Source: Justusliebigvirus alia. From it: a stretch of DNA of 64,000 nt. The first letter of the stretch is position 1, and the number at the start of each line of letters is the position of its first letter. Made by a program: the position numbers and the translations under genes. Below are positions 1 through 64,000 of the stretch, one piece after another. Where the stretch lies: the sequence record OZ035799.1. One strand, 5' to 3'. Under the pieces are notes generated by a model that was not told the DNA's origin, ran no database searches, and worked only from the letters and a program-made list of their open reading frames with translations.

Positions 1-907
1 AACCGTCAACTTGAGTTTCCCAAGTGCCATGAATATTTCGGAACAATGTTGTTACACCTTTTGGTTCATTAATAATGATTGCCATAACAAGTTTAGGATC
101 GATAACAGACATAATCTTTTCCTCAATACCCTCTGTAATAACATTATTGCGCACAATATTAATTGCATCTTCTTGTACAGTAAGAGCACTTACGTTCTTA
201 AGAGTATATACCTGCTGCGTAGTGTAAATGATACGAACATAACTTACAGAACGAGTAGGCACAGGTTTACGCGGTCGGCGAAAACGTGGTTTTGGTGAAG
301 ATTCAGTCTTACTTTCATTTTTTGAATAATACTCCTCAAACAGTTTAGTAAATGTTTTTACATCAACTACAAACCGATCTTTCCTATATGGAGAATTCTT
401 ATGTGCACCATTAATACCACTGTTTTCATCGAAGAAAGTAATGTTTTCTTCAGTTGAATACATTAGATAATGATCTGCATTTTTCCAATGTGGTTGTGGA
501 CAATGAGGATTACAAACGGAAAGCAAGTAATTAATATTTTCTTCCGTGGCCTCAGTATCCAGGAAGCACGTATTATGCACAGTCAGTTGTACTTTTTCAG
601 CCATATCTTTTTCTTTATCCTCTTTAGCAAGATATTCAGTACGAATAATCTCCAGAAAACCTTCAGGTGTTACTTCCATAAATTTATATTCAGGATGAAG
701 CTCCATATATTCAAATCCACAACCATCTAATTGCTGTAGGAAGTTAGGGTAGAAGAACAAATCATTAACACTGTGAATCAGATCATTGATTTCTGCTTCA
801 GTTGTGTAACCAAAACTCTTGTGAATTGCTTCGTTAAGAATATGCAGGATACCCATCTCTTCTGCTGCTTTTTTAACTTCCAGTTTATTAGCGTAAAATG
901 CAATCAT
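1..907 (-). CDS. hypothetical protein (partial; 3' end lies beyond window start)
   Basis: Open minus-strand frame from ATG at 907-905 (MIAFYANKLEVKK...) running to position 1 without stop; not in ORF track because it has no stop in window; no recognisable motif. Confidence 0.4.
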   Translation of the reverse strand, partial: MIAFYANKLEVKKAAEEMGILHILNEAIHKSFGYTTEAEINDLIHSVNDLFFYPNFLQQLDGCGFEYMELHPEYKFMEVTPEGFLEIIRTEYLAKEDKEKDMAEKVQLTVHNTCFLDTEATEENINYLLSVCNPHCPQPHWKNADHYLMYSTEENITFFDENSGINGAHKNSPYRKDRFVVDVKTFTKLFEEYYSKNESKTESSPKPRFRRPRKPVPTRSVSYVRIIYTTQQVYTLKNVSALTVQEDAINIVRNNVITEGIEEKIMSVIDPKLVMAIIINEPKGVTTLFRNIHGTWETQVDG

Positions 908-924
908 TATGTTCTCCTTCTAAA

Positions 925-1359
925 TTAGTTTAAAATTTCTTTTGCAATGGTAGAAGCAAGTTTTCCATCATATTGATTCGGATACTCTGCTTTAAGGTGT
1001 TTCATCATATCTGGCATTTTCTTGCCTGTCAAGGCAAATTCTTCAGCAATAGCTCGAAGATCATCTTCAGATAGCATTTCTGGCAAATATTTTTCCAGAG
1101 TGGTGATATCACGCATAGCTCGCTCACACTTGCTAATGGAGGCATTAACTTTCTTAAGCGAGTCTAGTTCCTCTTTAGCGTGTGCAATACCAATCTTAAC
1201 AATGTTAATCATAATATCGTCTTCTGATTTGTTTAGATTTGCCTTTTGAGTACGAGCAAGGTCAAACTCACCAATAATATTAGTTAACAAAGCAAAAGCA
1301 CCCTTATCGGTTGTACGTGCTAAGATACGATCTGCTTTCATTTGTGTCACAATAGACAT
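925..1359 (-). CDS. GatB/YqeY domain-containing protein
   Basis: 144 aa; C-terminal ...LEKYLPEMLSEDDLRAIAEEFA...GKLASTIAKEILN resembles the YqeY/GatB C-terminal tRNA-binding-type domain. Confidence 0.55.
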   Translation of the reverse strand: MSIVTQMKADRILARTTDKGAFALLTNIIGEFDLARTQKANLNKSEDDIMINIVKIGIAHAKEELDSLKKVNASISKCERAMRDITTLEKYLPEMLSEDDLRAIAEEFALTGKKMPDMMKHLKAEYPNQYDGKLASTIAKEILN

Positions 1360-1371
1360 TCTATTCTCCTC

Positions 1372-1944
1372 TTATTTGCTAATGCTTTGAGTCTTGTTTA
1401 CAACACGATTTATTGCCAGTGAAGCCCTAGGCTCTGCAATACCTGTTGCATAGATATAAGGATGACCTCTTGGAGACTCCCTCATACCGAATGAACCTAA
1501 TTCTAAACCATATTCATCCTCTATGTCAACCCCAATATTAGTGGGTACTAAATATGTTTTAACTCCATAATAAGTAGAGAAGAAACAGCGCATAGAGTTA
1601 GCATACTCTTCAATTGTAGCATCAGGGTAGAACTCAATCAACTCCAATTTCAAGAAAATATTGAAATGAGTATCATCTAAATTTTCTTCTGTACGGTAAC
1701 ATGGTGTTAGTGCCATATAAGGATTACCTGCTGCAAATTCAAAACCATCCTTCTCCATTTGCAGGAAAGATTGTTCTGCACTAGCTACATAGTATTTACC
1801 GTTAGGATGACCTAATGGGCGATCCTCTTTATTTTCTGGTAGTGTGTACGCCAGTATATCAGCATCCACGAGGTATGGAACTTCTAACATTTGTGCAAAC
1901 CGACCATAGTAATCAATAGCTTGAGCTATTACTTCAACATTCAT
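1372..1944 (-). CDS. class II aminoacyl-tRNA synthetase-like catalytic core protein (minimal, 190 aa)
   Basis: CYRTEENLDDTHFNIFLKLELIEFY resembles class II motif 2 (fRxE...EF) as in AspRS/AsnA-type cores; GLELGSFGMRE resembles motif 3; too short for a complete synthetase. Confidence 0.4.
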   Translation of the reverse strand: MNVEVIAQAIDYYGRFAQMLEVPYLVDADILAYTLPENKEDRPLGHPNGKYYVASAEQSFLQMEKDGFEFAAGNPYMALTPCYRTEENLDDTHFNIFLKLELIEFYPDATIEEYANSMRCFFSTYYGVKTYLVPTNIGVDIEDEYGLELGSFGMRESPRGHPYIYATGIAEPRASLAINRVVNKTQSISK

Positions 1945-2192
1945 GAGCGACCTCCATTGCGGAATGCACGTTTAGTAATGTTCGACATAGTGATCAAATC
2001 TTGAAGCGTCATATCAGGAAAATGCTGTTCAAGAACACCTTCAACAGCGCCTACAATATCTGATAACTCAATAAGTTGCATCAGCTTGCAATCTTGATCA
2101 ATAGCATCTTGAAGTTCATAAAGCTCTTCTTGAATCTTAGCAACAGAACCATATTCCTCTTTGCTAATCTCCTTCAAATGATACCCTGCCAC
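1941..2192 (-). CDS. putative MazG-like nucleotide pyrophosphohydrolase domain protein
   Basis: 83 aa; EELYELQDAI and ELSDIVGAVEGV match the EExxE / ExxD acidic helix motifs of the all-alpha NTP pyrophosphatase fold; weak. Confidence 0.35.
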   Translation of the reverse strand: MAGYHLKEISKEEYGSVAKIQEELYELQDAIDQDCKLMQLIELSDIVGAVEGVLEQHFPDMTLQDLITMSNITKRAFRNGGRS

Positions 2193-2346
2193 TTTAACCC
2201 CCTTAGTTTACCAGTTTATTTATGTCTGGTAAAAGATTTATTTCACCTAAAAAATCACCTTCACCTTCCTCTAACCAACTCTCATATGCTTGTGCATGAT
2301 TATAGTTACCATCAAAAGAATCTGCAACAAATTTTTCTACAGTTTT

Positions 2347-4977
2347 TCAATATCTGCCAGCGCCAAATACACCAAGTTTAATACCATTGATCGGTAAAGT
2401 GGTGCTTGTTGGTACTTTCTCTGTTGCAACACGGTTGATATCTATAATCTCCTGTACGGTTGTATTCCATTGTAAGCATTTAACACAACGGGTGTGCGCT
2501 ACATACAGTAGGTTTCGCTCTGCCTCTTCTAGTCCTACCCATTCACCAGTCTTTTTATCATAGTTGGAAGGAAAATCATTAGCAACAATAACCTGATCCC
2601 ACTCCAAACCTTTAGACTTGTGTGCTGTAGTCAGTGTGACTTTTGCTGTAGGGGAATTTCTATGCGTTCTAAGTGTATGTGCTATAGTGTTTGCCTTACC
2701 AGAAACTACGATGTTTAACAAGCGTTTAGCATCTGGATCAGCCTCTGCACACTCAACAAATTCATCCCAGTCTGCATAAGGTAATACAGTTTCATGTTTT
2801 ACTTTCTCAATATCTCCTCTCCGAAGAGCATTAACACTATCTACCATAGAGATAAAATCCCTGGTATCTACGTTAATAATAATTTCTTCCCCATCTGCAA
2901 TACGATCCATTGCCTCCATAAGCAAGGTTAAATTCTTGCGAAAGATGATAGTGTAAGGTTTTGTATAGTCTACAACATCTGATTTGTAGCTACCTACTAC
3001 AGTATCAAAGCCTTTACCAACCAAAGGATGACGCAAAGGTTCTTTATCACTTAAAATCATATTGGCAATGTTTGCCACTTTGGGGCCAAAACGGAAGCAA
3101 GCAGTTAATGGAAGCTCTGCCCCATACTTAGCTGTTTCAATCATCATATTAGAGCTACCTCTAAATTGATAAATACAGTTGTGGCTAAGAATTTCATTGC
3201 CAAAGAAGTTAGCAGTATCCTCTACTTCAATATCATAGTAGATACCCTCACTATCTACAATATCCACAATCTCTTCTGCTGTTACAGTATCACCATCTTT
3301 TACCAACACAGACATGCCTTTAAACAAACCCGCTGCCGGAATTAAGTTATATTTGGCAGTGTCTACAGAGGACATGCATTCTTTTAAAGATGCAAACGGA
3401 ACTATTTCAAGGATCTTTTGTGCAAAACTCAATGCTTCACAATAAGAATTGAAATATTTACGTACACGGTAACGACCTTCCAATTTAGCAACACTTACGC
3501 TTACACCTGCTTTAATGAGTGAAGCATAGATCGGCATTTCACTTTCTGTCCACTCAAAACTGACTTGTGTTCCTTTACAACCTTGTGCTCGCAAAGTCAC
3601 TGTTAACATTTTTCTTTCATCTACTGCACAATTGATGCTGTGCCAATGTGGATAAGCAAAATGATAGTCTTTATCCTCTAAAAGTTTAAAACCATTCTGT
3701 CCGAATTGTTCAAAGATGTTATTGATCCTTTCTTGATTAATGCCGCGTGAACTTGCTTCAAATACACAAGTAGGAATGCCATATTGTAAACTGTATGCCA
3801 TTTCTTTTTCCATAGCAGCTTCGCGATTTTCAACAATGTCCAACACCCATAATTTCTGTGCTTTTTCAGAACGTGTACGTTGCCCCAGTTTAGAAAAACC
3901 TTCTTTATCATCGAATTTGTTAGTGATCCCTACTCGGAAACCTAAATCTTTCCTCCACATTAGGTATACCACCATCTGGTCATCTTTCAGAACATAGGAT
4001 GAAGCCCAAATACGATGGTTATGTGTCATATCTAAAGTTTTACCTGTAGCAGTAATAATATTCCTACCTTTTGTACGTGTAGATAAAGTCTTATTTGTTA
4101 CTTTTCTAAATGTAACTTTACCATTAGAATAAGACTCTACCTTATCACCGATTTGCAGGTCTTTCATTGTAACCTGACCATTCTCGGTGTTAAGTACCGT
4201 GTTTTCCGACACACATTGGAATTCATCGCCAACTACCACAATTTGTTTTGCAGATTTAGCATTTCGCAGAATAGACAAGAATGCAGGGTTAACATCCTGG
4301 AATTCATCACCAAAAATAATATCATAACCAAGATCAGCACCAGATAATTCAAACAATTTTACATAGGTGTCATGCGTCATCAAAGTATCTGTGTTAGGAT
4401 CGATGCGCTCTCGCCACAATTGTTTTGCATACTTAACTACTTCTGTAATTAGTTTGTGTTCGTTAATACCTTTTCTTTTAATATCTGCAAGATGTACACC
4501 AGGAAAATGTTTACGGCTGATAAAAGGATCATCCGAAAATTCAAACTTACCTACGGTTTGCTTGATCATTAAACCAATCATAGCACGAGTTAAAAGTGTT
4601 TTCCCTCGTTTATCAATAAGATTATTAATCTTAAATTTCTTTGCTATCTCGCTACCTGTACCTGCAACGTTAACATACTGTCCTTCTGGTCGTGACAGTT
4701 TTGCACGTAAACGATGATCCAGGAATTGATAGCAAATAGAATGCAATGTACGGCATTCTACATTTAGTGGCATCTTACGTCGTGCTTCTTCTGCCATGCT
4801 TTTATTGAAAGCTAAGTAAAGAATGCGATCTTCTGTACTGTTAGCCAGCAAATAAAGTGTTGACGTTTTGCCTGATCCAGATTTAGCTTGGATAGTTAAA
4901 AAGCGATGGTCTGGAAAAGCCTCCTTAATAGCTGTTTGCTCTTCTGTTGGAGTGAAGCTCAACTCTTTCTTAGCCAT
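2347..4977 (-). CDS. SF1 (UvrD/PcrA-like) DNA helicase, intein-containing precursor
   Basis: Walker A AKSGSGKTST, motif II GDEFQD, motif III split as VVVGDEFQ / CIYQFRGSS by an inserted intein; start chosen at MAKKELSF (ATG 4977) directly after the upstream stop. Confidence 0.75.
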   Translation of the reverse strand: MAKKELSFTPTEEQTAIKEAFPDHRFLTIQAKSGSGKTSTLYLLANSTEDRILYLAFNKSMAEEARRKMPLNVECRTLHSICYQFLDHRLRAKLSRPEGQYVNVAGTGSEIAKKFKINNLIDKRGKTLLTRAMIGLMIKQTVGKFEFSDDPFISRKHFPGVHLADIKRKGINEHKLITEVVKYAKQLWRERIDPNTDTLMTHDTYVKLFELSGADLGYDIIFGDEFQDVNPAFLSILRNAKSAKQIVVVGDEFQCVSENTVLNTENGQVTMKDLQIGDKVESYSNGKVTFRKVTNKTLSTRTKGRNIITATGKTLDMTHNHRIWASSYVLKDDQMVVYLMWRKDLGFRVGITNKFDDKEGFSKLGQRTRSEKAQKLWVLDIVENREAAMEKEMAYSLQYGIPTCVFEASSRGINQERINNIFEQFGQNGFKLLEDKDYHFAYPHWHSINCAVDERKMLTVTLRAQGCKGTQVSFEWTESEMPIYASLIKAGVSVSVAKLEGRYRVRKYFNSYCEALSFAQKILEIVPFASLKECMSSVDTAKYNLIPAAGLFKGMSVLVKDGDTVTAEEIVDIVDSEGIYYDIEVEDTANFFGNEILSHNCIYQFRGSSNMMIETAKYGAELPLTACFRFGPKVANIANMILSDKEPLRHPLVGKGFDTVVGSYKSDVVDYTKPYTIIFRKNLTLLMEAMDRIADGEEIIINVDTRDFISMVDSVNALRRGDIEKVKHETVLPYADWDEFVECAEADPDAKRLLNIVVSGKANTIAHTLRTHRNSPTAKVTLTTAHKSKGLEWDQVIVANDFPSNYDKKTGEWVGLEEAERNLLYVAHTRCVKCLQWNTTVQEIIDINRVATEKVPTSTTLPINGIKLGVFGAGRY
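3178..4215 (-). other. intein (about 346 aa) inserted in helicase motif III
   Basis: Block A CVSENTVL at insertion start, block B MTHNHRIW, C-terminal blocks YDIEVEDTANFFGNEILSHN followed by +1 Cys; flanking exteins rejoin to GDEFQ-CIYQFRG. Confidence 0.75.
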
Positions 4978-4978
4978 T

Positions 4979-5455
4979 TCAACCTCTCTTAATTTGTTTA
5001 ACAAGCATAGGAACAAAATCTCGTTTTAAAATTTGTTCAATAATATGATCAGGTAGCTGTTGGAAATTATAATTAAAAGCTACTGTCTCACCTTTAGGTG
5101 TTTCTACCCGCACATATAACATGTTACGAAGTTTATCCACTTGTGCTGTATATTCTAAACCATGTAATTGATGCATTGCAAACATCAAATCATCAGTTTC
5201 AGTTTGGAATCTATCATTTGCTTGCATTAAGGACAAGGTAAAAGGTAGATTTTCCCTAAGAGCCACCTTCTTAGGAACTAGTGAAGGAAAATACTCACCA
5301 ATAACTTCCTGTGTAAGCTGGATACACTCTTTTTCAATTTGGTTTTGTTCCTTAAGTTCACAAACACTTTTTTGTAAAGTGTTAACCTCTTTTTGCAAAG
5401 CTGCTAGTTGAGCACTTAACTTTCTTTTTTGATTACGACCAAAACGTTTAGACAT
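4979..5455 (-). CDS. hypothetical protein
   Basis: 158 aa ORF, basic N-terminus with predicted coiled-coil character; no recognisable motif. Confidence 0.5.
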   Translation of the reverse strand: MSKRFGRNQKRKLSAQLAALQKEVNTLQKSVCELKEQNQIEKECIQLTQEVIGEYFPSLVPKKVALRENLPFTLSLMQANDRFQTETDDLMFAMHQLHGLEYTAQVDKLRNMLYVRVETPKGETVAFNYNFQQLPDHIIEQILKRDFVPMLVKQIKRG

Positions 5456-5463
5456 ATTTCCCC

Positions 5464-5979
5464 CTAGTAAAACCCTTTAACAATCTGTATTAACTCGGCA
5501 CAACGGTTGACCAACTTTTCCTCATACAATACACGTTGTGGCATATGTTGTATAATATACTCCATTTGCTCATGCCATGTCCACTTTTCTTTTTTGTCTG
5601 GGATAACATCACTAGCACGAGAATTATCTTTTAATGTTTGTATAATCCAATTGCTTGGAAAGTGCTCTCCACCTTTCTTAAATGGTTTATAGTGGCCTAG
5701 AGTGAATTGAGAATCCCCTGTTAGAGCACCCAATTTATTTAGATGGATAATCAAACTACGAAACACGTAGTATTCATAGATGTTATCCACCGTATAGCAA
5801 GCATAATATTTCAAGATGCCCTTATCTCGCGGATACTTACCAACATCCAGATTGCACCAGTTGACATTTTCTGGATCATAGTGGTGTTCCTTAAGCCATA
5901 TTTCTCTTTCATCAAAGTCTGGATATATTACCGCTCTGCTTACAGAGTCAACAAGTGGAGATTGAGCATCAAAAAACAT
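5464..5979 (-). CDS. hypothetical protein
   Basis: 171 aa ORF in operon context; no recognisable motif. Confidence 0.5.
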   Translation of the reverse strand: MFFDAQSPLVDSVSRAVIYPDFDEREIWLKEHHYDPENVNWCNLDVGKYPRDKGILKYYACYTVDNIYEYYVFRSLIIHLNKLGALTGDSQFTLGHYKPFKKGGEHFPSNWIIQTLKDNSRASDVIPDKKEKWTWHEQMEYIIQHMPQRVLYEEKLVNRCAELIQIVKGFY

Positions 5980-6000
5980 TATATTTTCCTTATTGGTTTG

Positions 6001-6366
6001 TTAAACGTTTTCTAAATCTTTTAAGGCATTACCCAACGTTAAAACAATAACATCGTTTGCTGCCTCTTCCCCATTAATATTGGTGAAATTTGGTGTGACA
6101 AAAGTAACCATATAAAACTCGTCCACCTGGAAGACAGCAATAACACCGTCCATCTTAACATCTTGACGAAATGAAAAACCAAGCATCTTCTCTTGCAAAG
6201 GCATATCCCCTTCCTTCATTACTGCCAGGGAGTTTTCAGGAATGTTATATTTATCTGCTCCGATGTAGATGTACGTAATGTTATCTTTATCGTGATGATA
6301 CAGGGTTGCTTTTTCCATATCTAAACCTGACAGATCAAATACGTTAATTTCTTGTGTAGTCTTCAT
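6001..6366 (-). CDS. hypothetical protein
   Basis: Start moved to ATG 6366 (MKTTQEINVF) preceded by GGAGAAT SD; longer track ORF would overlap the upstream gene by about 100 nt. Confidence 0.45.
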   Translation of the reverse strand: MKTTQEINVFDLSGLDMEKATLYHHDKDNITYIYIGADKYNIPENSLAVMKEGDMPLQEKMLGFSFRQDVKMDGVIAVFQVDEFYMVTFVTPNFTNINGEEAANDVIVLTLGNALKDLENV

Positions 6367-6730
6367 AAATATTCTCCCAAATCCAATAATCATCTGTGTA
6401 AGTAGGATGCCTTTTATCCCACTCTGTTCTAGCCCAAGCAACCGCTGCTACCAACACATCACCATGACAAGGTTGAGGTGCGCAGAAGCAAACTAAGTCT
6501 TTCCCTTCTAATTCTAACAAATCCTCAAGAGTGATTTTACCACAACGAATTTGTTCCCACAACCACTCTTTATATCTTTGTATAGTTGATCCTCGTGGTT
6601 CATCATCCTTTAACTTAAAAGGATTTGCAAACTTTGAGGCTTTTAACCCCATATGAGGCATAGCTCTGCCAATGTACACTGCACCTTCAGGTATTACTTT
6701 ACCTAAGTGGTAAAAATTTAATACTTTCAT
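6344..6730 (-). CDS. DUF4326-like protein
   Basis: YIGRAMP...GLKASKFANPF ... GKDLVCFCAPQPCHGDVL pattern typical of the DUF4326 family common in phages; start at MKVLNFY. Confidence 0.55.
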   Translation of the reverse strand: MKVLNFYHLGKVIPEGAVYIGRAMPHMGLKASKFANPFKLKDDEPRGSTIQRYKEWLWEQIRCGKITLEDLLELEGKDLVCFCAPQPCHGDVLVAAVAWARTEWDKRHPTYTDDYWIWENIYEDYTRN

Positions 6731-6731
6731 A

Positions 6732-7082
6732 TTAACCCAAACACATCTGTGCAATCAAGCCCTGTATAAATTTATTAGCTTCTTTACTGTCGTAGTCAGT
6801 CTCTTCTGGATATCCATCTTCATCGTACACAACTGTACCTTCAATATACCCTGCCTCAATTAAGGCGCGGATCATATCAAATTGCCAGCATGAGTTACCA
6901 AATGGACGTTTACCATTAAAACACTCTTCTTCTCTCCATAACGTAGAGAGTAGTTGTCGGAAATATTCCCGTACAGTGACAGTACCAAGATCTGAATCCT
7001 CAAACATAACATCCAGGGCATCAGGATTGCTTTTCTCTACATAAGGGATATATTTAACACCATTAATAGTTACATCAAGCAT
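6732..7082 (-). CDS. hypothetical protein
   Basis: 116 aa acidic ORF; no recognisable motif. Confidence 0.5.
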   Translation of the reverse strand: MLDVTINGVKYIPYVEKSNPDALDVMFEDSDLGTVTVREYFRQLLSTLWREEECFNGKRPFGNSCWQFDMIRALIEAGYIEGTVVYDEDGYPEETDYDSKEANKFIQGLIAQMCLG

Positions 7083-7445
7083 TTATTTCTCCTTATCATC
7101 ATATTCTAAGAACATATCTGCACGATATGCTTTACGCTCTTCAAACTTAGCAGGATCTACAACAATAAGCAATACAAGGTTAACATCTAAATACTTCTTA
7201 ACAAATAGAAATAAATCTTTTCCACAGTTAAAACCTACACCAGTATAGGCATCCCCATATTGATCTACTGATTTAATCTTCTTACTAACCGTACATTCTA
7301 TGCTATTCTTTTCTTCTTGGTATAAGGCTTTCCCACCCCAATATGTAAAGAATTTAGTACCGTCAGCACCAAGTTTAAAACCTTCTGTTGCATGCCCAGC
7401 AAATGAAAGTAAACATAACCAAGTGATCATCAGGTACTTTAGCAT
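7083..7445 (-). CDS. putative secreted protein
   Basis: Start at MLKYLMITWLCLLSFAGHA gives an N-terminal signal-peptide-like hydrophobic segment ending AGHA. Confidence 0.5.
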   Translation of the reverse strand: MLKYLMITWLCLLSFAGHATEGFKLGADGTKFFTYWGGKALYQEEKNSIECTVSKKIKSVDQYGDAYTGVGFNCGKDLFLFVKKYLDVNLVLLIVVDPAKFEERKAYRADMFLEYDDKEK

Positions 7446-7446
7446 T

Positions 7447-7929
7447 TTAACCACCCAATTGCAAATGTTTAGAAAGAACAATATCCCACTGATCACCACA
7501 ACCGTTATCTATGCGGAACATAATGTACGTATCATCTTCTTCTACGACATATAACACCTCATAGGAATTACAACAGCCTTCCCAATTTTTAACAGCCTCT
7601 GGTGTATCATGTGTAAAAATTTCATTACCATCATATGACCAAAACAAAGGGGTGAGGTTTTCGAACGTCAGTGAAGTAGGGTTTACTTCATCTTTAACTG
7701 CTTCCTCGTATTCTTTATGCGTTTGTACTGCTTTAGTTAGTGTACTCATGTCTATCTCCTTTTCTCCTTCTTGACTATGGAGGATAGCGAACTCTCTAAA
7801 CTCCACTTCACGCCATGTTTTCAGGTAGTGCTTTATAATTTTATCAACATCTACCTGTTCAACATTACTTTTCAAGCAATAGTAATCATGGTCTTCGCCC
7901 ATTCTACCCCATATGCTGTACATTGTCAT
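7447..7929 (-). CDS. hypothetical protein
   Basis: 160 aa ORF; no recognisable motif. Confidence 0.5.
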   Translation of the reverse strand: MTMYSIWGRMGEDHDYYCLKSNVEQVDVDKIIKHYLKTWREVEFREFAILHSQEGEKEIDMSTLTKAVQTHKEYEEAVKDEVNPTSLTFENLTPLFWSYDGNEIFTHDTPEAVKNWEGCCNSYEVLYVVEEDDTYIMFRIDNGCGDQWDIVLSKHLQLGG

Positions 7930-8197
7930 CTGATTGATCCTTTACATTGCTCTTGGTATACACAGGAATAACATCGTCGTGATCTTTATTACTTTCATCT
8001 GTTAAAGCCCAAAACAATTTACCTGCTGGATGTTTAAAGATGTAAGCAATAGGTTCCTTTTCCTGGGCTTCTTTGCTACGGATACCATCCCGCCAGGCAA
8101 GCCAAGTGTAGATCATCATTTCTTGACGCTCTTCTTCGTTAGGCCACATATGTGGTGGGAAGTTTTTATCAAACCATTGCTTAAATTCTTCAGTCAT
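7904..8197 (-). CDS. hypothetical protein
   Basis: 97 aa ORF with AAGGAG SD upstream of ATG 8197. Confidence 0.5.
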   Translation of the reverse strand: MTEEFKQWFDKNFPPHMWPNEEERQEMMIYTWLAWRDGIRSKEAQEKEPIAYIFKHPAGKLFWALTDESNKDHDDVIPVYTKSNVKDQSDDNVQHMG

Positions 8198-8207
8198 AAT
8201 CTACTCC

Positions 8208-8372
8208 TTAGCGTACAAAGTTAACTTCTGCTTCTTTCAGTTTTGACACTTCTACATAACCACCATGATCATCTTTAATCCATTCTTTTCCTTTACGGAT
8301 GATAACAGGATATGTAGAGTGAGTAAGTTTAGGTACAGATCTTTTTGTTTTAGTGATAGAAATGTTTTGCAT
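8208..8372 (-). CDS. hypothetical small protein
   Basis: 54 aa ORF (MQNISITKTKRS...) not in track (under 60 aa); AAGGAG SD 8 nt upstream of ATG 8372. Confidence 0.35.
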   Translation of the reverse strand: MQNISITKTKRSVPKLTHSTYPVIIRKGKEWIKDDHGGYVEVSKLKEAEVNFVR

Positions 8373-8432
8373 AGTAGTCTCCTTAGTAAATTTTACATAG
8401 AGTCTAGATTATTTAGTAGATAGAGTCAATAA

Positions 8433-8699
8433 CTAATTACTGTTAGATCTGTATTCTGTCTTCCATTCACAATGGTAAACTTCAACAGGTTCTAACTTCC
8501 AATGTTCAGGAACTAGTTCAGGACAATATCTACAAAAGAGAAATAGATAGATAACTAAGACAGGTATTAAATAGTAAAATGGTATACGATCATAACCATA
8601 CTTACGAGATAACATGTAGACATATAGATAGGGTATAACAATTAATCCTATAACTATAAGTAAGAAGAGAAGTATAAACCTTAGTGTAGTAACATCCAT
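8433..8699 (-). CDS. putative membrane protein
   Basis: 88 aa; hydrophobic segments FILLFLLIVIGLIVIPYLYVYML and YYLIPVLVIYLFLF; GGAG SD. Confidence 0.5.
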   Translation of the reverse strand: MDVTTLRFILLFLLIVIGLIVIPYLYVYMLSRKYGYDRIPFYYLIPVLVIYLFLFCRYCPELVPEHWKLEPVEVYHCEWKTEYRSNSN

Positions 8700-8730
8700 A
8701 GTATTCTCCTATACAGTAATATACTCTGTT

Positions 8731-8760
8731 CCTGCCCCTCCATGAGTGACAGGAACAATA
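8731..8760. repeat. inverted repeat / stem-loop in intergenic region
   Basis: tgttcctg ... caggaaca arms separated by about 12 nt. Confidence 0.4.
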
Positions 8761-8778
8761 TCTATAGAGAATACTAAC

Positions 8779-8830
8779 TCGCTTCGCTCGTCACCTTTCA
8801 GGTTTAGGGTAGCATGTTTTTCTGAAAAAG
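8779..8830 (+). promoter_or_regulatory. conserved intergenic motif (copy 1): CTCGCTNCGCTCG ... TTAGGGTAGCATGTTTTTC-NN-GAAAAAG
   Basis: Near-identical to motif at 36622-36672; contains TTTTTC/GAAAAA inverted repeat. Confidence 0.4.
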
Positions 8831-8863
8831 TCAATACTCTCCACAAAACTTTACAAAATACTT

Positions 8864-9136
8864 TTACATAGGTACAACAGAGTCTGTTTTGAAGTCGTAC
8901 ATATGATTTACACCTGTGATTTTTGACATAGAGATTGCACGTTTAGCACCTGCAATTACCTGGTCTGTCTTCTTAATCTCTTCACGGAACTTACGTACAG
9001 TTAAAGAGAAGAAACGATGATCCATCCATTGACGATTCACACGATCACGCTTGAAGTGACGGAAATCTTCAATCTGTTTATTGCGCAATCGGCGCAGTAC
9101 ATGCAATAGTTGATAGTAAGGGTGTTTATTTTTCAT
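8864..9136 (-). CDS. hypothetical protein
   Basis: 90 aa basic ORF with GGAGAATAA SD. Confidence 0.5.
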   Translation of the reverse strand: MKNKHPYYQLLHVLRRLRNKQIEDFRHFKRDRVNRQWMDHRFFSLTVRKFREEIKKTDQVIAGAKRAISMSKITGVNHMYDFKTDSVVPM

Positions 9137-9139
9137 AAA

Positions 9140-9568
9140 TTATTCTCCAAATCGAAAGTCGTCAATATCATCAAACCATACACAATGGCGAGTCCTTTCT
9201 TTTTCTGTTGCAGATATTGTTTCAACAGCTTTAGGACTAAGCACAACAGGAATGTAACGAATAGGTCGTTCATAATAGTAGCCATACTTTTCTGTATTAG
9301 CTGCCTCAAAGACTTTACGGCGTTCTTCAAGATCTTCTATGGTGAATCCTACCATATAACCATCATGTTTGCTACCCCATCCTTCCTCACTTTCAACAAT
9401 TGGGATATAAAAGCCGTTACGCGTCCCTGACGCTGGTTTTTCTTGAGCCTGAAGGCAAGCCTCCCATCCTGCTTTAAAGACGTTATAGAGCGATTTACGC
9501 ACGTTATGAGTGCCGCTTTCGCTTGCTGGATAGAGTTCATTAAATTTATCTTGGATTTGTTGTGTCAT
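9140..9568 (-). CDS. hypothetical protein
   Basis: 142 aa ORF; no recognisable motif. Confidence 0.5.
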   Translation of the reverse strand: MTQQIQDKFNELYPASESGTHNVRKSLYNVFKAGWEACLQAQEKPASGTRNGFYIPIVESEEGWGSKHDGYMVGFTIEDLEERRKVFEAANTEKYGYYYERPIRYIPVVLSPKAVETISATEKERTRHCVWFDDIDDFRFGE

Positions 9569-9711
9569 ACTCGCCCCTTAGTGATTATTTGACCAGCTAA
9601 ACAAATAGCTTGTAGTACAATAAAGAAGTAGCCTAATTTTACACTACCCAATACCCAGAATGCAATGTTTGCAAACAAACAAAAAGCAATATTAAGTCTA
9701 AAGAATAACAT
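9565..9711 (-). CDS. hypothetical small hydrophobic protein
   Basis: 48 aa ORF (MLFFRLNIAFCLFANIAFWVLGSV...) filling gap; stop overlaps downstream ATG; not in track. Confidence 0.25.
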   Translation of the reverse strand: MLFFRLNIAFCLFANIAFWVLGSVKLGYFFIVLQAICLAGQIITKGRV

Positions 9712-9912
9712 TTAATCCCCTTCATATTTAGGTAAAGGCATATATGCCACAATAGGAGGGTAATCAAAGTGAAAATGATGGTTCACCACAATAATCTTAC
9801 CAGACATACTTTTATGCACTTCACAATACCCTTTTTCACCATCTTCCATTACCACCACATACTCACCTAGTGGGATATCGTATGGATCTTCTACTTTTAC
9901 CCATTCTGTCAT
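9712..9912 (-). CDS. hypothetical protein
   Basis: 66 aa ORF; 4-nt overlap with upstream gene. Confidence 0.45.
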   Translation of the reverse strand: MTEWVKVEDPYDIPLGEYVVVMEDGEKGYCEVHKSMSGKIIVVNHHFHFDYPPIVAYMPLPKYEGD

Positions 9913-10178
9913 TTTGGAAACACCTCTTGTCCATCTTCATGCATTTGTAGTAAAGTTTCACAGATTTCATACACATCTTGATATGTTACAACTGAGAGAT
10001 CAGATTCTTGATCTTCGACAAGCATAGCACAAAGAGCTTTAATGTCAATACCTTTACAATGTTCCGTAGCTATACGGTACATTTCACCATCCTCCCAAAC
10101 AATTGGTTGCGGAAGCAAAACGTCTGTACCATCTTCACAAGTTACAATGTAGTCTGCAATATTATCACGAATTTTCAT
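9909..10178 (-). CDS. hypothetical protein
   Basis: 89 aa acidic ORF; overlapping start/stop with neighbours. Confidence 0.5.
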   Translation of the reverse strand: MKIRDNIADYIVTCEDGTDVLLPQPIVWEDGEMYRIATEHCKGIDIKALCAMLVEDQESDLSVVTYQDVYEICETLLQMHEDGQEVFPK

Positions 10179-10432
10179 TGTACTACCCCCTTAAATCCAG
10201 ATGTGCTGCCAGTTTTAACTTTTGCTTTAAGATGTTCCAACTCTACCATAGGTGTTGCTACTTGTATAGGATTTTCCTCAACCTCATGAATATAATATTC
10301 ATAATAAGCATACTTACCAATAGAGTGCAGATACTTAATGGCATGTTCAGGCGAATCTGCTTCGACATACCCTAAATCTTTTGTGGTACGACCTTCACAA
10401 TCACCTTCGGTAGTTACATGATAAAGTGTCAT
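10175..10432 (-). CDS. hypothetical protein
   Basis: 85 aa ORF. Confidence 0.5.
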   Translation of the reverse strand: MTLYHVTTEGDCEGRTTKDLGYVEADSPEHAIKYLHSIGKYAYYEYYIHEVEENPIQVATPMVELEHLKAKVKTGSTSGFKGVVQ

Positions 10433-10581
10433 AAAACCTCCTCATAGTAAGGTAAAGCCTTGATCAGTTGTTCTGAAGTGCCATTTTGTACCCACGTAAC
10501 ACCATTGTCAACAGAAACATACCCTTTTTTGTCAATAAATTTACGCAGACAGCCAGTGAACTTATTTTTGTAGATAACCAT
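10429..10581 (-). CDS. hypothetical small protein
   Basis: 50 aa ORF (MVIYKNKFTGCLRKF...) with GGAG SD; stop overlaps next ATG; not in track. Confidence 0.3.
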   Translation of the reverse strand: MVIYKNKFTGCLRKFIDKKGYVSVDNGVTWVQNGTSEQLIKALPYYEEVL

Positions 10582-10593
10582 CTTTACTCCTTG

Positions 10594-10947
10594 TTACATC
10601 CACAGATTATGGAAATACTTAGCAAACAAAATGCGACCTTCTAAACGATCTTGCCGCTGCTTTTCATTAACTTCTTCTGGTGGAGTTGAGTCCTTAAAAG
10701 AAGACTCCATTTTTTCAAGAATTTCTAACCAGTGCTCTGATGCTCGTTCTTCCATATAAGGTAGATAGTCACCTTTAGCGTGTGGGTACATCCGACGAAG
10801 TAACCCACTAGGAATTTTAACATTATTTGTGGCTATCACTTTTGCACGATATGCAGAAAGTGCATTGTAGATCAGTTTACTTAGTGTCACATCTAAATCA
10901 AGAAGATCACTCTCTTCAAATTGAATTTCATCGTGTACAATTTTCAT
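10594..10947 (-). CDS. hypothetical protein
   Basis: 117 aa ORF. Confidence 0.5.
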   Translation of the reverse strand: MKIVHDEIQFEESDLLDLDVTLSKLIYNALSAYRAKVIATNNVKIPSGLLRRMYPHAKGDYLPYMEERASEHWLEILEKMESSFKDSTPPEEVNEKQRQDRLEGRILFAKYFHNLWM

Positions 10948-10958
10948 ATCACTCTCCT

Positions 10959-11249
10959 TTATAGTAAAACACGTTTTGCACTGCTTGGTGCATTGTCGAA
11001 CATGTTTATCACTTTGTCAAGTTTGTGTATTAACTCGTTCGTAATGTTCCACTCTTTGTATGATCTCCATTGTTTCTTATTCTCACCTACCTGGTGTAAA
11101 ACTTTGATTGGTGCATTCAAACGTACATTGCGTTCTTTGTCCTCTTCAAAAGAGGCTAACCATTTTTCGTTATGCCCATGAACAGCAATAATAATGCCAA
11201 AACCATCAAAAGTTTCTGTAATATTCTTAGTTGCTAGTGTGATGTTCAT
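10959..11249 (-). CDS. hypothetical protein
   Basis: 96 aa ORF with GAGG SD; first gene of the minus-strand block (divergent from 11374). Confidence 0.5.
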   Translation of the reverse strand: MNITLATKNITETFDGFGIIIAVHGHNEKWLASFEEDKERNVRLNAPIKVLHQVGENKKQWRSYKEWNITNELIHKLDKVINMFDNAPSSAKRVLL

Positions 11250-11373
11250 ATCTAACCTCTTTTGTTACGATACACACACACAGAGTACCAGAAATTAATT
11301 TCAGATCAAGTATTGACATACTGTTTTATTGTGCTAATCTTAATGCATACACAAATGAGAGGAGATAAACGAA

Positions 11374-11924
11374 TGCAAAACATCGATCTTACTTGGATAG
11401 AAGCCAAAGAAGCAATGTTAAAAGGCAAACGCGTTAAACATAAATACTTCTGCGAAGGAGAATGGTTTGAAATGCGTAACCGATCCATTGTAGATGAAAA
11501 AGGGAATGACATGCAACAATGGTTCAAAAATGAAATTTGGCAGGGAACAGGTTGGTCTGTAGTTGAAGAGCAGCCTAGCTCAAGCGCACTGTTTAGCCCT
11601 ACTATGTATCGCGTTATCGGTGCTTTAGTTGTTGATCACGGAATTGCAGTGGAAAAAGAATGCTGGGAAGAGGTATCTTTTTTCAACCTGGCTTCTTATG
11701 CAAAAAGCCATATGCACTTGTTTGAAGAAGGGGATGAATTTGTTCTTCGTATGCGATACGGCAAAGAATTCAGATTACCACTTGATAACGATGTAGACAC
11801 TGTTGTAAAATGGTTAGCAGAGCATTATGCTTACGATGCAATTTGTGGTCGCAGCTTCGGCAACGAACGCTGGGACATGATTTGTGAAAAATATGATTTT
11901 GAGCCGGAGTACGGAGTTTTATAA
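11374..11924 (+). CDS. hypothetical protein
   Basis: Start at MQNIDLTWIEAK with GAGAGGAG SD (11358-11365); track ORF starts further upstream without SD. Confidence 0.5.
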
Positions 11925-12175
11925 TGTTAAGTATCAAACCTAAAATGATAACAGAAGACGAAGCAGACTTTATTTTCAAATGTGGACGTGTATGGAGAGA
12001 ATTCACAAAAGGGAATGAAGTAGTGGTTGTTGTCGAACACAAGATATCTATTCAGGATCTGTTTGGACAATATGTTGATGTTATTAAATTAGGTATTGAC
12101 AAGGGTTTAGTTGAGGTGTTAACATTAGATCAAGTTGAAGCAGAGCACCTCGATAAAGTGGTGGTTGAATTTTAA
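11924..12175 (+). CDS. hypothetical protein
   Basis: 83 aa ORF, ATG overlaps previous stop. Confidence 0.5.
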   Translation: MLSIKPKMITEDEADFIFKCGRVWREFTKGNEVVVVVEHKISIQDLFGQYVDVIKLGIDKGLVEVLTLDQVEAEHLDKVVVEF

Positions 12176-12195
12176 AATACAGACGGGAGAAAGGT

Positions 12196-12369
12196 ATGAG
12201 TTTCTTTGTTACAGTATTTATGGCTATCTGGATTGTAGTCTCACTCGTTCTTTTCCTGGTGGGTTGTCTGGAAGAGATTAAGAAAGCGGTTATTTGCGGT
12301 TTCTTTGGCTTTATTATCTCTCCTGCCTGGATGTGGTTCTTCATTATGATTGGTTTCCTTAAAAGGTAA
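12196..12369 (+). CDS. hypothetical small membrane protein
   Basis: 57 aa, two hydrophobic segments (FFVTVFMAIWIVVSLVLFLVG; FGFIISPAWMWFFIMIGF); GGGAGAAAGG SD; not in track. Confidence 0.4.
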   Translation: MSFFVTVFMAIWIVVSLVLFLVGCLEEIKKAVICGFFGFIISPAWMWFFIMIGFLKR

Positions 12370-12383
12370 GTGAGGAATAAAGA

Positions 12384-12821
12384 ATGAGTAAAACAAACGC
12401 AATCGCAGATAAAGCAACGGATGTACTTCTGAACATGGTTAACGTCACTATTCAAACAATGAGTGATGTTGTGGAGTTTGGAAAACAACAAATTCCAGAA
12501 GTAATCCATCAATTATTAGTGTGGAAAGCAGTATCCGCAGGTTTATGGCAACTTTTTAGTATTTGCTTTATGGTTATTACTTTTATTGCTGTGCGGAACC
12601 TCGTAAAAGCAATTAAAGATAAAGAATGCCTGTGGTCACGAGATCGCTATGGTGAAGTATCTGCTTTACCTATTGTTGGCCTTGTTGTCTGTGCTTTCTT
12701 TTTCTTTTTAGGATTTGTTATTTTCTTTTCGAATTTTGATTGGCTAAAAATCATTATTGCACCAAAAGTGTATCTGATTGAATTTGCTGCTGATTTAATT
12801 CGTTCATCTCAACAAAAATAA
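12384..12821 (+). CDS. putative membrane protein
   Basis: 145 aa with hydrophobic segments (AVSAGLWQLFSICFMVITFIAV; LPIVGLVVCAFFFFLGFVIFF). Confidence 0.5.
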   Translation: MSKTNAIADKATDVLLNMVNVTIQTMSDVVEFGKQQIPEVIHQLLVWKAVSAGLWQLFSICFMVITFIAVRNLVKAIKDKECLWSRDRYGEVSALPIVGLVVCAFFFFLGFVIFFSNFDWLKIIIAPKVYLIEFAADLIRSSQQK

Positions 12822-12832
12822 AAGGGGTTAAA

Positions 12833-13960
12833 ATGAAATACACGATTTATGGTGATATTGTAAGTGTAAATAAAGATATGGGCGTGGAATCTAACTATCT
12901 TCCACCTGGATTCTATACTGTTAGTCGTGATCCCCTTGGCAATTACTTTTTAAGCCGTGGTAATCTAACAGGTGTACCGGATGTTCTGTATGGTGAAACA
13001 GAAAAACGAGCAAATCACGTTATTCGTACATTCCATCGCCGGAGTGCACAAGGTAAAAATACAGGTTTGCTCCTGACAGGCACTAAGGGCAGTGGTAAAA
13101 CTATGTTAGCCAAACTCATTAGTCGTGACCTTGTAGAAGAAGGTATTCCAACTATTATGGTTACTCAAGCCTACAGTGATGCTAATTTCATTGAGCTTAT
13201 TAGCAAGATCACCGACAAAGCAGTGATTATTTTTGACGAGTTTGATAAAGTATATGAGAAGAAACAAGATCAAGAAGCACTTCTCACTTTGTTAGATGGT
13301 ACTGGCAGTGGTAATAAACTGTTTATTCTGACTAAAAACAGTGGTTTTATCTCTGAATTCTTTTTAAATCGTCCTAGTCGTGTGTTTTATAATTTTAATT
13401 ATGATAAAATCTCACTAGAAACTATGATTGACTATTTAGATAAAAACCTGGATAACAAAGCACACTTTGATAATTTCCAAAGACTTTGGGATGTAAGTTT
13501 AGAGTTGTCCTTTGATGTGATCCAAGGTATAGTAGAAGAACTTAATTTCTACCCTGATTTATCCTTTAAAGAATGCATCTCTATGATGGGCGTTTCTTTG
13601 GGTGGTGGTAATAAGTGGGATATCAGCAGCGTTGTTATTAATGGGAAACTTCAGAAAGTTAGCTGGGTATCTAGTTGGCATAACTTCACACCTGCAATCT
13701 TTTTAGGTGGCTCGTGCACACTAGACGTGTACTTGTCATCTCCAAGTGATGCAGACTCTAAAGAAGCCCTTGCTAATAGCTCTTACGTGGTTTTTGATGA
13801 TGAAGGAGATGCTCGAATTCCATTGAATGCGACAAAAATGAAAGCAGATCTTATTACAGGCGGTAAAATCGTTGTGTTTAGTGATGATCCAGAAGATTCT
13901 TTCCGTATTGTTCTGGAACCAACTATCACCAATGGTGCAACTTTGGCAAGCGTGTTTTAA
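12833..13960 (+). CDS. AAA-family ATPase
   Basis: Walker A LLLTGTKGSGKTMLAK, Walker B AVIIFDEFD; function not assignable. Confidence 0.65.
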   Translation: MKYTIYGDIVSVNKDMGVESNYLPPGFYTVSRDPLGNYFLSRGNLTGVPDVLYGETEKRANHVIRTFHRRSAQGKNTGLLLTGTKGSGKTMLAKLISRDLVEEGIPTIMVTQAYSDANFIELISKITDKAVIIFDEFDKVYEKKQDQEALLTLLDGTGSGNKLFILTKNSGFISEFFLNRPSRVFYNFNYDKISLETMIDYLDKNLDNKAHFDNFQRLWDVSLELSFDVIQGIVEELNFYPDLSFKECISMMGVSLGGGNKWDISSVVINGKLQKVSWVSSWHNFTPAIFLGGSCTLDVYLSSPSDADSKEALANSSYVVFDDEGDARIPLNATKMKADLITGGKIVVFSDDPEDSFRIVLEPTITNGATLASVF

Positions 13961-13975
13961 GTAAGCCAGCAAATA

Positions 13976-14002
13976 AAAACCCGCTCCGGCGGGTTTTCTT
14001 GT
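13976..14002 (+). terminator. rho-independent terminator
   Basis: AACCCGCTCCGGCGGGTT hairpin followed by TTCTTGTATT; near-identical element at 40219. Confidence 0.6.
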
Positions 14003-14034
14003 ATTGATGCCAGATTTAATAAGAGGAGTAATAG

Positions 14035-15207
14035 ATGACAGCACCAAAATCATGGGAACAATATAAAGAAGAATTAACACCCCTTGCTAAAAATCGCAAT
14101 ATTCAAATCCTGGGTTATGTTGGTGAATGGAAAGGGAACAAGACTAAACTTAAGCTATCTTGCCCTAAACATGGAGAGTGGAACACCACGAACATTAATG
14201 ATTTTAAGAAGGGACGTGGTTGTCCTATCTGTTCTGGTAAGAAGCCGTTAACATGGGAAACAGAATTGCCGATCTTGGAAGAGATAGCACAGAAGAGGGG
14301 GTATCAGGTGTTAGGGTACGTGGGAGAATGGAAAGGGAATAAAACAAAACTTGATTTGTTGTGTCATTGTGGTAATAAATGGGATACTACAAGTATTAAC
14401 AATTTTAAACGTGGTAGCGGTTGTCCACAATGTAAGAGGGAGAGACAAACAATGTCCGACGATCAACATATTGCAGATTTCTTTTCTACAGGGGAATTTA
14501 AGGAAGGCACTATCTTCACCAATACAGGGAAACGTAACAAGCGTGATGCAGTATGGATGGTTGAGTGTCCTGTTTGCTCCCATGATGAATATGTTCAAGC
14601 AGGTGTTTGTGATGGTAAATTTTACTCTGCAGGACATAACCTTAAACAAGGGTATATTCCGTGTCGTTGTGGGAACTATCAGTATACAGAAGACCAGATC
14701 ACCTATAGGGTAAAAAAGGAAGTAGAAGGGAAAGGGTATGTCTGGGTAGATTGGATTACCAAACCCTCTTCTATAGGTAAGTTTAAATATCTTTGTCTTG
14801 TGCATGGTGATCAGATAGGGAGTGCTCGTAATTTATTAAGCCTCGGTCAAGGTTGTCCACAGTGTGCTGGTCATAATCAACAGCAATTATATATTAATAT
14901 TGTTAAAGATAATGATATTATAGTTGCTCTTAAGTTTGGTATATCTAAAGATAGCGATAGACGATTAAACGGTCAAAATAGCCGTAATCTGTTTTTTATG
15001 GAGCGTATTTGTTTATATGATTTTAGCACAGTGAAACAATGTAAGGCTGCTGAAAGAGCTATAAAGAAAAAATTAAAAACTGGTATTTTAACGGAAAGAG
15101 AGTTGAAAGACGGTTATACAGAAACAGTAAGTGTTTCTGATTTGGAAAATCTTCAAAAAATTATTACACAATATGGTGGCAAATTAGTATACAGTAAGGA
15201 GATGTAA
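14035..15207 (+). CDS. putative homing-endonuclease-like protein (tandem zinc-ribbon repeats + T5orf172/GIY-YIG-like C-terminal domain)
   Basis: Repeated LGYVGEWKGNKTKL...C..HG.W.....F..G.GCP.C modules (four Cys pairs); C-terminal ALKFGISKDSDRRLNGQN resembles the T5orf172 family motif. Confidence 0.45.
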   Translation: MTAPKSWEQYKEELTPLAKNRNIQILGYVGEWKGNKTKLKLSCPKHGEWNTTNINDFKKGRGCPICSGKKPLTWETELPILEEIAQKRGYQVLGYVGEWKGNKTKLDLLCHCGNKWDTTSINNFKRGSGCPQCKRERQTMSDDQHIADFFSTGEFKEGTIFTNTGKRNKRDAVWMVECPVCSHDEYVQAGVCDGKFYSAGHNLKQGYIPCRCGNYQYTEDQITYRVKKEVEGKGYVWVDWITKPSSIGKFKYLCLVHGDQIGSARNLLSLGQGCPQCAGHNQQQLYINIVKDNDIIVALKFGISKDSDRRLNGQNSRNLFFMERICLYDFSTVKQCKAAERAIKKKLKTGILTERELKDGYTETVSVSDLENLQKIITQYGGKLVYSKEM

Positions 15208-15759
15208 ATGCGGATTACTGATAAGTATGTGTTCTTCTTTTCAGCAAAAGATGAATTTAGCAACTGGTATCTATCATCTTTTATTGAACCTTTAGCACCC
15301 AAGTATAATAATTCTATTACAAGTTCTGTTGAATTTACTTGTGTGGAACAATATATGATGTGGAGAAAAGCATGTTTGTTTTATGATTACAGTATTGCAT
15401 CTTCTATTTTAACCGGAGATCTAAGATATACAGGAGAAAAAGAACAAGCATATTATAAACGACTAGGCAGATTAGTTAAAGATTATGATGAAGATACCTG
15501 GGCTTCTTTACGGGAGAAGATTGTCAAGCGTGGTTTGTATCTTAAATACACACAAAATGAAGATCTCAAAAATAAACTTATCGCTTACGCAGATAAGGAG
15601 TTCGTAGAGGCAAGCCCTTATGATTCTATTTATGGTATCAAAATGGGGATGTGGGATCGTGACGTGGAAAATAAGGACTGTTGGAAAGGACAAAATCTTT
15701 TAGGAAAATGGCATACAGACCTTGCTGTTTATCTAAAAGCACAATCTGATATTTCCTGA
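15208..15759 (+). CDS. NADAR (YbiA-like) domain protein
   Basis: FFFSAKDEFSNWY ... VEQYMMWRKACLF ... SPYDSIYGIKMG pattern matches NADAR family. Confidence 0.6.
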   Translation: MRITDKYVFFFSAKDEFSNWYLSSFIEPLAPKYNNSITSSVEFTCVEQYMMWRKACLFYDYSIASSILTGDLRYTGEKEQAYYKRLGRLVKDYDEDTWASLREKIVKRGLYLKYTQNEDLKNKLIAYADKEFVEASPYDSIYGIKMGMWDRDVENKDCWKGQNLLGKWHTDLAVYLKAQSDIS

Positions 15760-15974
15760 TATTTTGAAAATTTTTATTTTTATAAAAAGGGGTGTGGGTT
15801 TCATGTACGGAAATTCACCCTCTGAATAATATATCCAGAGTAAGTATTATTTTGTACTCTGTTAATAAATTATTTAATTTGTTTGTTGGAATATGTTATC
15901 TGGTTTTTAAAAGGCATACTATCTCTTAACTACTACTTATAACAGAACAGTAAAATCATTTTTATAAAAAGGAC

Positions 15975-16182
15975 AAAATTATTTAAAGTTTTTACAGATT
16001 TTTGGGTACAAATTTAGAAAATGAAAAGTTCAAGTTTGGTCAAAATTATTTAAAGTTTTTGTACGTATTTCTATCCAGATTTTGAAAATGAAAACTTCAA
16101 TTTTTTAAAAATTCCCCAGTTTATTTAAAGTTTTTTTGCCTTTTTCCGTAGAAAAATCAAAAATGAAAAGTTCAATTTCGTG
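15975..16182. repeat. three imperfect tandem repeats of about 65-75 bp
   Basis: Each unit begins (a)aaattatttaaagttttt and ends gaaaatgaaaa(g/c)ttcaa. Confidence 0.6.
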
Positions 16183-16195
16183 TTTTTATGGGTGT

Positions 16196-16295
16196 GCGTA
16201 TGATAATCATTTTCATTTGTAAATGAGAATCATTATCATTTAAGTATGTAAGTGATAATCATTCTCACTAAGAGAATGAGAATCATTAGCAAATG
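16196..16295. promoter_or_regulatory. cluster of Fur-box-like palindromes
   Basis: gtaaatgagaatcattatc and gagaatgagaatcattagc each match 16/19 of the Fur consensus GATAATGATAATCATTATC; flanked by gataatcatt half-sites. Confidence 0.35.
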
Positions 16296-16573
16296 AGAAT
16301 TTTTCTCATTTAGAGAATAACGCGCAGGGGTGGTGTTTGTCTCGCGCTCCCGTGTCCCCTCGCCATACAATAAGAATAGCATAACCAACAACAAAAGCAA
16401 GCGATTATTTTTATCTTTACATTTCTTTACAAATTTATTTTAGACGAGCTACCGGCGATCAACCTTCCAACCAGTAGTGCCCTGGTATGTTAGCCCCGCC
16501 TTTACGCCGTGGGGGTGGCGTTTCCTCTTCTGTATGTAAAACAGTATAAGCCCGATCCCTGGGCTTGTCAAGA

Positions 16574-16840
16574 TTATTTTTTGTTTTCTTGCCAGGATAG
16601 GACACCTAACCAAAAATACATGTCGCCCCGCGCCCCTGGCGGGATCTTGCTTTCCCCGCCGCCACTGCAAGCCCATAGATAACCATTTACGAACGTATCA
16701 AAGTGATCTATCTCTTCCACCTTATGATTGCCCAGGTTGAGAACGGTTTCAACCTTTAAGCCCGTTGCGCTTGCTACCTGGTGCACCGTGCCGCCTTGCC
16801 AGCCCAATGAGTGCATGAGATGTAAAGGAGTATTTGTCAT
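16574..16840 (-). CDS. hypothetical protein in GC-rich island
   Basis: 88 aa ORF (MTNTPLHLMHSLGWQGGTVHQVA...) with AAAGGG SD; sits in locally GC-rich segment unlike the rest of the window. Confidence 0.3.
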   Translation of the reverse strand: MTNTPLHLMHSLGWQGGTVHQVASATGLKVETVLNLGNHKVEEIDHFDTFVNGYLWACSGGGESKIPPGARGDMYFWLGVLSWQENKK

Positions 16841-17104
16841 GGTATCGCCCTTTCTTTGATGTGCGCCCTGGTTGGCGCGGTAGAAAGATAATAGCCGTTT
16901 CCTTTATAGATAGCAAGCAAAAAAGAAATGAAAAAAGATTAAAAAAATGGTTGACGTTCCTCACCTGGTAGCGTAGTATTCATCTTGTCGAGGGGGCGAG
17001 GCACAACGACAATAAACAAAAGGAGGGCGCAATGTAGGACGGGCAAAGGTGAGGATCTCCACAATCCACCGTCACAATAACATTACTTATAAAAGGTTGA
17101 TAAC

Positions 17105-17200
17105 GATGATCAAGAAAGAAAACAGCTTGACGGTTGGAACGATTAACGCTATCATTCTTGCCGTTCCATTTTGGGTTGTAGTAGCGGTTATTATTTTTTA
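17105..17200 (+). CDS. hypothetical small hydrophobic peptide
   Basis: 31 aa (MIKKENSLTVGTINAIILAVPFWVVVAVIIF); TTGACG-17-TAGTAT promoter-like sequence about 150 nt upstream; speculative. Confidence 0.2.
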
Positions 17201-17209
17201 AAAATATTC

Positions 17210-17267
17210 TTGACAACGTTTTTTAATCTGATAAGATGTATCACATAGGGCGGCAATAGTGCCGCTC
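17210..17267 (+). promoter_or_regulatory. promoter + 5' GC hairpin cassette
   Basis: TTGACA (17210-17215), spacer, CACATA, hairpin GGGCGGCAATAGTGCCGCTC (17248-17267), then AGAGAGA SD and ATG 17290. Confidence 0.5.
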
Positions 17268-17289
17268 ATAACAGAAGAGAGAAATAATC

Positions 17290-17562
17290 ATGGCATCATA
17301 TAGCGCATCAATGATTGTAATGGGTATCACTGGTAAACCTATGCGCGGTGGCGGATCTTTCGCTAACATCAATATTGATGGACGTTTATCCCTGGACGCA
17401 GCGATCACAGTGGCACGGGAAACGTTTAAAAAAGAATGTAATTTCAATAAACAAGATTATCTCGGCTTCGTTATTGAAAAAACCGCGCGCTTTGTTGATT
17501 ATAAAAGCCCGAAAATGATCGACACTACACTAAAGGCGCAAGATGTAGCTTTTTTGCTTTAA
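17290..17562 (+). CDS. hypothetical protein
   Basis: 90 aa ORF behind cassette. Confidence 0.5.
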   Translation: MASYSASMIVMGITGKPMRGGGSFANINIDGRLSLDAAITVARETFKKECNFNKQDYLGFVIEKTARFVDYKSPKMIDTTLKAQDVAFLL

Positions 17563-17570
17563 GGCTTGAC

Positions 17571-17625
17571 ACTGAAAAATAATTTGGTAATATATACCAC
17601 ATAAGGCGGGAAATGGTTTCCCGCC
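17571..17625 (+). promoter_or_regulatory. promoter + 5' GC hairpin cassette
   Basis: TTGACA ... TATATACCACATAA ... hairpin GGCGGGAAATGGTTTCCCGCC (17605-17625). Confidence 0.5.
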
Positions 17626-17647
17626 AAATCAAAGAAAGGGTAACACA

Positions 17648-18010
17648 ATGAGCAAGCAAATCAATACTATCATGTTAAACCTGGTATCTTTCCGTGATGA
17701 CGTGAAAAATCTTTCGCGTGATGCAGTGGATGCACGGATCGAAAGCTATCGCACACAGATCGCAACATTACCGTTAAAACGTGATCAACATGCCGCTAAT
17801 ATGATGCTTGATGCTATGATTAAAAAGATGATTCAGTGTGATCTTACCCTGGCTTATGAATATGCTGGCGATCTCTTTGTAACGTATAATAAGCCCGTTC
17901 CAGGTATGAGCACCACGGAAGAATTGCATGCCTTAAATCTGCGACAAGATGCATGGGATAACATGCGCCGTGTTATGGTATGGGCCGAAAGCGGTAAAAT
18001 TTACGAATAA
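17648..18010 (+). CDS. hypothetical protein
   Basis: 120 aa ORF behind cassette. Confidence 0.5.
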   Translation: MSKQINTIMLNLVSFRDDVKNLSRDAVDARIESYRTQIATLPLKRDQHAANMMLDAMIKKMIQCDLTLAYEYAGDLFVTYNKPVPGMSTTEELHALNLRQDAWDNMRRVMVWAESGKIYE

Positions 18011-18017
18011 AAACGGT

Positions 18018-18070
18018 TGACATTGCACGAAAACCTGATAAGCTATCTTAAAGCGGGAATAGTTCCCGCT
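18018..18070 (+). promoter_or_regulatory. promoter + 5' GC hairpin cassette
   Basis: TTGACA then hairpin AGCGGGAATAGTTCCCGCT (18052-18070). Confidence 0.5.
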
Positions 18071-18088
18071 TACATAGGATAAAACTTT

Positions 18089-18235
18089 ATGAAACAATAT
18101 GTAATGAGTATTCACACCAAAAACGGCGCTACTGTTACGACTCCGGCACGGTTTGCACTTGTAAACCGTTGCAAGAGACTAAAACGAGAGCTAAAAAATA
18201 ACCGTGCAACCGGTTTTAAACGCTGGGGAGGATAA
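18089..18235 (+). CDS. hypothetical small basic protein
   Basis: 48 aa (MKQYVMSIHTKNGATVTTPARFALVNRCKRLKRELKNNRATGFKRWGG); not in track. Confidence 0.35.
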   Translation: MKQYVMSIHTKNGATVTTPARFALVNRCKRLKRELKNNRATGFKRWGG

Positions 18236-18237
18236 TC

Positions 18238-18498
18238 TTGTTTTTTCTAAAAGTTTTTGATAATGTGATCGCTTTTGAACATGCTACGACGTTCGACCTG
18301 GCGAGATACGCTATCAGGTTTAAAGATAATGTTTATCCCCGTGCTGGCGGCGGTTACACTATTTTTAATCATCGTAATGCGCAACTAACAGATATAACGA
18401 ATCCAGATCCTGGAGTGTATCGCATAGGCTGGCTACCGTCAAAAGACGCTGCAAGCATGTTTAAGGTATGTAAACTACTAACAGAAGAGGCGAACTAA
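18238..18498 (+). CDS. hypothetical protein (TTG start)
   Basis: Track ORF begins at TTG 18238 preceded by GGGGAGGA SD. Confidence 0.4.
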   Translation: MFFLKVFDNVIAFEHATTFDLARYAIRFKDNVYPRAGGGYTIFNHRNAQLTDITNPDPGVYRIGWLPSKDAASMFKVCKLLTEEAN

Positions 18499-18499
18499 C

Positions 18500-19054
18500 A
18501 TGGGGCGTGAATATGTGATCCAGTCCTGGGTAAAGCATGATGCTAATGATCCGCGCATAATACCAGATGACATGATCGATCACATGGTAGGGTATAGCGG
18601 GGAGCAGATAGGAAATCGAGCGGCAAAGAGCAACGGCAACACCAGGACGCGATCCGTTCGCCCTGGATGGCTGGCGAATGGTAACGCTGACATTGCAAGC
18701 GCCGCAGATCCAAGCGATGACGCTAAAAATAATCCCTTATACAGCATTGATCCGGCTTTTAAGGTGTTGGAAGAGTATCCCGCTAAATTAGCCGCACTAG
18801 ATAAGGCATACGAAGAAAAGCGCATGGCATGGACTGTATACAACACCGCTAAAATGGTGCTAGATGCAAAATTGATTAAAGCCCAGGAGAAGATCAATAA
18901 ACTTGTTGCAGTAGCGCAAGAGGAAGACCAGGGCGACCAGGAGGAAGAGGAAGAAATCATGCCTACCCTGGAAGAGGAAGAGATCCAGCCATACATGCCG
19001 ACGGAAGAGGAAAAAAGACAAGCCTTAAAAAATTATGAAAATTGCATTGTGTAA
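18500..19054 (+). CDS. hypothetical protein with acidic C-terminal tail
   Basis: 184 aa; C-terminus EEDQGDQEEEEEIMPTLEEEEIQPYMPTEEE. Confidence 0.5.
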   Translation: MGREYVIQSWVKHDANDPRIIPDDMIDHMVGYSGEQIGNRAAKSNGNTRTRSVRPGWLANGNADIASAADPSDDAKNNPLYSIDPAFKVLEEYPAKLAALDKAYEEKRMAWTVYNTAKMVLDAKLIKAQEKINKLVAVAQEEDQGDQEEEEEIMPTLEEEEIQPYMPTEEEKRQALKNYENCIV

Positions 19055-19133
19055 GGCTTGACATATGCAAACAAGCCCCGTAATATATACCACATAGAGC
19101 GGGGCAACGCCTCAAAGGTGAAATAAAAATCAC

Positions 19134-19161
19134 TTGACACCTGAAATCAGTAAGCTATAAT
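19134..19161 (+). promoter_or_regulatory. sigma70-type promoter (consensus -35/-10)
   Basis: TTGACA (19134-19139), 16-nt spacer, TATAAT (19156-19161); drives ORF at 19199. Confidence 0.5.
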
Positions 19162-19198
19162 GCTTATATAGATTGAAACATTACTAAGGAATAAAAGC

Positions 19199-19378
19199 AT
19201 GGCTATTATTGCAAAGACTGAGATCGTAGGTTTAGATTCTATCATCCTGGCATATGAGGAAGCTATAGAAATGTATGTGGTTTCCTATGGTGATTATATC
19301 CGTGAATATAAATTTATTGATCTAGCTTTTGAATGTTATATTCACCAGGTCAATAAAGCCTATGATGATTATCGTTAA
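19199..19378 (+). CDS. hypothetical small protein
   Basis: 59 aa (MAIIAKTEIVGLDSIILAYEEAIEMYVVSYGDYIREYKFIDLAFECYIHQVNKAYDDYR); AAGGAATAA SD. Confidence 0.4.
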   Translation: MAIIAKTEIVGLDSIILAYEEAIEMYVVSYGDYIREYKFIDLAFECYIHQVNKAYDDYR

Positions 19379-19473
19379 AAGTTTTAGTCTTGTGCTATTG
19401 ACAACGAACGATAGTACAAGCATAATAACTTTTATCGGGAATACTCCTAACTAATCAAAAGAGATTAAAGACT

Positions 19474-19839
19474 ATGGCTAAAAATATCAATGTTTCTGCT
19501 TATGCTACCCTGGCTAACACTGCTAAAATTGAACTATCCAGCATTGAAGCGGTACATATTAGCGCCCGTCGCTGGTTTCAAAAGTCTTATGGTAATACTT
19601 ATTTCTCTTTGATGGTTGACGTTGAGATCGGCGGTAAACTGATTGAAGTCGTTAACGTTCCGTTTCATTATGGTTATGGTGATCATTTTGATACCGTTGC
19701 CCTGGAAGAGTTTAGCAAGGTTATCAACCTGGAAGGTAAAGACTTTTCAAATTATGCTTACCTTTCCCGTTTTTGCCGTGACAATGGGATCGCTGTATAC
19801 AGTCATGCAAGCGATGTTAAACGTAAAAAAGATTTATAA
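19474..19839 (+). CDS. hypothetical protein
   Basis: 121 aa ORF. Confidence 0.5.
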   Translation: MAKNINVSAYATLANTAKIELSSIEAVHISARRWFQKSYGNTYFSLMVDVEIGGKLIEVVNVPFHYGYGDHFDTVALEEFSKVINLEGKDFSNYAYLSRFCRDNGIAVYSHASDVKRKKDL

Positions 19840-19849
19840 AAAGCATTGA

Positions 19850-19904
19850 CAGCACGAATAAAAAGCATATAATACTTATATCGAGAGCGGGAATAGTTCC
19901 CGCC
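19850..19904 (+). promoter_or_regulatory. promoter + 5' GC hairpin cassette
   Basis: TTGACA-16-TATAAT then hairpin AGCGGGAATAGTTCCCGCC (19886-19904). Confidence 0.5.
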
Positions 19905-19927
19905 TCACTGAAAAAGAGATTAACATC

Positions 19928-20167
19928 ATGGCTAAATCTAAAATGTACAACGGTCACAAAAACAAAACTCATTGGAATGTAAGCCTTTGGATTAATAACG
20001 ATGAATCGTTATACTTATACGCTGTAGGTTTAATAAATGAGTGTGGTAATAAAGATAAAGCGGCGGATCTAATGTGCTACAGATTAAAACAGGACGGAAT
20101 CACTCATACACCTGATGGTTTCAAGTATAGTAAAACTGCAATCCGTGCCGCTATGGTTGGAATGTAA
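19928..20167 (+). CDS. hypothetical protein
   Basis: 79 aa ORF behind cassette. Confidence 0.5.
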   Translation: MAKSKMYNGHKNKTHWNVSLWINNDESLYLYAVGLINECGNKDKAADLMCYRLKQDGITHTPDGFKYSKTAIRAAMVGM

Positions 20168-20180
20168 AGGAGACATAAAA

Positions 20181-20261
20181 ATGAAACATCGTTCGACCTA
20201 TCTCACAAAACGTTTTAGCTTAGATCATAAATTGGGCTATTACGGAAGAAATAGAAAATAA
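20181..20261 (+). CDS. hypothetical very small protein
   Basis: 26 aa ORF with strong AAAGGAGA SD; speculative. Confidence 0.25.
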   Translation: MKHRSTYLTKRFSLDHKLGYYGRNRK

Positions 20262-20262
20262 T

Positions 20263-20322
20263 TTGACACTGTTTAAAATTCTGGTATAGTTTATCACATA
20301 GGGCGGGAAATGGTTTCCCGCC
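20263..20322 (+). promoter_or_regulatory. promoter + 5' GC hairpin cassette
   Basis: TTGACA (20263-20268), TATAGT (20285-20290), hairpin GGGCGGGAAATGGTTTCCCGCC (20301-20322). Confidence 0.5.
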
Positions 20323-20344
20323 AAATCAAAGAAAGGTTATCATT

Positions 20345-20572
20345 ATGGCTATCGTTATTGTTCGCGTATCCGGTACGGTTGGAATCTCTCAGGTAGTAGC
20401 AGTTATCACAGAGAAGAAAGGGGATGATCTTCACTCCTCCTTGAATAGCTGGGCGGTCGCTAACTTTGGGCAATGGTCGAGCGTTGAGTACATCGAAGCC
20501 TACCAGGTGCCAACGATTAGCCTAACCGATCTGAATGTTGATCGCTTGTTGTGCCTGGATCAATTAAATTAA
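20345..20572 (+). CDS. hypothetical protein
   Basis: 75 aa ORF behind cassette. Confidence 0.5.
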   Translation: MAIVIVRVSGTVGISQVVAVITEKKGDDLHSSLNSWAVANFGQWSSVEYIEAYQVPTISLTDLNVDRLLCLDQLN

Positions 20573-20580
20573 AAATAATA

Positions 20581-20638
20581 TTGACAAGATAACTAAAATC
20601 AGTAAAATGTAATGCATAGGGCGGCAATAGTGCCGCTC
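20581..20638 (+). promoter_or_regulatory. promoter + 5' GC hairpin cassette
   Basis: TTGACA (20581-20586), hairpin GGGCGGCAATAGTGCCGCTC (20619-20638). Confidence 0.5.
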
Positions 20639-20659
20639 CTAGTGAGAGAGATTATCAAA

Positions 20660-20875
20660 ATGACTAATATCCGCACCTTGTTAAAAAATGCAAAGCAAGT
20701 TTTATTTTCAGATGACGAATATTTTAATAAAGATATTACAGGCGTGAAAAATTTAAAAGACGTGAAGGATGTTATCGGTATCCGTGGATCTTTACGTAAA
20801 GGTGACATATACGGTAACAAGGTGCAATATAAACTGTCAAAAGATTATGATTTTACTTTGACATTTATTTCATAA
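20660..20875 (+). CDS. hypothetical protein
   Basis: Start at MTNIRTLLKNAKQ (ATG 20660) after hairpin; the longer track ORF would begin inside the hairpin. Confidence 0.5.
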   Translation: MTNIRTLLKNAKQVLFSDDEYFNKDITGVKNLKDVKDVIGIRGSLRKGDIYGNKVQYKLSKDYDFTLTFIS

Positions 20876-20920
20876 AACCGCTTGCAATACTGCAAAAATA
20901 AAGTAAACTGTACTCATCAA

Positions 20921-20942
20921 GGCGGTGGAATAGCCCACCGCC
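20921..20942 (+). promoter_or_regulatory. 5' GC hairpin (variant)
   Basis: GGCGGTGGAATAGCCCACCGCC; compensatory stem changes relative to other copies. Confidence 0.45.
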
Positions 20943-20965
20943 TAACAAAGAGAAGAGGAAACATC

Positions 20966-21136
20966 ATGATCACTTTCGCTACCCGTGAAGCCGCTCGCAA
21001 CGTTGCACGTAAAGTTAACGCCGCCAACCTGGGCGCTACGCTTAAAGCCCCGGTAAAAGATGAATCAGGTAAATGGATCTTCCCTGGTCTGCGTCACGCT
21101 GATAAGCTGGGAACGTTAACGCTAAAAAATAAATAA
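20966..21136 (+). CDS. hypothetical protein
   Basis: 56 aa (MITFATREAARNVARKVNAANLG...), GAGGAAACATC-ATG. Confidence 0.45.
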   Translation: MITFATREAARNVARKVNAANLGATLKAPVKDESGKWIFPGLRHADKLGTLTLKNK

Positions 21137-21181
21137 AATCCGCTTGACAGTAGCATCATTTATAAGTAAAGTAACAACAAC

Positions 21182-21202
21182 GGCGGGAAATGGTTTCCCG
21201 CC
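21182..21202 (+). promoter_or_regulatory. 5' GC hairpin
   Basis: GGCGGGAAATGGTTTCCCGCC after TTGACA at about 21143. Confidence 0.5.
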
Positions 21203-21222
21203 ATCAATAAAGAGATAAGATC

Positions 21223-21582
21223 ATGAAATCAGTAAAAGCAATTAAAACTTACATTGTGTCGGCTATTTCTTTTGATGGTACTACAACCGAAAAAGAAAAG
21301 ATCACCGAACTGATGCGCCGTTTTAACTCTGAATACTGGTATCCCGATAATCAAAAACGTTACAATTATAACGTGATCAAGGCGATAGCCTCATGGTTAC
21401 AAGGTTTACCGTCAGAAATCAATATTGCTTTTGATTATAACGAGATCGATCACTTGTTAATTGAATGGAAGTACATAAAAGAAACAAGCAAAGAAACAAC
21501 CGTTACCCGTGAGCGGGAAAATTATTGGTTATATATTGCAAGCATGATCGTAATCCTGGCAAAACAGCATAACGTGGCGTAA
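21223..21582 (+). CDS. hypothetical protein
   Basis: 119 aa ORF. Confidence 0.5.
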   Translation: MKSVKAIKTYIVSAISFDGTTTEKEKITELMRRFNSEYWYPDNQKRYNYNVIKAIASWLQGLPSEINIAFDYNEIDHLLIEWKYIKETSKETTVTRERENYWLYIASMIVILAKQHNVA

Positions 21583-21597
21583 TTAAGAGGAAGAAAC

Positions 21598-21735
21598 ATG
21601 AACGCATCACAGCAGATCGAAAAATTCAACCGCAGCAAGGCGCGTAAAGATTGGAACGAAGAGATCACCAAAAAAGGCGACAAGCGGAACAAAACAAAGA
21701 GAGATCGCAGCACAAAAAGATACTGGAACGAATAA
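21598..21735 (+). CDS. hypothetical small basic protein
   Basis: 45 aa, Lys/Arg-rich; AAGAGGAAGAAAC SD; not in track. Confidence 0.4.
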   Translation: MNASQQIEKFNRSKARKDWNEEITKKGDKRNKTKRDRSTKRYWNE

Positions 21736-21740
21736 CAAAA

Positions 21741-21766
21741 AAGGGCGCAATAAGCGCCCTTTTAGC
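21741..21766 (+). terminator. rho-independent terminator
   Basis: GGGCGCAATAAGCGCCC hairpin + TTTTAG; same hairpin family at 25952 and 27124. Confidence 0.6.
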
Positions 21767-21853
21767 TTATATAGAGGCTTGTTACCCATAGGCAATGGTA
21801 ATGCCAGGATAAGCCTATAAACCACGTTAGACAGCTTTACAGGAGCTTTAAAA

Positions 21854-22036
21854 ATGAAATTAGAAGAAATAAGCAAGGCACTAGCCCAGGGGCAAAGGTT
21901 AAACGCCCGTTATCGTGATCAATATGGCTTCATAACCAGCGGCGTGATCCTGGGGATTGAAGGCAATAAGATTTTTATTGACACGTTGAAAAACGTTGTA
22001 TATAGTGACAATATAATCTCAATAAAACATATATGA
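21854..22036 (+). CDS. hypothetical protein
   Basis: 60 aa ORF. Confidence 0.4.
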   Translation: MKLEEISKALAQGQRLNARYRDQYGFITSGVILGIEGNKIFIDTLKNVVYSDNIISIKHI

Positions 22037-22044
22037 GGCAAGAA

Positions 22045-22446
22045 ATGAAAAAATTATTGATCGCTGGTTTAATCTCTTTTGGCATGGTTGGAACATCTAG
22101 CGCGGCGATATCCTCCACAGTAGCAGAATTAAGCGCCGTTGATGCAATGGAAAACGTCATGCTTATTAATAATGCGATCCCCGATGAAATCATGGAGGAT
22201 TCACACATGATCGCTTATGGTGCTGTTACACAACTAACGGCAAAAATAGATAAATCTATTGTTAATGGCTTAAATGAAGATGTACCATGTGAAATTATTA
22301 CCAGTGTGCTCACTACTCAAAATTTTACGCCGTGGTTAAAAAGTATTCAAAAAGTACACAGTACAGCCGCAGATCGTAGCAATGAAAAACTAGTGTCAGC
22401 ACTTGCAACGTATACCCTAGCAAAATGTACCGAGATAAAAGATTGA
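22045..22446 (+). CDS. putative secreted/periplasmic protein
   Basis: N-terminal MKKLLIAGLISFGMVGTSSAA signal-peptide-like segment. Confidence 0.5.
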   Translation: MKKLLIAGLISFGMVGTSSAAISSTVAELSAVDAMENVMLINNAIPDEIMEDSHMIAYGAVTQLTAKIDKSIVNGLNEDVPCEIITSVLTTQNFTPWLKSIQKVHSTAADRSNEKLVSALATYTLAKCTEIKD

Positions 22447-22493
22447 CAATATAGAAAGCACGTTATAAGATACACACAACAAAGGAGAACTAC

Positions 22494-22796
22494 ATGAACG
22501 GCATAGCTAAAACGTTTTTTCTTTTTTCTGGTGTAAATGATCCATCAATAAAAGTCGATAGTGTAAAAGAAAACAATACTATCACAGCTAAATTGTCTCA
22601 AGATGAAACAAATAACGTGCTAATCATTAATCTTAAAGAAATAACAAAAGGTTATTACACTATTGCTTACCATGCGATCTATAATGCTGGTACTAGTGAG
22701 GAAGTGCAAACAAGCAACAACGAAAGCGCGGCGCTACCTGGTGATCTGGTGCTGGGCGTTATCAGTTTAATTGTCAATGATTTTTTTAAGGAGTAA
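22494..22796 (+). CDS. hypothetical protein
   Basis: 100 aa ORF; TTGACA promoter-like sequence at 22443. Confidence 0.45.
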   Translation: MNGIAKTFFLFSGVNDPSIKVDSVKENNTITAKLSQDETNNVLIINLKEITKGYYTIAYHAIYNAGTSEEVQTSNNESAALPGDLVLGVISLIVNDFFKE

Positions 22797-22800
22797 AACC

Positions 22801-22896
22801 ATGCCCTATTTACATTTATTTTTCGGTATCTTATTGACAGGATCTTTTTTCTTCTGTATGCTTGTTTCTATTGTAAACCACGTTTTAAGACATTAA
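22801..22896 (+). CDS. hypothetical small membrane peptide
   Basis: 31 aa (MPYLHLFFGILLTGSFFFCMLVSIVNHVLRH); not in track. Confidence 0.3.
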   Translation: MPYLHLFFGILLTGSFFFCMLVSIVNHVLRH

Positions 22897-22905
22897 GGAA
22901 ACAGC

Positions 22906-23025
22906 ATGAAAATTATTCCCGTACAGTATAGCGTAATAAATCCAGCATATGAGGAAGGAAGGAAAACAAGCATGGCTTTATGTTGTATTGCTACTATAGC
23001 CATGTTATTATATATTGTGTTTTAA
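22906..23025 (+). CDS. hypothetical small membrane peptide
   Basis: 39 aa with C-terminal hydrophobic stretch ALCCIATIAMLLYIVF. Confidence 0.3.
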   Translation: MKIIPVQYSVINPAYEEGRKTSMALCCIATIAMLLYIVF

Positions 23026-23119
23026 TAGGTTTTATAGTTGTACGCTTTAAAGGCTTGACAATTTTTTGTTATGCTTTAAAATATATCTTGAAAACGGCAA
23101 AGGCCGCAAACAAAAGGGT

Positions 23120-23449
23120 AAAATTATGAAATCTGTGATCGGTGTTTATTTGGATAACTCTGATTTTTTCTATCATCGTGCGCGTTTCCTTGATGCGATT
23201 GAAATGATAGAATCAGGCTTTAAAGAGTATCGCCTTGCACATGATGACCTGGAAGCATTACAGGGCAATAGTGTTTTTACATTGCAAGCTAAAGCACTAT
23301 GCAAAAGCCGGATCGACATTGCAAGCAAAAAGATAGAACGCGGCATGTCCTGGTTGCGCACCGCAGAAATCAACATGGGGCAATGGTACGGCGAAAACTT
23401 AGAAAATAAACACACTTTTGTAAATGTAGAAAATATTAAAGATTATTGA
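23120..23449 (+). CDS. hypothetical protein
   Basis: Start at MKSVIGVYLD with AAAGGGTAAAA SD. Confidence 0.5.
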   Translation, partial: KIMKSVIGVYLDNSDFFYHRARFLDAIEMIESGFKEYRLAHDDLEALQGNSVFTLQAKALCKSRIDIASKKIERGMSWLRTAEINMGQWYGENLENKHTFVNVENIKDY

Positions 23450-23450
23450 T

Positions 23451-23502
23451 TGACAGCACACCTGATAAGTAATATATTGTATCTCATAGAGCGGGGAAAT
23501 GG
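23451..23502 (+). promoter_or_regulatory. promoter + 5' GC hairpin cassette
   Basis: TTGACA (23451), TATATT, hairpin GCGGGGAAATGGTTTCCCCGC (23481-23501). Confidence 0.5.
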
Positions 23503-23531
23503 TTTCCCCGCCTTAACAGAAGAGATAAGAT

Positions 23532-23816
23532 ATGAAGATCACAAAAGCACTTTCCAACTATGCAGCACGTCGCGGCTTATGCTTAACCGTTGAAAACTTA
23601 GGGAAAGAAGATTTTTTGTGCTTTTGGGAGCTTGAGAATGATAATGAGTGGATCTTCTCTTATTCTATCTGCAAAGATCAAAATGGTTGCTTGTTAACAT
23701 GGCGAGGTAATATCTATTTACCGGAAGAAATAAAACAAGAATTACCAGGCACGATCATGACTGAGAAACAGCTTAAGGAAGTGATCAATTTTGTAGGGCA
23801 AAACATTAAAAAATAA
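23532..23816 (+). CDS. hypothetical protein
   Basis: 94 aa ORF behind cassette. Confidence 0.5.
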   Translation: MKITKALSNYAARRGLCLTVENLGKEDFLCFWELENDNEWIFSYSICKDQNGCLLTWRGNIYLPEEIKQELPGTIMTEKQLKEVINFVGQNIKK

Positions 23817-23817
23817 T

Positions 23818-23877
23818 TTGACAGTAGGCAAACAACGTAGTAAAGTTTATCACATAGGGCGGGAAATGGTTTCCCGC
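23818..23877 (+). promoter_or_regulatory. promoter + 5' GC hairpin cassette
   Basis: TTGACA (23818), hairpin GGGCGGGAAATGGTTTCCCGC (23857-23877). Confidence 0.5.
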
Positions 23878-23900
23878 TCACAACAAAAGAGAAACAAATC

Positions 23901-24071
23901 ATGATCCCGACTATGTTTTACGTATCGCGCAAAGGTCACAATATTTTTTGGTCTGAAGATTTAAATGAAGCCATGACGTTTGCCCGTGATCGTGTTGCTA
24001 TCGGTGGCGTTAATATTACCGTAACCGATGAAAACGGCATTGAATACTACAACGGCGACGATGAAGAGTAA
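23901..24071 (+). CDS. hypothetical protein
   Basis: 56 aa (MIPTMFYVSRKGHNIFWSEDLNEAMTF...); not in track. Confidence 0.4.
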   Translation: MIPTMFYVSRKGHNIFWSEDLNEAMTFARDRVAIGGVNITVTDENGIEYYNGDDEE

Positions 24072-24078
24072 TTAATAA

Positions 24079-24100
24079 GGCGGGGGGAGTATTCCCCGCC
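24079..24100 (+). promoter_or_regulatory. 5' GC hairpin without upstream -35 box
   Basis: GGCGGGGGGAGTATTCCCCGCC starts 8 nt after the preceding stop codon; no TTGACA upstream. Confidence 0.45.
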
Positions 24101-24119
24101 ATCAATAAAGAGATAAATC

Positions 24120-24389
24120 ATGAAAATATCATTGGACGTTGCAATCAAGGCCATCGAATCCGGTTACACCCTGGTAAAAGATGATAAGGCTAAAATAGTG
24201 CATCATGTTAACAAGGAAACAGGCGAAAGCATGATCACATATAAAGCCGCCTACTTTCTCCAATCAGTAGCAGATCCGCGCGTACAGCGCCAGGTCACGG
24301 CGGCTATTGCTAAAAAATTATGTGCTTTACAGGGCACAAGTTTTAACGAGATCCCGCCGTGTTTTGACTGGTCGAGCTTGAAAAAATAG
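24120..24389 (+). CDS. hypothetical protein
   Basis: 89 aa ORF. Confidence 0.5.
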   Translation: MKISLDVAIKAIESGYTLVKDDKAKIVHHVNKETGESMITYKAAYFLQSVADPRVQRQVTAAIAKKLCALQGTSFNEIPPCFDWSSLKK

Positions 24390-24391
24390 TT

Positions 24392-24448
24392 TGACAAAAA
24401 TTATAAATCGGGTAGAATGTATTTCGTAGGGCGGCAATAGTGCCGCTC
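24392..24448 (+). promoter_or_regulatory. promoter + 5' GC hairpin cassette
   Basis: TTGACA (24392), hairpin GGGCGGCAATAGTGCCGCTC (24429-24448). Confidence 0.5.
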
Positions 24449-24469
24449 GCAACTAAAAGAGAAATCATC

Positions 24470-24664
24470 ATGGCGCTTAAAAAACTAACAAGCAATACTC
24501 GTTGGGATGAAATCGACGGGGAAGTATACATTTTCGCCCGTAAACCAGGTGATCAAAAATGGTCAAAGGCTTTTACTTGTCACCCTGCAACAATAGATCT
24601 AATAAAAAGTAAAGGTTTACGTGAAGCAGTAGCGAGAAGTTTACTGATTCCTTGTAAAAAATAG
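24470..24664 (+). CDS. hypothetical protein
   Basis: Start at MALKKLTSNTRW (ATG 24470) after hairpin. Confidence 0.45.
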   Translation: MALKKLTSNTRWDEIDGEVYIFARKPGDQKWSKAFTCHPATIDLIKSKGLREAVARSLLIPCKK

Positions 24665-24727
24665 TTTGACAATATGCGGTTATCTGGTAAAGTGTACCAC
24701 GTAGGGCGGGGCAATAAGGCAACGCCC
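24665..24727 (+). promoter_or_regulatory. promoter + 5' GC hairpin cassette (variant)
   Basis: TTGACA (24665), hairpin GGGCGGGGCAATAAGGCAACGCCC (24704-24727). Confidence 0.45.
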
Positions 24728-24745
24728 ACTAATGAGGGTAAAATC

Positions 24746-24850
24746 ATGTTAGAGAAAATTTTCACGGTTGTAATAGTGGGCCTGGCGTTATCGGTTGGAG
24801 TGATTGCAACTATGGCTAACATGATCCTATCTTCCCACGGTATTGGATAA
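24746..24850 (+). CDS. hypothetical small membrane peptide
   Basis: 34 aa (MLEKIFTVVIVGLALSVGVIATMANMILSSHGIG); not in track. Confidence 0.3.
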   Translation: MLEKIFTVVIVGLALSVGVIATMANMILSSHGIG

Positions 24851-24860
24851 GGTGAATCAA

Positions 24861-25076
24861 ATGATCACGAATAAGACAGGTAAAACGGAATTTTTACGCG
24901 GCTTGCAAATAGGTAAACCTGAGATCTGGCATTGCACTAAAAGACCACGTGACGAAATGAAAGATTTCACCGCTACTTTACAACGTGTTAAAATATCTAT
25001 CACACAGAAAAAAGCCTTGTTAGTAGTAGAAAACGAGATCCCGCAAACCATTATTATTGTCGAGCGTACAGCATGA
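24861..25076 (+). CDS. hypothetical protein
   Basis: First ATG (MITNKTGKTE) of a track ORF whose listed start is TTG. Confidence 0.45.
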   Translation: MITNKTGKTEFLRGLQIGKPEIWHCTKRPRDEMKDFTATLQRVKISITQKKALLVVENEIPQTIIIVERTA

Positions 25077-25459
25077 AAACTGAAATCATTAACGAAATGA
25101 TCAACGGCTATAAAGAAGCCTTTATTTTTGCCGAACCAGCGACGGATCACAATGGGGAATATATTGAGAATCTAGACGATTATGATTTTTCTCCTAGCGC
25201 CCTGAAACGTATTACCAGCGATGTGACCGCCTTTTGTAGTGCCAATGTTGCCGCTATCTCTGAGGCAATGAGCGACGGCGCAACAGCAAACCAGATCGGG
25301 AATGACTTACATTTCACCCGTAACGGTCACGGCGTAGGCTTTTGGGATCGCCCTGAAATATACACTACTAACACCGCCAACCGCCTAACAAATGCAGCTA
25401 AATTAATGCCATCGGTGCATGCTTACATTGGTGAAGATAATTTGATTTATATTGAATAA
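25073..25459 (+). CDS. hypothetical protein
   Basis: 128 aa ORF, ATGA overlap with previous gene. Confidence 0.5.
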   Translation: MKTEIINEMINGYKEAFIFAEPATDHNGEYIENLDDYDFSPSALKRITSDVTAFCSANVAAISEAMSDGATANQIGNDLHFTRNGHGVGFWDRPEIYTTNTANRLTNAAKLMPSVHAYIGEDNLIYIE

Positions 25460-25465
25460 AAGTAT

Positions 25466-25523
25466 TGACACCGATCCCCAGTATGGTATTATTTACCACG
25501 TAGGCGGGAAATGGTTTCCCGCC
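25466..25523 (+). promoter_or_regulatory. promoter + 5' GC hairpin cassette
   Basis: TTGACA (25466), hairpin GGCGGGAAATGGTTTCCCGCC (25503-25523). Confidence 0.5.
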
Positions 25524-25546
25524 AGGTAATCAAAAAGGTAAATACT

Positions 25547-25936
25547 ATGCGCAACCTGGTTTCTGTTTCTAACGTTGAAAAATTCCAATCTTTACAGGGT
25601 ATCGTTAACAACGTAGCGCCTTTTTTAGTCAATGGCTTGATTGCAAAGATGAAGAATAAACATCATGCCGCATGGTCTGCTTACTGCTTTGACAATGATG
25701 AAAAAGCGGCTGAAATGATGTTAAATATGCTGTTAGACAGTGTAGAATCATCTTTACCGGAAAACATCGCAGAAGAGATCACCTATCGTTATAATATGGC
25801 GATCACTTACCAGGAGGTTGCGCAATTTAATATGATGGATGATGACGAACAACAGGATCAGGAAATTTTCTGGGAGTATGCTGATCGCCAATCGGCTTTT
25901 GATGAAAAATTAGCGATGTATTATAATGAATATTAA
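25547..25936 (+). CDS. hypothetical protein
   Basis: Start at MRNLVSVSNV with AAAAAGG SD; track ORF begins inside hairpin. Confidence 0.5.
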   Translation: MRNLVSVSNVEKFQSLQGIVNNVAPFLVNGLIAKMKNKHHAAWSAYCFDNDEKAAEMMLNMLLDSVESSLPENIAEEITYRYNMAITYQEVAQFNMMDDDEQQDQEIFWEYADRQSAFDEKLAMYYNEY

Positions 25937-25951
25937 TACACGGTAAAAGAA

Positions 25952-25977
25952 AGGGGCGCACTAAGCGCCCTTTTTTG
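25952..25977 (+). terminator. rho-independent terminator
   Basis: GGGGCGCACTAAGCGCCC hairpin + TTTTTTG. Confidence 0.65.
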
Positions 25978-26399
25978 TATTCTTTTTTCACAATGGAAGC
26001 GACACGTAAAGAATAGGCGTAAAGGTGGCGTAAAACCATCTAAAACCGACTGTAACCGCTTAAACAAGGTAGGAATGATTAATCACCTTACCAGGATGAA
26101 AAAGCCGTTATAAAGCTATCTAGAGCGTTTAAAGCACATAGGAAATAATTTGCTTTTTATCTTGCCTTTTATTCTGCTTTTGATTATTATTATGGAACGG
26201 GCGGCACCTGGGGACAGGGGGAAGATAATCACCGGACGACCCCGCTATATATTGATAGCTAACATCTATCAAACAACAAAACATCAAAGAAATAAACTAT
26301 CAAATCTTTACAATCTCATCTATTGACCGATAAATCATAGCAGTTTAATATTGTTTTTAGAGGGTAGAACATACCCAAAACGAAAACAGGAAAAAGAAA

Positions 26400-26636
26400 A
26401 TGAAAGAAGTCATGATCCTCAAAAAATCACCTATTTTACGTGGTGGCTTTATCGCTTACTCTGATGATCTGTTAATTGCAACGGTTGCAAAAATACTAAA
26501 ATCAGAAGAGGATAGTAAAAACGGCGTTTATCGTATCTGTTTCACCCGTGGGAAATTGCAAGGCAAGATCGCCTATGCTTTTGATTTACAAGATGTAAAT
26601 GATAAAATCTGCGCTGTTATTGATTATGCAAAATAA
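26400..26636 (+). CDS. hypothetical protein
   Basis: 78 aa ORF preceded by TTGACC-17-TAATAT promoter-like sequence. Confidence 0.5.
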   Translation: MKEVMILKKSPILRGGFIAYSDDLLIATVAKILKSEEDSKNGVYRICFTRGKLQGKIAYAFDLQDVNDKICAVIDYAK

Positions 26637-26723
26637 TTAACTTTCTTATTGACACCGGATCACGCTTACATTATTATTTATCACGTAGGGCAAATCATTT
26701 TAAACGGTAAACGAGGAAACACC

Positions 26724-27107
26724 ATGAGCAATATCATCAACCTGGCAGCGACTGTAAACGGTAAAGACTTTAACGGCGCTGTAGACCGTGATCCTATGTG
26801 GTGCTTATCAGTGTTTAAAGGCGACCTGGTTGAAGTTAGAACAACCGAAGGGTATAGCGATGATTATAAATGCGAGATCCATTTACATAACTGGTACACG
26901 GGTAAAACTTATGCGCTGAATCACGCGTTTATCGGGAAAATTGAATATCGCGAAATGATCGACGAAGAAACGGGGCAAGATTTTAGCGATTATGTTTATA
27001 TTCGTTCCGAAACATTAGCCGAACGGTTGATCGAGAAAATGAAAGCAAAAAATAAAATTAATTTATCTCATTGGATTGATATAACAAACGATCCAGCTTA
27101 TCAGTAA
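26724..27107 (+). CDS. hypothetical protein
   Basis: Start at MSNIINLAATVNGK with GAGGAAACACC SD. Confidence 0.5.
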   Translation: MSNIINLAATVNGKDFNGAVDRDPMWCLSVFKGDLVEVRTTEGYSDDYKCEIHLHNWYTGKTYALNHAFIGKIEYREMIDEETGQDFSDYVYIRSETLAERLIEKMKAKNKINLSHWIDITNDPAYQ

Positions 27108-27123
27108 ATAACATTCCATACAA

Positions 27124-27149
27124 GGGCGCAATAAGCGCCCTTTCTTTTT
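27124..27149 (+). terminator. rho-independent terminator
   Basis: GGGCGCAATAAGCGCCC hairpin + TTTCTTTTT; closes the plus-strand small-gene array. Confidence 0.65.
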
Positions 27150-27429
27150 ACCTCAATAAAGATGATAGCTTTTACCTATCAAAAACGTTCACCGAAAAAA
27201 GTGAATAGATCGCGGTATCGAGCTAATCAAGGAGCAGATGAACAACCATACCATGAAGATCATAAGGCGCTTACAACGTGTTTTAGACCGCTTATTTTTA
27301 ATTTCTTCATGCAACTATCTGGCAAAAACAGCCTTTTTCTTGTCTTTCCTCTTAAATGATAATCATTCTTATTTATAGCTGATTATTTATGCAATAAACT
27401 GCATAATGCAATAATGATAATCATTCTTA

Positions 27430-27780
27430 ACTTATGACCATCTAACCTATAAAATAATAAGTTATCTAACTAAATTAAAACTAATTATCTTACTTTTATT
27501 TATAACTTACTGTTACTATCTCATTGATAACCTTATATTAAACAACAATAACTAATATAAATCATTACTAAGCTAAATATAATCTATCTAACCTTTAAAA
27601 CTATAACTATAATCTATTGAATTATTGCACAAAGTAACTATTAAATCGTTAGTAACATTACTAAATAATTAATATCCTATTTATTTATGATCTAATCTTT
27701 ACCTTACTATCTATTACCTAAATAATCATTTTATACCGTAATCATTTCATACAATAATTATAACAAGAAATATAATTAGC
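27430..27780. other. G-poor, extremely AT-rich noncoding tract (strand-asymmetric composition)
   Basis: Top strand almost devoid of G over about 350 bp (cta/taa-rich); no ORFs. Confidence 0.4.
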
Positions 27781-27816
27781 AAGCGTATCATTAGCAGCCT
27801 ATGCCGGACACATAGG

Positions 27817-27965
27817 CGGCTAATAATAACGCAACTACACACCCCACATAATAACCATCACCGATAGTTATTATTTGTGCTTATGTAGCTTGCAACAACT
27901 GCAAGCGCAACAATATACATGGTATATTGTATTCCCTTACATTGTTGCGGTGCGTTATTATTAGC
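27817..27965. repeat. long-range inverted repeat (15-bp perfect arms) enclosing a palindrome
   Basis: GCTAATAATAACGCA (27818-27832) and TGCGTTATTATTAGC (27950-27964); internal GCTTGCA-acaac-TGCAAGC palindrome near 27890. Confidence 0.5.
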
Positions 27966-27984
27966 TAATGTTTAGAACATTGGC

Positions 27985-28062
27985 TATAATATAAGCTATC
28001 CAATAATATAAGCTATCCAATAATAATAAGCTATACAATAATAATAAGCTATACAATAATAA
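27985..28062. repeat. iteron-like direct repeats (4 copies, 17-18 bp)
   Basis: ataagctatccaataat x2 followed by ataagctatacaataata x2 in tandem. Confidence 0.6.
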
Positions 28063-28944
28063 ACATCGTGAATAATGATGCTGATGATCATAATGCGCCA
28101 CCTTCCAGGGCGGCGCTATGTGAACACAAAGAAATCTTTCTTGTCAAGAAAAATATTAACACTATTGCGCAAAATTATTTATATATGAATAGATGGTTTT
28201 TCATACTATTGCCCCTATAACATACCTCATTTGTTGCAATGTACCTTCCTATTTGTTGAGTATAGTTATAGCCTATTTGTTGAGCCTACTTTCTTAAAAG
28301 CGCAATAAAGTAGAAATATCTTGATTTTTAGTCGGTTTTATAGTACAGAAAGTATGCAAATGATAATCATTATCAGCTATCTTCCACGGGTAGCACTATT
28401 TCACGCCAGATCATTTCATTTGGCAAGGTGTATATAGATGTTTAGACTTGCCAAGCCATTGATTTACTTAGAATTTATCTGTTTTGTTGTGAGTAGTACC
28501 TTTCTTGCTCAGAAAATAATCAAAAGTCTTATAAGTCATTGAATGATAATGCAAATGATAATTATTCTCATTGATATTTGAGGGGGACGGTCGGCAGAAA
28601 TCGGGGGGCGCTGAAAATCGCGTTAAGCACCTCTCGCAAGCGAGCAGTATTTTGCGGCAAGTTATTGATATTATTGACTTTACGCTTATGAAAAGGGGGT
28701 GTGTCGAAATAAATCGGGTATACCGGAAAATTTTTGTGGCATAGATATTTATTTGTCTATATTATGTACAAAGGGGTGTGTTAAAAATATTAGGTATATA
28801 TAGAATAATTGATAGGGAAATCCTATGCTAATCCCTCCATTAATGATGTTCCTATGTTACTGTTCTTGTAATAGATGAAAAGACGCTGTATGATGTGTGG
28901 CATGAAACGTAAACTTACAACGTAAACTTATAAAGGAGTCTGAT

Positions 28945-29322
28945 ATGTGTGTTCCTCTTAGCAGTCCACTGCTGTTAGAATTTTACAAAGCATGGATGCA
29001 AGATCATTCCTCAATGCATCGTGAGAATGTTGGTTTGTGTATTTGCCTTATGGATTATCTGGCAACCACTATGTCAAAGAAAAAACCTACGCGAGAAGAT
29101 ATAGAACATTTCAAAATGGTTCGCAGTAAAACGCTGGAAGAGATGAAATTGCAATTCACGTGTGCTGGGCTATCCTCCTTCCTGCCCTTTAATGATGATC
29201 TTCTGTGTTATGAAGATGAAGGTAAGAAACATTCTTGCCATACTAACCCAGAGAGATTGCAGTGGGTGAAAGATCGTATTGCCGATTCATGTTTGGTGTT
29301 AGGGGGTGATAATGAAAAGTAA
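28945..29322 (+). CDS. hypothetical protein, paralog family A (copy 1)
   Basis: Shares L..FY.AW, GLC.CL.DY, QFTCAGL...LPFN, CHTN..RLQWVKDRI with ORFs at 29312, 31604, 32596. Confidence 0.5.
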   Translation: MCVPLSSPLLLEFYKAWMQDHSSMHRENVGLCICLMDYLATTMSKKKPTREDIEHFKMVRSKTLEEMKLQFTCAGLSSFLPFNDDLLCYEDEGKKHSCHTNPERLQWVKDRIADSCLVLGGDNEK

Positions 29323-29680
29323 TATTCCGTTGAGTAGTGCAGCTTTAATACGATTCTATAAAGCATGGATTGCCAACCATCCGGCAATGAATCGCACAAC
29401 GAGTGGCTTGTGTGGTTGTCTGGTAGATTATGTAGATGATTTTGTTGGTGAGGTAACTAGAGAAGAAGATAAAAGATGGCGTGATCGTTTGTTGGATAGT
29501 TTGAAATACGAAATGAGGAAACAATTTACATGTGCAGGACTGGACTACAATCTTCCGTTCAATGCAGATTGCATGGATTACCTTTCAGAATGTATAGACT
29601 TGGCGTGTCATACCAACACGTTACGTCTTCAATGGGTGAAAGACAGAATCGAAGATGCAAATAATGCTTGCATTGAATAG
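29312..29680 (+). CDS. hypothetical protein, paralog family A (copy 2)
   Basis: Same motif set as copy 1; start could also be 29306. Confidence 0.5.
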   Translation: MKSNIPLSSAALIRFYKAWIANHPAMNRTTSGLCGCLVDYVDDFVGEVTREEDKRWRDRLLDSLKYEMRKQFTCAGLDYNLPFNADCMDYLSECIDLACHTNTLRLQWVKDRIEDANNACIE

Positions 29681-29751
29681 AAATGCCTGTACACTGTGTT
29701 CCATAAGATATGCAATATCGCGCATAACAAAACTACTAATGAGAGGTGTAA

Positions 29752-30210
29752 ATGAAAACTGTATCTTTGTATCTTGCTAACACGGAGCGTGTACATAATC
29801 TTGTAAAAGAATGCGGTGTGAGTGTTCAATTTAACATAGGAACGCCTTCCGTGGTGACAGGCAGCGAGATGTGTGTTATTGATTTCATCAATGAATATTT
29901 TCGTGGGAAGCCTATTGCTCGTCACTTCATTCGAGAAATGCGAGATGTACAACAGGATTATGAATTCTACCCAGAAATTTGTGAACGCTATGAAACTATT
30001 CTTAGTTCTGTAGAAGATCCAGATACCAGTGAAACAGGTGTTTCCCACTTACTGTGGATGTTGAATGAAATCCAGGATGGGTGTAATGATATGTCTGAAA
30101 CCAAACGCCATCGTTGGCTAGGCTATATTCAGGGTGTTATGGTTATGAAAAACCTTATTACAGTTGATGATGAACGTAACGCTACGCGCCCCGTCTTTAA
30201 TGGAGCATAA
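29752..30210 (+). CDS. hypothetical protein
   Basis: 152 aa; no secure motif. Confidence 0.5.
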   Translation: MKTVSLYLANTERVHNLVKECGVSVQFNIGTPSVVTGSEMCVIDFINEYFRGKPIARHFIREMRDVQQDYEFYPEICERYETILSSVEDPDTSETGVSHLLWMLNEIQDGCNDMSETKRHRWLGYIQGVMVMKNLITVDDERNATRPVFNGA

Positions 30211-30211
30211 C

Positions 30212-30427
30212 ATGAAAAGCATCCAGGTGTGTATTGAAAATAATTGTGGTTATCTGGGATTGACACACGTTGCTTTCCCTCTTATGTTAGATGCCGATAT
30301 CGCTTACAGCGGAGTTGCTTATGTGTCATTCAAGACAATGAGCCAAGTACCTGGCTGGAAGTGGGAAGTAGTTGATGTTGTTGAAGGAGAAGACTATGTT
30401 TTCCTTCCACACGAATATACTGTTTAA
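30212..30427 (+). CDS. hypothetical protein
   Basis: Start at MKSIQVCIENN with GGAG SD directly after upstream stop. Confidence 0.45.
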   Translation: MKSIQVCIENNCGYLGLTHVAFPLMLDADIAYSGVAYVSFKTMSQVPGWKWEVVDVVEGEDYVFLPHEYTV

Positions 30428-30441
30428 AAGAGGAAAAGAAG

Positions 30442-30618
30442 ATGGATAAACAAACTACTGTGTACTTAGTAACAAAGAATACCCCAGGCTGGAGCCAATG
30501 CAGCACTGTACCTTACAAAATCTGTGCAACATTAGAACTAGCACAACGTGCAGAAGCAGAAGTGAATGCCATGCAATACAGCTATGGTGAAATCATTCCT
30601 TTTACTCTTGAACAATAA
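30442..30618 (+). CDS. hypothetical small protein
   Basis: 58 aa (MDKQTTVYLVTKNTPGWSQCSTVPYKICATLELAQRAEAEVNAM...); AGAGGAAAAGAAG SD; not in track. Confidence 0.35.
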   Translation: MDKQTTVYLVTKNTPGWSQCSTVPYKICATLELAQRAEAEVNAMQYSYGEIIPFTLEQ

Positions 30619-30629
30619 GGAGTTGTGTA

Positions 30630-31082
30630 ATGTTTGAAATTGGTAAAGTGTATCGTTTTAAAAACCCATCTTATATCCGTAAGTTTGCTAACGTGTCTGA
30701 GTGCAATAGCAGGATTGCTTCTTTTTTAGGTGATTCCTATTTTCGTGTATTAGATGTGGATGACTGGTATGGTGTCACTGCTTTGCAATCCTTAGCAGGA
30801 GAACAAGAAATTATCGCTCAAAATGAAGGAGACTTTCTTCAGTGTTACACGTTGCTTGCAAAAAGTGAGTTTGAGTATTTTGTAGAAGTCTTAGAGGAAG
30901 CACCAAAAAGTAAACACGAAGAGAAATACCTGCTTGTAGTGGATGGAGTTCCGATCATGGAAACCATCTCCCGTGAGGAAGTTGAAAAAGAGGCGAAACG
31001 TTACAAACTGGATCGTACACAGAGTGTAGTTGAAGTCTATTCTCTTGTTGGTGTTGCAGATATTCATGTGAACATTGTATAA
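30630..31082 (+). CDS. hypothetical protein
   Basis: 150 aa ORF. Confidence 0.5.
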   Translation: MFEIGKVYRFKNPSYIRKFANVSECNSRIASFLGDSYFRVLDVDDWYGVTALQSLAGEQEIIAQNEGDFLQCYTLLAKSEFEYFVEVLEEAPKSKHEEKYLLVVDGVPIMETISREEVEKEAKRYKLDRTQSVVEVYSLVGVADIHVNIV

Positions 31083-31085
31083 TAT

Positions 31086-31298
31086 ATGTGTAATGACAGA
31101 TACATTCTTCGTGTATCTGATAAGTCTCCTATGTTTGACTGGCGGGGCTGGTGGCTACTGGCTCCGATGCAAGGTCTGACTGACGTGGAAAAGGAGGCTT
31201 ATGTGTATACAAAAGAAGATATAGAAGATAACCTTTATTTGACAGATAACATTAAGAATGGTATCTTTGAGTGTAAATTGAAAGGAGAGGAAGAATGA
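31086..31298 (+). CDS. hypothetical protein
   Basis: 70 aa ORF. Confidence 0.4.
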   Translation: MCNDRYILRVSDKSPMFDWRGWWLLAPMQGLTDVEKEAYVYTKEDIEDNLYLTDNIKNGIFECKLKGEEE

Positions 31299-31594
31299 CT
31301 GTTACAGAAAAACTGCGTTGTATTGCAAAGCAAAGTGGAGAAGGCTTATGGTTTCCTATTGATGAAGTTATTCAGGACTGTTATGATCAGGCTAAGACTG
31401 GCAAATATTCCAAAGCATTTAAACCATCTGTTTTCGGTTTGGATGACTATCCGACAAATGAACAAGCAAGGAAACGCCAAGTTGATTTGATTGATCTTGC
31501 TATGGAAGCACTACGAGAGCGTGGGCTTAGTAAGGTGTATGCTTTAAACACCAAAGAGGGTTTTGTAGATTCAGTGATCGTAGATTGGCATTAA
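31295..31594 (+). CDS. hypothetical protein
   Basis: 99 aa ORF, ATGA overlap. Confidence 0.5.
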   Translation: MTVTEKLRCIAKQSGEGLWFPIDEVIQDCYDQAKTGKYSKAFKPSVFGLDDYPTNEQARKRQVDLIDLAMEALRERGLSKVYALNTKEGFVDSVIVDWH

Positions 31595-31603
31595 GGAGAA
31601 GCC

Positions 31604-31972
31604 ATGCAAGAAAATAATAAAGTGTGTAACATGAAAAGCAGCCCCTATTTGCTACAATTTTATGAGTGGTGGTTAGAACAAGAAGATACAAACTTTAGCA
31701 AAAAGCATTATGGTCTTTGCACGTGTCTTGTAGACTTCTTATACAATATTGCTTGGATAAAAGATGTTGAGAATGTATCAAAGCTCCAATCCTCTGTACG
31801 AGAGGAAATGAAGGAACAATTTAAGAAAGCGGGTTTGAACCATTTACATCCGTTTAATACGGATTTCTCGCACTACTTTACGGAAACAGAGCTAGGCATT
31901 GCACACCTTAATAAAGAACGTGTACAATGGGTGATTGATCGTATTCGTGATATGGAGGAATACAATGGTTAA
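31604..31972 (+). CDS. hypothetical protein, paralog family A (copy 3)
   Basis: LLQFYEWW, GLCTCLVDF, QFKKAGL..LHPFN, RVQWVIDRI. Confidence 0.5.
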   Translation: MQENNKVCNMKSSPYLLQFYEWWLEQEDTNFSKKHYGLCTCLVDFLYNIAWIKDVENVSKLQSSVREEMKEQFKKAGLNHLHPFNTDFSHYFTETELGIAHLNKERVQWVIDRIRDMEEYNG

Positions 31973-32183
31973 GTTTAAAACTTTCTGTGCAATCACTGTT
32001 TGTCTTATTCTTGCATACGTGTTATTCTCTGGTATCGTTCGTTTAGGTGAGTATATGGCAAGAGAAGCTCGTGCAAGCGAAGCTAAAAAAGAACAGTGTA
32101 TTGTGTTCAAGCATCAAAGAGATGCTGAAAAGTTTCTCGCACTTGATTGCAATCGTTATGTATCTTATCAAATGTATGAGTAA
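31965..32183 (+). CDS. hypothetical membrane-anchored protein, paralog family C (copy 1)
   Basis: N-terminal TM helix then KEQCIVFKHQRDAEKFL..DCNRY, similar to ORF 36047; GGAGGAATACA SD. Confidence 0.45.
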   Translation: MVKFKTFCAITVCLILAYVLFSGIVRLGEYMAREARASEAKKEQCIVFKHQRDAEKFLALDCNRYVSYQMYE

Positions 32184-32192
32184 GGAGGGTTT

Positions 32193-32417
32193 ATGGTAAA
32201 ACGTCTAGAATGGGATGCGTGTACTGCTCACGCTTGTCACTGTGATATTGTTGAAGATCCTAACGGAGAGATGGTGTATTATGAGGATTACGAAGCATTG
32301 CACAATGCTGTGATTGCTTTGCTGGATGATATTAGCTCACGCTATCCAGGACAACAATTCACGTGTCCACATATCCAACTATTAGCCGAACTTACGGAGT
32401 ATCCAAGTGTTCCATAA
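32193..32417 (+). CDS. hypothetical protein, paralog family B (copy 1)
   Basis: MVKRLEWDACTAHACHCDIVEDPNGEMVYYEDYEAL resembles ORF 36953 (CDIVPDPEGDYVLLADYNKL). Confidence 0.45.
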   Translation: MVKRLEWDACTAHACHCDIVEDPNGEMVYYEDYEALHNAVIALLDDISSRYPGQQFTCPHIQLLAELTEYPSVP

Positions 32418-32418
32418 T

Positions 32419-32586
32419 ATGGGTGTCCCTGAACAACTCCTCTTTATTGTAGGATTAGTAGGCTTATTGGCGGCTGGAGCTAAAGCCGCTTCTCACACGC
32501 ATCACATAATGTTAAGATTTCTATTCCTGCTCCCTTCTATCCTCGTACTACTAGTCATACTGATCGATAACATTTTTCACAATTAA
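32419..32586 (+). CDS. hypothetical small membrane protein
   Basis: 55 aa with two hydrophobic segments; not in track. Confidence 0.3.
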   Translation: MGVPEQLLFIVGLVGLLAAGAKAASHTHHIMLRFLFLLPSILVLLVILIDNIFHN

Positions 32587-32595
32587 GGAGAGGCT

Positions 32596-33180
32596 ATGAG
32601 TAAAATTATACCAAGCAGTTATGAATTATTGCAGTTTTATGTATATTATATAGACTGGGTTAATAGATCGAATGTTAAAGACAATGCGATGTTTAGTAAA
32701 AACATCTGTTTAACAGAAAGTATCTTCCGTTATTGGCACACAGGCAGAAAGTGTACACACAGTGAAGCTATGCGTATTGTAGGTGAATACCTGGAGCAAT
32801 TGCAAAAAGCAGAACTTCCTGTCCTTCACCCATTCAATGAATCTAAAGAAGAATTAGAACAAGAGTGTAGAGAAGGTAAGTGCCATCTGAATGAAAAACG
32901 TATCGAATGGGTGAGGCAACGTTTAGCCGATGCAGGAAATCCTCCTAGTGACTCTGACTATACGTGGTATGATGTAGAGGGTTTAGTTCAAGGTTTTGAG
33001 GCTTGTGCTATAGATAATACCAACTTTGCCAAAGTTTTATGCGAGGCTTATGACCTGGCAGATAAAATCCGAAATCACGGATGGAAACAAGAGCATAAAG
33101 AATCATATGAACGCCTTGACAAGATTTTCAAACAGATCTATTCTAACCACAAGAAGATGTTCCAAATGGAGGATGTGTAA
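32596..33180 (+). CDS. hypothetical protein, paralog family A (copy 4, extended C-terminus)
   Basis: LLQFYVYYIDW, LPVLHPFN, RIEWVRQRL plus about 80 extra C-terminal residues. Confidence 0.5.
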   Translation: MSKIIPSSYELLQFYVYYIDWVNRSNVKDNAMFSKNICLTESIFRYWHTGRKCTHSEAMRIVGEYLEQLQKAELPVLHPFNESKEELEQECREGKCHLNEKRIEWVRQRLADAGNPPSDSDYTWYDVEGLVQGFEACAIDNTNFAKVLCEAYDLADKIRNHGWKQEHKESYERLDKIFKQIYSNHKKMFQMEDV

Positions 33181-33246
33181 TGAAAGAGATTATGTTTGAA
33201 GGGCATCGCATTGAATTGCTAAAACACGTTAAATAAGGAGAGTAAT

Positions 33247-33651
33247 ATGTGGTCTGTTAAAATCAAATATAATGCGCAGTATTATGGTGGAAAGCCTTAC
33301 GAAGTTGTTATTTGTGACTGTATCTCTAAAGAAGTTGCACAGCTTTGTGGTGCTGGTGTTAGTGAAGCTATGAACAAAATGCATAACTCGACTGTGCGTT
33401 ACCTGGATCAAGATATTCCAGAAGATGTAAATGACTATGCTTACGAAGTTATTTACAGTGAAGGTAAGAAGCTCTCTATTGAAGATGCACTTAAAGCACT
33501 ACCTGCTATGTGCAGCCCAACACCAGAAGCAGTTAAAGAGATTTTACCAGAATCCAACCCCGATGAATATGCCTCTATGGTTGCTTCAGATATGTGGAAT
33601 CTCTGTCGAGAAACTATGATTAAAAATCTTGTGGAAATGGCACATGAGTAA
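33247..33651 (+). CDS. hypothetical protein
   Basis: 134 aa ORF with AAGGAGAG SD. Confidence 0.5.
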   Translation: MWSVKIKYNAQYYGGKPYEVVICDCISKEVAQLCGAGVSEAMNKMHNSTVRYLDQDIPEDVNDYAYEVIYSEGKKLSIEDALKALPAMCSPTPEAVKEILPESNPDEYASMVASDMWNLCRETMIKNLVEMAHE

Positions 33652-33862
33652 AACGCACTTTATACATCCGTTTGATCCAAAGAACAAAGAGGTTATACAC
33701 CGCCGTTGGACTGAAACGCGCATTACAAAATGTCCTGTGCCAGCAGCACAGGAATATAACAAAACATATAAAGCAGAATTTGTGGAGTACACCTTTGTGA
33801 ATAACAAAGGGAAGGAGGTTTATGTTCCAGAATACTGCCTTTGGATAAAATGGGAGGAATAA
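33644..33862 (+). CDS. hypothetical protein
   Basis: Start at MSKTHFIHPF; overlaps upstream stop. Confidence 0.4.
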   Translation: MSKTHFIHPFDPKNKEVIHRRWTETRITKCPVPAAQEYNKTYKAEFVEYTFVNNKGKEVYVPEYCLWIKWEE

Positions 33863-34029
33863 TGCAAACATTTTTTATCGACAAGTTCAATAAAAGTATG
33901 AACACGTGGATGGCAACATTCACTATGCAATTTGCGTCATTTAAAGAAGCTCAAGAATGGTGCGATCAACACAAGGATTTTGATTTTTACTATCAAGTTA
34001 ATGCAAACCTTTCTCCAGAGGAGAAATAA
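33862..34029 (+). CDS. hypothetical protein
   Basis: Start at MQTFFIDKF with GGGAGGAATA SD; track ORF start is TTG. Confidence 0.35.
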   Translation: MQTFFIDKFNKSMNTWMATFTMQFASFKEAQEWCDQHKDFDFYYQVNANLSPEEK

Positions 34030-34030
34030 T

Positions 34031-34375
34031 ATGTTAGCTGATATTGAAATCCTTATGTACCGACAAGGTATGATCAAAATGTGGCTAGATTCTTTTAGCA
34101 ACATATACTGCACAGTACGATCAGCAGACGAGCGTAAAACGCTTATTTTATCTGCTATTGTTGATAAACAACGTTTCTTCAAAGAAATTTTGCAAACAGG
34201 CTTCTCCGATGCAGGAGTAGAGATTGCAACGCTTAGTCTTGGAGTGCTGTCTTACTTGGAATCCGTTGTTTTATATGTCTTCTCTTTAGAAGAACACTTG
34301 CAATTTGAAGCATTAAAACTTATCTTAGATGCTGCAATTGACATAGAACAAAATCGAATTGATTCTTTTGAATAA
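34031..34375 (+). CDS. hypothetical protein
   Basis: Start at MLADIEILMY with GGAGAAATAAT SD. Confidence 0.45.
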   Translation: MLADIEILMYRQGMIKMWLDSFSNIYCTVRSADERKTLILSAIVDKQRFFKEILQTGFSDAGVEIATLSLGVLSYLESVVLYVFSLEEHLQFEALKLILDAAIDIEQNRIDSFE

Positions 34376-34391
34376 AAATAAGGAGGAAACT

Positions 34392-34850
34392 ATGCAAGAG
34401 GTTAAACATTATCCACATGGTCGTAGTTTTGTAGCTGTATGGCATGTTCCTGCTCGTAATGAACTATTTTGTGCATCTTTTCATTACAAAGATGGACAAT
34501 ATTTCACCTATGACGAAACGATGGATGATTTTATCCCAGAGTGCGATCATGGGTATACACCAATGTTCTTTAAACGTATGAAAGCTCGTTTCTTCGTTAC
34601 AGATGTTGATGGTGAACCTACTTGGCACATCGAAGAAGATTGGCAAGATTCTGTGGATATTAAAGAAGCCCCAGAATGGGCTACATTACTGGTACACGTC
34701 AAAACCCCTACTCTTGACGTTATGGCGTGGGTTAATCATGATGATACCCATTACCAATACATAAATGGTAGCACAGAGATTTCTGGTGAGATTATTGGTC
34801 GTTGGAAGCCTACGAATCAGGTTGCTATTGTCGGGTATAAGACAGTATAA
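34392..34850 (+). CDS. hypothetical protein
   Basis: Start at MQEVKHYPHG with AAGGAGGAAAC SD. Confidence 0.5.
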   Translation: MQEVKHYPHGRSFVAVWHVPARNELFCASFHYKDGQYFTYDETMDDFIPECDHGYTPMFFKRMKARFFVTDVDGEPTWHIEEDWQDSVDIKEAPEWATLLVHVKTPTLDVMAWVNHDDTHYQYINGSTEISGEIIGRWKPTNQVAIVGYKTV

Positions 34851-34851
34851 T

Positions 34852-35046
34852 ATGAAAAATAGTGTAGATTGGGATGATTTATCCGATTTTGAAAAATGGT
34901 TCTTAGGTAGTGGTTGTTATGCAGATGGGGATCTCGAAAGAGATCCTTCTGGAAACTACACTATGCCATTAACCCAAGGTTTTTATGAGTGCTGGTGCGC
35001 AGCACAAAACAACGTACTGAATAAGGAGACAACACAATGCAATTAA
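34852..35046 (+). CDS. hypothetical protein
   Basis: Start at MKNSVDWDD. Confidence 0.4.
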   Translation: MKNSVDWDDLSDFEKWFLGSGCYADGDLERDPSGNYTMPLTQGFYECWCAAQNNVLNKETTQCN

Positions 35047-35276
35047 ACATCGGACAACCCATTTTTGATGCAGATACTGGTCAATATGCAGTGATTGTTG
35101 CTCGTATGAGCGGTGATGACCTTATTGTTTCAGAACTACTCGGATCAGATCCACAACTGCGCGTAGTATGTGACCTATATCTTCGAGACGAAAGTGATCG
35201 CATTGCACTGAAAGAAGATGGTATGCTCTACTATACCTGGACTAGAGATCCTGGGGTAACGGAGGTAGAGGTATAA
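35037..35276 (+). CDS. hypothetical protein
   Basis: 79 aa ORF. Confidence 0.45.
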   Translation: MQLNIGQPIFDADTGQYAVIVARMSGDDLIVSELLGSDPQLRVVCDLYLRDESDRIALKEDGMLYYTWTRDPGVTEVEV

Positions 35277-35575
35277 TGGTAAGGAATAGGGGTTTACATA
35301 AAAGAAGACACCTTACTTACTGGCATCGTAAAGTACATGAACCTGTATCAAAGAAAGAATGGCAGTATCTGCCTTATGGGAAGGAGCGAAGAAAGTATTT
35401 GTTAGCTCATTTAAGGGTACATGGTTCTCTTCCTGTTAACAGTAAGTGGCAATTGCAAACAGCTTATGACGAAGATATGAAATATCTGTTAAAGAGGGGC
35501 ATTATTTGCCTTGTTAAGATCGGACGATGGAAATCTCGTCAATCTTATATCGTACTTAAACAGGAGAAACGATGA
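35276..35575 (+). CDS. hypothetical basic protein
   Basis: 99 aa, Lys/Arg/His-rich. Confidence 0.45.
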   Translation: MVRNRGLHKRRHLTYWHRKVHEPVSKKEWQYLPYGKERRKYLLAHLRVHGSLPVNSKWQLQTAYDEDMKYLLKRGIICLVKIGRWKSRQSYIVLKQEKR

Positions 35576-35823
35576 ATATCAAAGATGTTGTAGCATACGT
35601 AGAAGATGAAGTTAAAAACCATACAAGTTTACTGAAAGTAATGGTTGTGGTTAAAGATGGTATTGGACAAGTAAACGTACAACATGTCTTATCTGACACT
35701 GTATATAATGTGTTTGAATGTAAAGAAACACCTCATGGAGTACGTGTGGTTTATATTGATAACAATTTCAAAGAATGTGTGAGACATACCTTAGAAAATG
35801 AACTAAGGATCACAATCTTATGA
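35572..35823 (+). CDS. hypothetical protein
   Basis: 83 aa ORF, ATGA overlap. Confidence 0.45.
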   Translation: MNIKDVVAYVEDEVKNHTSLLKVMVVVKDGIGQVNVQHVLSDTVYNVFECKETPHGVRVVYIDNNFKECVRHTLENELRITIL

Positions 35824-35993
35824 GTTATTATGTTGTACCTTATGCCAATAAGTGGAGAGTAAGAGAAACTTGTTTTCTATTCTCCTGGTGGGCTACGTTC
35901 GGAGATGGTTGTGGGAATGATACAGGAAAGCCTGTAGAGTACGACACAAAAGAAGAATGTGAACAGTGGATAAAATTAACACAAAGATGTTGA
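35820..35993 (+). CDS. hypothetical small Cys-rich protein
   Basis: 57 aa (MSYYVVPYANKWRVRETCFLFSWWATFGDGCGND...ECEQWIKLTQRC); not in track. Confidence 0.3.
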   Translation: MSYYVVPYANKWRVRETCFLFSWWATFGDGCGNDTGKPVEYDTKEECEQWIKLTQRC

Positions 35994-36046
35994 CACGATC
36001 TTAACTTCTTGTTAGTATCAATGTGTACTAACGATAAGGAGGGTTT

Positions 36047-36271
36047 ATGAAGTCTGTAAACAAGTTGCAACAATTTTTGTTATCAACAGCAATCTTTTTG
36101 CTTTTGTTAATTGGTATTCTGTATGGTGCATCTAATTTGTACAATCTACATAATGATGTAGAACAGAACAAAGAGAAGTGCATCATTCTAAAACACAATA
36201 AACAAGCAGAAGATTTCTTAAAGAATAAGTGTTACAACTACATTGATTATGAGGAGACAAACAATGATTAA
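36047..36271 (+). CDS. hypothetical membrane-anchored protein, paralog family C (copy 2)
   Basis: TM helix then KEKCIILKHNKQAEDFLKNKCYNY; AAGGAGGG SD. Confidence 0.45.
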   Translation: MKSVNKLQQFLLSTAIFLLLLIGILYGASNLYNLHNDVEQNKEKCIILKHNKQAEDFLKNKCYNYIDYEETNND

Positions 36272-36506
36272 AGAATTAGGTATGCGAGTATACAGTGAGT
36301 GGACTCCAAGCAATGGCCCAGGAGTTGTTGCAGCTAAATGTATCAATGGTCGTATTGAGTACCTGGAAGGGTATGAAGATAATGAAGAGTTAGTAGATTA
36401 TGCTAAATCTTTTATTGAAGATGATACAGACTTTATTGTATTATATGATACAGGAGAGTTAGAGTATGGATATGATGGAGATGGGGATATCTTTGAACTT
36501 CAATAA
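36264..36506 (+). CDS. hypothetical protein
   Basis: Start at MIKELGMRVY with GAGGAGACAAAC SD (track start is TTG). Confidence 0.45.
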   Translation: MIKELGMRVYSEWTPSNGPGVVAAKCINGRIEYLEGYEDNEELVDYAKSFIEDDTDFIVLYDTGELEYGYDGDGDIFELQ

Positions 36507-36507
36507 G

Positions 36508-36553
36508 AGTAGTAAGTAAGATATAAAGAGTAGTAAGTAAGATATAAAGAGTA
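36508..36553. repeat. tandem direct repeat, 21 bp x 2
   Basis: gagtagtaagtaagatataaa repeated back to back. Confidence 0.5.
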
Positions 36554-36621
36554 TATAGTTAGTTATAGAGTTAGTAACATTACATATACTCTTTCCATGT
36601 ATAACATGGAATATTCTCTAC

Positions 36622-36672
36622 CTCGCTATCGCTCGGTATATAAGATTAGGGTAGCATGTTTTTCACGAAAAG
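36622..36672 (+). promoter_or_regulatory. conserved intergenic motif (copy 2)
   Basis: CTCGCTATCGCTCG ... TTAGGGTAGCATGTTTTTCACGAAAAG; about 65 nt upstream of ORF 36735. Confidence 0.4.
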
Positions 36673-36734
36673 TAAAACTGTTTATACCGATTGATAGCAG
36701 GTTTTTAATAGATTCTATCTATGAGGAGTAGAAA

Positions 36735-36953
36735 GTGTACAAATTATATAAAGGAAAAGATAAGTTTACGGGTAATACATCTGGTTTCTATGTAACACCA
36801 CGTGGTGTTGCTGTATTTGATTGGATTCCTGGTACTCCAGATCGTGAAATGATCTCTCTTGTAAAACTGTCGGAACAAGAATATACTTATGGTGACATTA
36901 CAACATTCTATTCTCGTGCAGAAAATCCAAAACTGATCGCGGAGTGGGAATAA
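36735..36953 (+). CDS. hypothetical protein (GTG start)
   Basis: GAGGAG SD 7 nt before GTG 36735. Confidence 0.4.
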   Translation: MYKLYKGKDKFTGNTSGFYVTPRGVAVFDWIPGTPDREMISLVKLSEQEYTYGDITTFYSRAENPKLIAEWE

Positions 36954-37216
36954 TGGTTACACGATATGGTTTAGAGGTGTACAGCCAAGGTGCTGCTGGT
37001 CAATGTGATATTGTACCAGATCCAGAAGGAGACTATGTTCTTCTTGCTGATTACAACAAGCTAGAAGAAAGACTTCTGGCTGTGTATGCTAAAGAGAACA
37101 AAACAATCTGTCCTTATTGCAATGGAATGGGTTGGGTGGTTGCAGATGTTGGACAAATGTATGAATGTGTACCTTGTAAAACCACAGGCTTTATTGAAAA
37201 GGATACTGACAAATGA
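36953..37216 (+). CDS. hypothetical protein, paralog family B (copy 2) with zinc-ribbon-like C-terminus
   Basis: CDIVPDPEGDYVLLADY...ICPYCNGMGWV...CVPCKTTG. Confidence 0.45.
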   Translation: MVTRYGLEVYSQGAAGQCDIVPDPEGDYVLLADYNKLEERLLAVYAKENKTICPYCNGMGWVVADVGQMYECVPCKTTGFIEKDTDK

Positions 37217-37461
37217 CTGTAGCAGATAAAATGAGAGAACTGGCAGAAAACGCAGAACTTAACAAAGCAAAGGAGAGTTTACAAAACATCTACGCGTATA
37301 TTGAAAGAGCAGCTAAAGATGGAGACAGAGAAGCTGCTATATACACGCTTTATCCAACTTTTGTAAAAGTTAGCTTGGATGCTGAAGGTTTTTCAACTTT
37401 TATTGATACAGAAACATCTCATTACGATGAAAACTTTACTCGAATAGTTATTCGATGGTAA
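37213..37461 (+). CDS. hypothetical protein
   Basis: 82 aa ORF. Confidence 0.45.
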   Translation: MTVADKMRELAENAELNKAKESLQNIYAYIERAAKDGDREAAIYTLYPTFVKVSLDAEGFSTFIDTETSHYDENFTRIVIRW

Positions 37462-37566
37462 ATTTCTGATATTTATGCGCCCTGGCTACCTGGGCGTAAT
37501 AAATTCAGCTTATATTTGATCCGCGCCTTCGGCGCTTAGGCAAAGCCACGCCACACAGGAGAGTTT

Positions 37567-37977
37567 ATGTTCAAATGGTTAAAAGAGTTTCTAACATCTT
37601 TGGTAGAACCTAAGCAAGACGTTATTAAAAGCTCTATCACAGGAAAACCGCTTGTTATAGTTACAGGCGGCTTTGGTCATGGGTTTTCTCTTAAACAAAC
37701 AGATATAGGTTTACAGGGATCTTTGATTAGTTTTAGAATCACTCAATTAGGAGATAATAGACAAACAATCTTAGACCTTTTCAATGGGGAATTTGATGAC
37801 TATTTATCCAAGAGTGGTAAAGAACGTCTGATCGAGCATATAAAACACCGCTATGAGCATGGTGGTTACTACTTAGATACAAAACGTAATGCACAAGGTG
37901 ATCTTGACATAGTTCGTATAGCGTGGGATAATGAATTTAAAACTAAACTTGGTAAACTTCTGGAGGAGTTATGGTAA
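37567..37977 (+). CDS. hypothetical protein
   Basis: 136 aa ORF with GGAGAG SD. Confidence 0.5.
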   Translation: MFKWLKEFLTSLVEPKQDVIKSSITGKPLVIVTGGFGHGFSLKQTDIGLQGSLISFRITQLGDNRQTILDLFNGEFDDYLSKSGKERLIEHIKHRYEHGGYYLDTKRNAQGDLDIVRIAWDNEFKTKLGKLLEELW

Positions 37978-38153
37978 ATATTAAAACAGGTGATATTGTA
38001 CGTCTTGCTAGTGAAGAAATGTTAATGACTGTAATGGTATCTACCTACGATACTTGCGAAGTGGTGTGGTTTGATGTTAATGAACAACTACAGAAAGCTA
38101 CATTTGATAAACGTATGCTTCGTAAAGTTGAAGAAGTGAAGGAGGAAGAATAA
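37971..38153 (+). CDS. hypothetical protein
   Basis: 60 aa ORF. Confidence 0.4.
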   Translation: MVNIKTGDIVRLASEEMLMTVMVSTYDTCEVVWFDVNEQLQKATFDKRMLRKVEEVKEEE

Positions 38154-38154
38154 T

Positions 38155-38367
38155 ATGACAATGTTGCTTCGTATGTTTGTGTTTCTTATGTTCTGGATTA
38201 TCGTTGGTAACGGTATTGTGTTTTTGATTTTTCCTGAAGTAATGACAGGTAATGAAAATAAGGCAGTGCCTTACATTATGCTTATCGGTTACGGTATTGG
38301 TACACTCGGATTACTGTTTGCTGACTGGTTAGTCAATACTTTGTTCTCTAAGTACAGGAACAACTAA
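38155..38367 (+). CDS. putative membrane protein
   Basis: Two hydrophobic helices (LLRMFVFLMFWIIVGNGIVFLIF; IMLIGYGIGTLGLLFADWLV). Confidence 0.45.
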   Translation: MTMLLRMFVFLMFWIIVGNGIVFLIFPEVMTGNENKAVPYIMLIGYGIGTLGLLFADWLVNTLFSKYRNN

Positions 38368-38368
38368 T

Positions 38369-38641
38369 ATGTCGGAAAAATTACCTAATGTTTTCTTTTG
38401 TTTTGTAGATTGTGTTACACAAGAAATTATAGTTGACGAAGAAGGTATGTTTACTTATTTTGCATCTGAAGAAGAGGCAAAACTGTCAGCTATGAAATGT
38501 ATAAGCCAATTGTCAGTACCTGCTGTCAACAGGTTCGGTATTGCACAGGTGTATAAAACAGTGACAGAGTTTACACCAGATCGAAAACTAACTTTTCTTA
38601 ACGTTCACTTTATTTGTAAGTTTAGTGAACTACGACATTAA
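38369..38641 (+). CDS. hypothetical protein
   Basis: 90 aa ORF. Confidence 0.45.
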   Translation: MSEKLPNVFFCFVDCVTQEIIVDEEGMFTYFASEEEAKLSAMKCISQLSVPAVNRFGIAQVYKTVTEFTPDRKLTFLNVHFICKFSELRH

Positions 38642-38654
38642 ATCAGGAGTAAAA

Positions 38655-39254
38655 ATGAAAGAATATTGGAGTGGTGAGAAGGGCTTACTAAAGCCAGGAA
38701 TGCTTTTGCGAGTGAAGAACATGTTGATCACACAAGATTACATAATGCCTAATCCTGGAGCATTAGTAGAATTCCTTACTGCGCGAGATCAACCTGGGGT
38801 TGGTGAAATGTGGATAGTAACGTGGATATCTCTCGATGGTAAATTGCGCGTTGCTCCTATTGACCCAAAACACCTAGAATCTCCTTACGCCAGTATTGAT
38901 CCTCGGATCATAGATTTGGCTAGAGTTTATAAAGCTCGTACTGGTGTAGAATTAAATGTGGAAATTTTAAATCAATGTATTGACTTCTTACCGGAAAAAG
39001 TGCATAATGCACAACAAGAAGGTAACGGTTTAGAAGTTGTTCTTCTTAATGATGGGATGTTCTCTGGTTTGGCATCCGTAGATTTTCCAATAACATTAAG
39101 ATTGTTACCTGGAGAATATGTACTGGATGAAGATACTATTGCTATATCCTCTAAAATTTTAGAACTCATTCCAGGTGCAAGGTGTGTTGGTGATACATCT
39201 TCCTTGCTGTTTACTCTGAATGAAGAAGCCATTATAGTTAAAAAGGAGAAGTAA
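38655..39254 (+). CDS. hypothetical protein
   Basis: Start at MKEYWSGEKG with AGGAGTAAAA SD. Confidence 0.5.
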   Translation: MKEYWSGEKGLLKPGMLLRVKNMLITQDYIMPNPGALVEFLTARDQPGVGEMWIVTWISLDGKLRVAPIDPKHLESPYASIDPRIIDLARVYKARTGVELNVEILNQCIDFLPEKVHNAQQEGNGLEVVLLNDGMFSGLASVDFPITLRLLPGEYVLDEDTIAISSKILELIPGARCVGDTSSLLFTLNEEAIIVKKEK

Positions 39255-39359
39255 ATGATGACGTTTATTGTTGGTGTTGTTGTTGGTTATTTTGGTCACA
39301 AGTACCAGGATGTTATCATCGCTAAAGTTGACGAAGTAATCGAAAAATTTAAACACTAA
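39255..39359 (+). CDS. hypothetical small membrane peptide
   Basis: 34 aa (MMTFIVGVVVGYFGHKYQDVIIAKVDEVIEKFKH); AAAAGGAGAAG SD. Confidence 0.3.
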   Translation: MMTFIVGVVVGYFGHKYQDVIIAKVDEVIEKFKH

Positions 39360-39410
39360 TTTTTTAAAAGGCTGTACTGCTGTGCAGCCTATCTTTCAAA
39401 GGAGAGTAAA

Positions 39411-39584
39411 ATGTTCAAAGATACCAATTATAAATGTGTACATTGTGGTAAATCTTTTGGTGATCACAAAGCTAAAACATTCAATTGTCCACGAAAAGGG
39501 CGGGGTAGCTTTAAAGGTTTTAATCCATCCCACGTTTATTCTCCCAACTACGAGAAACCAGAAGAAGAAAAATTTGTAATCTGA
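39411..39584 (+). CDS. hypothetical small zinc-ribbon protein
   Basis: 57 aa with CVHC...NCPRK motif; AAAGGAGAG SD; replaces the track ORF 39382..39579 in another frame. Confidence 0.4.
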   Translation: MFKDTNYKCVHCGKSFGDHKAKTFNCPRKGRGSFKGFNPSHVYSPNYEKPEEEKFVI

Positions 39585-39593
39585 GGAGGCAAT

Positions 39594-39881
39594 ATGGAAC
39601 TAGTGCAAGAAGTTTATGAAAAACTGAAAGAAGAGAATCTTGATTGGCCTGAACATGCTCTTATTGTCGTCAAAGATACTAATGGTGAAATAAAATTCTC
39701 AAGTGTAAGTGAAGATGATGTTGTTTTAAGTCCTACAGGATATTATATGAGAGGTGTTACGTGTCTATTCAACACCAAAGTGTATCCTGAAATTAAACTT
39801 AGTTACGGTGAACCTGATCATCCAGAAATCGTTACACGTAATGAATATGAAAATTATTATTTTGCTCGTGAAAGCAAATAA
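39594..39881 (+). CDS. hypothetical protein
   Basis: 95 aa ORF with GGAGG SD. Confidence 0.5.
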   Translation: MELVQEVYEKLKEENLDWPEHALIVVKDTNGEIKFSSVSEDDVVLSPTGYYMRGVTCLFNTKVYPEIKLSYGEPDHPEIVTRNEYENYYFARESK

Positions 39882-39889
39882 GGAAAACT

Positions 39890-40213
39890 ATGCAAAAAAT
39901 AAACACTGGTTCTCGTTATAAACAGAAGCAAACAAAAGCAAGGGTATCTTATGTTGACAACTCTTGTTATAATTTCAAAAATGTTAAAGAAGTTATCATT
40001 GATGAAAAAGAAGGTTTGATTCACATTTCATCTGAACGTTTGAAAGGTAGTGTTACTCTTCGTGAGAATGTATCTATACCTATGAAAGTTGTGGCTACAC
40101 TCTGTGTTGATAAACCAGATGTTGTTAACTACTATGTGTTCCGTGATAGTTGTATTTCATTACATAATAAGATTTTTAAATCTTCGCACGTTAAAACAAA
40201 ACACATTGTATAA
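39890..40213 (+). CDS. hypothetical protein
   Basis: 107 aa ORF. Confidence 0.5.
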   Translation: MQKINTGSRYKQKQTKARVSYVDNSCYNFKNVKEVIIDEKEGLIHISSERLKGSVTLRENVSIPMKVVATLCVDKPDVVNYYVFRDSCISLHNKIFKSSHVKTKHIV

Positions 40214-40218
40214 CACAT

Positions 40219-40242
40219 AAACCCGCTCCGGCGGGTTTTCTT
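40219..40242 (+). terminator. rho-independent terminator
   Basis: ACCCGCTCCGGCGGGT hairpin + TTTCTTG; same element as 13976. Confidence 0.6.
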
Positions 40243-40287
40243 GTATGTGTGTTTTTATTTGTCTTAGCATAAACAATAGGAGGTATT

Positions 40288-40509
40288 ATGTCTGTAGTTG
40301 TAGAAGGTAGTATTGGTTTCTTAGTAGATAACCCTCACCCTTTCGTGGTTAAGGTTCATATTCAAGAAAAGGTAAGCAACAATACGTGGTTGTGCTTGTT
40401 AGATAGTAAGATACACTCTTATACAGAGGTTTATCTTCACACTTGGCAAATTGGTACGATAACAGCAGAGGATGAATTGATAATTGAACTATATGAACGA
40501 GATCTATAG
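40288..40509 (+). CDS. hypothetical protein
   Basis: 73 aa ORF with AGGAGG SD. Confidence 0.45.
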   Translation: MSVVVEGSIGFLVDNPHPFVVKVHIQEKVSNNTWLCLLDSKIHSYTEVYLHTWQIGTITAEDELIIELYERDL

Positions 40510-40579
40510 ATGACTTTATTAGAGAGTATTGTAGTGTTAATCATCTTTATCGTTGTTGTCATAGGATATTTTACAGAAG

Positions 40580-40612
40580 ACTAAAATAAAGCCCCTAGAA
40601 GCGATTCTAGGG
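40580..40612. terminator. bidirectional rho-independent terminator
   Basis: AAAATAAAGCCCCTAGAAGCGATTCTAGGGGCTTTTGTTTG: A-run, hairpin, T-run; separates convergent plus and minus blocks. Confidence 0.65.
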
Positions 40613-40684
40613 GCTTTTGTTTGCATTAGATAGGGAAACGTATTACTAAAATAAAAAGTGCGTTAGAATGCGTTACAGGAGGTT

Positions 40685-40942
40685 TTAAGAATGCATAAAA
40701 TCTTCTTCAGGGCAGGTTGAGAGATAAGAGATGCACGTTGGGACAACAACAACATTATCTTTAAGGTTTGCAACCAAGCCTTTTGTAATTCCAGCCACTG
40801 CCCCGTTAATATCTGCTTGACGGATACCAAAACCTTGTTGTGCGGATAGATAACAAAATCCCTCACCTTTCTGTTGATTATTATTGAAGTAATAAACGTA
40901 GTGCATCATAAAATGGTCTTTAACGATTTGTTCTGTGGTCAT
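40685..40942 (-). CDS. hypothetical protein
   Basis: 85 aa ORF with GGAGAATATT SD; follows a minus-strand terminator hairpin (40957-40975). Confidence 0.4.
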   Translation of the reverse strand: MTTEQIVKDHFMMHYVYYFNNNQQKGEGFCYLSAQQGFGIRQADINGAVAGITKGLVANLKDNVVVVPTCISYLSTCPEEDFMHS

Positions 40943-40985
40943 AATATTCTCCTATAAGAAAAGGGGCTTTCGCCCCTTGGTCAAG

Positions 40986-41798
40986 TTACTTAGTCAAATG
41001 ATCTTCTATCATTTTTATGAAAGCAGGATTGCTAAAAGCATCTGCTGCCTTTTCTCTATAAACAAAGACTCCTCTATCTTCGTAAAGAAGAGTTTCTTCG
41101 TAATTAATTCCTGGGTTAACAACAATCATTTTTGTACCCATACTAAGTGCAGGGAATAATTCCCAATTAAAATTGATAACTTGGTTTGAACATCCTACTA
41201 CAACAACCAAATCTTGCATGGTCAAAGTATCAAACAAGTGAGCCATATCTGCATACAAAGGTGCAGCCTCACCAAAAAATACAACATTAGGCTTCACCCA
41301 ATTATAATCATCTATGTTTATACTATTGTAACCAATGTCTACCAGTGTTTTGTAATCTCCAGGATGCATACGGTAAACTACTTCAGGAAGATACCCGTGC
41401 ACGTGAATAACAGAATCCCTGTCCACACCTGCTCGCTCTAGTAGATCATCAACGTTTGTTGTCAAGTTTACTACTTGGTTAGGATATTCCTTAAACCACT
41501 TTGCTATTTGAATATGTGCAGCATTAGGTTGTACATCTTTAAGCTCAACACGTCTTTTGTTATAAAATTCGTGTGTTTTGGCATACAAGTCCATACCGTT
41601 CTCGTCTACACCACCGACCACTGGAAGATCTGGTGATGTTCTCACACGATAACCTGCTTGGAAAGCTCCAATATCGCAGATCTCTTCTAAATCCCATTCT
41701 TCCCATAAGGCACGACCACTATCTGTGTCTGTTCGGAATGTTCGAATCCCACTGTCTGCACTTAAACCAGCTCCACTAACAAAAATTACTCTTCGCAT
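40986..41798 (-). CDS. Sir2 (sirtuin)-family protein, apparently lacking the zinc-ribbon module
   Basis: VIFVSGAGLSADSGIRTFR (GAGxS..SGIxxFR), catalytic His in VIHVHGYL, VVVVGCSNQV (GTS-like); no CxxC pairs seen. Confidence 0.7.
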   Translation of the reverse strand: MRRVIFVSGAGLSADSGIRTFRTDTDSGRALWEEWDLEEICDIGAFQAGYRVRTSPDLPVVGGVDENGMDLYAKTHEFYNKRRVELKDVQPNAAHIQIAKWFKEYPNQVVNLTTNVDDLLERAGVDRDSVIHVHGYLPEVVYRMHPGDYKTLVDIGYNSINIDDYNWVKPNVVFFGEAAPLYADMAHLFDTLTMQDLVVVVGCSNQVINFNWELFPALSMGTKMIVVNPGINYEETLLYEDRGVFVYREKAADAFSNPAFIKMIEDHLTK

Positions 41799-42355
41799 TC
41801 AATATCCTCTTCGTAATCATCATCCCAAGAAGATGCATCGTAACGCTCTTCCTCTTCGAAATCCCAATTAATTTCTACTCCAAAATCTAAAAACAATTTA
41901 ACAATGTTTTCTGTAGAATAGTATTTATCATAAGCGTTAGCTAGTTCCCAATACTTGTCACTCAATTTTTTATAAGTAGGATCATTATAGTCATAATCTA
42001 CTTTATAACCATAGTCATACATCTCTTGTTCAGCTTTAAGCATAGCTTCTGGTGTAAGAAGATTAGGGAACGGACGATTTCTTTCTTTTAACTTAGAAGC
42101 GATCCAGTTTGCAACATTCACCACTTCACCATCTCGATTATCACCTAAACAACTTGCATAATCTCCATCTTCGTAAGTGCCTAAATCCCCACTAACTTCA
42201 TGTACAATAGACGAATACGATCCACACGTTTCACAATCTGAAAAAGTGTCTACTGTTGTAATATCAACAGATAAAACTGGTAAAGCCATAGCTTCTTTCA
42301 CACAAGCCTCCTCATATAATAACATGTCATCAAAACCCATATATCCTCCAGACAA
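41786..42355 (-). CDS. hypothetical acidic protein
   Basis: 189 aa, Asp/Glu/Tyr-rich, C-terminus DDDYEEDIECEE; overlaps Sir2 start by 13 nt. Confidence 0.5.
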   Translation of the reverse strand: MSGGYMGFDDMLLYEEACVKEAMALPVLSVDITTVDTFSDCETCGSYSSIVHEVSGDLGTYEDGDYASCLGDNRDGEVVNVANWIASKLKERNRPFPNLLTPEAMLKAEQEMYDYGYKVDYDYNDPTYKKLSDKYWELANAYDKYYSTENIVKLFLDFGVEINWDFEEEERYDASSWDDDYEEDIECEE

Positions 42356-42358
42356 ATA

Positions 42359-42380
42359 AAGCCCCTGCTTGGGGGCTTTG
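42359..42380 (-). terminator. rho-independent terminator (minus strand)
   Basis: AAATAAAGCCCCTGCTTGGGGGCTTT; A-run on top strand precedes the hairpin. Confidence 0.5.
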
Positions 42381-42395
42381 GTTAAGTTTTACGGA

Positions 42396-43004
42396 TTATA
42401 CCAGACTTTTAAGGTACTTGTCAAGGGCTTCTTGATCACCTTGACAAACATAGCAACGGAAGTCTTGAGCAGAAGGTTCTTTGTCTTCGTCCCAATCCCA
42501 ATAGACAGTACCTTTATAGCGTGAACCTGGGAACTCGAAATATGCTGTATGAGTAATATGATGTGGGCCACCCCAAAACTGTGTAAAAGTAAATTGAGGA
42601 TACGCTGCTTTAACTGTATTTTCAAACCAAGTTTTACGATCTAATGCTTCGTTTATAAAATAAGCATGGCGTTCCATTTCATCCCAGTTTTTCCAAACGC
42701 ATTTTTCATCCAGAGAAAAAACAAAATCTTCACTGTTGAATTCATCTGTATCTTCCAAAATATCATAATCATGTGCACTAGGTATCCACCATCCAGCTTC
42801 TAGTAGTGCTTTCACGGGTACAAAACCTTTTTCAGCATATTGATCAAATTCTTTTACTCTACGTACAGTGCAGTATTCATCTTCACCACCAATGTCCAGT
42901 AGACAAGCACCTTTGCGTCTTGCTGCAAGACCATGTGTATCAAAAACTACAACACTACCTTCACCGTCTTCACGATCTACTTGATATGCAACTTTTTGAG
43001 TCAT
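42396..43004 (-). CDS. hypothetical protein
   Basis: 202 aa ORF; no recognisable motif. Confidence 0.5.
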   Translation of the reverse strand: MTQKVAYQVDREDGEGSVVVFDTHGLAARRKGACLLDIGGEDEYCTVRRVKEFDQYAEKGFVPVKALLEAGWWIPSAHDYDILEDTDEFNSEDFVFSLDEKCVWKNWDEMERHAYFINEALDRKTWFENTVKAAYPQFTFTQFWGGPHHITHTAYFEFPGSRYKGTVYWDWDEDKEPSAQDFRCYVCQGDQEALDKYLKSLV

Positions 43005-43127
43005 ATTACCCCCAATGTATATGGGAAATTAACCAAAAGATAAATTCCCAAAAACACCAACCAAGAAAAGTTAATGGAATTATAAAAGCTATCAGAGCAG
43101 TCTTCCAGCCTTTCCACAATGTTTCCA

Positions 43128-44117
43128 CTATTCCTCCATACATTTAAGAATATGTGCAATGACAGGTATAGTCCAACCGTTACCTAACATCTTATATGCT
43201 TGTGTATTACTACTCACTTTAAAGTAGTCATCTGGCACACCTTGCAAACGGCAACACTCTTTAACGGTTAACTTTCTATAATGTACGCCTTCACTCAATT
43301 TTTCAAAAGCATCTAAATATCTTCCAGGTGGAATGTAAGCTAATAGTACGTCTTTCGGCACAGTCGTGAGGCAACGAGTTTTTTCACTGTCCTGAACTTC
43401 CAAACAATGTACCAAACGATCAGTTTTAGATGTACTACGTTTGCCATTTTCATTAATTCTACGCCCATATATTGCTGCTGGATAAAAAACCAGTTGTCTG
43501 CGACTCTTTTCAAAATACTGTTCTATATTACCACCTTTGGCATAATTTGCATCTATGCAATAAGCCTTATCTCTGTCTACAATACTATCATCTTCAATGA
43601 TATCTTGCAACACTTCATTGGTAATATCCCAGGGTTTTATTTCCCAGTTGCACCAGTATAAACGTTGTCTATTCTGTGCCGTGAAATCTGCGGAGTTAAT
43701 GAATACGGGATCAACACCTAAGTAACTTGTGATCACGTTTTCCCACTCCACTTTCATCTTAACGTTTTCGAGCATGAACTTAACATTAGGGTTAAACTTT
43801 TTAATATGTTCAAGAATCTCAACATATTCGAAGAATAGCTTAGATCGCGGATCTTGAAAGTTCAAACCCTTACCAGAAGAAGAGAAGCCTTGACACGGAC
43901 TACCACCTAACAAAAGATCAATTTCTCCCCACGGAATATCCCATTCTCTCCATTTTGTAACATCGCCTAACTGAATAATATCTGGAAAATTTGCTTGGCT
44001 TTCAGCTATGGCGAATTTGTCTAATTCTGAAGCATAATATGTATCTACTTCAATACCTGCACTTTTTAGCGCAAGCATTCCTCCTGACATACCATCAAAA
44101 AGACTTAAAACTTTCAT
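43128..44117 (-). CDS. DNA (cytosine-5)-methyltransferase
   Basis: Motif I LSLFDGMSGG, motif IV GGSPCQGFS, motif VI FMLENV, motif VIII QNRQRLYW, C-terminal GNGWTIPV. Confidence 0.85.
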   Translation of the reverse strand: MKVLSLFDGMSGGMLALKSAGIEVDTYYASELDKFAIAESQANFPDIIQLGDVTKWREWDIPWGEIDLLLGGSPCQGFSSSGKGLNFQDPRSKLFFEYVEILEHIKKFNPNVKFMLENVKMKVEWENVITSYLGVDPVFINSADFTAQNRQRLYWCNWEIKPWDITNEVLQDIIEDDSIVDRDKAYCIDANYAKGGNIEQYFEKSRRQLVFYPAAIYGRRINENGKRSTSKTDRLVHCLEVQDSEKTRCLTTVPKDVLLAYIPPGRYLDAFEKLSEGVHYRKLTVKECCRLQGVPDDYFKVSSNTQAYKMLGNGWTIPVIAHILKCMEE

Positions 44118-44530
44118 TATTGCTTCTTCTCCTTAACACTAGCTGGTAATTCTGCCTTGAGGCAGAAGTTTAAACGGTAAGCCTCATTTTCATTTAAAAG
44201 TACAGATTCACACGATAACCAGAACAAGAGATCCTCAATACCAGGGCTGTTAAGCCAACAGTGCAGAAGAGAATGTTGTTCTATATCAATGTAATTTAGT
44301 AACAAGGCTTGTAAGGCGTAACTAGTTCCTGTCGTTTTTGCTTTTTCAAGGATGATATTGTGTTTACTAACAACTTTCTTCCTAAGACCAAACCATTTAT
44401 TAACAACAACAGTCTCCTCTTGTAGTTGTTTTCTTATTTTCTCACATTCTTTAACTACAATCTGCATCTTATCCACTGCCGATTGAAGTTGTTCTTTTGT
44501 TGGGTTTACAAAATAATCACTATAATACAT
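44117..44530 (-). CDS. hypothetical protein
   Basis: 137 aa ORF immediately upstream of the C5-MTase, 1-nt overlap. Confidence 0.5.
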   Translation of the reverse strand: MYYSDYFVNPTKEQLQSAVDKMQIVVKECEKIRKQLQEETVVVNKWFGLRKKVVSKHNIILEKAKTTGTSYALQALLLNYIDIEQHSLLHCWLNSPGIEDLLFWLSCESVLLNENEAYRLNFCLKAELPASVKEKKQ

Positions 44531-44585
44531 GCTAATCTCCTCTTCTGTTTTTCTGTAGTTTATTCGAAAAAACTGGTGTTGTCAA

Positions 44586-44612
44586 CAAAAAACCCGCCGA
44601 AGCGGGTTTATA
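44586..44612. terminator. bidirectional rho-independent terminator
   Basis: AAAAAACCCGCCGAAGCGGGTTTATATT. Confidence 0.6.
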
Positions 44613-44870
44613 TTATTCTACAGGAACTTCTTCACCAAGAGAGACTTCTAAACGGAATGCTTTACTTTCAATACACTCACTACCTTTTAGAAAATCAAAT
44701 TGCACTATAGACTGACTTAATAGGATAGATAGAATCACATCGCAATCTTCACTAGGAGCTAGATGTTTGTATTCTTCCTTCAAGGTAACATCATAAAAAC
44801 ATAAATCCCCTACTCCTAGTTCATCCCATCCTTCCCACGCATCTACAAAGTTAAATTCTAAACCTTTCAT
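44613..44870 (-). CDS. hypothetical protein
   Basis: 85 aa ORF. Confidence 0.45.
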   Translation of the reverse strand: MKGLEFNFVDAWEGWDELGVGDLCFYDVTLKEEYKHLAPSEDCDVILSILLSQSIVQFDFLKGSECIESKAFRLEVSLGEEVPVE

Positions 44871-45391
44871 ACAACCTCCTCGTAGTTGTTATTGTGTTTT
44901 ACTGTCTCAACATACAATAAAGATTCCATCTGTAATACATTACCAGAAATAATAAACCCATAGGCCATTTCAGATGTGTCTATATCATATGCCCCGTCTT
45001 CCGGTTTAGCAAAGTGTAAAACTATTTCATCTGGGTTTTCTTCATCCCATAGTTTAGAAATTTTCCGAACCAGAATGTTCGCTAAAATAGTTGACATTCG
45101 GGATAAAGCTGTATCCTCATATCTTTTAAAACCTAGCCAATAGAGGTTAAGAATTTCTACTTCTTCTTGTGTTAAGTTTTTGTCTAAAGTAATCAGATCT
45201 GTAGAGCACGGCGTTTTTGTTGAACCTACTGTTACAAAACCTGGGGTGTTATGAAAAACAATCTTAACTTTATCACGTATAAAGTTTAAACCTTGTGCCT
45301 CAACTATATATTGTATTGTAGGTACAATATCGTTTGTTACATCAATAAAACTATCTTTAATGACGCTTATATTATTTCTGGACAAGACCAT
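44867..45391 (-). CDS. hypothetical protein
   Basis: 174 aa ORF. Confidence 0.5.
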   Translation of the reverse strand: MVLSRNNISVIKDSFIDVTNDIVPTIQYIVEAQGLNFIRDKVKIVFHNTPGFVTVGSTKTPCSTDLITLDKNLTQEEVEILNLYWLGFKRYEDTALSRMSTILANILVRKISKLWDEENPDEIVLHFAKPEDGAYDIDTSEMAYGFIISGNVLQMESLLYVETVKHNNNYEEVV

Positions 45392-45953
45392 TCTCCTCTA
45401 AAATAGGCTTAATAAATTCGAAAATTTGTTTTTTACTTTTACCTCGAATATTAAAACAAGGAACATTAAACTTTTTAGCCAACATCCAAGCTGTTCTTGT
45501 ACCACCTAAAGGATCTCCATTTTTATCTGTATTTGCACAAGCTAAAAGAAAACAAGATGGTTTTGGATTCTCAAGATCTCTTCCAAGAACTTGGTGGATA
45601 TTTCTTTGATGTAATTTTTTAGCACCTTGAGATAATCTGTCCCAAGCTGGATGCAATTCTTTTGCATATTGCAAGGTTAAAGCATAGTTTACACTATCTG
45701 GTCTATCAAGAACAATAACCTCTCCCTCTATCTCATTACCTTTAAACGAGAGCCAAGGAATGTATATTTCTTTCTTTGTATTGTTCCCACTCTCATATAC
45801 CCCGCATTCAAATGCGGAATCTGCACCTTCTGCTTTACCAGATCGCAAAATGAACCATGTAGATAACCATTTTGCAACAGATACCATAGTATCCCATTCT
45901 TCGTCTGTAATATCTCTGCTACCAACACCTGTGTAGAATAAATCGCTCATGGT
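45372..45953 (-). CDS. DprA/SLOG-like Rossmann-fold protein (putative nucleotide-binding)
   Basis: YTGVGSRDITDEEW ... ILRSGKAEGADSAFE resembles the GSR...SG.A.GAD signature of DprA/SMF-type Rossmann domains; start set to MSDLFY. Confidence 0.4.
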   Translation of the reverse strand, partial: TMSDLFYTGVGSRDITDEEWDTMVSVAKWLSTWFILRSGKAEGADSAFECGVYESGNNTKKEIYIPWLSFKGNEIEGEVIVLDRPDSVNYALTLQYAKELHPAWDRLSQGAKKLHQRNIHQVLGRDLENPKPSCFLLACANTDKNGDPLGGTRTAWMLAKKFNVPCFNIRGKSKKQIFEFIKPILEENGLVQK

Positions 45954-45960
45954 TTTCTCC

Positions 45961-46281
45961 TTAACAAGTAATATTGGGAGTAACAATTGGATTAACAATT
46001 GGAGTGATAGGGTACGTAAACCAAGGGCTTCCAATTTCCCAAGGATTATAAGGTCTACGAGGATCAAATGGAGGAGTTACTTCAGGCTTTTTCCAAATCT
46101 CCGCTAGTTGTTTCTTCCATTTATCCCTTGCTGTCTCATTATCTTCATCCAACTGTTCATCATTATCTTTTATTTCTGGTTTTGGAAATAAAAGCTCTTT
46201 GACTAACTCAACATCTTCCGTCTCAATAGTAGTTTCTTTCGTAAGTTCTCCTACTGTTTCTTTAATTGTGATTTTATACAT
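45961..46281 (-). CDS. hypothetical Pro-rich protein
   Basis: 106 aa, C-terminal PPFDPRRPYNPWEIGSPWFTYPITPIVNPIVTP. Confidence 0.45.
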   Translation of the reverse strand: MYKITIKETVGELTKETTIETEDVELVKELLFPKPEIKDNDEQLDEDNETARDKWKKQLAEIWKKPEVTPPFDPRRPYNPWEIGSPWFTYPITPIVNPIVTPNITC

Positions 46282-47027
46282 TAGTCCTCCTCTAAAGTAG
46301 AATAAAATTGTAACGTATTTGAATCATCAAAATATGCAAAGGTTAAATTACCATTGAAGCAAGATCCTGTGTCCATATATACCCTATTACTGCTAATTAC
46401 AGGCTTAGGAACATAAGAATGCCCGTGAAATACATAATCTACTCCTGAAACTCTAGGAAGAAGAATCCCTTCAAGTGCGCAATCTATCATATCACGATCC
46501 CACATTAAAGATTCTGTGAATCGAGAAACTTGCTCTTTATTCATATTCAAACAAAATGGCAAAACTTCTGTCACTGGTAAATGTTCCAAAACTGAAGGAT
46601 ACCCACCGTGAATAAAGCCTAGTTTCATATTACGATAATTGACAACAAGTACAACAGGTAAATCTTCTAGCATCAAAGCAAGAGCAGTTGCACCCTCTTC
46701 TCCACACTCGTCTAGAACTGTATGGCCTCCGTTCTGAAACCAACATTCGTAATATCGTCTATCACCTTCTAGCAACCCTTTAATCATCATATCTTCATGA
46801 TTTCCACGAATACCATAACGATTTAGCTTTCTGGTGAATTCAACAACACAACGAAAATTCTGCTTGCCGCGATCTGTAAGATCTCCTAGAGATACAACAA
46901 CATCTTGATCTCGGATACCTAAAGTATTAACACCTTTCTGGTACAAATCAAAGCAACCATGTAAATCACCAATAATAAACAGGTCTTGATCATCTTTTAC
47001 ACTAATTTCTTGATATACTAACATCAA
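46281..47027 (-). CDS. Ser/Thr protein phosphatase (calcineurin-like metallophosphatase)
   Basis: IIGDLHGC, SLGDLTDRG, GNHE metallophosphatase motifs. Confidence 0.8.
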   Translation of the reverse strand: MMLVYQEISVKDDQDLFIIGDLHGCFDLYQKGVNTLGIRDQDVVVSLGDLTDRGKQNFRCVVEFTRKLNRYGIRGNHEDMMIKGLLEGDRRYYECWFQNGGHTVLDECGEEGATALALMLEDLPVVLVVNYRNMKLGFIHGGYPSVLEHLPVTEVLPFCLNMNKEQVSRFTESLMWDRDMIDCALEGILLPRVSGVDYVFHGHSYVPKPVISSNRVYMDTGSCFNGNLTFAYFDDSNTLQFYSTLEED

Positions 47028-47350
47028 CTCTCCTCAAAATCCATAAGTATAAAGATATTAACTTTACCTTCTATATTATGTTCTACAACAAGATCTGCAA
47101 ATTCTTTGTAGGCTTTTTCTTCTATTTGTTCAATGTGAGACGCTACATCTTTGTATATAGCGTCACCATCTACTTTAACAAGGAGGAATAGAGATCTTAC
47201 TTCAATCTCTTTATTTTTACGGGGTAGAAAATCGACGGCTTCTTGTATACGCCAGCCGAGATACCCTGGAGTCCTTTGAATATCCTCCAAATGACTTTCT
47301 AAGATTTCCCTTCCTTTGTCTATTAAAGCCTGTTCTGTCGTTATTTTCAT
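47024..47350 (-). CDS. hypothetical protein
   Basis: 108 aa ORF. Confidence 0.5.
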   Translation of the reverse strand: MKITTEQALIDKGREILESHLEDIQRTPGYLGWRIQEAVDFLPRKNKEIEVRSLFLLVKVDGDAIYKDVASHIEQIEEKAYKEFADLVVEHNIEGKVNIFILMDFEES

Positions 47351-47360
47351 CCCCTTCTCC

Positions 47361-47933
47361 TTAATGTGTTAATGAAACTGCGTAGCTAAACACAGGTTCA
47401 GATATTACATCGGCTACAGTAATAAAAACGTCTTCGTCTTGAGTTGTTTCTACACGACATACAGTTACACCATTCACCACGAATTCAACGCAATGTGGAA
47501 TATCTTCACAAACGAAGGTAGTGTAAGTAACACCCAAAGCATCATACAAAGATTTAACAGTGTTTGCAAGTGCCGCAGTTTCTTCTTTTTCTGAGACAAT
47601 GAATGCTGTAACAACAAGATTGTTTGCATAGTTTAGACTGTCCTCTATAGCCAATGATTTACAAGGTAGTAATGCAAAATATTTACCTGGTTTAATCAGA
47701 CCTGCTTCCCATTGATTCAAAATTGCCTGGGATGGTTTAGTAATATAAAACAGATTTTCACTTGGGTTATCAATATTACTTCTGGCGATACAACGTGAAG
47801 GATTATTAATATCAAATACATGATCAAAATCTACACAAACAGGTAAACTGAAAGGTGTGAATTTTTTACCTAATAATCCTATGGCTGATAATATGTTTGC
47901 TGTGCTTATCTTCCCGTTAAAAGCTAAACGCAT
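47361..47933 (-). CDS. hypothetical protein
   Basis: 190 aa ORF. Confidence 0.5.
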   Translation of the reverse strand: MRLAFNGKISTANILSAIGLLGKKFTPFSLPVCVDFDHVFDINNPSRCIARSNIDNPSENLFYITKPSQAILNQWEAGLIKPGKYFALLPCKSLAIEDSLNYANNLVVTAFIVSEKEETAALANTVKSLYDALGVTYTTFVCEDIPHCVEFVVNGVTVCRVETTQDEDVFITVADVISEPVFSYAVSLTH

Positions 47934-47944
47934 ATTTAACTCCT

Positions 47945-48148
47945 TTAACTAGCAACCGTAACTTCCGAACTTTCTTCTTTCGTACTGTCTACGATATGCC
48001 TGGTGGCAATATACGAGACTTGCCAGTTACCATCTGGTGTAGTCTCAATAAGTACCCTATCTACTTCGAGAAAATGCAAAAATTCAACCATCGCTCGCTT
48101 CGATAGGAATTGTTTTTTAACAGTCTCCTCAAAAGATTGAACTGCCAT
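47945..48148 (-). CDS. hypothetical protein
   Basis: 67 aa with AAGGAGGAAA SD. Confidence 0.45.
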   Translation of the reverse strand: MAVQSFEETVKKQFLSKRAMVEFLHFLEVDRVLIETTPDGNWQVSYIATRHIVDSTKEESSEVTVAS

Positions 48149-48157
48149 GTTTCCTCC

Positions 48158-48820
48158 TTATTTAATATTCAATTTTGCACAAAGACGTTGTACCGCTTTG
48201 GCATCGAACAAACTCCCACGAATAGTTCTCTTTCCTGATTCATTCAGATGCTTTGCAATCGTCATATATGGCGTTCTACAAGCTCTGTATGCAACTAAAG
48301 AATCTTTTAAAGAAAGCGCAAACTCTCTTGAGCGTTTTGCTTCTTCCGTTTTCGTATAATCTGTTCTTTTGTATTTAGGGTTTGCTGCACCAAGAAGCGT
48401 TCCCTTCGCTTTTGCTACCTTAAGGCTCTTCTTAACACGATCAGATATTGCACGAGCCTCTTCTTCTGCCAGAACTGCTAAAATATTTATTATCATATTT
48501 TCAGCGGAGGGCATAGTTGCAATCCGTACATTAATCATCTCTAACAAGGTTGCAACAGAAGCTGTGTTACGTCCAAGACGGTCAACCTTAGCAACAACAA
48601 GTGTAGCACCTGTTTCTTTGCAAAGATTAACAGCTTTTACAAGCTCTCTACGTTGCTTCCAATCGCCTTTACCAGAATAAAACTCTGCAAAGCTACCTAC
48701 AATAGTATAATTTTCTTGTGAATCCAGGAAGCGTTGGATATCTGCTTCCTGTGATTCTATACCATACTGGTTGCCTTGTTGTTTCTTCTTAGAAAGTCGA
48801 TGATACAGTACAAACTTCAT
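48158..48820 (-). CDS. serine recombinase (resolvase/invertase family)
   Basis: N-terminal VLYHRLSKKKQ with catalytic Ser context, GIESQ, VAKVDRLGRN; C-terminal helix-turn-helix-like segment; AGGAGG SD. Confidence 0.75.
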   Translation of the reverse strand: MKFVLYHRLSKKKQQGNQYGIESQEADIQRFLDSQENYTIVGSFAEFYSGKGDWKQRRELVKAVNLCKETGATLVVAKVDRLGRNTASVATLLEMINVRIATMPSAENMIINILAVLAEEEARAISDRVKKSLKVAKAKGTLLGAANPKYKRTDYTKTEEAKRSREFALSLKDSLVAYRACRTPYMTIAKHLNESGKRTIRGSLFDAKAVQRLCAKLNIK

Positions 48821-48877
48821 AATACCCTCCTGTTCTGTTGCAGGAAGTATGCACTACCTTAATGTTAAAGTCAACAG

Positions 48878-49081
48878 TTAAGTAGTGGTAATATCATCCT
48901 CTTGAATAGCAGGGTCAACTTCTGCAAAGATAGCCTCTACAGGAATTTCTTCACCTGCTATTCTAGAAAGAAGCACTGAACCAATAGCTTTTGCGTGTTC
49001 TTCGGATTCCGCATAAACATTAGTTCCTGTGTCTTTTTTCTTAGTTTCGTTAAAATATACCAGATAGTAATTGTATGCCAT
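48878..49081 (-). CDS. hypothetical protein
   Basis: Start at MAYNYYLVYF (track start is TTG). Confidence 0.4.
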   Translation of the reverse strand: MAYNYYLVYFNETKKKDTGTNVYAESEEHAKAIGSVLLSRIAGEEIPVEAIFAEVDPAIQEDDITTT

Positions 49082-49332
49082 TATTCTTCCCAATCGTTGT
49101 TACGAGCACTTTCAAGAACCTTGACAACTTCTGCATACTCTACAGCTAAACCAGCACACACTTCAGCTTGTTTTGCAATTGCTTGTTTAAAGAACATAGC
49201 GATTGCAACACTCTGTGTTGTGTGAATGTTATCTGCTTTAGTTGATACATGAAGATCAAAATCTTCTTCATCAAAGGTGAGTTCCATAGTAACAATAAAT
49301 TTCTCGGTCATAAAAATGCTCCTCTTAAACAA
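49081..49332 (-). CDS. hypothetical protein
   Basis: 83 aa ORF. Confidence 0.45.
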   Translation of the reverse strand: MFKRSIFMTEKFIVTMELTFDEEDFDLHVSTKADNIHTTQSVAIAMFFKQAIAKQAEVCAGLAVEYAEVVKVLESARNNDWEE

Positions 49333-49834
49333 AATAGAAAGGTTGAGTTAAACCCAGCCTGTTTTTTGGGTCGTAGACGTACCAAGCATATGCTGTCTTG
49401 TCAGTACCACCTGCAACAAAAGATGGTCGTTCAGAAAGAACGATCAAATTTGTTGGTGGATTCTGTTTATGGAATTCCCTTCGTTTAATAGACTCTAGGA
49501 ACCCAAGACGCAACAAGTATATGCAAACGTCTGCTTCTTTTAAGCTCTTTTGCAAGAACTCAAGTGCAAGTCTGAATGGTGGATTTGTGATTATAATATC
49601 CGGCTTAGTATGCCATTCGTGGTTAAAATAATCCTTCCCTTCTTCTAACTCACAATATTCTGATCCTTCTGGAAAATGTTGATAAATTGCAGCAGCAGCG
49701 CCTTTACACGGTTCTGCAAAAATAAAACCTTCTTCTTTAAGGTTATTAAAATCTATTACACTAAATAATGCATTTATACATTTTTGTGGAGTAGGATAGT
49801 AATCAGTTGGTGGACGATCATACTTATTTGCCAC
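49325..49834 (-). CDS. DNA methyltransferase (amino-MTase, likely N6-adenine)
   Basis: Motif IV IIITNPPF and SAM-binding-like FAEPCKGAAA. Confidence 0.6.
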   Translation of the reverse strand: MANKYDRPPTDYYPTPQKCINALFSVIDFNNLKEEGFIFAEPCKGAAAAIYQHFPEGSEYCELEEGKDYFNHEWHTKPDIIITNPPFRLALEFLQKSLKEADVCIYLLRLGFLESIKRREFHKQNPPTNLIVLSERPSFVAGGTDKTAYAWYVYDPKNRLGLTQPFYFV

Positions 49835-50252
49835 TACTTAAAATCTCCTCTTTTGTGATTTCAGGGTCTTCTTCAAAAACCATAATATCTCTTAAGAACG
49901 TTAATTCTTCCATAGATACTGGTATTGTATCTTCTTCTGTTTTTCGTTTACATAAATCGTCAAGAAAGTTTTTAAAGTTTTCTGACAAATCATAAAATTT
50001 CAACAGTTGATAATCACAGGAGGAGATCCTATCTAGTTCTAACATTCTTTCTAAGATATTTTCTGTGTTGCCGTACAACACACGAACTTCTCCAAAAGGG
50101 TTGACTGAATATTGTGAAGTTCTGAACCATCCCTTTTTAGATACAGTGTAACGCTGTTCTGCTAAACTTTCAATAAAATTTTTAGCTCTTTTACAGTTTT
50201 GTTCTAAAGAGTAGTAGGCTTTTTCTACAAAGGTTACAGGTACTGGTAACAT
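49824..50252 (-). CDS. hypothetical protein
   Basis: 142 aa ORF with GGAGGAGA SD. Confidence 0.5.
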   Translation of the reverse strand: MLPVPVTFVEKAYYSLEQNCKRAKNFIESLAEQRYTVSKKGWFRTSQYSVNPFGEVRVLYGNTENILERMLELDRISSCDYQLLKFYDLSENFKNFLDDLCKRKTEEDTIPVSMEELTFLRDIMVFEEDPEITKEEILSSGK

Positions 50253-50265
50253 ATCTCCTCCTAAT

Positions 50266-50285
50266 AACCCCCCTTGAAGGGGGTT
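50266..50285 (-). terminator. rho-independent terminator (minus strand)
   Basis: AACCCCCCTTGAAGGGGGTT hairpin preceded on top strand by TAATAA. Confidence 0.5.
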
Positions 50286-50294
50286 TATACTAGA

Positions 50295-50948
50295 TTAATT
50301 ATCAGAGGACACTTTATCAAGTTTTTCAGAGACTGTCAATACTTTTTCTTGTGATTCTTTCATTTCTGCTAAAATACTTTCAGCTTCATCACTATCAGGA
50401 TCACCAGTCAACAGCATACTAATTAGTTGCTCCTTGCTGAAGTTCAGAATATCTTCCGCTGTTAGCTCCAGTTGTTCTTCGATCTCTTCGATAAAAGTTT
50501 CACCGCCGGAAAAAGCATCTCGTAGTTTTGCAACTTCCATCGCTTCTTCTGGAGTTGCCCCTGCATCTAAAGCTGCTAAAGCAAAATCTGCCCCACTACC
50601 AACAGCATAATAATCTTCAGTTAAAGGATATGCTCGCGTGGGATTATTACCCTCGTGCATATAAATTTTACCGTCTGGGTGAACAACCAATGCCACAAAC
50701 TCTTCATCTTCTTTATCAGGATCTGACTGGATCACCAAACCTGGGATTGTCTCTTGTGCTGCTTGGCATTGTAAGTTTTGTTCGAACCAAGAAAAGAAAG
50801 TCAGGATAGAAGACAGACGTCCTGCACCACCAACAAGGTAATCCCCAATTTTACGCACTTTCTTGAAATTTAAAGTGTCTACACGACTACCTACTGTTAC
50901 TTTACCGTCAGACAGAATTTTGTTACGTGTTGCAATAATTGTTGTCAT
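50295..50948 (-). CDS. HslV/proteasome-beta-like Ntn-hydrolase with acidic C-terminal extension
   Basis: N-terminal MTTIIATRN (Thr after Met), YAVGSGADFALAAL resembling the HslV GSG motif. Confidence 0.5.
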   Translation of the reverse strand: MTTIIATRNKILSDGKVTVGSRVDTLNFKKVRKIGDYLVGGAGRLSSILTFFSWFEQNLQCQAAQETIPGLVIQSDPDKEDEEFVALVVHPDGKIYMHEGNNPTRAYPLTEDYYAVGSGADFALAALDAGATPEEAMEVAKLRDAFSGGETFIEEIEEQLELTAEDILNFSKEQLISMLLTGDPDSDEAESILAEMKESQEKVLTVSEKLDKVSSDN

Positions 50949-51439
50949 TGTACTTCCTCCTGTAGTGTTTTAAGGACTGCTTTACCACCGCTTACATATT
51001 TACGGAGGTAATCAATAGCTCTTAGTGTTTCTTTATCCACAAGAATTTTATTAGTTCTTGTTAGTGGATGATTTAGTAAATCACTGCAATTTCTTACTAA
51101 CATAGATTTCTTGTGAAAGATACTGCTAAGAAAAAGAAGTTTAGAATCTTCTTCATCAATCAGGAGTAATTCTGAATTAGACCCAGCTATATTTATTATA
51201 CACTCAAACAAGCCTTCTTGACTATCAGATAATTCCTGGTAATATTTAGTTAGCCAATCCTCGCCTTTTAACCAACTAAAAAACATCTGAACTTTTTGCA
51301 AAGTTGTCATGTTCTCTAAACGAAGAGATATTTCTTTTTCAATCTTGTCAATATAAATCTGTCTAAACTCATTCGGCTTAACTAAGCCAGCTTGATAGCA
51401 TTCATCAATACCATTGCGATCAATCTCAATTAGCGTCAT
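50945..51439 (-). CDS. hypothetical protein
   Basis: 164 aa ORF. Confidence 0.5.
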   Translation of the reverse strand: MTLIEIDRNGIDECYQAGLVKPNEFRQIYIDKIEKEISLRLENMTTLQKVQMFFSWLKGEDWLTKYYQELSDSQEGLFECIINIAGSNSELLLIDEEDSKLLFLSSIFHKKSMLVRNCSDLLNHPLTRTNKILVDKETLRAIDYLRKYVSGGKAVLKTLQEEVQ

Positions 51440-51475
51440 TTAACCTCCATAACAGGCATCCTTGCCTTGTAATTA

Positions 51476-52228
51476 TTAATATACTTCCGTAATGAACTGA
51501 GACAAACGGGAACGTTGGTTATCAGCAGTTGTCATTTCAACATAACCAATAAAATCCACAATAGCTTCCCTTTCTCCTTCTTCATTAATAGGAACAACAC
51601 GATCTAACAAATCACCTAACCCGTTAGCTCTTCGTTTAATTGCATATGTTTGATTAACATCACCCATAATGACAATACGTGTATTAAGACCTGCTCGCTC
51701 AAGGAGAAGTTTTACTGTATTTGGTGACATAAGTTGAACTTCATCAATAAGAATAATGCTGTTATCCCACGTAGCACCTAGTGCATAGTTTGGAATATTA
51801 AGTTCAATTTTGCCACTTGCAATATCGTTTTCCAATTTATTTGCAGTCATAAACTGTTGGAAAATTCTTTTAGTTGATTCATAGTGTGCTGCTAGTTTAT
51901 CAGTCTTATCTCCAGATAAGAAACCAATTTGATCATCACCTACTTCTGTCGGGTTTTTAAGGAAAATCAACTTTCTGAAATCACCAGCTTTAAGCATTTG
52001 CAATGCTTTCCATAGTGCTGTTGTTGTTTTTCCTGTTCCTGCTGGGGCATTAACAATGGTTAAATCATTCCAAACCATGCTTCTTACAATAGCTTCTTGA
52101 TTCCCAACAGGGGTAAATTCATCAAGACGGTAATCATCATTTCCTACTGCTTTAGCCGCATAACGACTGGCACGTTTGTCATCATTGGCTGCTGATTGAC
52201 GACGAGCCTTTGCGGTTTTGTTTCCCAT
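51476..52228 (-). CDS. phoH: PhoH-like ATPase
   Basis: Walker A NAPAGTGKTTTA, Walker B ILIDEVQ. Confidence 0.8.
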   Translation of the reverse strand: MGNKTAKARRQSAANDDKRASRYAAKAVGNDDYRLDEFTPVGNQEAIVRSMVWNDLTIVNAPAGTGKTTTALWKALQMLKAGDFRKLIFLKNPTEVGDDQIGFLSGDKTDKLAAHYESTKRIFQQFMTANKLENDIASGKIELNIPNYALGATWDNSIILIDEVQLMSPNTVKLLLERAGLNTRIVIMGDVNQTYAIKRRANGLGDLLDRVVPINEEGEREAIVDFIGYVEMTTADNQRSRLSQFITEVY

Positions 52229-52243
52229 GTTTGCACTCCTTAT

Positions 52244-52263
52244 AAAAGGGGCTTTCGCCCCTT
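52244..52263. terminator. bidirectional rho-independent terminator
   Basis: ATAAAAGGGGCTTTCGCCCCTTTGTTT. Confidence 0.6.
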
Positions 52264-52266
52264 TGT

Positions 52267-52767
52267 TTAGTTATAAGCGTCTAATGTTCCAGTTTTAAGT
52301 ACCTGAATTACACGCTCTGCGCGATTAGGCGTTTGGCGATACCATTTACTTTTACGTAAATTTATAGAGGCTTGAGTATAATATGAATTACTCACTAAAG
52401 TCAAGCTATTTTTGAAAGATTCTGCACCTTTCAACCCCATTTGAAATACCATATTAATAATAGCCATTTTACGATTAGGACTTACTTTATCGTAAATAGG
52501 AGATAGTATGGTACTTGAATGGATTTGTTGTATCGCTTTCTTTACATCACTCTCAAAGATTTTTCTAACTTCCGCTTCAGTAATAACTCCATTGGTTTTT
52601 CTACCTACTAAGTTATCAAGAATGCGTATAGCTTCTGCTTTATCTTTGCGTTTTGTCAGAAGGTGTCCAATACCAACTGTCCAATACCCTTCGGTATCAG
52701 GATATACAGTTAGCTTTAGTCCTTCATCAAAACGTAACATATCAAACACATCAACTACTTTAGCCAT
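52267..52767 (-). CDS. T4-type lysozyme (endolysin, glycoside hydrolase family 24-like)
   Basis: FDMLRFDEGLKLTVYPDTEGYWTVGIGHLLT ... INMVFQMG ... SKWYRQTPNRAERVI closely parallels T4 lysozyme including catalytic Glu/Asp/Thr region. Confidence 0.85.
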   Translation of the reverse strand: MAKVVDVFDMLRFDEGLKLTVYPDTEGYWTVGIGHLLTKRKDKAEAIRILDNLVGRKTNGVITEAEVRKIFESDVKKAIQQIHSSTILSPIYDKVSPNRKMAIINMVFQMGLKGAESFKNSLTLVSNSYYTQASINLRKSKWYRQTPNRAERVIQVLKTGTLDAYN

Positions 52768-52779
52768 GTTTTCCTTATA

Positions 52780-52923
52780 TCAGTCGCCCTCCCCATGATC
52801 TAGCTCTTGAAACAGTAGGTGTTCAGGAGACATTTCACGTTTAGGCTTCGTCTTTTTAGTTTGGGACTTAAGCTCTGTTGCCAAAGCACGAGAAAAGATC
52901 TTACGTTTCTGTTTACCTTTCAT
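52780..52923 (-). CDS. hypothetical small basic protein
   Basis: 47 aa (MKGKQKRKIFSRALATELKSQTKKTKPKREMSPEHLLFQELDHGEGD); GGAG SD; not in track. Confidence 0.3.
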   Translation of the reverse strand: MKGKQKRKIFSRALATELKSQTKKTKPKREMSPEHLLFQELDHGEGD

Positions 52924-52927
52924 ATTG

Positions 52928-53194
52928 TTACTCCGCAATCTGAGCCATGAATTCACGTAGTTCAGAAAAACCTCCTACGTGGGTTAGCTGTTCACCATCT
53001 TCCACAAAAATCTGAGGAAATGTGCGTGGTAGAACACCTGTTTTCTCTAAAACCAGATTCTGAATCTGATCTAAAGAATAGTCTTCATCTAAGGTAAGAT
53101 ATTTAAAATCCTGTTCACGCTGTTCTAGTAGAATCTTAGCGTTAGTGCAGAAAGGACAATTTGGTTTACCGTAGATAATAAAATTCATTTTCAC
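52928..53194 (-). CDS. glutaredoxin (NrdH/Grx-like redoxin)
   Basis: IIYGKPNCPFCTNAK active-site CPFC motif. Confidence 0.75.
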   Translation of the reverse strand: MKMNFIIYGKPNCPFCTNAKILLEQREQDFKYLTLDEDYSLDQIQNLVLEKTGVLPRTFPQIFVEDGEQLTHVGGFSELREFMAQIAE

Positions 53195-54021
53195 TCCTTG
53201 TTTAAAAGTATAGTTAAAGTTCTTACAATACCGCTATCAACACTTCGCGGATTTAAAGTAGGATCTGTTTTTAAATAAGATGTTGCTGGTCTGACTGCTT
53301 TGGAATTATAGGTTGAAGCAGATACAGGATTAACTGTAACAGATAAATCTATAACAAGAAATATCTTTCGTGCAAAATCATACCAAGAAATATAATCTGC
53401 ACCTGCATAGTGTACAATTTTACTATTTACACCATCTTTTACAAGTTTAAAAATTGTTTCTGCAAGATCAGGTGCATAAGTAGGACATGACAAATGATCA
53501 CATACTACATTAAATTCTTTTTGACCACCGTTGTAGCGTTCCAACATAGTTTTCAAAAAGTTATGTCCAAATTCACTATAAACAGAAGCTGTTCTGATAA
53601 TAAGTGCTGTAGGACAAACTGTTTGTACTAAAGTTTCACCTAATTGTTTACTGTAACCGTAGGTGTTCAAGGGGTTTGTTTTACTATCTTCTGTGCCAGC
53701 AACACGCCCATCAAAAACATAGTCTGTTGAAATATGTACAAACTGTATCAGTAAATCATTACATGCTTTGGCAATGTTTGTTGCACCGTATGCATTAACA
53801 TTTATACAGGTGTTAACATCTTCTTCAGCTTTATCTACTGCCGTGTAAGCCGCACAATTCACAACAACATCAGGCACATGCTGTACAAGACTATTCATAA
53901 CATCTTTAAAGTTGGTAATGTCTACATCACTTGCTTCAATCAAAATAACATCTTCGGGCGCAACTTTTGCCAAAGACTGTCCTAATTGACCTTTTGAACC
54001 AAAGATTAAAAATTTTGTCAA
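53191..54021 (-). CDS. rmlD: dTDP-4-dehydrorhamnose reductase
   Basis: FGSKGQLGQ N-terminal NAD(P)-binding motif, STDYVFDG, YGYSK. Confidence 0.8.
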   Translation of the reverse strand: MTKFLIFGSKGQLGQSLAKVAPEDVILIEASDVDITNFKDVMNSLVQHVPDVVVNCAAYTAVDKAEEDVNTCINVNAYGATNIAKACNDLLIQFVHISTDYVFDGRVAGTEDSKTNPLNTYGYSKQLGETLVQTVCPTALIIRTASVYSEFGHNFLKTMLERYNGGQKEFNVVCDHLSCPTYAPDLAETIFKLVKDGVNSKIVHYAGADYISWYDFARKIFLVIDLSVTVNPVSASTYNSKAVRPATSYLKTDPTLNPRSVDSGIVRTLTILLNKE

Positions 54022-54572
54022 AATATGATCTCCTTTAGTGTTTTGGCTTGCTGATCTTTTTGTGACAAGATAGGTTTAAAATTAATATCATTAAAGATTA
54101 AATCAAAACCCCAATCAATATTGATATCTGGATCATTCCACGCAAGACTACATTCTGAAGTCGGATCGTAATATTCTGTACATTTATATTCAAAATCAGC
54201 AATGTCACTAATCACAACAAAGCCATGAGCGAAACCAGGAGGAATCCAAAATTGTGTTTTATTCTTTTCAGATAAGAGAACACCTACCCATTCTCCAAAT
54301 GTTGGACTACCAACCCTAATATCTACAGCAACATCATAAACTTCACCACGAACACAACGTACTAACTTCCCTTGTGGGTTTTTCTTTTGAAAATGAAGCC
54401 CACGTAGAACTCCTCGAATAGAACGTGAATGGTTATCTTGGACAAAGTTTTGTTTACCTATGTATTGATCATATAAAGCCTGATTAAAACTTTCTAAGAA
54501 AAAACCACGTTCATCTCCGTAAACGTCAGGTTGAATGATCAACAAATCTTCGATTTTTGTTGCTTGAATCAT
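54018..54572 (-). CDS. rmlC: dTDP-4-dehydrorhamnose 3,5-epimerase
   Basis: GDERGFFLESFN ... RGLHFQ ... KLVRCVRGEVYDVAVDIR cupin-type RmlC motifs. Confidence 0.85.
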   Translation of the reverse strand: MIQATKIEDLLIIQPDVYGDERGFFLESFNQALYDQYIGKQNFVQDNHSRSIRGVLRGLHFQKKNPQGKLVRCVRGEVYDVAVDIRVGSPTFGEWVGVLLSEKNKTQFWIPPGFAHGFVVISDIADFEYKCTEYYDPTSECSLAWNDPDINIDWGFDLIFNDINFKPILSQKDQQAKTLKEIIF

Positions 54573-54584
54573 TTAATCTCCCCT

Positions 54585-55454
54585 TTATTTTAATTTAAGT
54601 AAATACTTGCCGTAGTCTGTTTTACTTAAAACCTCTCCAGAACTTTTTACGGAATCTAAAGTAATCCATTCATTTTTAAAAGCAATCTCTTCCAGGCATG
54701 CAACCTTCATACCTTGTTGCTTTTCTATTGCATGAACAAATTGAGATGCTTCCATAAGACTTTCATGTGTCCCTGTATCCAGCCAAGTGAAACCTCTTCC
54801 TAGTTTACAGACACGTAAAGCCTTTTCTTTCCAGTACATCTCATTTATATCTGTAATCTCTAACTCCCCTCTAGCAGAAGGTTTAACGCTTTTAGCTTTC
54901 TGTATAACAGAATTATCGTAAAAGTACAAGCCTGTGATTGCATAGTTGCTTTTTGGTGCTTTTGGTTTTTCTTCAATACTCACCACTGTACCTTCAGAAT
55001 CAAACTCAACAACACCAAATCTTTCAGGATCATTTACGTGATACCCAAAAATATTAGCTCCACCATTCTTCTCAATATGTTCTTTAGCAGAATCTAAAAT
55101 GCTACCAAAACTCTGACCAAAGAATAAATTATCACCTAGCACAAGTGCTACAGAATCTTCACCAATAAAGTTCTCACCAATAATAAATGCTTCTGCTAAA
55201 CCTTTTGGGCTGTTCTGTACTGCATACTGTAGGGAAATACCAAAAGAAGAACCATCACCTAGGAGATTTACAAAATTAATTTGATCTTCTGGTGTTGTAA
55301 TTATTAGTATTTCCCTAATTCCAGAAAGCATTAGGACAGAGAGTGGATAATAAATCATAGGCTTATCGTAAATTGGTAATAGTTGTTTACTAACCCCTTT
55401 AGTAACTGGGTAAAGTCTTGTTCCACTACCACCTGCTAAGATAATACCTTTCAT
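54585..55454 (-). CDS. rmlA: glucose-1-phosphate thymidylyltransferase
   Basis: [18 protein letters not shown] ... [16 protein letters not shown]; typical 289 aa length. Confidence 0.85.
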
Positions 55455-55462
55455 ACTCCTCC

Positions 55463-56452
55463 TTAAACTTTATTTTCCCACCACTCTTTGTTATCTACAT
55501 ACCAATCAATGGTTGAATAAAGTTTTTCTTCAAATGTGCCTTTAGCTTTCCACCCTAATTCCTTTTCAATCTTATAAGGATTCACTTCATATCTTAAATC
55601 ATGCCCAGGTCTATCTGTAACCATTTCAATGAGGCTACAAGCATCTGTTTCAGATGGATACACCGCATCCATATAATCACAAATCATATAGATTACATCA
55701 ATATTAGTTCTAGGGTTTCTGCTCCCAATATTATATGTTTCTCCAGATTTGCCTTTAGTTACTACTAGGTGTAATGCTTCTGCGTGATCGTCAACGTATA
55801 ACCAGTCTCTTACTTGAAGACCATTGCCATAAACAGGGATTGGTTTATGCATCAAGATATTTGTTATCGTTTTAGGTATTAGTTTTTCTGGATGATGATA
55901 CGCTCCAAAATTATTTGAACAATTTGTTATAACTGTCGGAATACCATAAGTACGATGCCACGCTCTTACCAAATGATCGCTTGCAGCTTTAGATGCAGCA
56001 TATGGACTACTTGGTTTATAAGGATTCTGTTCTGTAAACGGATAATCCCCTTCTTCCATATCACCATACACTTCATCTGTTGAAATATGATGAAACATTT
56101 TAAGATTTGATTTATCTCCCATTAAACGAACAGCTTCTAGAAGATTAAATGTTCCAACAATATTTGAATTTATAAAAACACTCGGTGATGCTATTGAATT
56201 ATCTACGTGACTTTCTGCTGCAAGATGCATTATATAATCTGGGTTAACATCTGCCACAATCTTAGCAGTTAACTGAGCATTTGTCAAGTCAACACGACAA
56301 AACTTTACATTAGGTGTTTCTGATAAATTTCTAGGGTCTGAAGCGTAACCCCATTTATCTATAACGTAAATATCATTCTTAGTATTTTTAGCCAGGAAAC
56401 GAACTACCGCACTTCCAATAAAACCTAAACCACCTGTTACTAAGTATTTCAT
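55463..56452 (-). CDS. rmlB: dTDP-glucose 4,6-dehydratase
   Basis: [10 protein letters not shown] Rossmann motif, [11 protein letters not shown] (YxxxK), HISTDEVYG. Confidence 0.85.
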
Positions 56453-56646
56453 TTAGTCTCCTTCCAATTATTCCCTTCAGTAAAAATAATACCTTCATAA
56501 AACAACCATCTGGAACCTTTTTCAACAGGAACAGGAAGCTCTTCTTCAGTAAAGTTATAAACCTCTCTAGCATCTTCTAAAAGTGACGCAAATGTTTTTG
56601 GACTTACTGTTACGCGAGGAGCATTGATCAGTTGATCTAGCATCAT
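56449..56646 (-). CDS. hypothetical protein
   Basis: Start set to MMLDQLINAP with AGGAGGATAG SD. Confidence 0.4.
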   Translation of the reverse strand: MMLDQLINAPRVTVSPKTFASLLEDAREVYNFTEEELPVPVEKGSRWLFYEGIIFTEGNNWKETK

Positions 56647-56659
56647 TCTACTATCCTCC

Positions 56660-56986
56660 TTACCAAACGTGTTGAGAAATAATAGTTTCCGTTTCAATGT
56701 TATATTTTTCAAGAAGTTGTGCGTAGGCTTCTTTTGCATTCTTATTTAGTTGCTCAAGATCTACAGCTACACTTCCTTCGCCACCTTCTAAATAAATCCC
56801 ATATATGCAATAAGATGCATCAGCGTCATAGAAAGGTGAGATACGGCTTAAATCAAGACCTTCTTGTAAGAACCAATTAAAATCTCCATCAAATTCTTCT
56901 TCAATTCTAGGATCTTCTCCTACAGCCTCTTCCCATTTATTAAAAGGTGCACCCTGTAACATACGCCATTCAGTGGCAACTCCCAT
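56660..56986 (-). CDS. hypothetical protein
   Basis: 108 aa acidic ORF with AGGAGGAAGATA SD. Confidence 0.5.
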   Translation of the reverse strand: MGVATEWRMLQGAPFNKWEEAVGEDPRIEEEFDGDFNWFLQEGLDLSRISPFYDADASYCIYGIYLEGGEGSVAVDLEQLNKNAKEAYAQLLEKYNIETETIISQHVW

Positions 56987-57122
56987 TATCTTCCTCCTCT
57001 TCTTTTTCTTCCGTGTGAACGAAGCCTAAACCGTTACAATTCCAACACGGAATAAATTGTTCCATACTAACAATAAAATTCCCAGTACCACCGCAGATAG
57101 GACAAATACTTACATCGTCCAT
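56970..57122 (-). CDS. hypothetical small zinc-ribbon protein
   Basis: 50 aa (MDDVSICPICGGTGNF...CWNCNGLGF...) with two CxxC pairs; GAGGAG SD; resembles the zinc-ribbon tail of ORF 36953; not in track. Confidence 0.35.
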   Translation of the reverse strand: MDDVSICPICGGTGNFIVSMEQFIPCWNCNGLGFVHTEEKEEEEDNGSCH

Positions 57123-57124
57123 TA

Positions 57125-57331
57125 TTAAAGCTCCTCAATCTTTTCTAACATCTGTTTTAACTCATTCTCTGTTAATAGAATTTCTGTGATACCATCATAA
57201 GTTTCTACCATCAGAGTAAAACATTTCTCTCCATCTGAACATATAAAAGCACCACCTTCATCTTCTGTTAAGTCAGAATTAATATCTACATCAACAAAAT
57301 CAATCATCTTTTTCTCCTTTGATAATTTCAA
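57125..57331 (-). CDS. hypothetical protein
   Basis: 68 aa acidic ORF. Confidence 0.45.
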   Translation of the reverse strand: MKLSKEKKMIDFVDVDINSDLTEDEGGAFICSDGEKCFTLMVETYDGITEILLTENELKQMLEKIEEL

Positions 57332-57518
57332 ACTTGGCTACACCATTAACTATAATATGACCGCAAGACATAACTCCTAGCCAATGATCACCATTCTTTT
57401 TTAAACGTTTGCCGTAAACATCACAGAAACCATTCTGTAATTCGGAAGCCTCATAAGAGGCTCCCTTTTCGAAAACGTCTTTGAAGTCAGAAATTAATCC
57501 AACACAAAGTAGTTTCAT
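57300..57518 (-). CDS. hypothetical protein
   Basis: 72 aa ORF. Confidence 0.45.
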   Translation of the reverse strand: MKLLCVGLISDFKDVFEKGASYEASELQNGFCDVYGKRLKKNGDHWLGVMSCGHIIVNGVAKFEIIKGEKDD

Positions 57519-58603
57519 TAGAAGTCTAACTCCTCGTCATCACTTACATCTTTATTTGCTGAATTCAGTTTGTAAGCTGTAATTTGGATCTCCTGTGCTG
57601 CTGCTTGAATTTGATCTGGATTTAACCAAACATCCATCCAAGGCAGTGGACTTTTCTTCGGTGCACGGAATTTGTGTTTCATTTTCAGTCTGCGATAGAT
57701 AGGCGCAGCATTGAAGTAAACCCAAAGTTTGAACAACTCTGCGTTACCACCAACGATAATCCTTCCTTCACTAAACAGATAGTCACACCAATCTTCCTCT
57801 TGTCCAACTACCGTGTCAAGAATTTCTGTCAGAACGTCGATATTATCTTCGTATACTTTTCTCCAGACAGGATCTTTCAGCAGTGCATCAATAATAGCAT
57901 AATCCATTTTAACGTGCAATAGTTCATCCAACATAATTTTTTGAATGAGTTTAGCTGCACCTACAAACAGTTGCTGCTCTGCTAAGGCAAATGTTGCAGC
58001 AAAAGATGATATGAATTGAATGCCTTCCAGACCGATAAGTGCAATCATTCCTTTCAGAATCAGTAGACGAAGATTATCATCCTTCTCAATCAGACCTAGA
58101 GCATATTTATGTCCTGCCTCTGCCAGATCACTCATTATCTCTTCAACTATACCCATCCTCTGGAAGATTCTTTCATTCTCCATGATCTGATCGATAACTT
58201 CATTTGGATTAGGGATACACTGACGAATAATTTCAGAATATGTCAAAGCGTGTAAAACTTCCATCTCTGATTGCTTCATCATCATTGCACATGCTTCGTT
58301 GTTGCTTAAAAATGGTGCAAACAAAGTGATGATTGATTTAGCAAGTGAATCATTTTCCCATTGGAAAGATAGGTTTTTGATCATAACATCATAGTTGCTT
58401 TTAGAACAAGCTACGAAATCTTTTCGTGTCTGATCTAAGTTTACTTCGTTTTCATCCCAATCTTGCTGTTTTTGTAGTTTGTACAGACGATGCATTTCTG
58501 GGTATGTTACATTAATAGAATCAAAAATACCTAACTGTTCTCCCAAAAATACAGGGTAGAAACCTTCTTTGTAAGTGTCGTTGTATAAGTTAATTGCTGC
58601 CAT
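57518..58603 (-). CDS. nrdB: ribonucleoside-diphosphate reductase beta subunit (class Ia)
   Basis: 361 aa; ferritin-like di-iron fold residues (E...H pairs) and NrdB-typical C-terminal acidic tail DDEELDF. Confidence 0.9.
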   Translation of the reverse strand: MAAINLYNDTYKEGFYPVFLGEQLGIFDSINVTYPEMHRLYKLQKQQDWDENEVNLDQTRKDFVACSKSNYDVMIKNLSFQWENDSLAKSIITLFAPFLSNNEACAMMMKQSEMEVLHALTYSEIIRQCIPNPNEVIDQIMENERIFQRMGIVEEIMSDLAEAGHKYALGLIEKDDNLRLLILKGMIALIGLEGIQFISSFAATFALAEQQLFVGAAKLIQKIMLDELLHVKMDYAIIDALLKDPVWRKVYEDNIDVLTEILDTVVGQEEDWCDYLFSEGRIIVGGNAELFKLWVYFNAAPIYRRLKMKHKFRAPKKSPLPWMDVWLNPDQIQAAAQEIQITAYKLNSANKDVSDDEELDF

Positions 58604-58925
58604 TTAAATCCTCCACAATATCACACATTGCTTTTATTGTATCAATGTGTTCTCTCTCCATACCATCCTCTAGGTAAGCCTTCTCTAATGCGTCCCATAC
58701 ACTCTTTGTGAGTAGTATAGTAACCTCTCCCTCATACCTTGCTCTGGTTAAAGCATACCAGGTAGCTATGGGATCATTGGAAGCCCATATTTCAACACTG
58801 GAAAATTGAAAACCTGCAATATAATGACAACACCAATCGAATGTAAAATCTTTACTATCTACCAGTGTATAATTTCCCCAGCGTCTTTGTGGTGTTGCCC
58901 CAGGTAATACAACTAATGTAGGCAT
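58590..58925 (-). CDS. hypothetical protein between nrdA and nrdB
   Basis: Start set to MPTLVVLPG with AAGGAGG SD; no motif recognised. Confidence 0.4.
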   Translation of the reverse strand: MPTLVVLPGATPQRRWGNYTLVDSKDFTFDWCCHYIAGFQFSSVEIWASNDPIATWYALTRARYEGEVTILLTKSVWDALEKAYLEDGMEREHIDTIKAMCDIVEDLNGSN

Positions 58926-58939
58926 ATTCCTCCTTAAGA

Positions 58940-58957
58940 AAGGGGGACAAAGCCCCC
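58940..58957 (-). terminator. putative attenuator/terminator hairpin
   Basis: AGGGGGACAAAGCCCCCT hairpin preceded on top strand by AAGAAA, located between nrdA stop and next start. Confidence 0.4.
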
Positions 58958-58965
58958 TAGTTTCA

Positions 58966-61227
58966 TTACATCTTACAAGCCTCACAACCGGATTCTTCAT
59001 CCTCTTGAGCGAGTGAGGTTGCCGATTTTGTTCTGCTATTTAGATAGTACAAAGATTTACCACCAAGTTTTGCAAACTGAAGAATATATTGCATTTCTGA
59101 TTTAATGGATAAACGACCACCTTCCATCTTAGAATAGTCAATCCACTTATCACATGATGCACCTTGATCTAAGAATTTAGTCAACAGTCCATATGCTTCA
59201 GCCATATCTTTATCTGGTGTATCCCAAGCCGATTGGTAAATATCTTTTAGTTTATCGTAGTCTGGCACAATAAACAGAACATTACCCTTTTGGCTTTGTT
59301 TATAAACTATAGTATCACGTACAGGATACACAGAGTTAGTCGTATTACTTACAAGACTACTGGACTCATTTGGAGCAATAGCTGCTAATACGCTATTTCG
59401 GATACCACCTTGTGCAATGATATCTTGTCGTAAACCTTCCCAATCCATTTTAAGTTTAAAATTGCCAATATCGTCTACAGCTTTAGCGTAGGTGTCAATA
59501 GGCAACCATCCTTCAGGCCATTTGGTTTTATGCATCCATTCTGCATTACCTTTCTCTTTTGCCAAACGAAGAGAAGCTCTTGCTAACCAATAATAATGTC
59601 TTTCTGCTAATTCGTGAATTAGTTTTTTGCCGTAAGGATCTGAATAAGTAACAAAATTACTTGCCAGATAATGTGCAAGGTTTGTAATACCTACACCGAT
59701 AGACCTACGTGCTTTAGCAGTGATTTCGTTATGTTTAAACGGATACTGCATTGTTTCAATAACATTATCAATAGTTAGAACGGTATAATATGCAACATCT
59801 TCATATTCTTCTGGTGTAACACGACCAGCTACAATAGAAGACAGGAAGCATAATGCCAATTCTTGATCTTCTGTATTCTCACCCGTGAAAAGATCAGTCA
59901 TATTGTGAAATGCTTTCGTAGGTAAGAAAATTTCTTGGCACAAGTTTGACTGATAAATAACATCCTTAAACGGAGTATGTTTATTAACATTGTCAGCAAA
60001 GAACATATAAATACGTCCTGTCTCTGCTCTTTGTGTAATAATTTCTGCCAGAAGATCTCGTGCTTTTACAAACTTCTTCTTAATTCGTTTGCGACTAACT
60101 TTTTCATATACTTCTTCAAACTCTTCCTCGCTTTTATAAAGCGCCTCATAGAGTTCTGGTGCTTCGTCATAACTGACTAGCATCCAATCTTTACCTTTTG
60201 CTGCACGACGCAGGAAAGCATTGTTTACTACGATAGAGTAATCAAGTTTATCTACTCGTTTTTCACTAACCGTAGTTGGGTTTTTCAAACGTACCAGATC
60301 TTCAAAGTCAGGCTCTAATATTGTGAACGTTACTGTTGCACTTCCACCACGACTTGCTTGTTTTGATGCTCCAACACTTGTTTCCATCCACTTCAGATAT
60401 GGTAAAAGACCACCGTGAACGATACGGTTGTTCTTAACACCTTGTCCTGTAGCACGGGTTTGGAGGTTAACACCAATACCTGCATTATTCAAGGTATATT
60501 CATGAGCAAGATAGTTAGCAATTGCTAAAGATTCTGCTGTATCATCTGCTCTAAACAGACAACAAGAAGCACTACCTTTAATCTTAGTACGCAAAGTTGT
60601 TAAATAAGGCGATGGTAAATTAATCTTAAGATCACTTACGTAGGTATATAGACGTTTAATGTCTTCTACTCTGCGATCTTTTGGTTGAATTTCCATTACC
60701 TTCATTGCTACACCAATGAATAAAAACTGTGGTGATTCAAAAACAACATCATTGATCGCATCTTTCACAAGATACTTATCAACCATCTGGCGCAGTACGG
60801 AATAACCATAAGTTAGGTTTTTATCGTGATTGACAATTTTACCAATCTCAATAATTTCTTCTTCTGTATAATCCATTTTTCCCCAATAGCCTTTACTTAC
60901 AGACATATTGTAGAAATCCAGGAGGGAGGGGATATTGTGATATCCCCCATGAGCCTGTTTATAAATCATACCAAGAAGTAACCGACCTGCCATATCACTA
61001 TATGCCTGATCTTTCTTATCAATACATGCTGCTATCATAGCTTTATGTAAATCACGAGTAGGCACACCGTCGTAACAACGTTTAACAGCTTCAAGTTCAA
61101 TTTCAGACCAATTTAATTTACCAGCAGCAAACTCTGACCATTTACGAAGTTTTTCTGGATTAAATTCTTCTTTCTTGCCGTTTGTTTTTGTTACATAACG
61201 GATAGATTTGCTTAGATACTGAGTCAC
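58966..61227 (-). CDS. nrdA: ribonucleoside-diphosphate reductase alpha subunit (class Ia)
   Basis: 753 aa; N-terminal ATP-cone-like region, active-site region NLCQEIFLP, C-terminal redox Cys pair (ESGCEACKM). Confidence 0.9.
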   Translation of the reverse strand: MTQYLSKSIRYVTKTNGKKEEFNPEKLRKWSEFAAGKLNWSEIELEAVKRCYDGVPTRDLHKAMIAACIDKKDQAYSDMAGRLLLGMIYKQAHGGYHNIPSLLDFYNMSVSKGYWGKMDYTEEEIIEIGKIVNHDKNLTYGYSVLRQMVDKYLVKDAINDVVFESPQFLFIGVAMKVMEIQPKDRRVEDIKRLYTYVSDLKINLPSPYLTTLRTKIKGSASCCLFRADDTAESLAIANYLAHEYTLNNAGIGVNLQTRATGQGVKNNRIVHGGLLPYLKWMETSVGASKQASRGGSATVTFTILEPDFEDLVRLKNPTTVSEKRVDKLDYSIVVNNAFLRRAAKGKDWMLVSYDEAPELYEALYKSEEEFEEVYEKVSRKRIKKKFVKARDLLAEIITQRAETGRIYMFFADNVNKHTPFKDVIYQSNLCQEIFLPTKAFHNMTDLFTGENTEDQELALCFLSSIVAGRVTPEEYEDVAYYTVLTIDNVIETMQYPFKHNEITAKARRSIGVGITNLAHYLASNFVTYSDPYGKKLIHELAERHYYWLARASLRLAKEKGNAEWMHKTKWPEGWLPIDTYAKAVDDIGNFKLKMDWEGLRQDIIAQGGIRNSVLAAIAPNESSSLVSNTTNSVYPVRDTIVYKQSQKGNVLFIVPDYDKLKDIYQSAWDTPDKDMAEAYGLLTKFLDQGASCDKWIDYSKMEGGRLSIKSEMQYILQFAKLGGKSLYYLNSRTKSATSLAQEDEESGCEACKM

Positions 61228-61238
61228 TTCCTCTCCTA

Positions 61239-61499
61239 TTAATTGTGCATGTTTAGAACATCTACATCATAACCGCCACGCATCTCATTATATAAGCCAT
61301 TTGCGTATAGAAAACCTTCAAAATGATCTATACCTTCAAAACCTTTTGCCTTTGCTTTGCGGTCTGCTTCTTGTCTTTTTGGGGATAATCTTTTAGATGT
61401 ATCAAGGATAACTGTTACATTGCAACCTAATGTTTCATCAAAATAGACTTCAATTTCACAGCCTTCATATTTATTACTTTCTGTCATTTGGCCTCTCAA
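61239..61499 (-). CDS. hypothetical protein
   Basis: 86 aa ORF. Confidence 0.45.
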   Translation of the reverse strand: MRGQMTESNKYEGCEIEVYFDETLGCNVTVILDTSKRLSPKRQEADRKAKAKGFEGIDHFEGFLYANGLYNEMRGGYDVDVLNMHN

Positions 61500-61910
61500 T
61501 TAGAATTCAGAATCATCATCTCGTGATGGATCATGTTCATTTCCGAAGTCTTCCATTTTGATATGAGAGCTACCCCAACCTGTAAAATCTTCTTCTCCAA
61601 AGTGCAAAATATCTACACCTTGATAGATTCGCTTATATTTATAGTCTTGTCGAACTGGGAAAGTATACAATGTAGTATTTGCAAACACCACACGTCGATT
61701 GTTGTTACTACGAATATTAACACCACGTTCTACTGTATAATGTCCATCGGTAGACATACCAAGCATTACTAATGCTGCTCGCAATGTAGTGTTATGATAC
61801 TCGTGAGGAATTTTTCCTCCGTGCTTTTTAGCCATTTCTTTCCAGATCGGTGTAGCCTTAATGGTAGACATACTTACGGTCGCCCAAATGGTTGTATTAA
61901 TTAGTGACAT
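61500..61910 (-). CDS. hypothetical protein
   Basis: 136 aa ORF. Confidence 0.5.
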   Translation of the reverse strand: MSLINTTIWATVSMSTIKATPIWKEMAKKHGGKIPHEYHNTTLRAALVMLGMSTDGHYTVERGVNIRSNNNRRVVFANTTLYTFPVRQDYKYKRIYQGVDILHFGEEDFTGWGSSHIKMEDFGNEHDPSRDDDSEF

Positions 61911-62007
61911 AAATTCTCCTTCTCTCTTTTAAGGAGAGCATAGCTCTCCTAACGTTAGCCTATACTACACGAATCTCAATTAAAAGTCAACTATAATTTT
62001 AAGTTGA

Positions 62008-62979
62008 TCACCATTTTGTATGGTTAGTCAAAAGTTGACGATGTTGAATCCAACCGCAGAAGTTTCCACTCCACAAACGATGTTTACGATCCATATGTGT
62101 AATACCTTCTTCCCAAGAAGTAGGGAACGGAGGAATATTAATACCACCTTTCTGTTGTTTTAATCCTGACAAATCCATTTCTTTCATTGGCGTTGCCTGG
62201 TGTTCAAACGGAGATGCATGTACCTTTTGTCCAGACAGCAAACGAGAATAGATATCCAATGCTTTATCTTTAGTATCATTCAACTTACGATAACTTACCT
62301 GAGCGCAACAAGAAGCTGAAATAGCTTTTGCTTCCTCTTCTGTCAACATTTTCTCGTTGGAGAAGGTTTCACCCAAGAAATAACGGATCATACCAGTTTC
62401 TGGATCTCGATCACGATTAACGTAAGGTGTATGCCATTCCCCTGGGAAAAGAAGATATGGTTCAGAAGATTCATACAGTTTTTTAATTTCTTTAGCAAGA
62501 GCCTCAATAGTAGGATCTGCATCAGCATCTACACGCAACCACAAGAAGTTTTCTAGCTCTGTAGTGGTTACTACAGTCTTCATACGCTGGAATGGTTCTA
62601 GTAGGCGGTTTGCAACCTGTTTATGATAACCAGCAAGGGCAAACTCTTCTGCAAAACGTGCAGCACTTAGTGCAGCCAAGTCCCACCATTCTTTTGCAGT
62701 GTAACCTGCATCAATCAGGGCATCGTGATCTGTGCCTTTATCTTGCATACCTGGTTGGTTAGCACCAAAACGATAAGGACGTGCTGGAGATTGCCGTACC
62801 ATTTCAATTAGAGTTTTAACAGGGATAGCTCGACTTGATGCGGCATTACGAGAAAACAAACGATGCGTCATCAATTCAGAGTGAATGATTCGAGGATATT
62901 CAAGTTCAAAGGTAACAATATCCTTACCTTCAGATGTTTGAGAGTGTGCAATAATTTTTGCTGAAATAGAGTTTGTCAT
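62008..62979 (-). CDS. thyX: ThyX-like (flavin-dependent) thymidylate synthase
   Basis: ELMTHRLFSRNAASSRAIP matches the ThyX RHR...S....S.R signature; longer (323 aa) than typical ThyX. Confidence 0.55.
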   Translation of the reverse strand: MTNSISAKIIAHSQTSEGKDIVTFELEYPRIIHSELMTHRLFSRNAASSRAIPVKTLIEMVRQSPARPYRFGANQPGMQDKGTDHDALIDAGYTAKEWWDLAALSAARFAEEFALAGYHKQVANRLLEPFQRMKTVVTTTELENFLWLRVDADADPTIEALAKEIKKLYESSEPYLLFPGEWHTPYVNRDRDPETGMIRYFLGETFSNEKMLTEEEAKAISASCCAQVSYRKLNDTKDKALDIYSRLLSGQKVHASPFEHQATPMKEMDLSGLKQQKGGINIPPFPTSWEEGITHMDRKHRLWSGNFCGWIQHRQLLTNHTKW

Positions 62980-62988
62980 TATTTCTCC

Positions 62989-63579
62989 TTAAGGTAGTAA
63001 AATACTTTCAATTTCTTCCCACTGATTATCTAAACCAGTGATAATTACATTAGGAAGTTTCTTTAACTCTTCCAAGTATGGATCTTCGTAAATAGTGTTG
63101 AAATATATTTTCAACGTTTCATCTGGAAATAGGACAAGATTTTCAGCCCTATCGTCAATAGTTACGTCGCAAGGTAATAAGTATTTTTCTTTTGTTGCGA
63201 AAAAGCCATTACCAGATGTTCTACTAAAGTCCACTTTATCTAAAGATCGTGTTACGTGTCTATATTTAGAACTAAGGTGTCCACCCTTAGTGTGGCTTGC
63301 TATAGATATATTAGCTCCATTTGCAATTATACGATGAACAACATCTGTACTATTAGGTACTACTCCCATAGTATCATATAGATGTTGGTTATCCCAAAAA
63401 GAGTAAGGATCTACACCAAATTGCTTTTTAAAATCAGGAAAATATTTCGTAATATCATAATGCACAGTCTTTTGTGTCTTATCAAACTTGATATTAGATC
63501 TACTTACCGCATTTAACCAACTCAACCATTCTATATCGGCAGGAGCTATTACTAAATCCCAATCACATACTAGACGCAT
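62989..63579 (-). CDS. putative 5'(3')-deoxyribonucleotidase (HAD superfamily)
   Basis: Start at MRLVCDWDLVIA gives an N-terminal DxD-type HAD motif I; later DVTIDDR motif. Confidence 0.5.
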   Translation of the reverse strand: MRLVCDWDLVIAPADIEWLSWLNAVSRSNIKFDKTQKTVHYDITKYFPDFKKQFGVDPYSFWDNQHLYDTMGVVPNSTDVVHRIIANGANISIASHTKGGHLSSKYRHVTRSLDKVDFSRTSGNGFFATKEKYLLPCDVTIDDRAENLVLFPDETLKIYFNTIYEDPYLEELKKLPNVIITGLDNQWEEIESILLP

Positions 63580-64000
63580 TTTTTCTCCTGTTATAACATT
63601 TTCTACACATTGTTTCGTAAATGTCTTCTCCTCCAATAACAATCTGTTCTTTAGAGTCGATAAGTCTAGCATTGAAAATAGCTTTTCTTCCACATTTACA
63701 AATGCTTTTCAATTCTGTAATTGAATCTGCTATGGCTAATAACCGTTCAGAACCTTCGAACAATTCTGTAGCAAAATCTGTTTTAAGCCCATAACAGAAT
63801 ACAGGAATATCGTAATTATCTACCACATCTCCAAGAATGTCAACCATATCTTTAGTTAGGAATTGTGATTCGTCCACAAATACTGCATCTACTGGATTTT
63901 CTTTAAGTTGTGTATAAATTTCCAGCATATCTTCTTTTGTTTTAACTGGTTTTGCTTCCTCTTTAATACCTATCCTAGAAGCAATAGCACAACCAGATCT
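63563..64000 (-). CDS. tdk: thymidine kinase (partial; N-terminus beyond window end)
   Basis: VFVDESQFL (TK motif), C-terminal zinc-ribbon Cys pairs CKCGRKA ... CRKCY. Confidence 0.7.
   Translation of the reverse strand, partial: RSGCAIASRIGIKEEAKPVKTKEDMLEIYTQLKENPVDAVFVDESQFLTKDMVDILGDVVDNYDIPVFCYGLKTDFATELFEGSERLLAIADSITELKSICKCGRKAIFNARLIDSKEQIVIGGEDIYETMCRKCYNRRKNASSM

Follow-up and report, generated by a model that had tools for sequence, protein, structure and literature searches.

A small serine recombinase gene conserved in the strictly lytic phi92-like and phAPEC8-like myoviruses and their distant marine relatives

The stretch of DNA analysed here, referred to as the window, comprises the 64,000 nucleotides at positions 64001-128000 of record OZ035770.1, the 148,442 bp genome of the phi92-like lytic myovirus Justusliebigvirus alia. 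The record is 1.4 kb longer than the original alia record MN850632.1 and about 97-98% identical to it; the name is a species assignment, and the two records represent different isolates. At 48158-48820 on the minus strand the window holds an open reading frame of 220 amino acids with an ATG start and the N-terminus MKFVLYHRLS, in which the YHRLS serine context pointed out in the first-pass annotation is readily seen. That annotation had called the gene a resolvase/invertase-type serine recombinase, and the assignment, which draws on the list of open reading frames, on Pfam and on an AlphaFold2 model, holds: residues 4-141 match the Pfam Resolvase family PF00239 (E=8e-22, 78.3 bits against a cutoff of 23.3), placing the protein in the serine recombinase superfamily, and its best PHROG match is PHROG 125, “DNA invertase” (E=2e-31), while PHROG 95, “integrase”, is matched as well (E=1e-25). 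The gene is the ortholog of phi92 gp053 (YP_009012384.1, 99.1% amino acid identity), which has the same neighbours, lies on the same strand and differs in no substantive respect. In RefSeq gp053 is labelled “DNA invertase / putative recombinase, resolvase family”, and many sister records carry similar labels, so that the recombinase gene as such was already known; the “invertase” in the phi92 label is based on homology.

As the first reading of the sequence had proposed, the recombinase gene has a strong ribosome-binding site of its own, AGGAGGG, read from the sequence at 48825-48831 (minus strand), four nucleotides upstream of the ATG. Its GGAGG core is kept in four related lineages, namely Klebsiella phage FKP3 and the lineages L022, L023 and L024, the last of which has a weaker form (GAGGAG). 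Further upstream, at 48846-48874 on the same strand, a consensus scan combined with positional conservation predicts a sigma-70-like promoter dedicated to the recombinase, TTGACT-17 nt-CATACT. The scan by itself was not significant, since it returned 28 sites where 28.5 were expected. However, FKP3, Phapecoctavirus Ro121, Shewanella phage 1/40 and three metagenomic lineages all have TTGAC(A/T)-N17-(-10) in the corresponding position, and it is this positional conservation across lineages, and not the scan score, that points to an early promoter of host type dedicated to the gene. The spacer upstream measures 57 bp in alia and 50-70 bp across the lineages, and its sequence outside the promoter and the ribosome-binding site is not conserved.

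The gene is placed between an N6-adenine methyltransferase gene at 49325-49834 and a phosphatase gene at 46281-47027, in agreement with the first-pass annotation. The methyltransferase has an NPPF motif and is so annotated in phi92 and sister phages; it gave no Pfam match. The phosphatase is a Ser/Thr phosphatase of the Metallophos type (Pfam E=3e-13). Searches of the small open reading frames adjoining the recombinase gene with NCBIfam, PADLOC and Pfam returned nothing informative. According to the phi92 annotation the surrounding block consists of early accessory genes, with PhoH-like, Sir2-like, HslV-like and DprA-like genes, the Ser/Thr phosphatase and orphan methyltransferases.

An alignment of 26 homologs, reaching down to 31% identity, showed residues D80, R81, R84, E121 and R128 of the recombinase to be invariant and Y6, R8 and S10 to be nearly so. 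Y6, R8 and S10 are placed as in the gamma-delta and Tn3 resolvases, and the motif VDRLGR aligns with D67, R68 and R71 of these enzymes. Judged from these conserved residues, the recombinase is intact and catalytically competent. In the AlphaFold2 model (mean pLDDT 87), residues 1-105 make up the catalytic domain and 108-138 a long alpha-E helix; a disordered stretch at 139-157 then links these to a C-terminal domain of four helices (157-216). The first-pass annotation had proposed a C-terminal helix-turn-helix; a helical C-terminal domain is indeed modelled at 157-216, but it is not the HTH_7 domain of Pfam, to which no match was obtained. Over its full length the model is matched best by large serine recombinases (Bxb1, 9iu2 and 9dxd); among compact matches the catalytic domains of Sin come first, with a TM-score of about 0.7 on the target. 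The best partial match in NCBIfam is to residues 10-225 of the 542 residues of CcrB, and solved invertase structures match weakly, with E about 1e-3. From the Bxb1 and CcrB matches together with the missing HTH_7 match we conclude that the C-terminal domain is of the kind found in the large enzymes: in the model, this is a small enzyme whose DNA-binding domain looks like the opening portion of the “recombinase domain” in the large ones.

Compared with known systems, the recombinase thus combines features of several groups. It resembles Bxb1, phiC31 and CcrB in its N-terminal S-x-Q spacing and in the helices that open their “recombinase domain”, but it is less than half their size and is found without zinc-ribbon or coiled-coil domains, attP/attB or prophages. 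The catalytic domain and its residues are shared with the Sin, Tn3 and gamma-delta resolvases, whereas these carry a three-helix HTH_7 in place of the C-terminal domain seen here, and the phage gene has neither an upstream multi-subsite res nor a transposon context. The invertases Hin, Gin, Cin and Pin, which are phage-borne in Mu and P1, have the serine recombinase catalytic fold in common with it; the similarity is weak (E about 1e-3), and there are no inverted crossover sites and no adjacent invertible segment in the phage. The Fis-dependent enhancer that these invertase genes carry in their 5′ coding region has left no sign in the recombinase gene either. Synonymous variation is even along the gene (0.29-0.62, mean 0.46, over five lineages), with no stretch of suppressed synonymous change in these lineages, and an enhancer-like element inside the gene can therefore be dismissed. 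The dN/dS ratio of the gene against its relatives is 0.06-0.08, indicating strong purifying selection.

The recombinase is present at full length in all 55 Justusliebigvirus records, with 98.6-100% amino acid identity, and it is full length in 155 of the 161 phage records. Identity falls to 78% in FKP3, to about 55-57% in the Phapecoctavirus records listed, and to 33-40% in Vibrio and Shewanella phages of 130-140 kb. In a collection of 5.8 billion proteins the family forms a compact clade found largely on contigs of 135-157 kb. The features of this clade, a length of 216-243 amino acids, the same architecture, a phage genome of 130-157 kb and a position usually between PhoH-like and DprA-like genes, are all seen here, and the recombinase belongs to a phage-specific clade of small serine recombinases from the Stephanstirmvirinae and marine myoviruses. 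The locus is syntenic in FKP3 and in three lineages known from metagenomes (88, 82 and 71% identical), and the order PhoH, HslV-like, recombinase, DprA-like recurs in Shewanella phage 1/40, where the recombinase is 39.5% identical.

Phapecoctavirus has the recombinase gene, together with the promoter that serves it, at another locus and in opposite orientation with respect to the backbone (L005, NC_052654.1, Ro121c4YLVW, 4995-5666). Its flanking genes there are homologous to those at 33.8 and 36.9 kb of the window, and the neighbours known from Justusliebigvirus have not moved along with it. The Phapecoctavirus position is a relocation of the recombinase alone and an exception to the synteny. 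Among the matches listed for the recombinase there were no rV5-like phages, and where the phi92 annotation mentions PVP-SE1 homologs, it does so only for the genes adjoining gp053; the rV5/PVP-SE1 group, which makes up the sister subfamily Vequintavirinae, appears to be without the gene.

The recombinase is encoded by an early gene that the phi92/phAPEC8 group of strictly lytic myoviruses (Stephanstirmvirinae) and its distant marine relatives have passed on vertically over a long time. The suggestion in the first-pass annotation that it could be the remnant of a mobile element that brought in the methyltransferase genes does not survive, because the kept gene order in FKP3, the three metagenomic lineages and Shewanella 1/40, together with a dN/dS of about 0.07, argues against a recent remnant of this kind.

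Site-specific recombinases of the Hin/Gin type act on a pair of inverted crossover sites of about 26 bp, and no such pair was found in the 40-56 kb region or genome-wide. When 40-56 kb, the window and the whole 148-kb genome were searched for direct and inverted repeats, nothing but tRNA paralogs and terminator hairpins came up; the hairpins account for all inverted repeats at each of these three scales, the longest genome-wide being terminator-like and 28-33 bp in length. The check for inverted repeats flanking a segment near the gene, proposed together with the idea of an invertase acting on a nearby switchable segment, thus came out negative when it was run on 40-56 kb, and the idea itself finds no support, since the 24 kb around the recombinase gene are also collinear in about 55 assemblies.

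For the survey of segment orientation the whole genome was divided into six chunks of about 25 kb, each of which was compared with about 55 sister assemblies. All chunks were collinear, the additional “places” being record ends, with the exception of a 0.9-kb module at about 10599-11565 of the window, which has the alia orientation in about 31 records and is inverted in about 24. With the module delimited at 10594-11565 (flanks 10435-12982), the inverted form was observed in PHB05, outra, J-01, ESCO8, EmilieFrey, MT932211 VEcB and others. The module contains a gene of 117 amino acids, a DUF7325 gene of 96 amino acids, a divergent promoter region and the 5′ module of an open reading frame of 183 amino acids (11373-11924), which in the inverted type is split into a gene of 59 amino acids and a separate downstream gene. 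A DUF2829 domain considered for the start of the 183-amino-acid frame found no confirmation in Pfam.

When the module was followed up in eight genomes, its junctions were found to fall exactly on gene boundaries, and the linkers differed with the orientation (18 against 36 nt at one junction, about 60-200 against 194 nt at the other). No inverted repeat of at least 10 bp was present at the module ends, which show 70-74% identity between orientation types against more than 93% within a type, and the interior is a mosaic with some blocks 100% identical across types. A programmed switch was rejected on account of the boundary junctions, the type-specific linkers and ends and the lack of end repeats. 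The orientation-specific ends and the mosaic interior instead indicate an old modular inversion that left two alleles, later homogenised by gene conversion. The pair OZ035773 and MT932211, both named “VEcB”, have the module in opposite orientation and flanks that are 92-98% identical; they are distinct isolates, and the pair was rejected as evidence of recent flipping. The module and the recombinase gene are 37 kb apart with nothing connecting them, though the recombinase might conceivably have made the inversion at some time in the past. Adjoining the inverted module, a 508-bp stretch at 9927-10434 with two small minus-strand frames (9909-10178 and 10175-10432) is absent from PHB05, J-01, phi92 and JohannJBalmer and is an indel polymorphism. 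Among the sister phages the genome varies most between 11 and 36 kb, where the tRNA cluster and small early genes are located.

No recombination site for the recombinase was found in the phage genome. Phylogenetic footprinting of the spacer and of synonymous sites in five lineages revealed no hidden cis element, the promoter hexamers and the ribosome-binding site alone being conserved, and since the 57-bp spacer holds just the promoter and the ribosome-binding site, a res-type array of several subsites next to the gene is absent. Palindromes overlap the promoter in FKP3 (25 bp) and in Shewanella 1/40 (34 bp); they were rejected as a conserved site because their positions differ between the two phages and alia has none. 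A further candidate was a set of Fur-box-like near-palindromes of 19 bp with the core AATGATAATCATTATC, located at 16199-16290, 27355-27428, 28356-28377 and 28554-28572. At up to 3 mismatches there are 24 matches where 2.2 are expected, and they cluster in non-coding DNA, with a run of four at 16.2 kb, a pair at 27.4 kb and another pair in the terminal repeat described below. Their closeness to the E. coli Fur consensus, their odd (9-1-9) symmetry and the near invariance across genera of the copy at 28554-28572 inside the terminal repeat make them unlikely sites for the recombinase. By their sequence these putative Fur boxes may bind the host Fur protein at the genome end; no paper on Fur boxes at this genome end was found.

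The virion DNA has fixed ends, and these physical ends of the genome are probably at 28283-28625 of the window. Identical direct terminal repeats (DTR) of 343 bp, annotated at both ends of Salmonella phage UAB_1, map to this interval, several submitted records begin at 28283, and phi92 ends at 28625. A DTR of 342 bp has been reported for BME3 by PhageTerm and maps 73 bp further right, to 28356-28697. The stretch at about 28521-28681, the right part of the repeat, has been kept in FKP3, Klebsiella phage KP2025 and Phapecoctavirus phiWec190 and contains GAAAATCGCGTTA and, adjoining it, AGCACCTCTCGCAAGCGAGC; a CTCGC-AA-GCGAG dyad lies just outside the repeat.

The sole full-length cellular relatives of the recombinase are plasmid-borne, with about 35% identity over 98-100% coverage. 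Each is the sole recombinase of a small plasmid, as on the 6.4-kb Synechococcus plasmid pIITB3_2 (WP_338431979.1) and on the 7.3-kb Phaeobacter plasmid pP18_i (WP_102906889.1), the latter of which also encodes Rep and ParA, and they have the same length and architecture as the phage protein. By analogy, such a setting would be the classic context of multimer resolution, which is the function expected of these plasmid proteins; an identity of 35% is too low for target sites to be transferred from them to the phage.

Our best guess, held with low confidence, is that the recombinase serves concatemer or multimer resolution, which is the most plausible of the remaining readings and the one to which the plasmid setting of its relatives and the direct terminal repeats point. 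We tentatively propose, at somewhat less than even chances, that it acts early in infection, in the manner of a resolvase and at a single site in each genome copy, on the DNA of the phage itself, monomerising or cyclising replicating genomes. By the chemistry of the family, recombinase dimers would bind a dyad-symmetric site and two such sites would synapse in a tetramer, whereupon Ser10 would cut both DNA strands in concert to leave 2-nt overhangs, and the ends would be rejoined after a 180-degree rotation of one half of the tetramer. The sole published comment on the role puts forward the same resolution idea, without data (PMC10282059). Several observations weigh against a resolvase role: besides the lack of a detectable recombination site there is no Tn3/Sin-style res adjoining the gene and no suppressed synonymous stretch inside it, monomerisation of concatemers would oppose packaging, and classical resolvases require supercoiled circles, whereas virion DNA is linear. 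Furthermore, the sister subfamily (rV5, PVP-SE1) apparently does without the gene, and the plasmid homologs, too, are only putative resolvases.

A more specific version of the proposal places the action inside or beside the 343-bp DTR. Because the terminal repeats are direct, any site within them would occur twice and in direct order on each incoming molecule and at concatemer junctions, and an early recombinase acting in or near the DTR could, early in infection, turn the incoming linear genome into a circle or release circular monomers, which in a strictly lytic phage would be a serine recombinase counterpart of the Cre/lox step. Cre cyclises and monomerises P1 genomes. The analogy is purely functional, in that P1 Cre/loxP exemplifies a phage enzyme able to cyclise terminally redundant DNA and to resolve dimers, whereas Cre is a tyrosine recombinase, P1 is temperate and no lox-like site was found in the alia genome. 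We regard this localisation to the DTR as rather unlikely.

The label used in GenBank implies a DNA invertase of the Gin, Cin and Hin kind, which would turn a segment of the phage genome around and so switch gene expression. The PHROG 125 match speaks for this, as do the occurrence of the promoter-containing 0.9-kb module in both orientations among sister phages and the complete identity of its interior blocks across orientation types. Nevertheless, we consider an invertase very improbable, since inverted repeats flank neither the gene nor any segment, the protein has no HTH_7 and resembles solved invertases poorly, the rest of the genome is collinear, and the module, with its ends specific to the orientation and its junctions at gene boundaries, fits an old inversion followed by gene conversion. 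Even less credence can be given to an integrase or a plasmid-prophage maintenance function serving a hidden temperate or carrier state. The PHROG 95 match and the closeness of the fold and of the C-terminal domain to the N-terminal half of the large serine integrases (Bxb1 9iu2 and 9dxd, CcrB in part) are compatible with it, but at 220 amino acids the protein compares with more than 400 in such integrases and the model ends after the four-helix domain, with neither zinc-ribbon nor coiled-coil. The gene region has no blastn match in 5,426 complete E. coli genomes and plasmids, 185,579 species genomes of bacteria and archaea (GTDB) yielded no relative in a pattern scan with tblastn confirmation, a plasmid search returned only relatives at about 35% identity, and the homologs sit on phage contigs of 135-157 kb. 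Papers on these phages describe them as strictly lytic. The integrase or carrier reading, which the first-pass annotation had rightly judged unlikely, is thereby already largely refuted.

Other explanations dispense with a site in the phage genome, with recombination or with a benefit to the phage. The substrate could be DNA other than that of the phage, in which case the recombinase would be an early factor of takeover or competition, cutting or rearranging the DNA of the host or of plasmids, prophages or satellites; the early host-type promoter, the location in a block of early accessory genes and the failure to detect a cognate site in the phage genome all fit such a role. It would be without precedent, no PADLOC or other defence-related match was obtained, and the same family is kept in phages of hosts as different as Escherichia, Klebsiella, Vibrio and Shewanella, which argues against a host-specific target sequence, so that we find this unlikely. 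The recombinase gene and its promoter might alternatively be a selfish or leftover cassette that moves or persists for its own sake and is of no use to the phage. Their joint relocation in Phapecoctavirus, in opposite orientation and without the Justusliebigvirus neighbours, and the apparent absence from the Vequintavirinae would suit a cassette of this type, which we hold to be distinctly unlikely in view of the strong purifying selection, the full-length presence in essentially every member of two genera, the ancient gene order shared with a marine phage at 39.5% identity, the absence of flanking repeats or target duplications and a domain order unlike that of IS607-type transposases. Finally, the protein could work mainly as a regulator that binds DNA at specific sites, in the way TnpR represses at res, and recombination would then be irrelevant. 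Resolvases are autorepressors in Tn3 and gamma-delta, and the palindromes of FKP3 and Shewanella 1/40 do overlap the recombinase promoter; with positions that are not conserved, with none in alia, and with a full catalytic set conserved or invariant over a wide divergence, which binding alone would not need, a purely regulatory function is improbable.

The gene and all three roles suggested for it are already in public annotations and one paper, and for this reason the finding adds little to what is known. It is nonetheless of practical relevance that phi92-like and phAPEC8-like phages are often favoured as candidates in phage therapy and that screening software flags any recombinase as a possible marker of lysogeny. 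The present data indicate that the recombinase is a conserved part of a lytic genome and not an integration function, as no prophage or plasmid copy turned up in the searches made. It has long been kept under strong selection in virulent phages, and knowing where it acts would uncover a step in the way these phages handle their genomes. Among the records inspected, MG065639, MG065645, MG065656 and MG065689 are entered as “Campylobacter phage” with C. jejuni as host; in the regions compared they are about 98% identical to the E. coli phages described here, and they are probably mislabelled or contaminants.

Follow-up and report, generated by a model that had tools for sequence, protein, structure and literature searches.

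A complete dTDP-L-rhamnose pathway in the phage Justusliebigvirus alia and a distant glycosyltransferase cassette that may use its product

Why should a subfamily of lytic phages maintain a complete pathway to an activated 6-deoxyhexose? The question is raised by the rml genes of Justusliebigvirus alia, which lie in the window analysed here, a stretch of 64,000 nucleotides (sequence record OZ035799.1) that is 100% identical to the phi92-like phage J. alia OZ035770. All 55 matching phage records are at least 95% identical to the window, and most already have an rml annotation. The rml block of this phage is already published: rml genes have been annotated since phAPEC8, the description of alia termed the pathway 'peculiar' (Olsen et al. 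2020, PMC7552041), and phi92-like phages have been found to be highly restriction-sensitive although rml is present (Maffei et al. 2021, PMC8594841). We found no report in the searchable literature on its function, or on virion glycans or DNA modification in this phage group. The block itself adds nothing new; the contribution made here is its link to a glycosyltransferase (GT) cassette elsewhere in the genome.

The rml genes and their neighbours are as follows (window coordinates).

52267-52767, lysozyme
52928..53194, minus strand, glutaredoxin-like gene, from the ORF list (annotated as glutaredoxin 1 in alia and phAPEC8)
53191..54021, minus strand, rmlD, dTDP-4-dehydrorhamnose reductase, 276 aa, TTG start (TIGR01214; alignment to 3sc6/1vl0/1kbz)
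54018..54572, minus strand, rmlC, dTDP-4-dehydrorhamnose 3,5-epimerase, 184 aa (TIGR01221 and PF00908; alignment to 1dzr)
54585..55454, minus strand, rmlA, glucose-1-phosphate thymidylyltransferase, 289 aa (TIGR01207; alignment to Salmonella RmlA 1iim)
55463..56452, minus strand, rmlB, dTDP-glucose 4,6-dehydratase, 329 aa (TIGR01181; alignment to Salmonella RmlB 1g1a)
57518-58603, nrdB
58966-61227, nrdA
62008-62979, thyX
62989-63693, NT5C-like nucleotidase (weak assignment)
at the window edge, tk

The identity of each Rml protein was judged by the NCBIfam equivalog cut-offs, which all four exceed: RmlB scores 441.7 bits with TIGR01181 (cut-off 365.1), RmlA 473.3 bits with TIGR01207 (cut-off 360.65; residues 2-288 cover positions 1-284 of the 286 in the profile), RmlC 260.4 bits with TIGR01221 (cut-off 155.75) and RmlD 253.9 bits with TIGR01214 (cut-off 224.05), the narrowest margin among them. 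Pfam assignments are consistent for all four, with RmlC scoring 242.5 bits against PF00908 and RmlD falling in PF04321. All four also align over their full lengths with crystallised enzymes (E = 3.5e-44 to 5e-125), and the active site motifs are preserved. RmlB (residues 1-327 on 1g1a, E = 1.2e-116) keeps the Rossmann GGxGFIGS, STDEVYG and YxxSK motifs, a 15-residue stretch and YAASKAAS aligning with the Salmonella enzyme. RmlA (residues 2-288 on 1iim, E = 5e-125) has the N-terminal nucleotide-binding loop G-G-x-G-T-R-L-x-P-x-T, in an 11-residue stretch that is the same in 1iim. In RmlC (E = 6e-64 with 1dzr) RGLHFQ, with the catalytic His, is kept and the Tyr-bearing strand F-x-YK-x-T-x-YY aligns, and in RmlD (E = 3.5e-44 to 3e-35 with 3sc6, 1vl0 and 1kbz) STDYVFDG and YGYSK, which form the SDR T...YxxxK triad (YGxSK), align with 3sc6 and 1vl0. 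By these sequence measures the four ORFs at 53191-56452 are confirmed as RmlB, RmlA, RmlC and RmlD, far beyond chance, and all four steps to dTDP-L-rhamnose are encoded contiguously with motifs intact and with predicted enzyme activity.

Successive genes from rmlB through rmlA, rmlC and rmlD to the glutaredoxin-like gene are separated by 8, 12, -4 and -4 nt. Each rml gene is preceded by a Shine-Dalgarno site (AGGAG for rmlB, AAGGAGG for rmlA), and the TTG start of rmlD, which overlaps the rmlC stop by 4 nt, has AGGAG ahead of it at the proper spacing. The rmlB start in turn overlaps the stop of a small ORF upstream. As judged from this spacing, the rml genes are a single translationally coupled unit. 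The glutaredoxin-like gene overlaps rmlD by 4 nt, is translationally coupled to it, and keeps the same junction in phAPEC8 and in Klebsiella phage KP13-26; it is a member of the rml transcription unit, and we claim no sugar-pathway role for it. Promoter and terminator scans over 51.4-59.2 kb gave no usable signal, with 27 and 4 hits against shuffled expectations of 27.1 and 3.9. An earlier note on this DNA gave 53191-56452 for the four genes and placed them between glutaredoxin/lysozyme and an nrdBA-thyX-nucleotidase-tk cluster, and both statements are correct.

The same rml genes in the same synteny are found in phAPEC8, phi92 and other Stephanstirmvirinae, the phAPEC8 ORFs being intact at 54-71% amino-acid identity, whereas Klebsiella-infecting relatives retain rmlC and rmlD only. 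Between alia and phage Nernie, the close pair that alone is informative for dN/dS given that synonymous sites are saturated between genera, the rml genes differ by 24 synonymous and 6 non-synonymous changes, and the pathway is by this count under purifying selection. The claim of a complete rmlB-rmlA-rmlC-rmlD pathway at this position, made in the earlier note, thus holds for its four minus-strand ORFs, on equivalog scores and on selection alike. The enzymes belong to the same four families as bacterial RmlABCD (Enterobacterales, Pseudomonas and others), with motifs intact. Their setting differs: the phage genes sit within the nucleotide-metabolism block of a lytic myovirus instead of an O-antigen or capsule locus, have no adjacent transferases, flippase or polymerase, and are ordered B-A-C-D, whereas the order in E. 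coli is B-D-A-C. Nor is there a close cellular donor. The best cellular homologue of RmlA is ~69% identical and matches are spread across many phyla, which rules out a recent capture from a host; because GC content is also phage-like (34.8% in rml, 37.1% in the window), we regard rml as an old resident gene set.

A sugar nucleotide implies a transferase. The earlier note had recognised none in the window, and indeed no window ORF of at least 150 aa had a GT match by Pfam; its suggestion to search the rest of the genome proved fruitful, yielding a cassette of three GTs outside the window.

OZ035770 46196-48386, three-GT cassette beside primase/helicase, 15.6-17.8 kb before the window start

The cassette encodes a 187-aa DxD protein, a 228-aa GT-A and a 327-aa GT4-type GT-B, and lies ~69 kb from the rml genes. 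Its GTs match PHROG glycosyltransferase families at E = 1e-80 to 1e-149; the GT-A and GT1 Pfam signals are sub-threshold, and an NCBIfam search with all three returned no family. AF2 models (pLDDT 89.8 and 94.7) have a GT-A fold and a GT4 GT-B fold. All three proteins are soluble, with no transmembrane segments (maximum KD19 ~1.1). This isolate has one hybrid GT-B where the alia record MN850632 has two paralogs.

Two patterns of occurrence bear on the role of the cassette. Across Stephanstirmvirinae records, the rml genes and the cassette appear together, RmlC being found in ~131 and GT-A and GT-B in ~136 each, in the same genera. Outside the subfamily, the GT-A/GT-B core was found in all eight small phages or prophages sampled, at 34-50% identity, and always in the late/head-morphogenesis region: in seven, terminase, portal or capsid genes lie immediately next to it or on both sides, and in the eighth it comes after the Q antiterminator. 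BLASTP confirmed the 187-aa GT there in L009-L011 only (3 of 8). The relatives L010, L012 and L100 carry, inside the cassette itself, a gene resembling an NDP-hexose 4,6-dehydratase; for the first two the best family is TIGR01181 (180-191 bits), and for L100 the assignment comes from precomputed Pfam only.

These patterns, with the enzyme identities, the conserved active sites and the purifying selection, lead us to a tentative proposal, in which the rml pathway may feed the GT cassette and the cassette may in turn rhamnosylate virion proteins. RmlA, RmlB, RmlC and RmlD would convert glucose-1-phosphate and dTTP to dTDP-L-rhamnose, and would be expressed as a translationally coupled block within a long leftward early/middle unit. 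The phage-made donor would then supply the three soluble GTs independently of host serotype or of host expression after takeover, and these would add rhamnose to the phage's own virion proteins, giving a rhamnose-containing glycan coat. The parts of this proposal differ in strength. One or more of the alia GTs is a candidate rhamnosyltransferase, and the cassette probably uses dTDP-rhamnose; a virion protein is the most likely acceptor that we can name, albeit on a balance that falls somewhat short of even. No direct evidence for glycosylated virion proteins in Stephanstirmvirinae phages was found in the searchable literature.

Virus-encoded glycosylation of this kind has precedents in the mycobacteriophage Che8, the chloroviruses and the mimiviruses. 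Virion glycosylation is described for the mycobacteriophages Che8 (gp108-110), Corndog and Myrna, and the Che8 GT gp110 is reported to be essential for capsid glycosylation (Freeman et al. 2023); as in alia, the GTs are phage-encoded and soluble, there acting in lytic growth. A wider resemblance suggested by 88 mycobacteriophage tblastn matches narrowed to a domain of Pacc40 gp98, whose residues 81-252 align with the alia GT-A (E = 6e-14); the gp98 gene lies two genes from the Che8 gp110 ortholog (84.5% identical) at the same locus. Compared directly with Che8 gp108-110 by BLASTP, none of the alia GTs gave a significant match. Unlike the Che8-type phages, alia is a myovirus with a Gram-negative host and its own sugar-nucleotide pathway, and its virion glycosylation is a proposal. 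Giant viruses likewise combine 6-deoxyhexose nucleotide-sugar enzymes with soluble GTs, cytoplasmic in their case, and in PBCV-1 early-expressed soluble rhamnosyltransferases (A064R) can glycosylate the capsid protein (PMC9614988). Giant-virus GTs are among the BFVD neighbours of the alia GT-A, although their hosts are eukaryotic, they have no detectable sequence homology to the alia GTs, and the donor of A064R is UDP-beta-L-rhamnose (PMC9614988) where that of alia would be dTDP-rhamnose made by RmlABCD.

Several observations count against the virion as target. The cassette in alia adjoins primase/helicase and DNA polymerase, a typical site of DNA-modifying enzymes, and is far removed from rml; and the R...DDD...ED motif of the GT-A, with sub-threshold matches to the TAGT family, resembles GT-As that act on DNA bases (bioRxiv 10.1101/2023.12.21.572611). 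The same study also names terminase as a gene that occurs near putative DNA GTs.

The alternative that survives best, though we consider it unlikely, is remodelling of the host envelope, in which the GTs, working at the cytoplasmic face, would put rhamnose-containing units on LPS core, ECA, O-antigen or capsule intermediates and, by masking receptors, would bring about superinfection exclusion or reduce the loss of progeny on debris. Such masking is plausible in that LPS core is one of several surface glycans to which phi92-like phages respond as receptors (PMC8594841), and the structural neighbours of the GT-A include the wall-teichoic-acid enzymes RmlT and phage TarP. The genomic setting points elsewhere, however. 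Temperate phages carry the cassette in the late/head operon, either downstream of Q or flanked by terminase and portal, rather than at a conversion locus close to att, so that its expression in lysogens is not expected; strictly lytic phages keep the same cassette; and a product made late would hardly have time to reach the outer membrane. The absence of transmembrane segments from the three GTs also argues against it, as does that of any GtrA/GtrB-type or flippase Pfam family among the scanned non-structural ORFs. Serotype conversion of the GtrABC type was rejected on the same grounds: soluble GTs, no Gtr-type family in the scans, a lytic phage, and a late-operon cassette in its temperate relatives.

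Glycosylation of DNA, with rhamnose or a rhamnose-containing glycan on a modified base, was the earliest published speculation on rml (PMC7552041), and we judge it improbable. Its likeness to known phage systems (T-even; TET/5mYOX or ThyS) lies in the siting of a GT-A and a GT-B beside replication genes, here primase/helicase and DNA polymerase, in the DxD/ED motif pattern (R...DDD...ED) with weak TAGT matches, in a C5-cytosine methylase gene (window 43128-44117), and in a weak match to the T-even beta-glucosyl-HMC-alpha-glucosyltransferase PHROG (E = 4e-5). Against this, TAGT (PF20691) scores 24.1 bits with alia_46 against a gathering threshold of 27.5, and matches 16 of 18 GT-A family members, always below threshold and no more strongly than GT2 or Glyco_transf_7C do; we rejected membership as no better supported than that of generic GT-A families, and a weak resemblance remains. 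T-even DNA GTs are absent from the top 50 BFVD neighbours, the GT-A family is acidic throughout (pI 4.7-5.8), and a dTDP-sugar donor, which alia would use, does not appear in the text of the survey of such systems (bioRxiv 10.1101/2023.12.21.572611).

Among ORFs of at least 150 aa in the non-structural genome, Pfam searches found no ThyA-family (PF00303-type) hydroxymethylase, ThyX (PF02511) being the only thymidylate synthase, and no TET/JBP (5mYOX) dioxygenase; nor did precomputed Pfam assignments contain such an enzyme in 12 cassette neighbourhoods, whereas these pathways are usually clustered (bioRxiv 10.1101/2023.12.21.572611). The broad restriction resistance of T-even phages is not seen either, the phi92-like BASEL phages being 'exceptionally susceptible' to type I-III RM systems (PMC8594841). 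Any modification of DNA could only be sparse or confined to certain motifs, for instance on 5hmC derived from the product of the phage C5-methylase. The earlier note had listed three candidate uses for the sugar, namely glycosylation of virion proteins, remodelling of host surface polysaccharide and modification of DNA or nucleotides. Of these, genome-wide sugar modification of DNA is now disfavoured because of the published restriction sensitivity and because no hydroxymethyl-base pathway was found.

Equally improbable, in our estimate, is another acceptor, with dTDP-rhamnose as donor: a non-structural protein of phage or host, or a small molecule, with inactivation of a defence factor or signal as one conceivable effect. 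Functions of the counter-defence type abound in the genome (Sir2, NADAR, macro domain, NAMPT, PRPP synthetase and several methylases), and small-molecule and protein GTs (BshA, MshA, GtfA, SdgB, LmbT) are among the structural neighbours of the cassette enzymes. We know of no specific candidate acceptor, however, and the repeated siting of the cassette in head-morphogenesis modules of unrelated small phages would not be predicted for an anti-defence gene. Least probable of all is that rml serves no phage transferase and is purely metabolic, buffering the dTTP/dTDP-sugar pool or sustaining host rhamnose glycans during infection: its place among nrdAB-thyX-tk, its coupling to glutaredoxin and its distance from the cassette would fit, but Klebsiella-infecting members retain just rmlC and rmlD, neither of which touches the dTTP pool, implying that it is the end product, L-rhamnose, that counts, and rml-cassette co-occurrence spans the whole subfamily, with a dehydratase-like gene inside the cassette of relatives.

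Returning to rhamnosylation of the virion, its broadest form, that phi92/phAPEC8-like virions carry a rhamnose glycan made by the cassette and their own rml genes, and that the same cassette acts likewise in many temperate Proteobacteria phages, is more tentative still. The link between rml and the cassette narrows the question of why the pathway is kept to virion mass spectrometry on public phages (BASEL Bas60-62, phi92). As broad-host-range candidates for therapy, the phi92/phAPEC8-like coliphages are in wide use. Were their virions glycosylated, this would matter for how antibodies recognise and clear therapeutic phages, an effect reported for mycobacteriophages, and for the stability of virions and the biology of host range. 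Virion glycosylation would then extend beyond the actinobacteriophages and, within the literature searched, this would be its first case in phages of Gram-negative bacteria and the first in a phage that supplies its own sugar donor. Should DNA or the host envelope prove to be the target instead, the pathway would represent a new dTDP-sugar-dependent modification.

The dTDP-L-rhamnose pathway genes rmlB, rmlA, rmlC and rmlD, which an earlier note had placed contiguously on the minus strand at 53191-56452, are confirmed there by the ORF list, NCBIfam and Pfam matches and structure alignments, and the note's account of the surrounding genes is also correct.

55463-56452, minus strand: rmlB, 329 aa; TIGR01181, 441.7 bits (cut-off 365.1)
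54585-55454, minus strand: rmlA, 289 aa; TIGR01207, 473.3 bits (cut-off 360.65)
54018-54572, minus strand: rmlC, 184 aa; TIGR01221, 260.4 bits (cut-off 155.75)
53191-54021, minus strand: rmlD, 276 aa, TTG start; TIGR01214, 253.9 bits (cut-off 224.05)

Identity was judged by the curated NCBIfam equivalog cut-off for each enzyme, with Pfam in agreement. All four proteins align over their full length with crystallised structures and keep the catalytic motifs: RmlB with 1g1a (E = 1e-116; GGxGFIGS, STDEVYG and YxxSK), RmlA with 1iim (E = 5e-125; an 11-residue motif), RmlC with 1dzr (E = 6e-64; RGLHFQ and the YK...YY strand) and RmlD with 3sc6 (E = 3.5e-44; STDYVFDG and YGxSK). A strong Shine-Dalgarno site lies 5' of each gene, with AGGAG ahead of the rmlD TTG, and the spacings from rmlB through rmlA, rmlC and rmlD to the downstream glutaredoxin gene are 8, 12, -4 and -4 nt; we conclude that the rml genes are one translationally coupled unit. 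In the surrounding sequence, promoter-like and terminator-like sites occur as often as expected by chance, which fits genes embedded in a long transcription unit that is read leftward from nrdA and nrdB across rml to grx, lysozyme and phoH. Between nrdB and rmlB are five small ORFs (about 48-108 aa; window 56449-57518, minus strand), the last of which overlaps the rmlB start by 4 nt; their number and position are kept in phAPEC8. As judged from sequence, all four steps to dTDP-L-rhamnose are encoded by the phage in intact genes under selection, and the cautious interpretation offered previously, a phage-encoded pathway whose use was left undecided, is supported.

Comparisons with other phages indicate that the rml genes are old, selected residents. 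In tblastn searches RmlC matches 168 phage records, about 131 of them Stephanstirmvirinae, with identities of about 99% in Justusliebigvirus, 73-77% in Klebsiella and Citrobacter relatives, about 68% in phiWec phages and 62-63% in Phapecoctavirus; the remaining matches are scattered (for example Synechococcus S-B05, Sphingomonas PAU and an Acinetobacter jumbo phage). The gene order nrdA-x-nrdB-small ORFs-rmlB-A-C-D-grx-x-lysozyme-phoH is identical in phAPEC8, relative to which synonymous sites are saturated and the proteins intact at 54-71% identity, and the close relative Nernie differs across the four genes by 24 synonymous and 6 non-synonymous changes. GC content is 34.8% in the block and 37.1% in the window as a whole. 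A recent host origin was rejected: in a search of 185,579 species genomes no cellular RmlA exceeded about 69% identity, and the matches extended over many phyla. Across the genes searched, several matching records labelled Campylobacter phage (MG065639, MG065650, MG065656, MG065689 and others) share 98-99% identity with these coliphages, and others carry Serratia (99-100%) or Pseudomonas and Acinetobacter (75-77%) labels; such host labels look doubtful, or the phages were propagated on contaminating hosts.

Klebsiella phage KP13-26 (L017 4483-5891) carries rmlC and rmlD alone, without rmlB and rmlA, at the conserved position. RmlA tblastn returns the same 54 Justusliebigvirus records, and Klebsiella phages are absent from its organism tally, compared with 8 for RmlC. 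Retention of rmlC and rmlD where the host can supply the first two steps indicates that L-rhamnose itself, and not an effect on the dTTP pool, is the selected product.

The window region is 100% identical to Justusliebigvirus alia OZ035770.1 (window position = record position minus 64000). All 55 matching phage records share at least 95% identity with it, and most of them already annotate the rml genes; the block is real but already published. Olsen et al. 2020 (PMC7552041) termed its location in the DNA-metabolism region 'peculiar' and speculated that hydroxymethylated nucleotides are rhamnosylated; we found no report of a function for the block in the searchable literature. What is added here is a partner glycosyltransferase cassette outside the window, the distribution of that cassette and a testable hypothesis.

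About 80% of alia genes are annotated as hypothetical. In the PHROG-annotated relative Nernie, primase/helicase and DNA polymerase have four consecutive genes labelled 'glycosyltransferase' next to them. Their counterparts are alia_44 to alia_47 of another alia record, MN850632, which match PHROG families 14179, 2456 and 7162 with E = 1e-80 to 1e-149 and give weak GT-A and GT1 signals in Pfam. The earlier note had recognised no glycosyltransferase in the window and proposed searching the rest of the genome; in OZ035770, the genome record identical to the window, that search located a cassette of three.

OZ035770 46196-48386 (15.6-17.8 kb before window position 1): glycosyltransferase cluster, genes of 187, 228 and 327 aa

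After the cluster come an 89-aa ORF, primase/helicase and DNA polymerase. Its 327-aa GT-B (L007 10197-11180 = OZ035770 46196-47179) is a hybrid of two MN850632 paralogs that are mutually 41% identical, the N-terminal, acceptor-side half being that of alia_45 and the C-terminal, donor-side half that of alia_44; either a domain-swap deletion occurred naturally or the assembly collapsed the two genes. AlphaFold models show a GT-A fold with an invariant DDD for a proxy of the GT-A (pLDDT 89.8) and a canonical GT4-type GT-B (pLDDT 94.7). The three proteins are all soluble, and the GT-A family is acidic throughout. By tblastn, GT-A and GT-B each occur in about 136 phage records from the same genera as rml. 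The phage encodes a conserved cassette of three soluble glycosyltransferases. The fold neighbours of the GT-A favour no particular acceptor and are generic (STIV A197, WrtF, K4CP, the rhamnosyltransferase RmlT, phage TarP, beta4Gal-T and ppGalNAc-T), together with glycosyltransferases of uncultured phages and giant viruses.

Homologs in a collection of 5.8 billion proteins number 254 for GT-B and 18 for GT-A, and we examined 12 cassette neighbourhoods, from 8 small phages or prophages and 4 large myoviruses. The entire cassette, in the same order, is found in prophages of three bacteria (34-50% identity, E = 1e-37 to 1e-102), lying between lysis genes and HNH-terminase in Serratia and Enterobacter, and in Pseudomonas alliivorans directly after the major capsid gene, ahead of head-tail and tail genes. 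Five more small phages carry the GT-A/GT-B pair in comparable locations: between large terminase and portal (L014, L101, L102), directly upstream of terminase, portal, protease and capsid (L015), or as the first genes after the Q antiterminator (L013). The location is thus late/morphogenesis in all eight small contexts; in all four large myoviruses (alia, L012, L099, L100) it is upstream of primase/helicase. Three cassettes (L010, L012, L100) have an embedded SDR of 340-354 aa, assigned in L100 from precomputed Pfam only. In L010 and L012 the family that it matches best is dTDP-glucose 4,6-dehydratase, with scores of 180-191 bits that fall short of the equivalog cut-off, and it carries the signature motifs STDEVYG and YSASK. 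The cassette is thereby linked to 6-deoxyhexose chemistry by evidence that does not come from alia. Outside the window, L007 15061-23084 (OZ035770 about 51-59 kb) contains a tellurite-resistance-like cluster (vWA-TerF, TelA, TerC) as well as genes for a ComF-like PRTase and a macro-domain protein; TelA, TerF and TerD genes also flank the cassette in L012 and L099.

Further features were noticed in this isolate. Its UvrD-type helicase (window 2347-5016, minus strand) has 889 aa, compared with 578 aa in MN850632, and matches Hint and intein-splicing Pfam families at residues about 267-613, so that the helicase of this isolate contains an intein. The anaerobic ribonucleotide reductase gene nrdD, a single 599-aa gene in MN850632, is here two ORFs (323 and 288 aa) about 240 bp apart, just ahead of the window (L007 25789-26760 and 27002-27868; OZ035770 about 61.8-63.9 kb), possibly through an intron, homing element or frameshift. 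Genes related to NAD and ADP-ribose encode a CapR-repeat protein, a NADAR-domain protein and Sir2 in the window (14035-15759, plus strand; 40986-41798, minus strand) and a macro domain, NAMPT and PRPP synthetase outside it (further coordinates, L003 36833-39531); the set suggests NAD-centred counter-defence.

The cassette probably consumes the phage-made dTDP-L-rhamnose, as suggested by the subfamily-wide co-occurrence of rml and cassette, the dehydratase-like genes embedded in cassettes of relatives and the retention of rmlC and rmlD alone in Klebsiella members. Its acceptors, more tentatively, would be virion proteins. This assignment draws on the repeated presence of the cassette within head-morphogenesis modules of unrelated phages, its maintenance in strictly lytic phages, the absence of a DNA precursor pathway and a relation to a mycobacteriophage locus. 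The 88 mycobacteriophage matches of GT-A correspond to a domain of Pacc40 gp98 (E = 6e-14), and not to Che8 gp108-110 as had been considered; the gp98 gene is two genes from an ortholog (84.5% identical) of Che8 gp110, a glycosyltransferase that is reported to be essential for glycosylating the capsid. That the cassette sits next to replication genes in alia is no obstacle to virion acceptors, since the capsid-glycosylating enzymes of PBCV-1, including two L-rhamnosyltransferase domains of A064R, are soluble and early-expressed (PMC9614988).

Remodelling of host envelope glycans is an unlikely alternative use of the sugar. Sparse, motif-specific glycosylation of DNA is improbable. An NEB study of glycosyltransferases that modify phage DNA (bioRxiv 10.1101/2023.12.21.572611) describes GT-A enzymes with R...DDD...EDY/F motifs, for which a clustered 5mYOX/TET or ThyS enzyme provides the substrate, 5hmC or 5hmU. 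The alia GT-A family does have invariant R16, D64-D66 and Y138-G139-x-E141-D142, and 16 of its 18 members give TAGT matches, but all of these are below the Pfam threshold and no stronger than those to Glycos_transf_2 and Glyco_transf_7C. A Pfam scan of ORFs of at least 150 aa in the non-structural genome (about 105 kb) found ThyX, a C5-cytosine methylase and an N6/N4 methylase, but no TET/JBP dioxygenase, ThyA-type hydroxymethylase, TET-like partner for the C5-cytosine enzyme or further glycosyltransferase.

43128-44117, minus strand: C5-cytosine DNA methyltransferase; PF00145, E = 5e-42

Relatives annotate several additional DNA methylases. No TET/JBP or ThyA-type gene occurs in any of the 12 cassette neighbourhoods. 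Genome-wide protective modification is ruled out by the experiments of Maffei et al. 2021 (PMC8594841), in which phi92-like phages were 'exceptionally susceptible' to restriction-modification systems 'despite ... a putative dTDP glycosylation machinery'. Another acceptor, whether protein or small molecule, is as improbable as sparse DNA glycosylation, and a purely metabolic role of rml, against which the KP13-26 genes speak, is very improbable.

If rhamnosylation of the virion were demonstrated, the interest of the system would be considerably higher than the modest level of the rml block as given. With a self-supplied donor, glycosylation by the cassette would be independent of host serotype, which is plausible for phages that have the broadest host range in the BASEL set.
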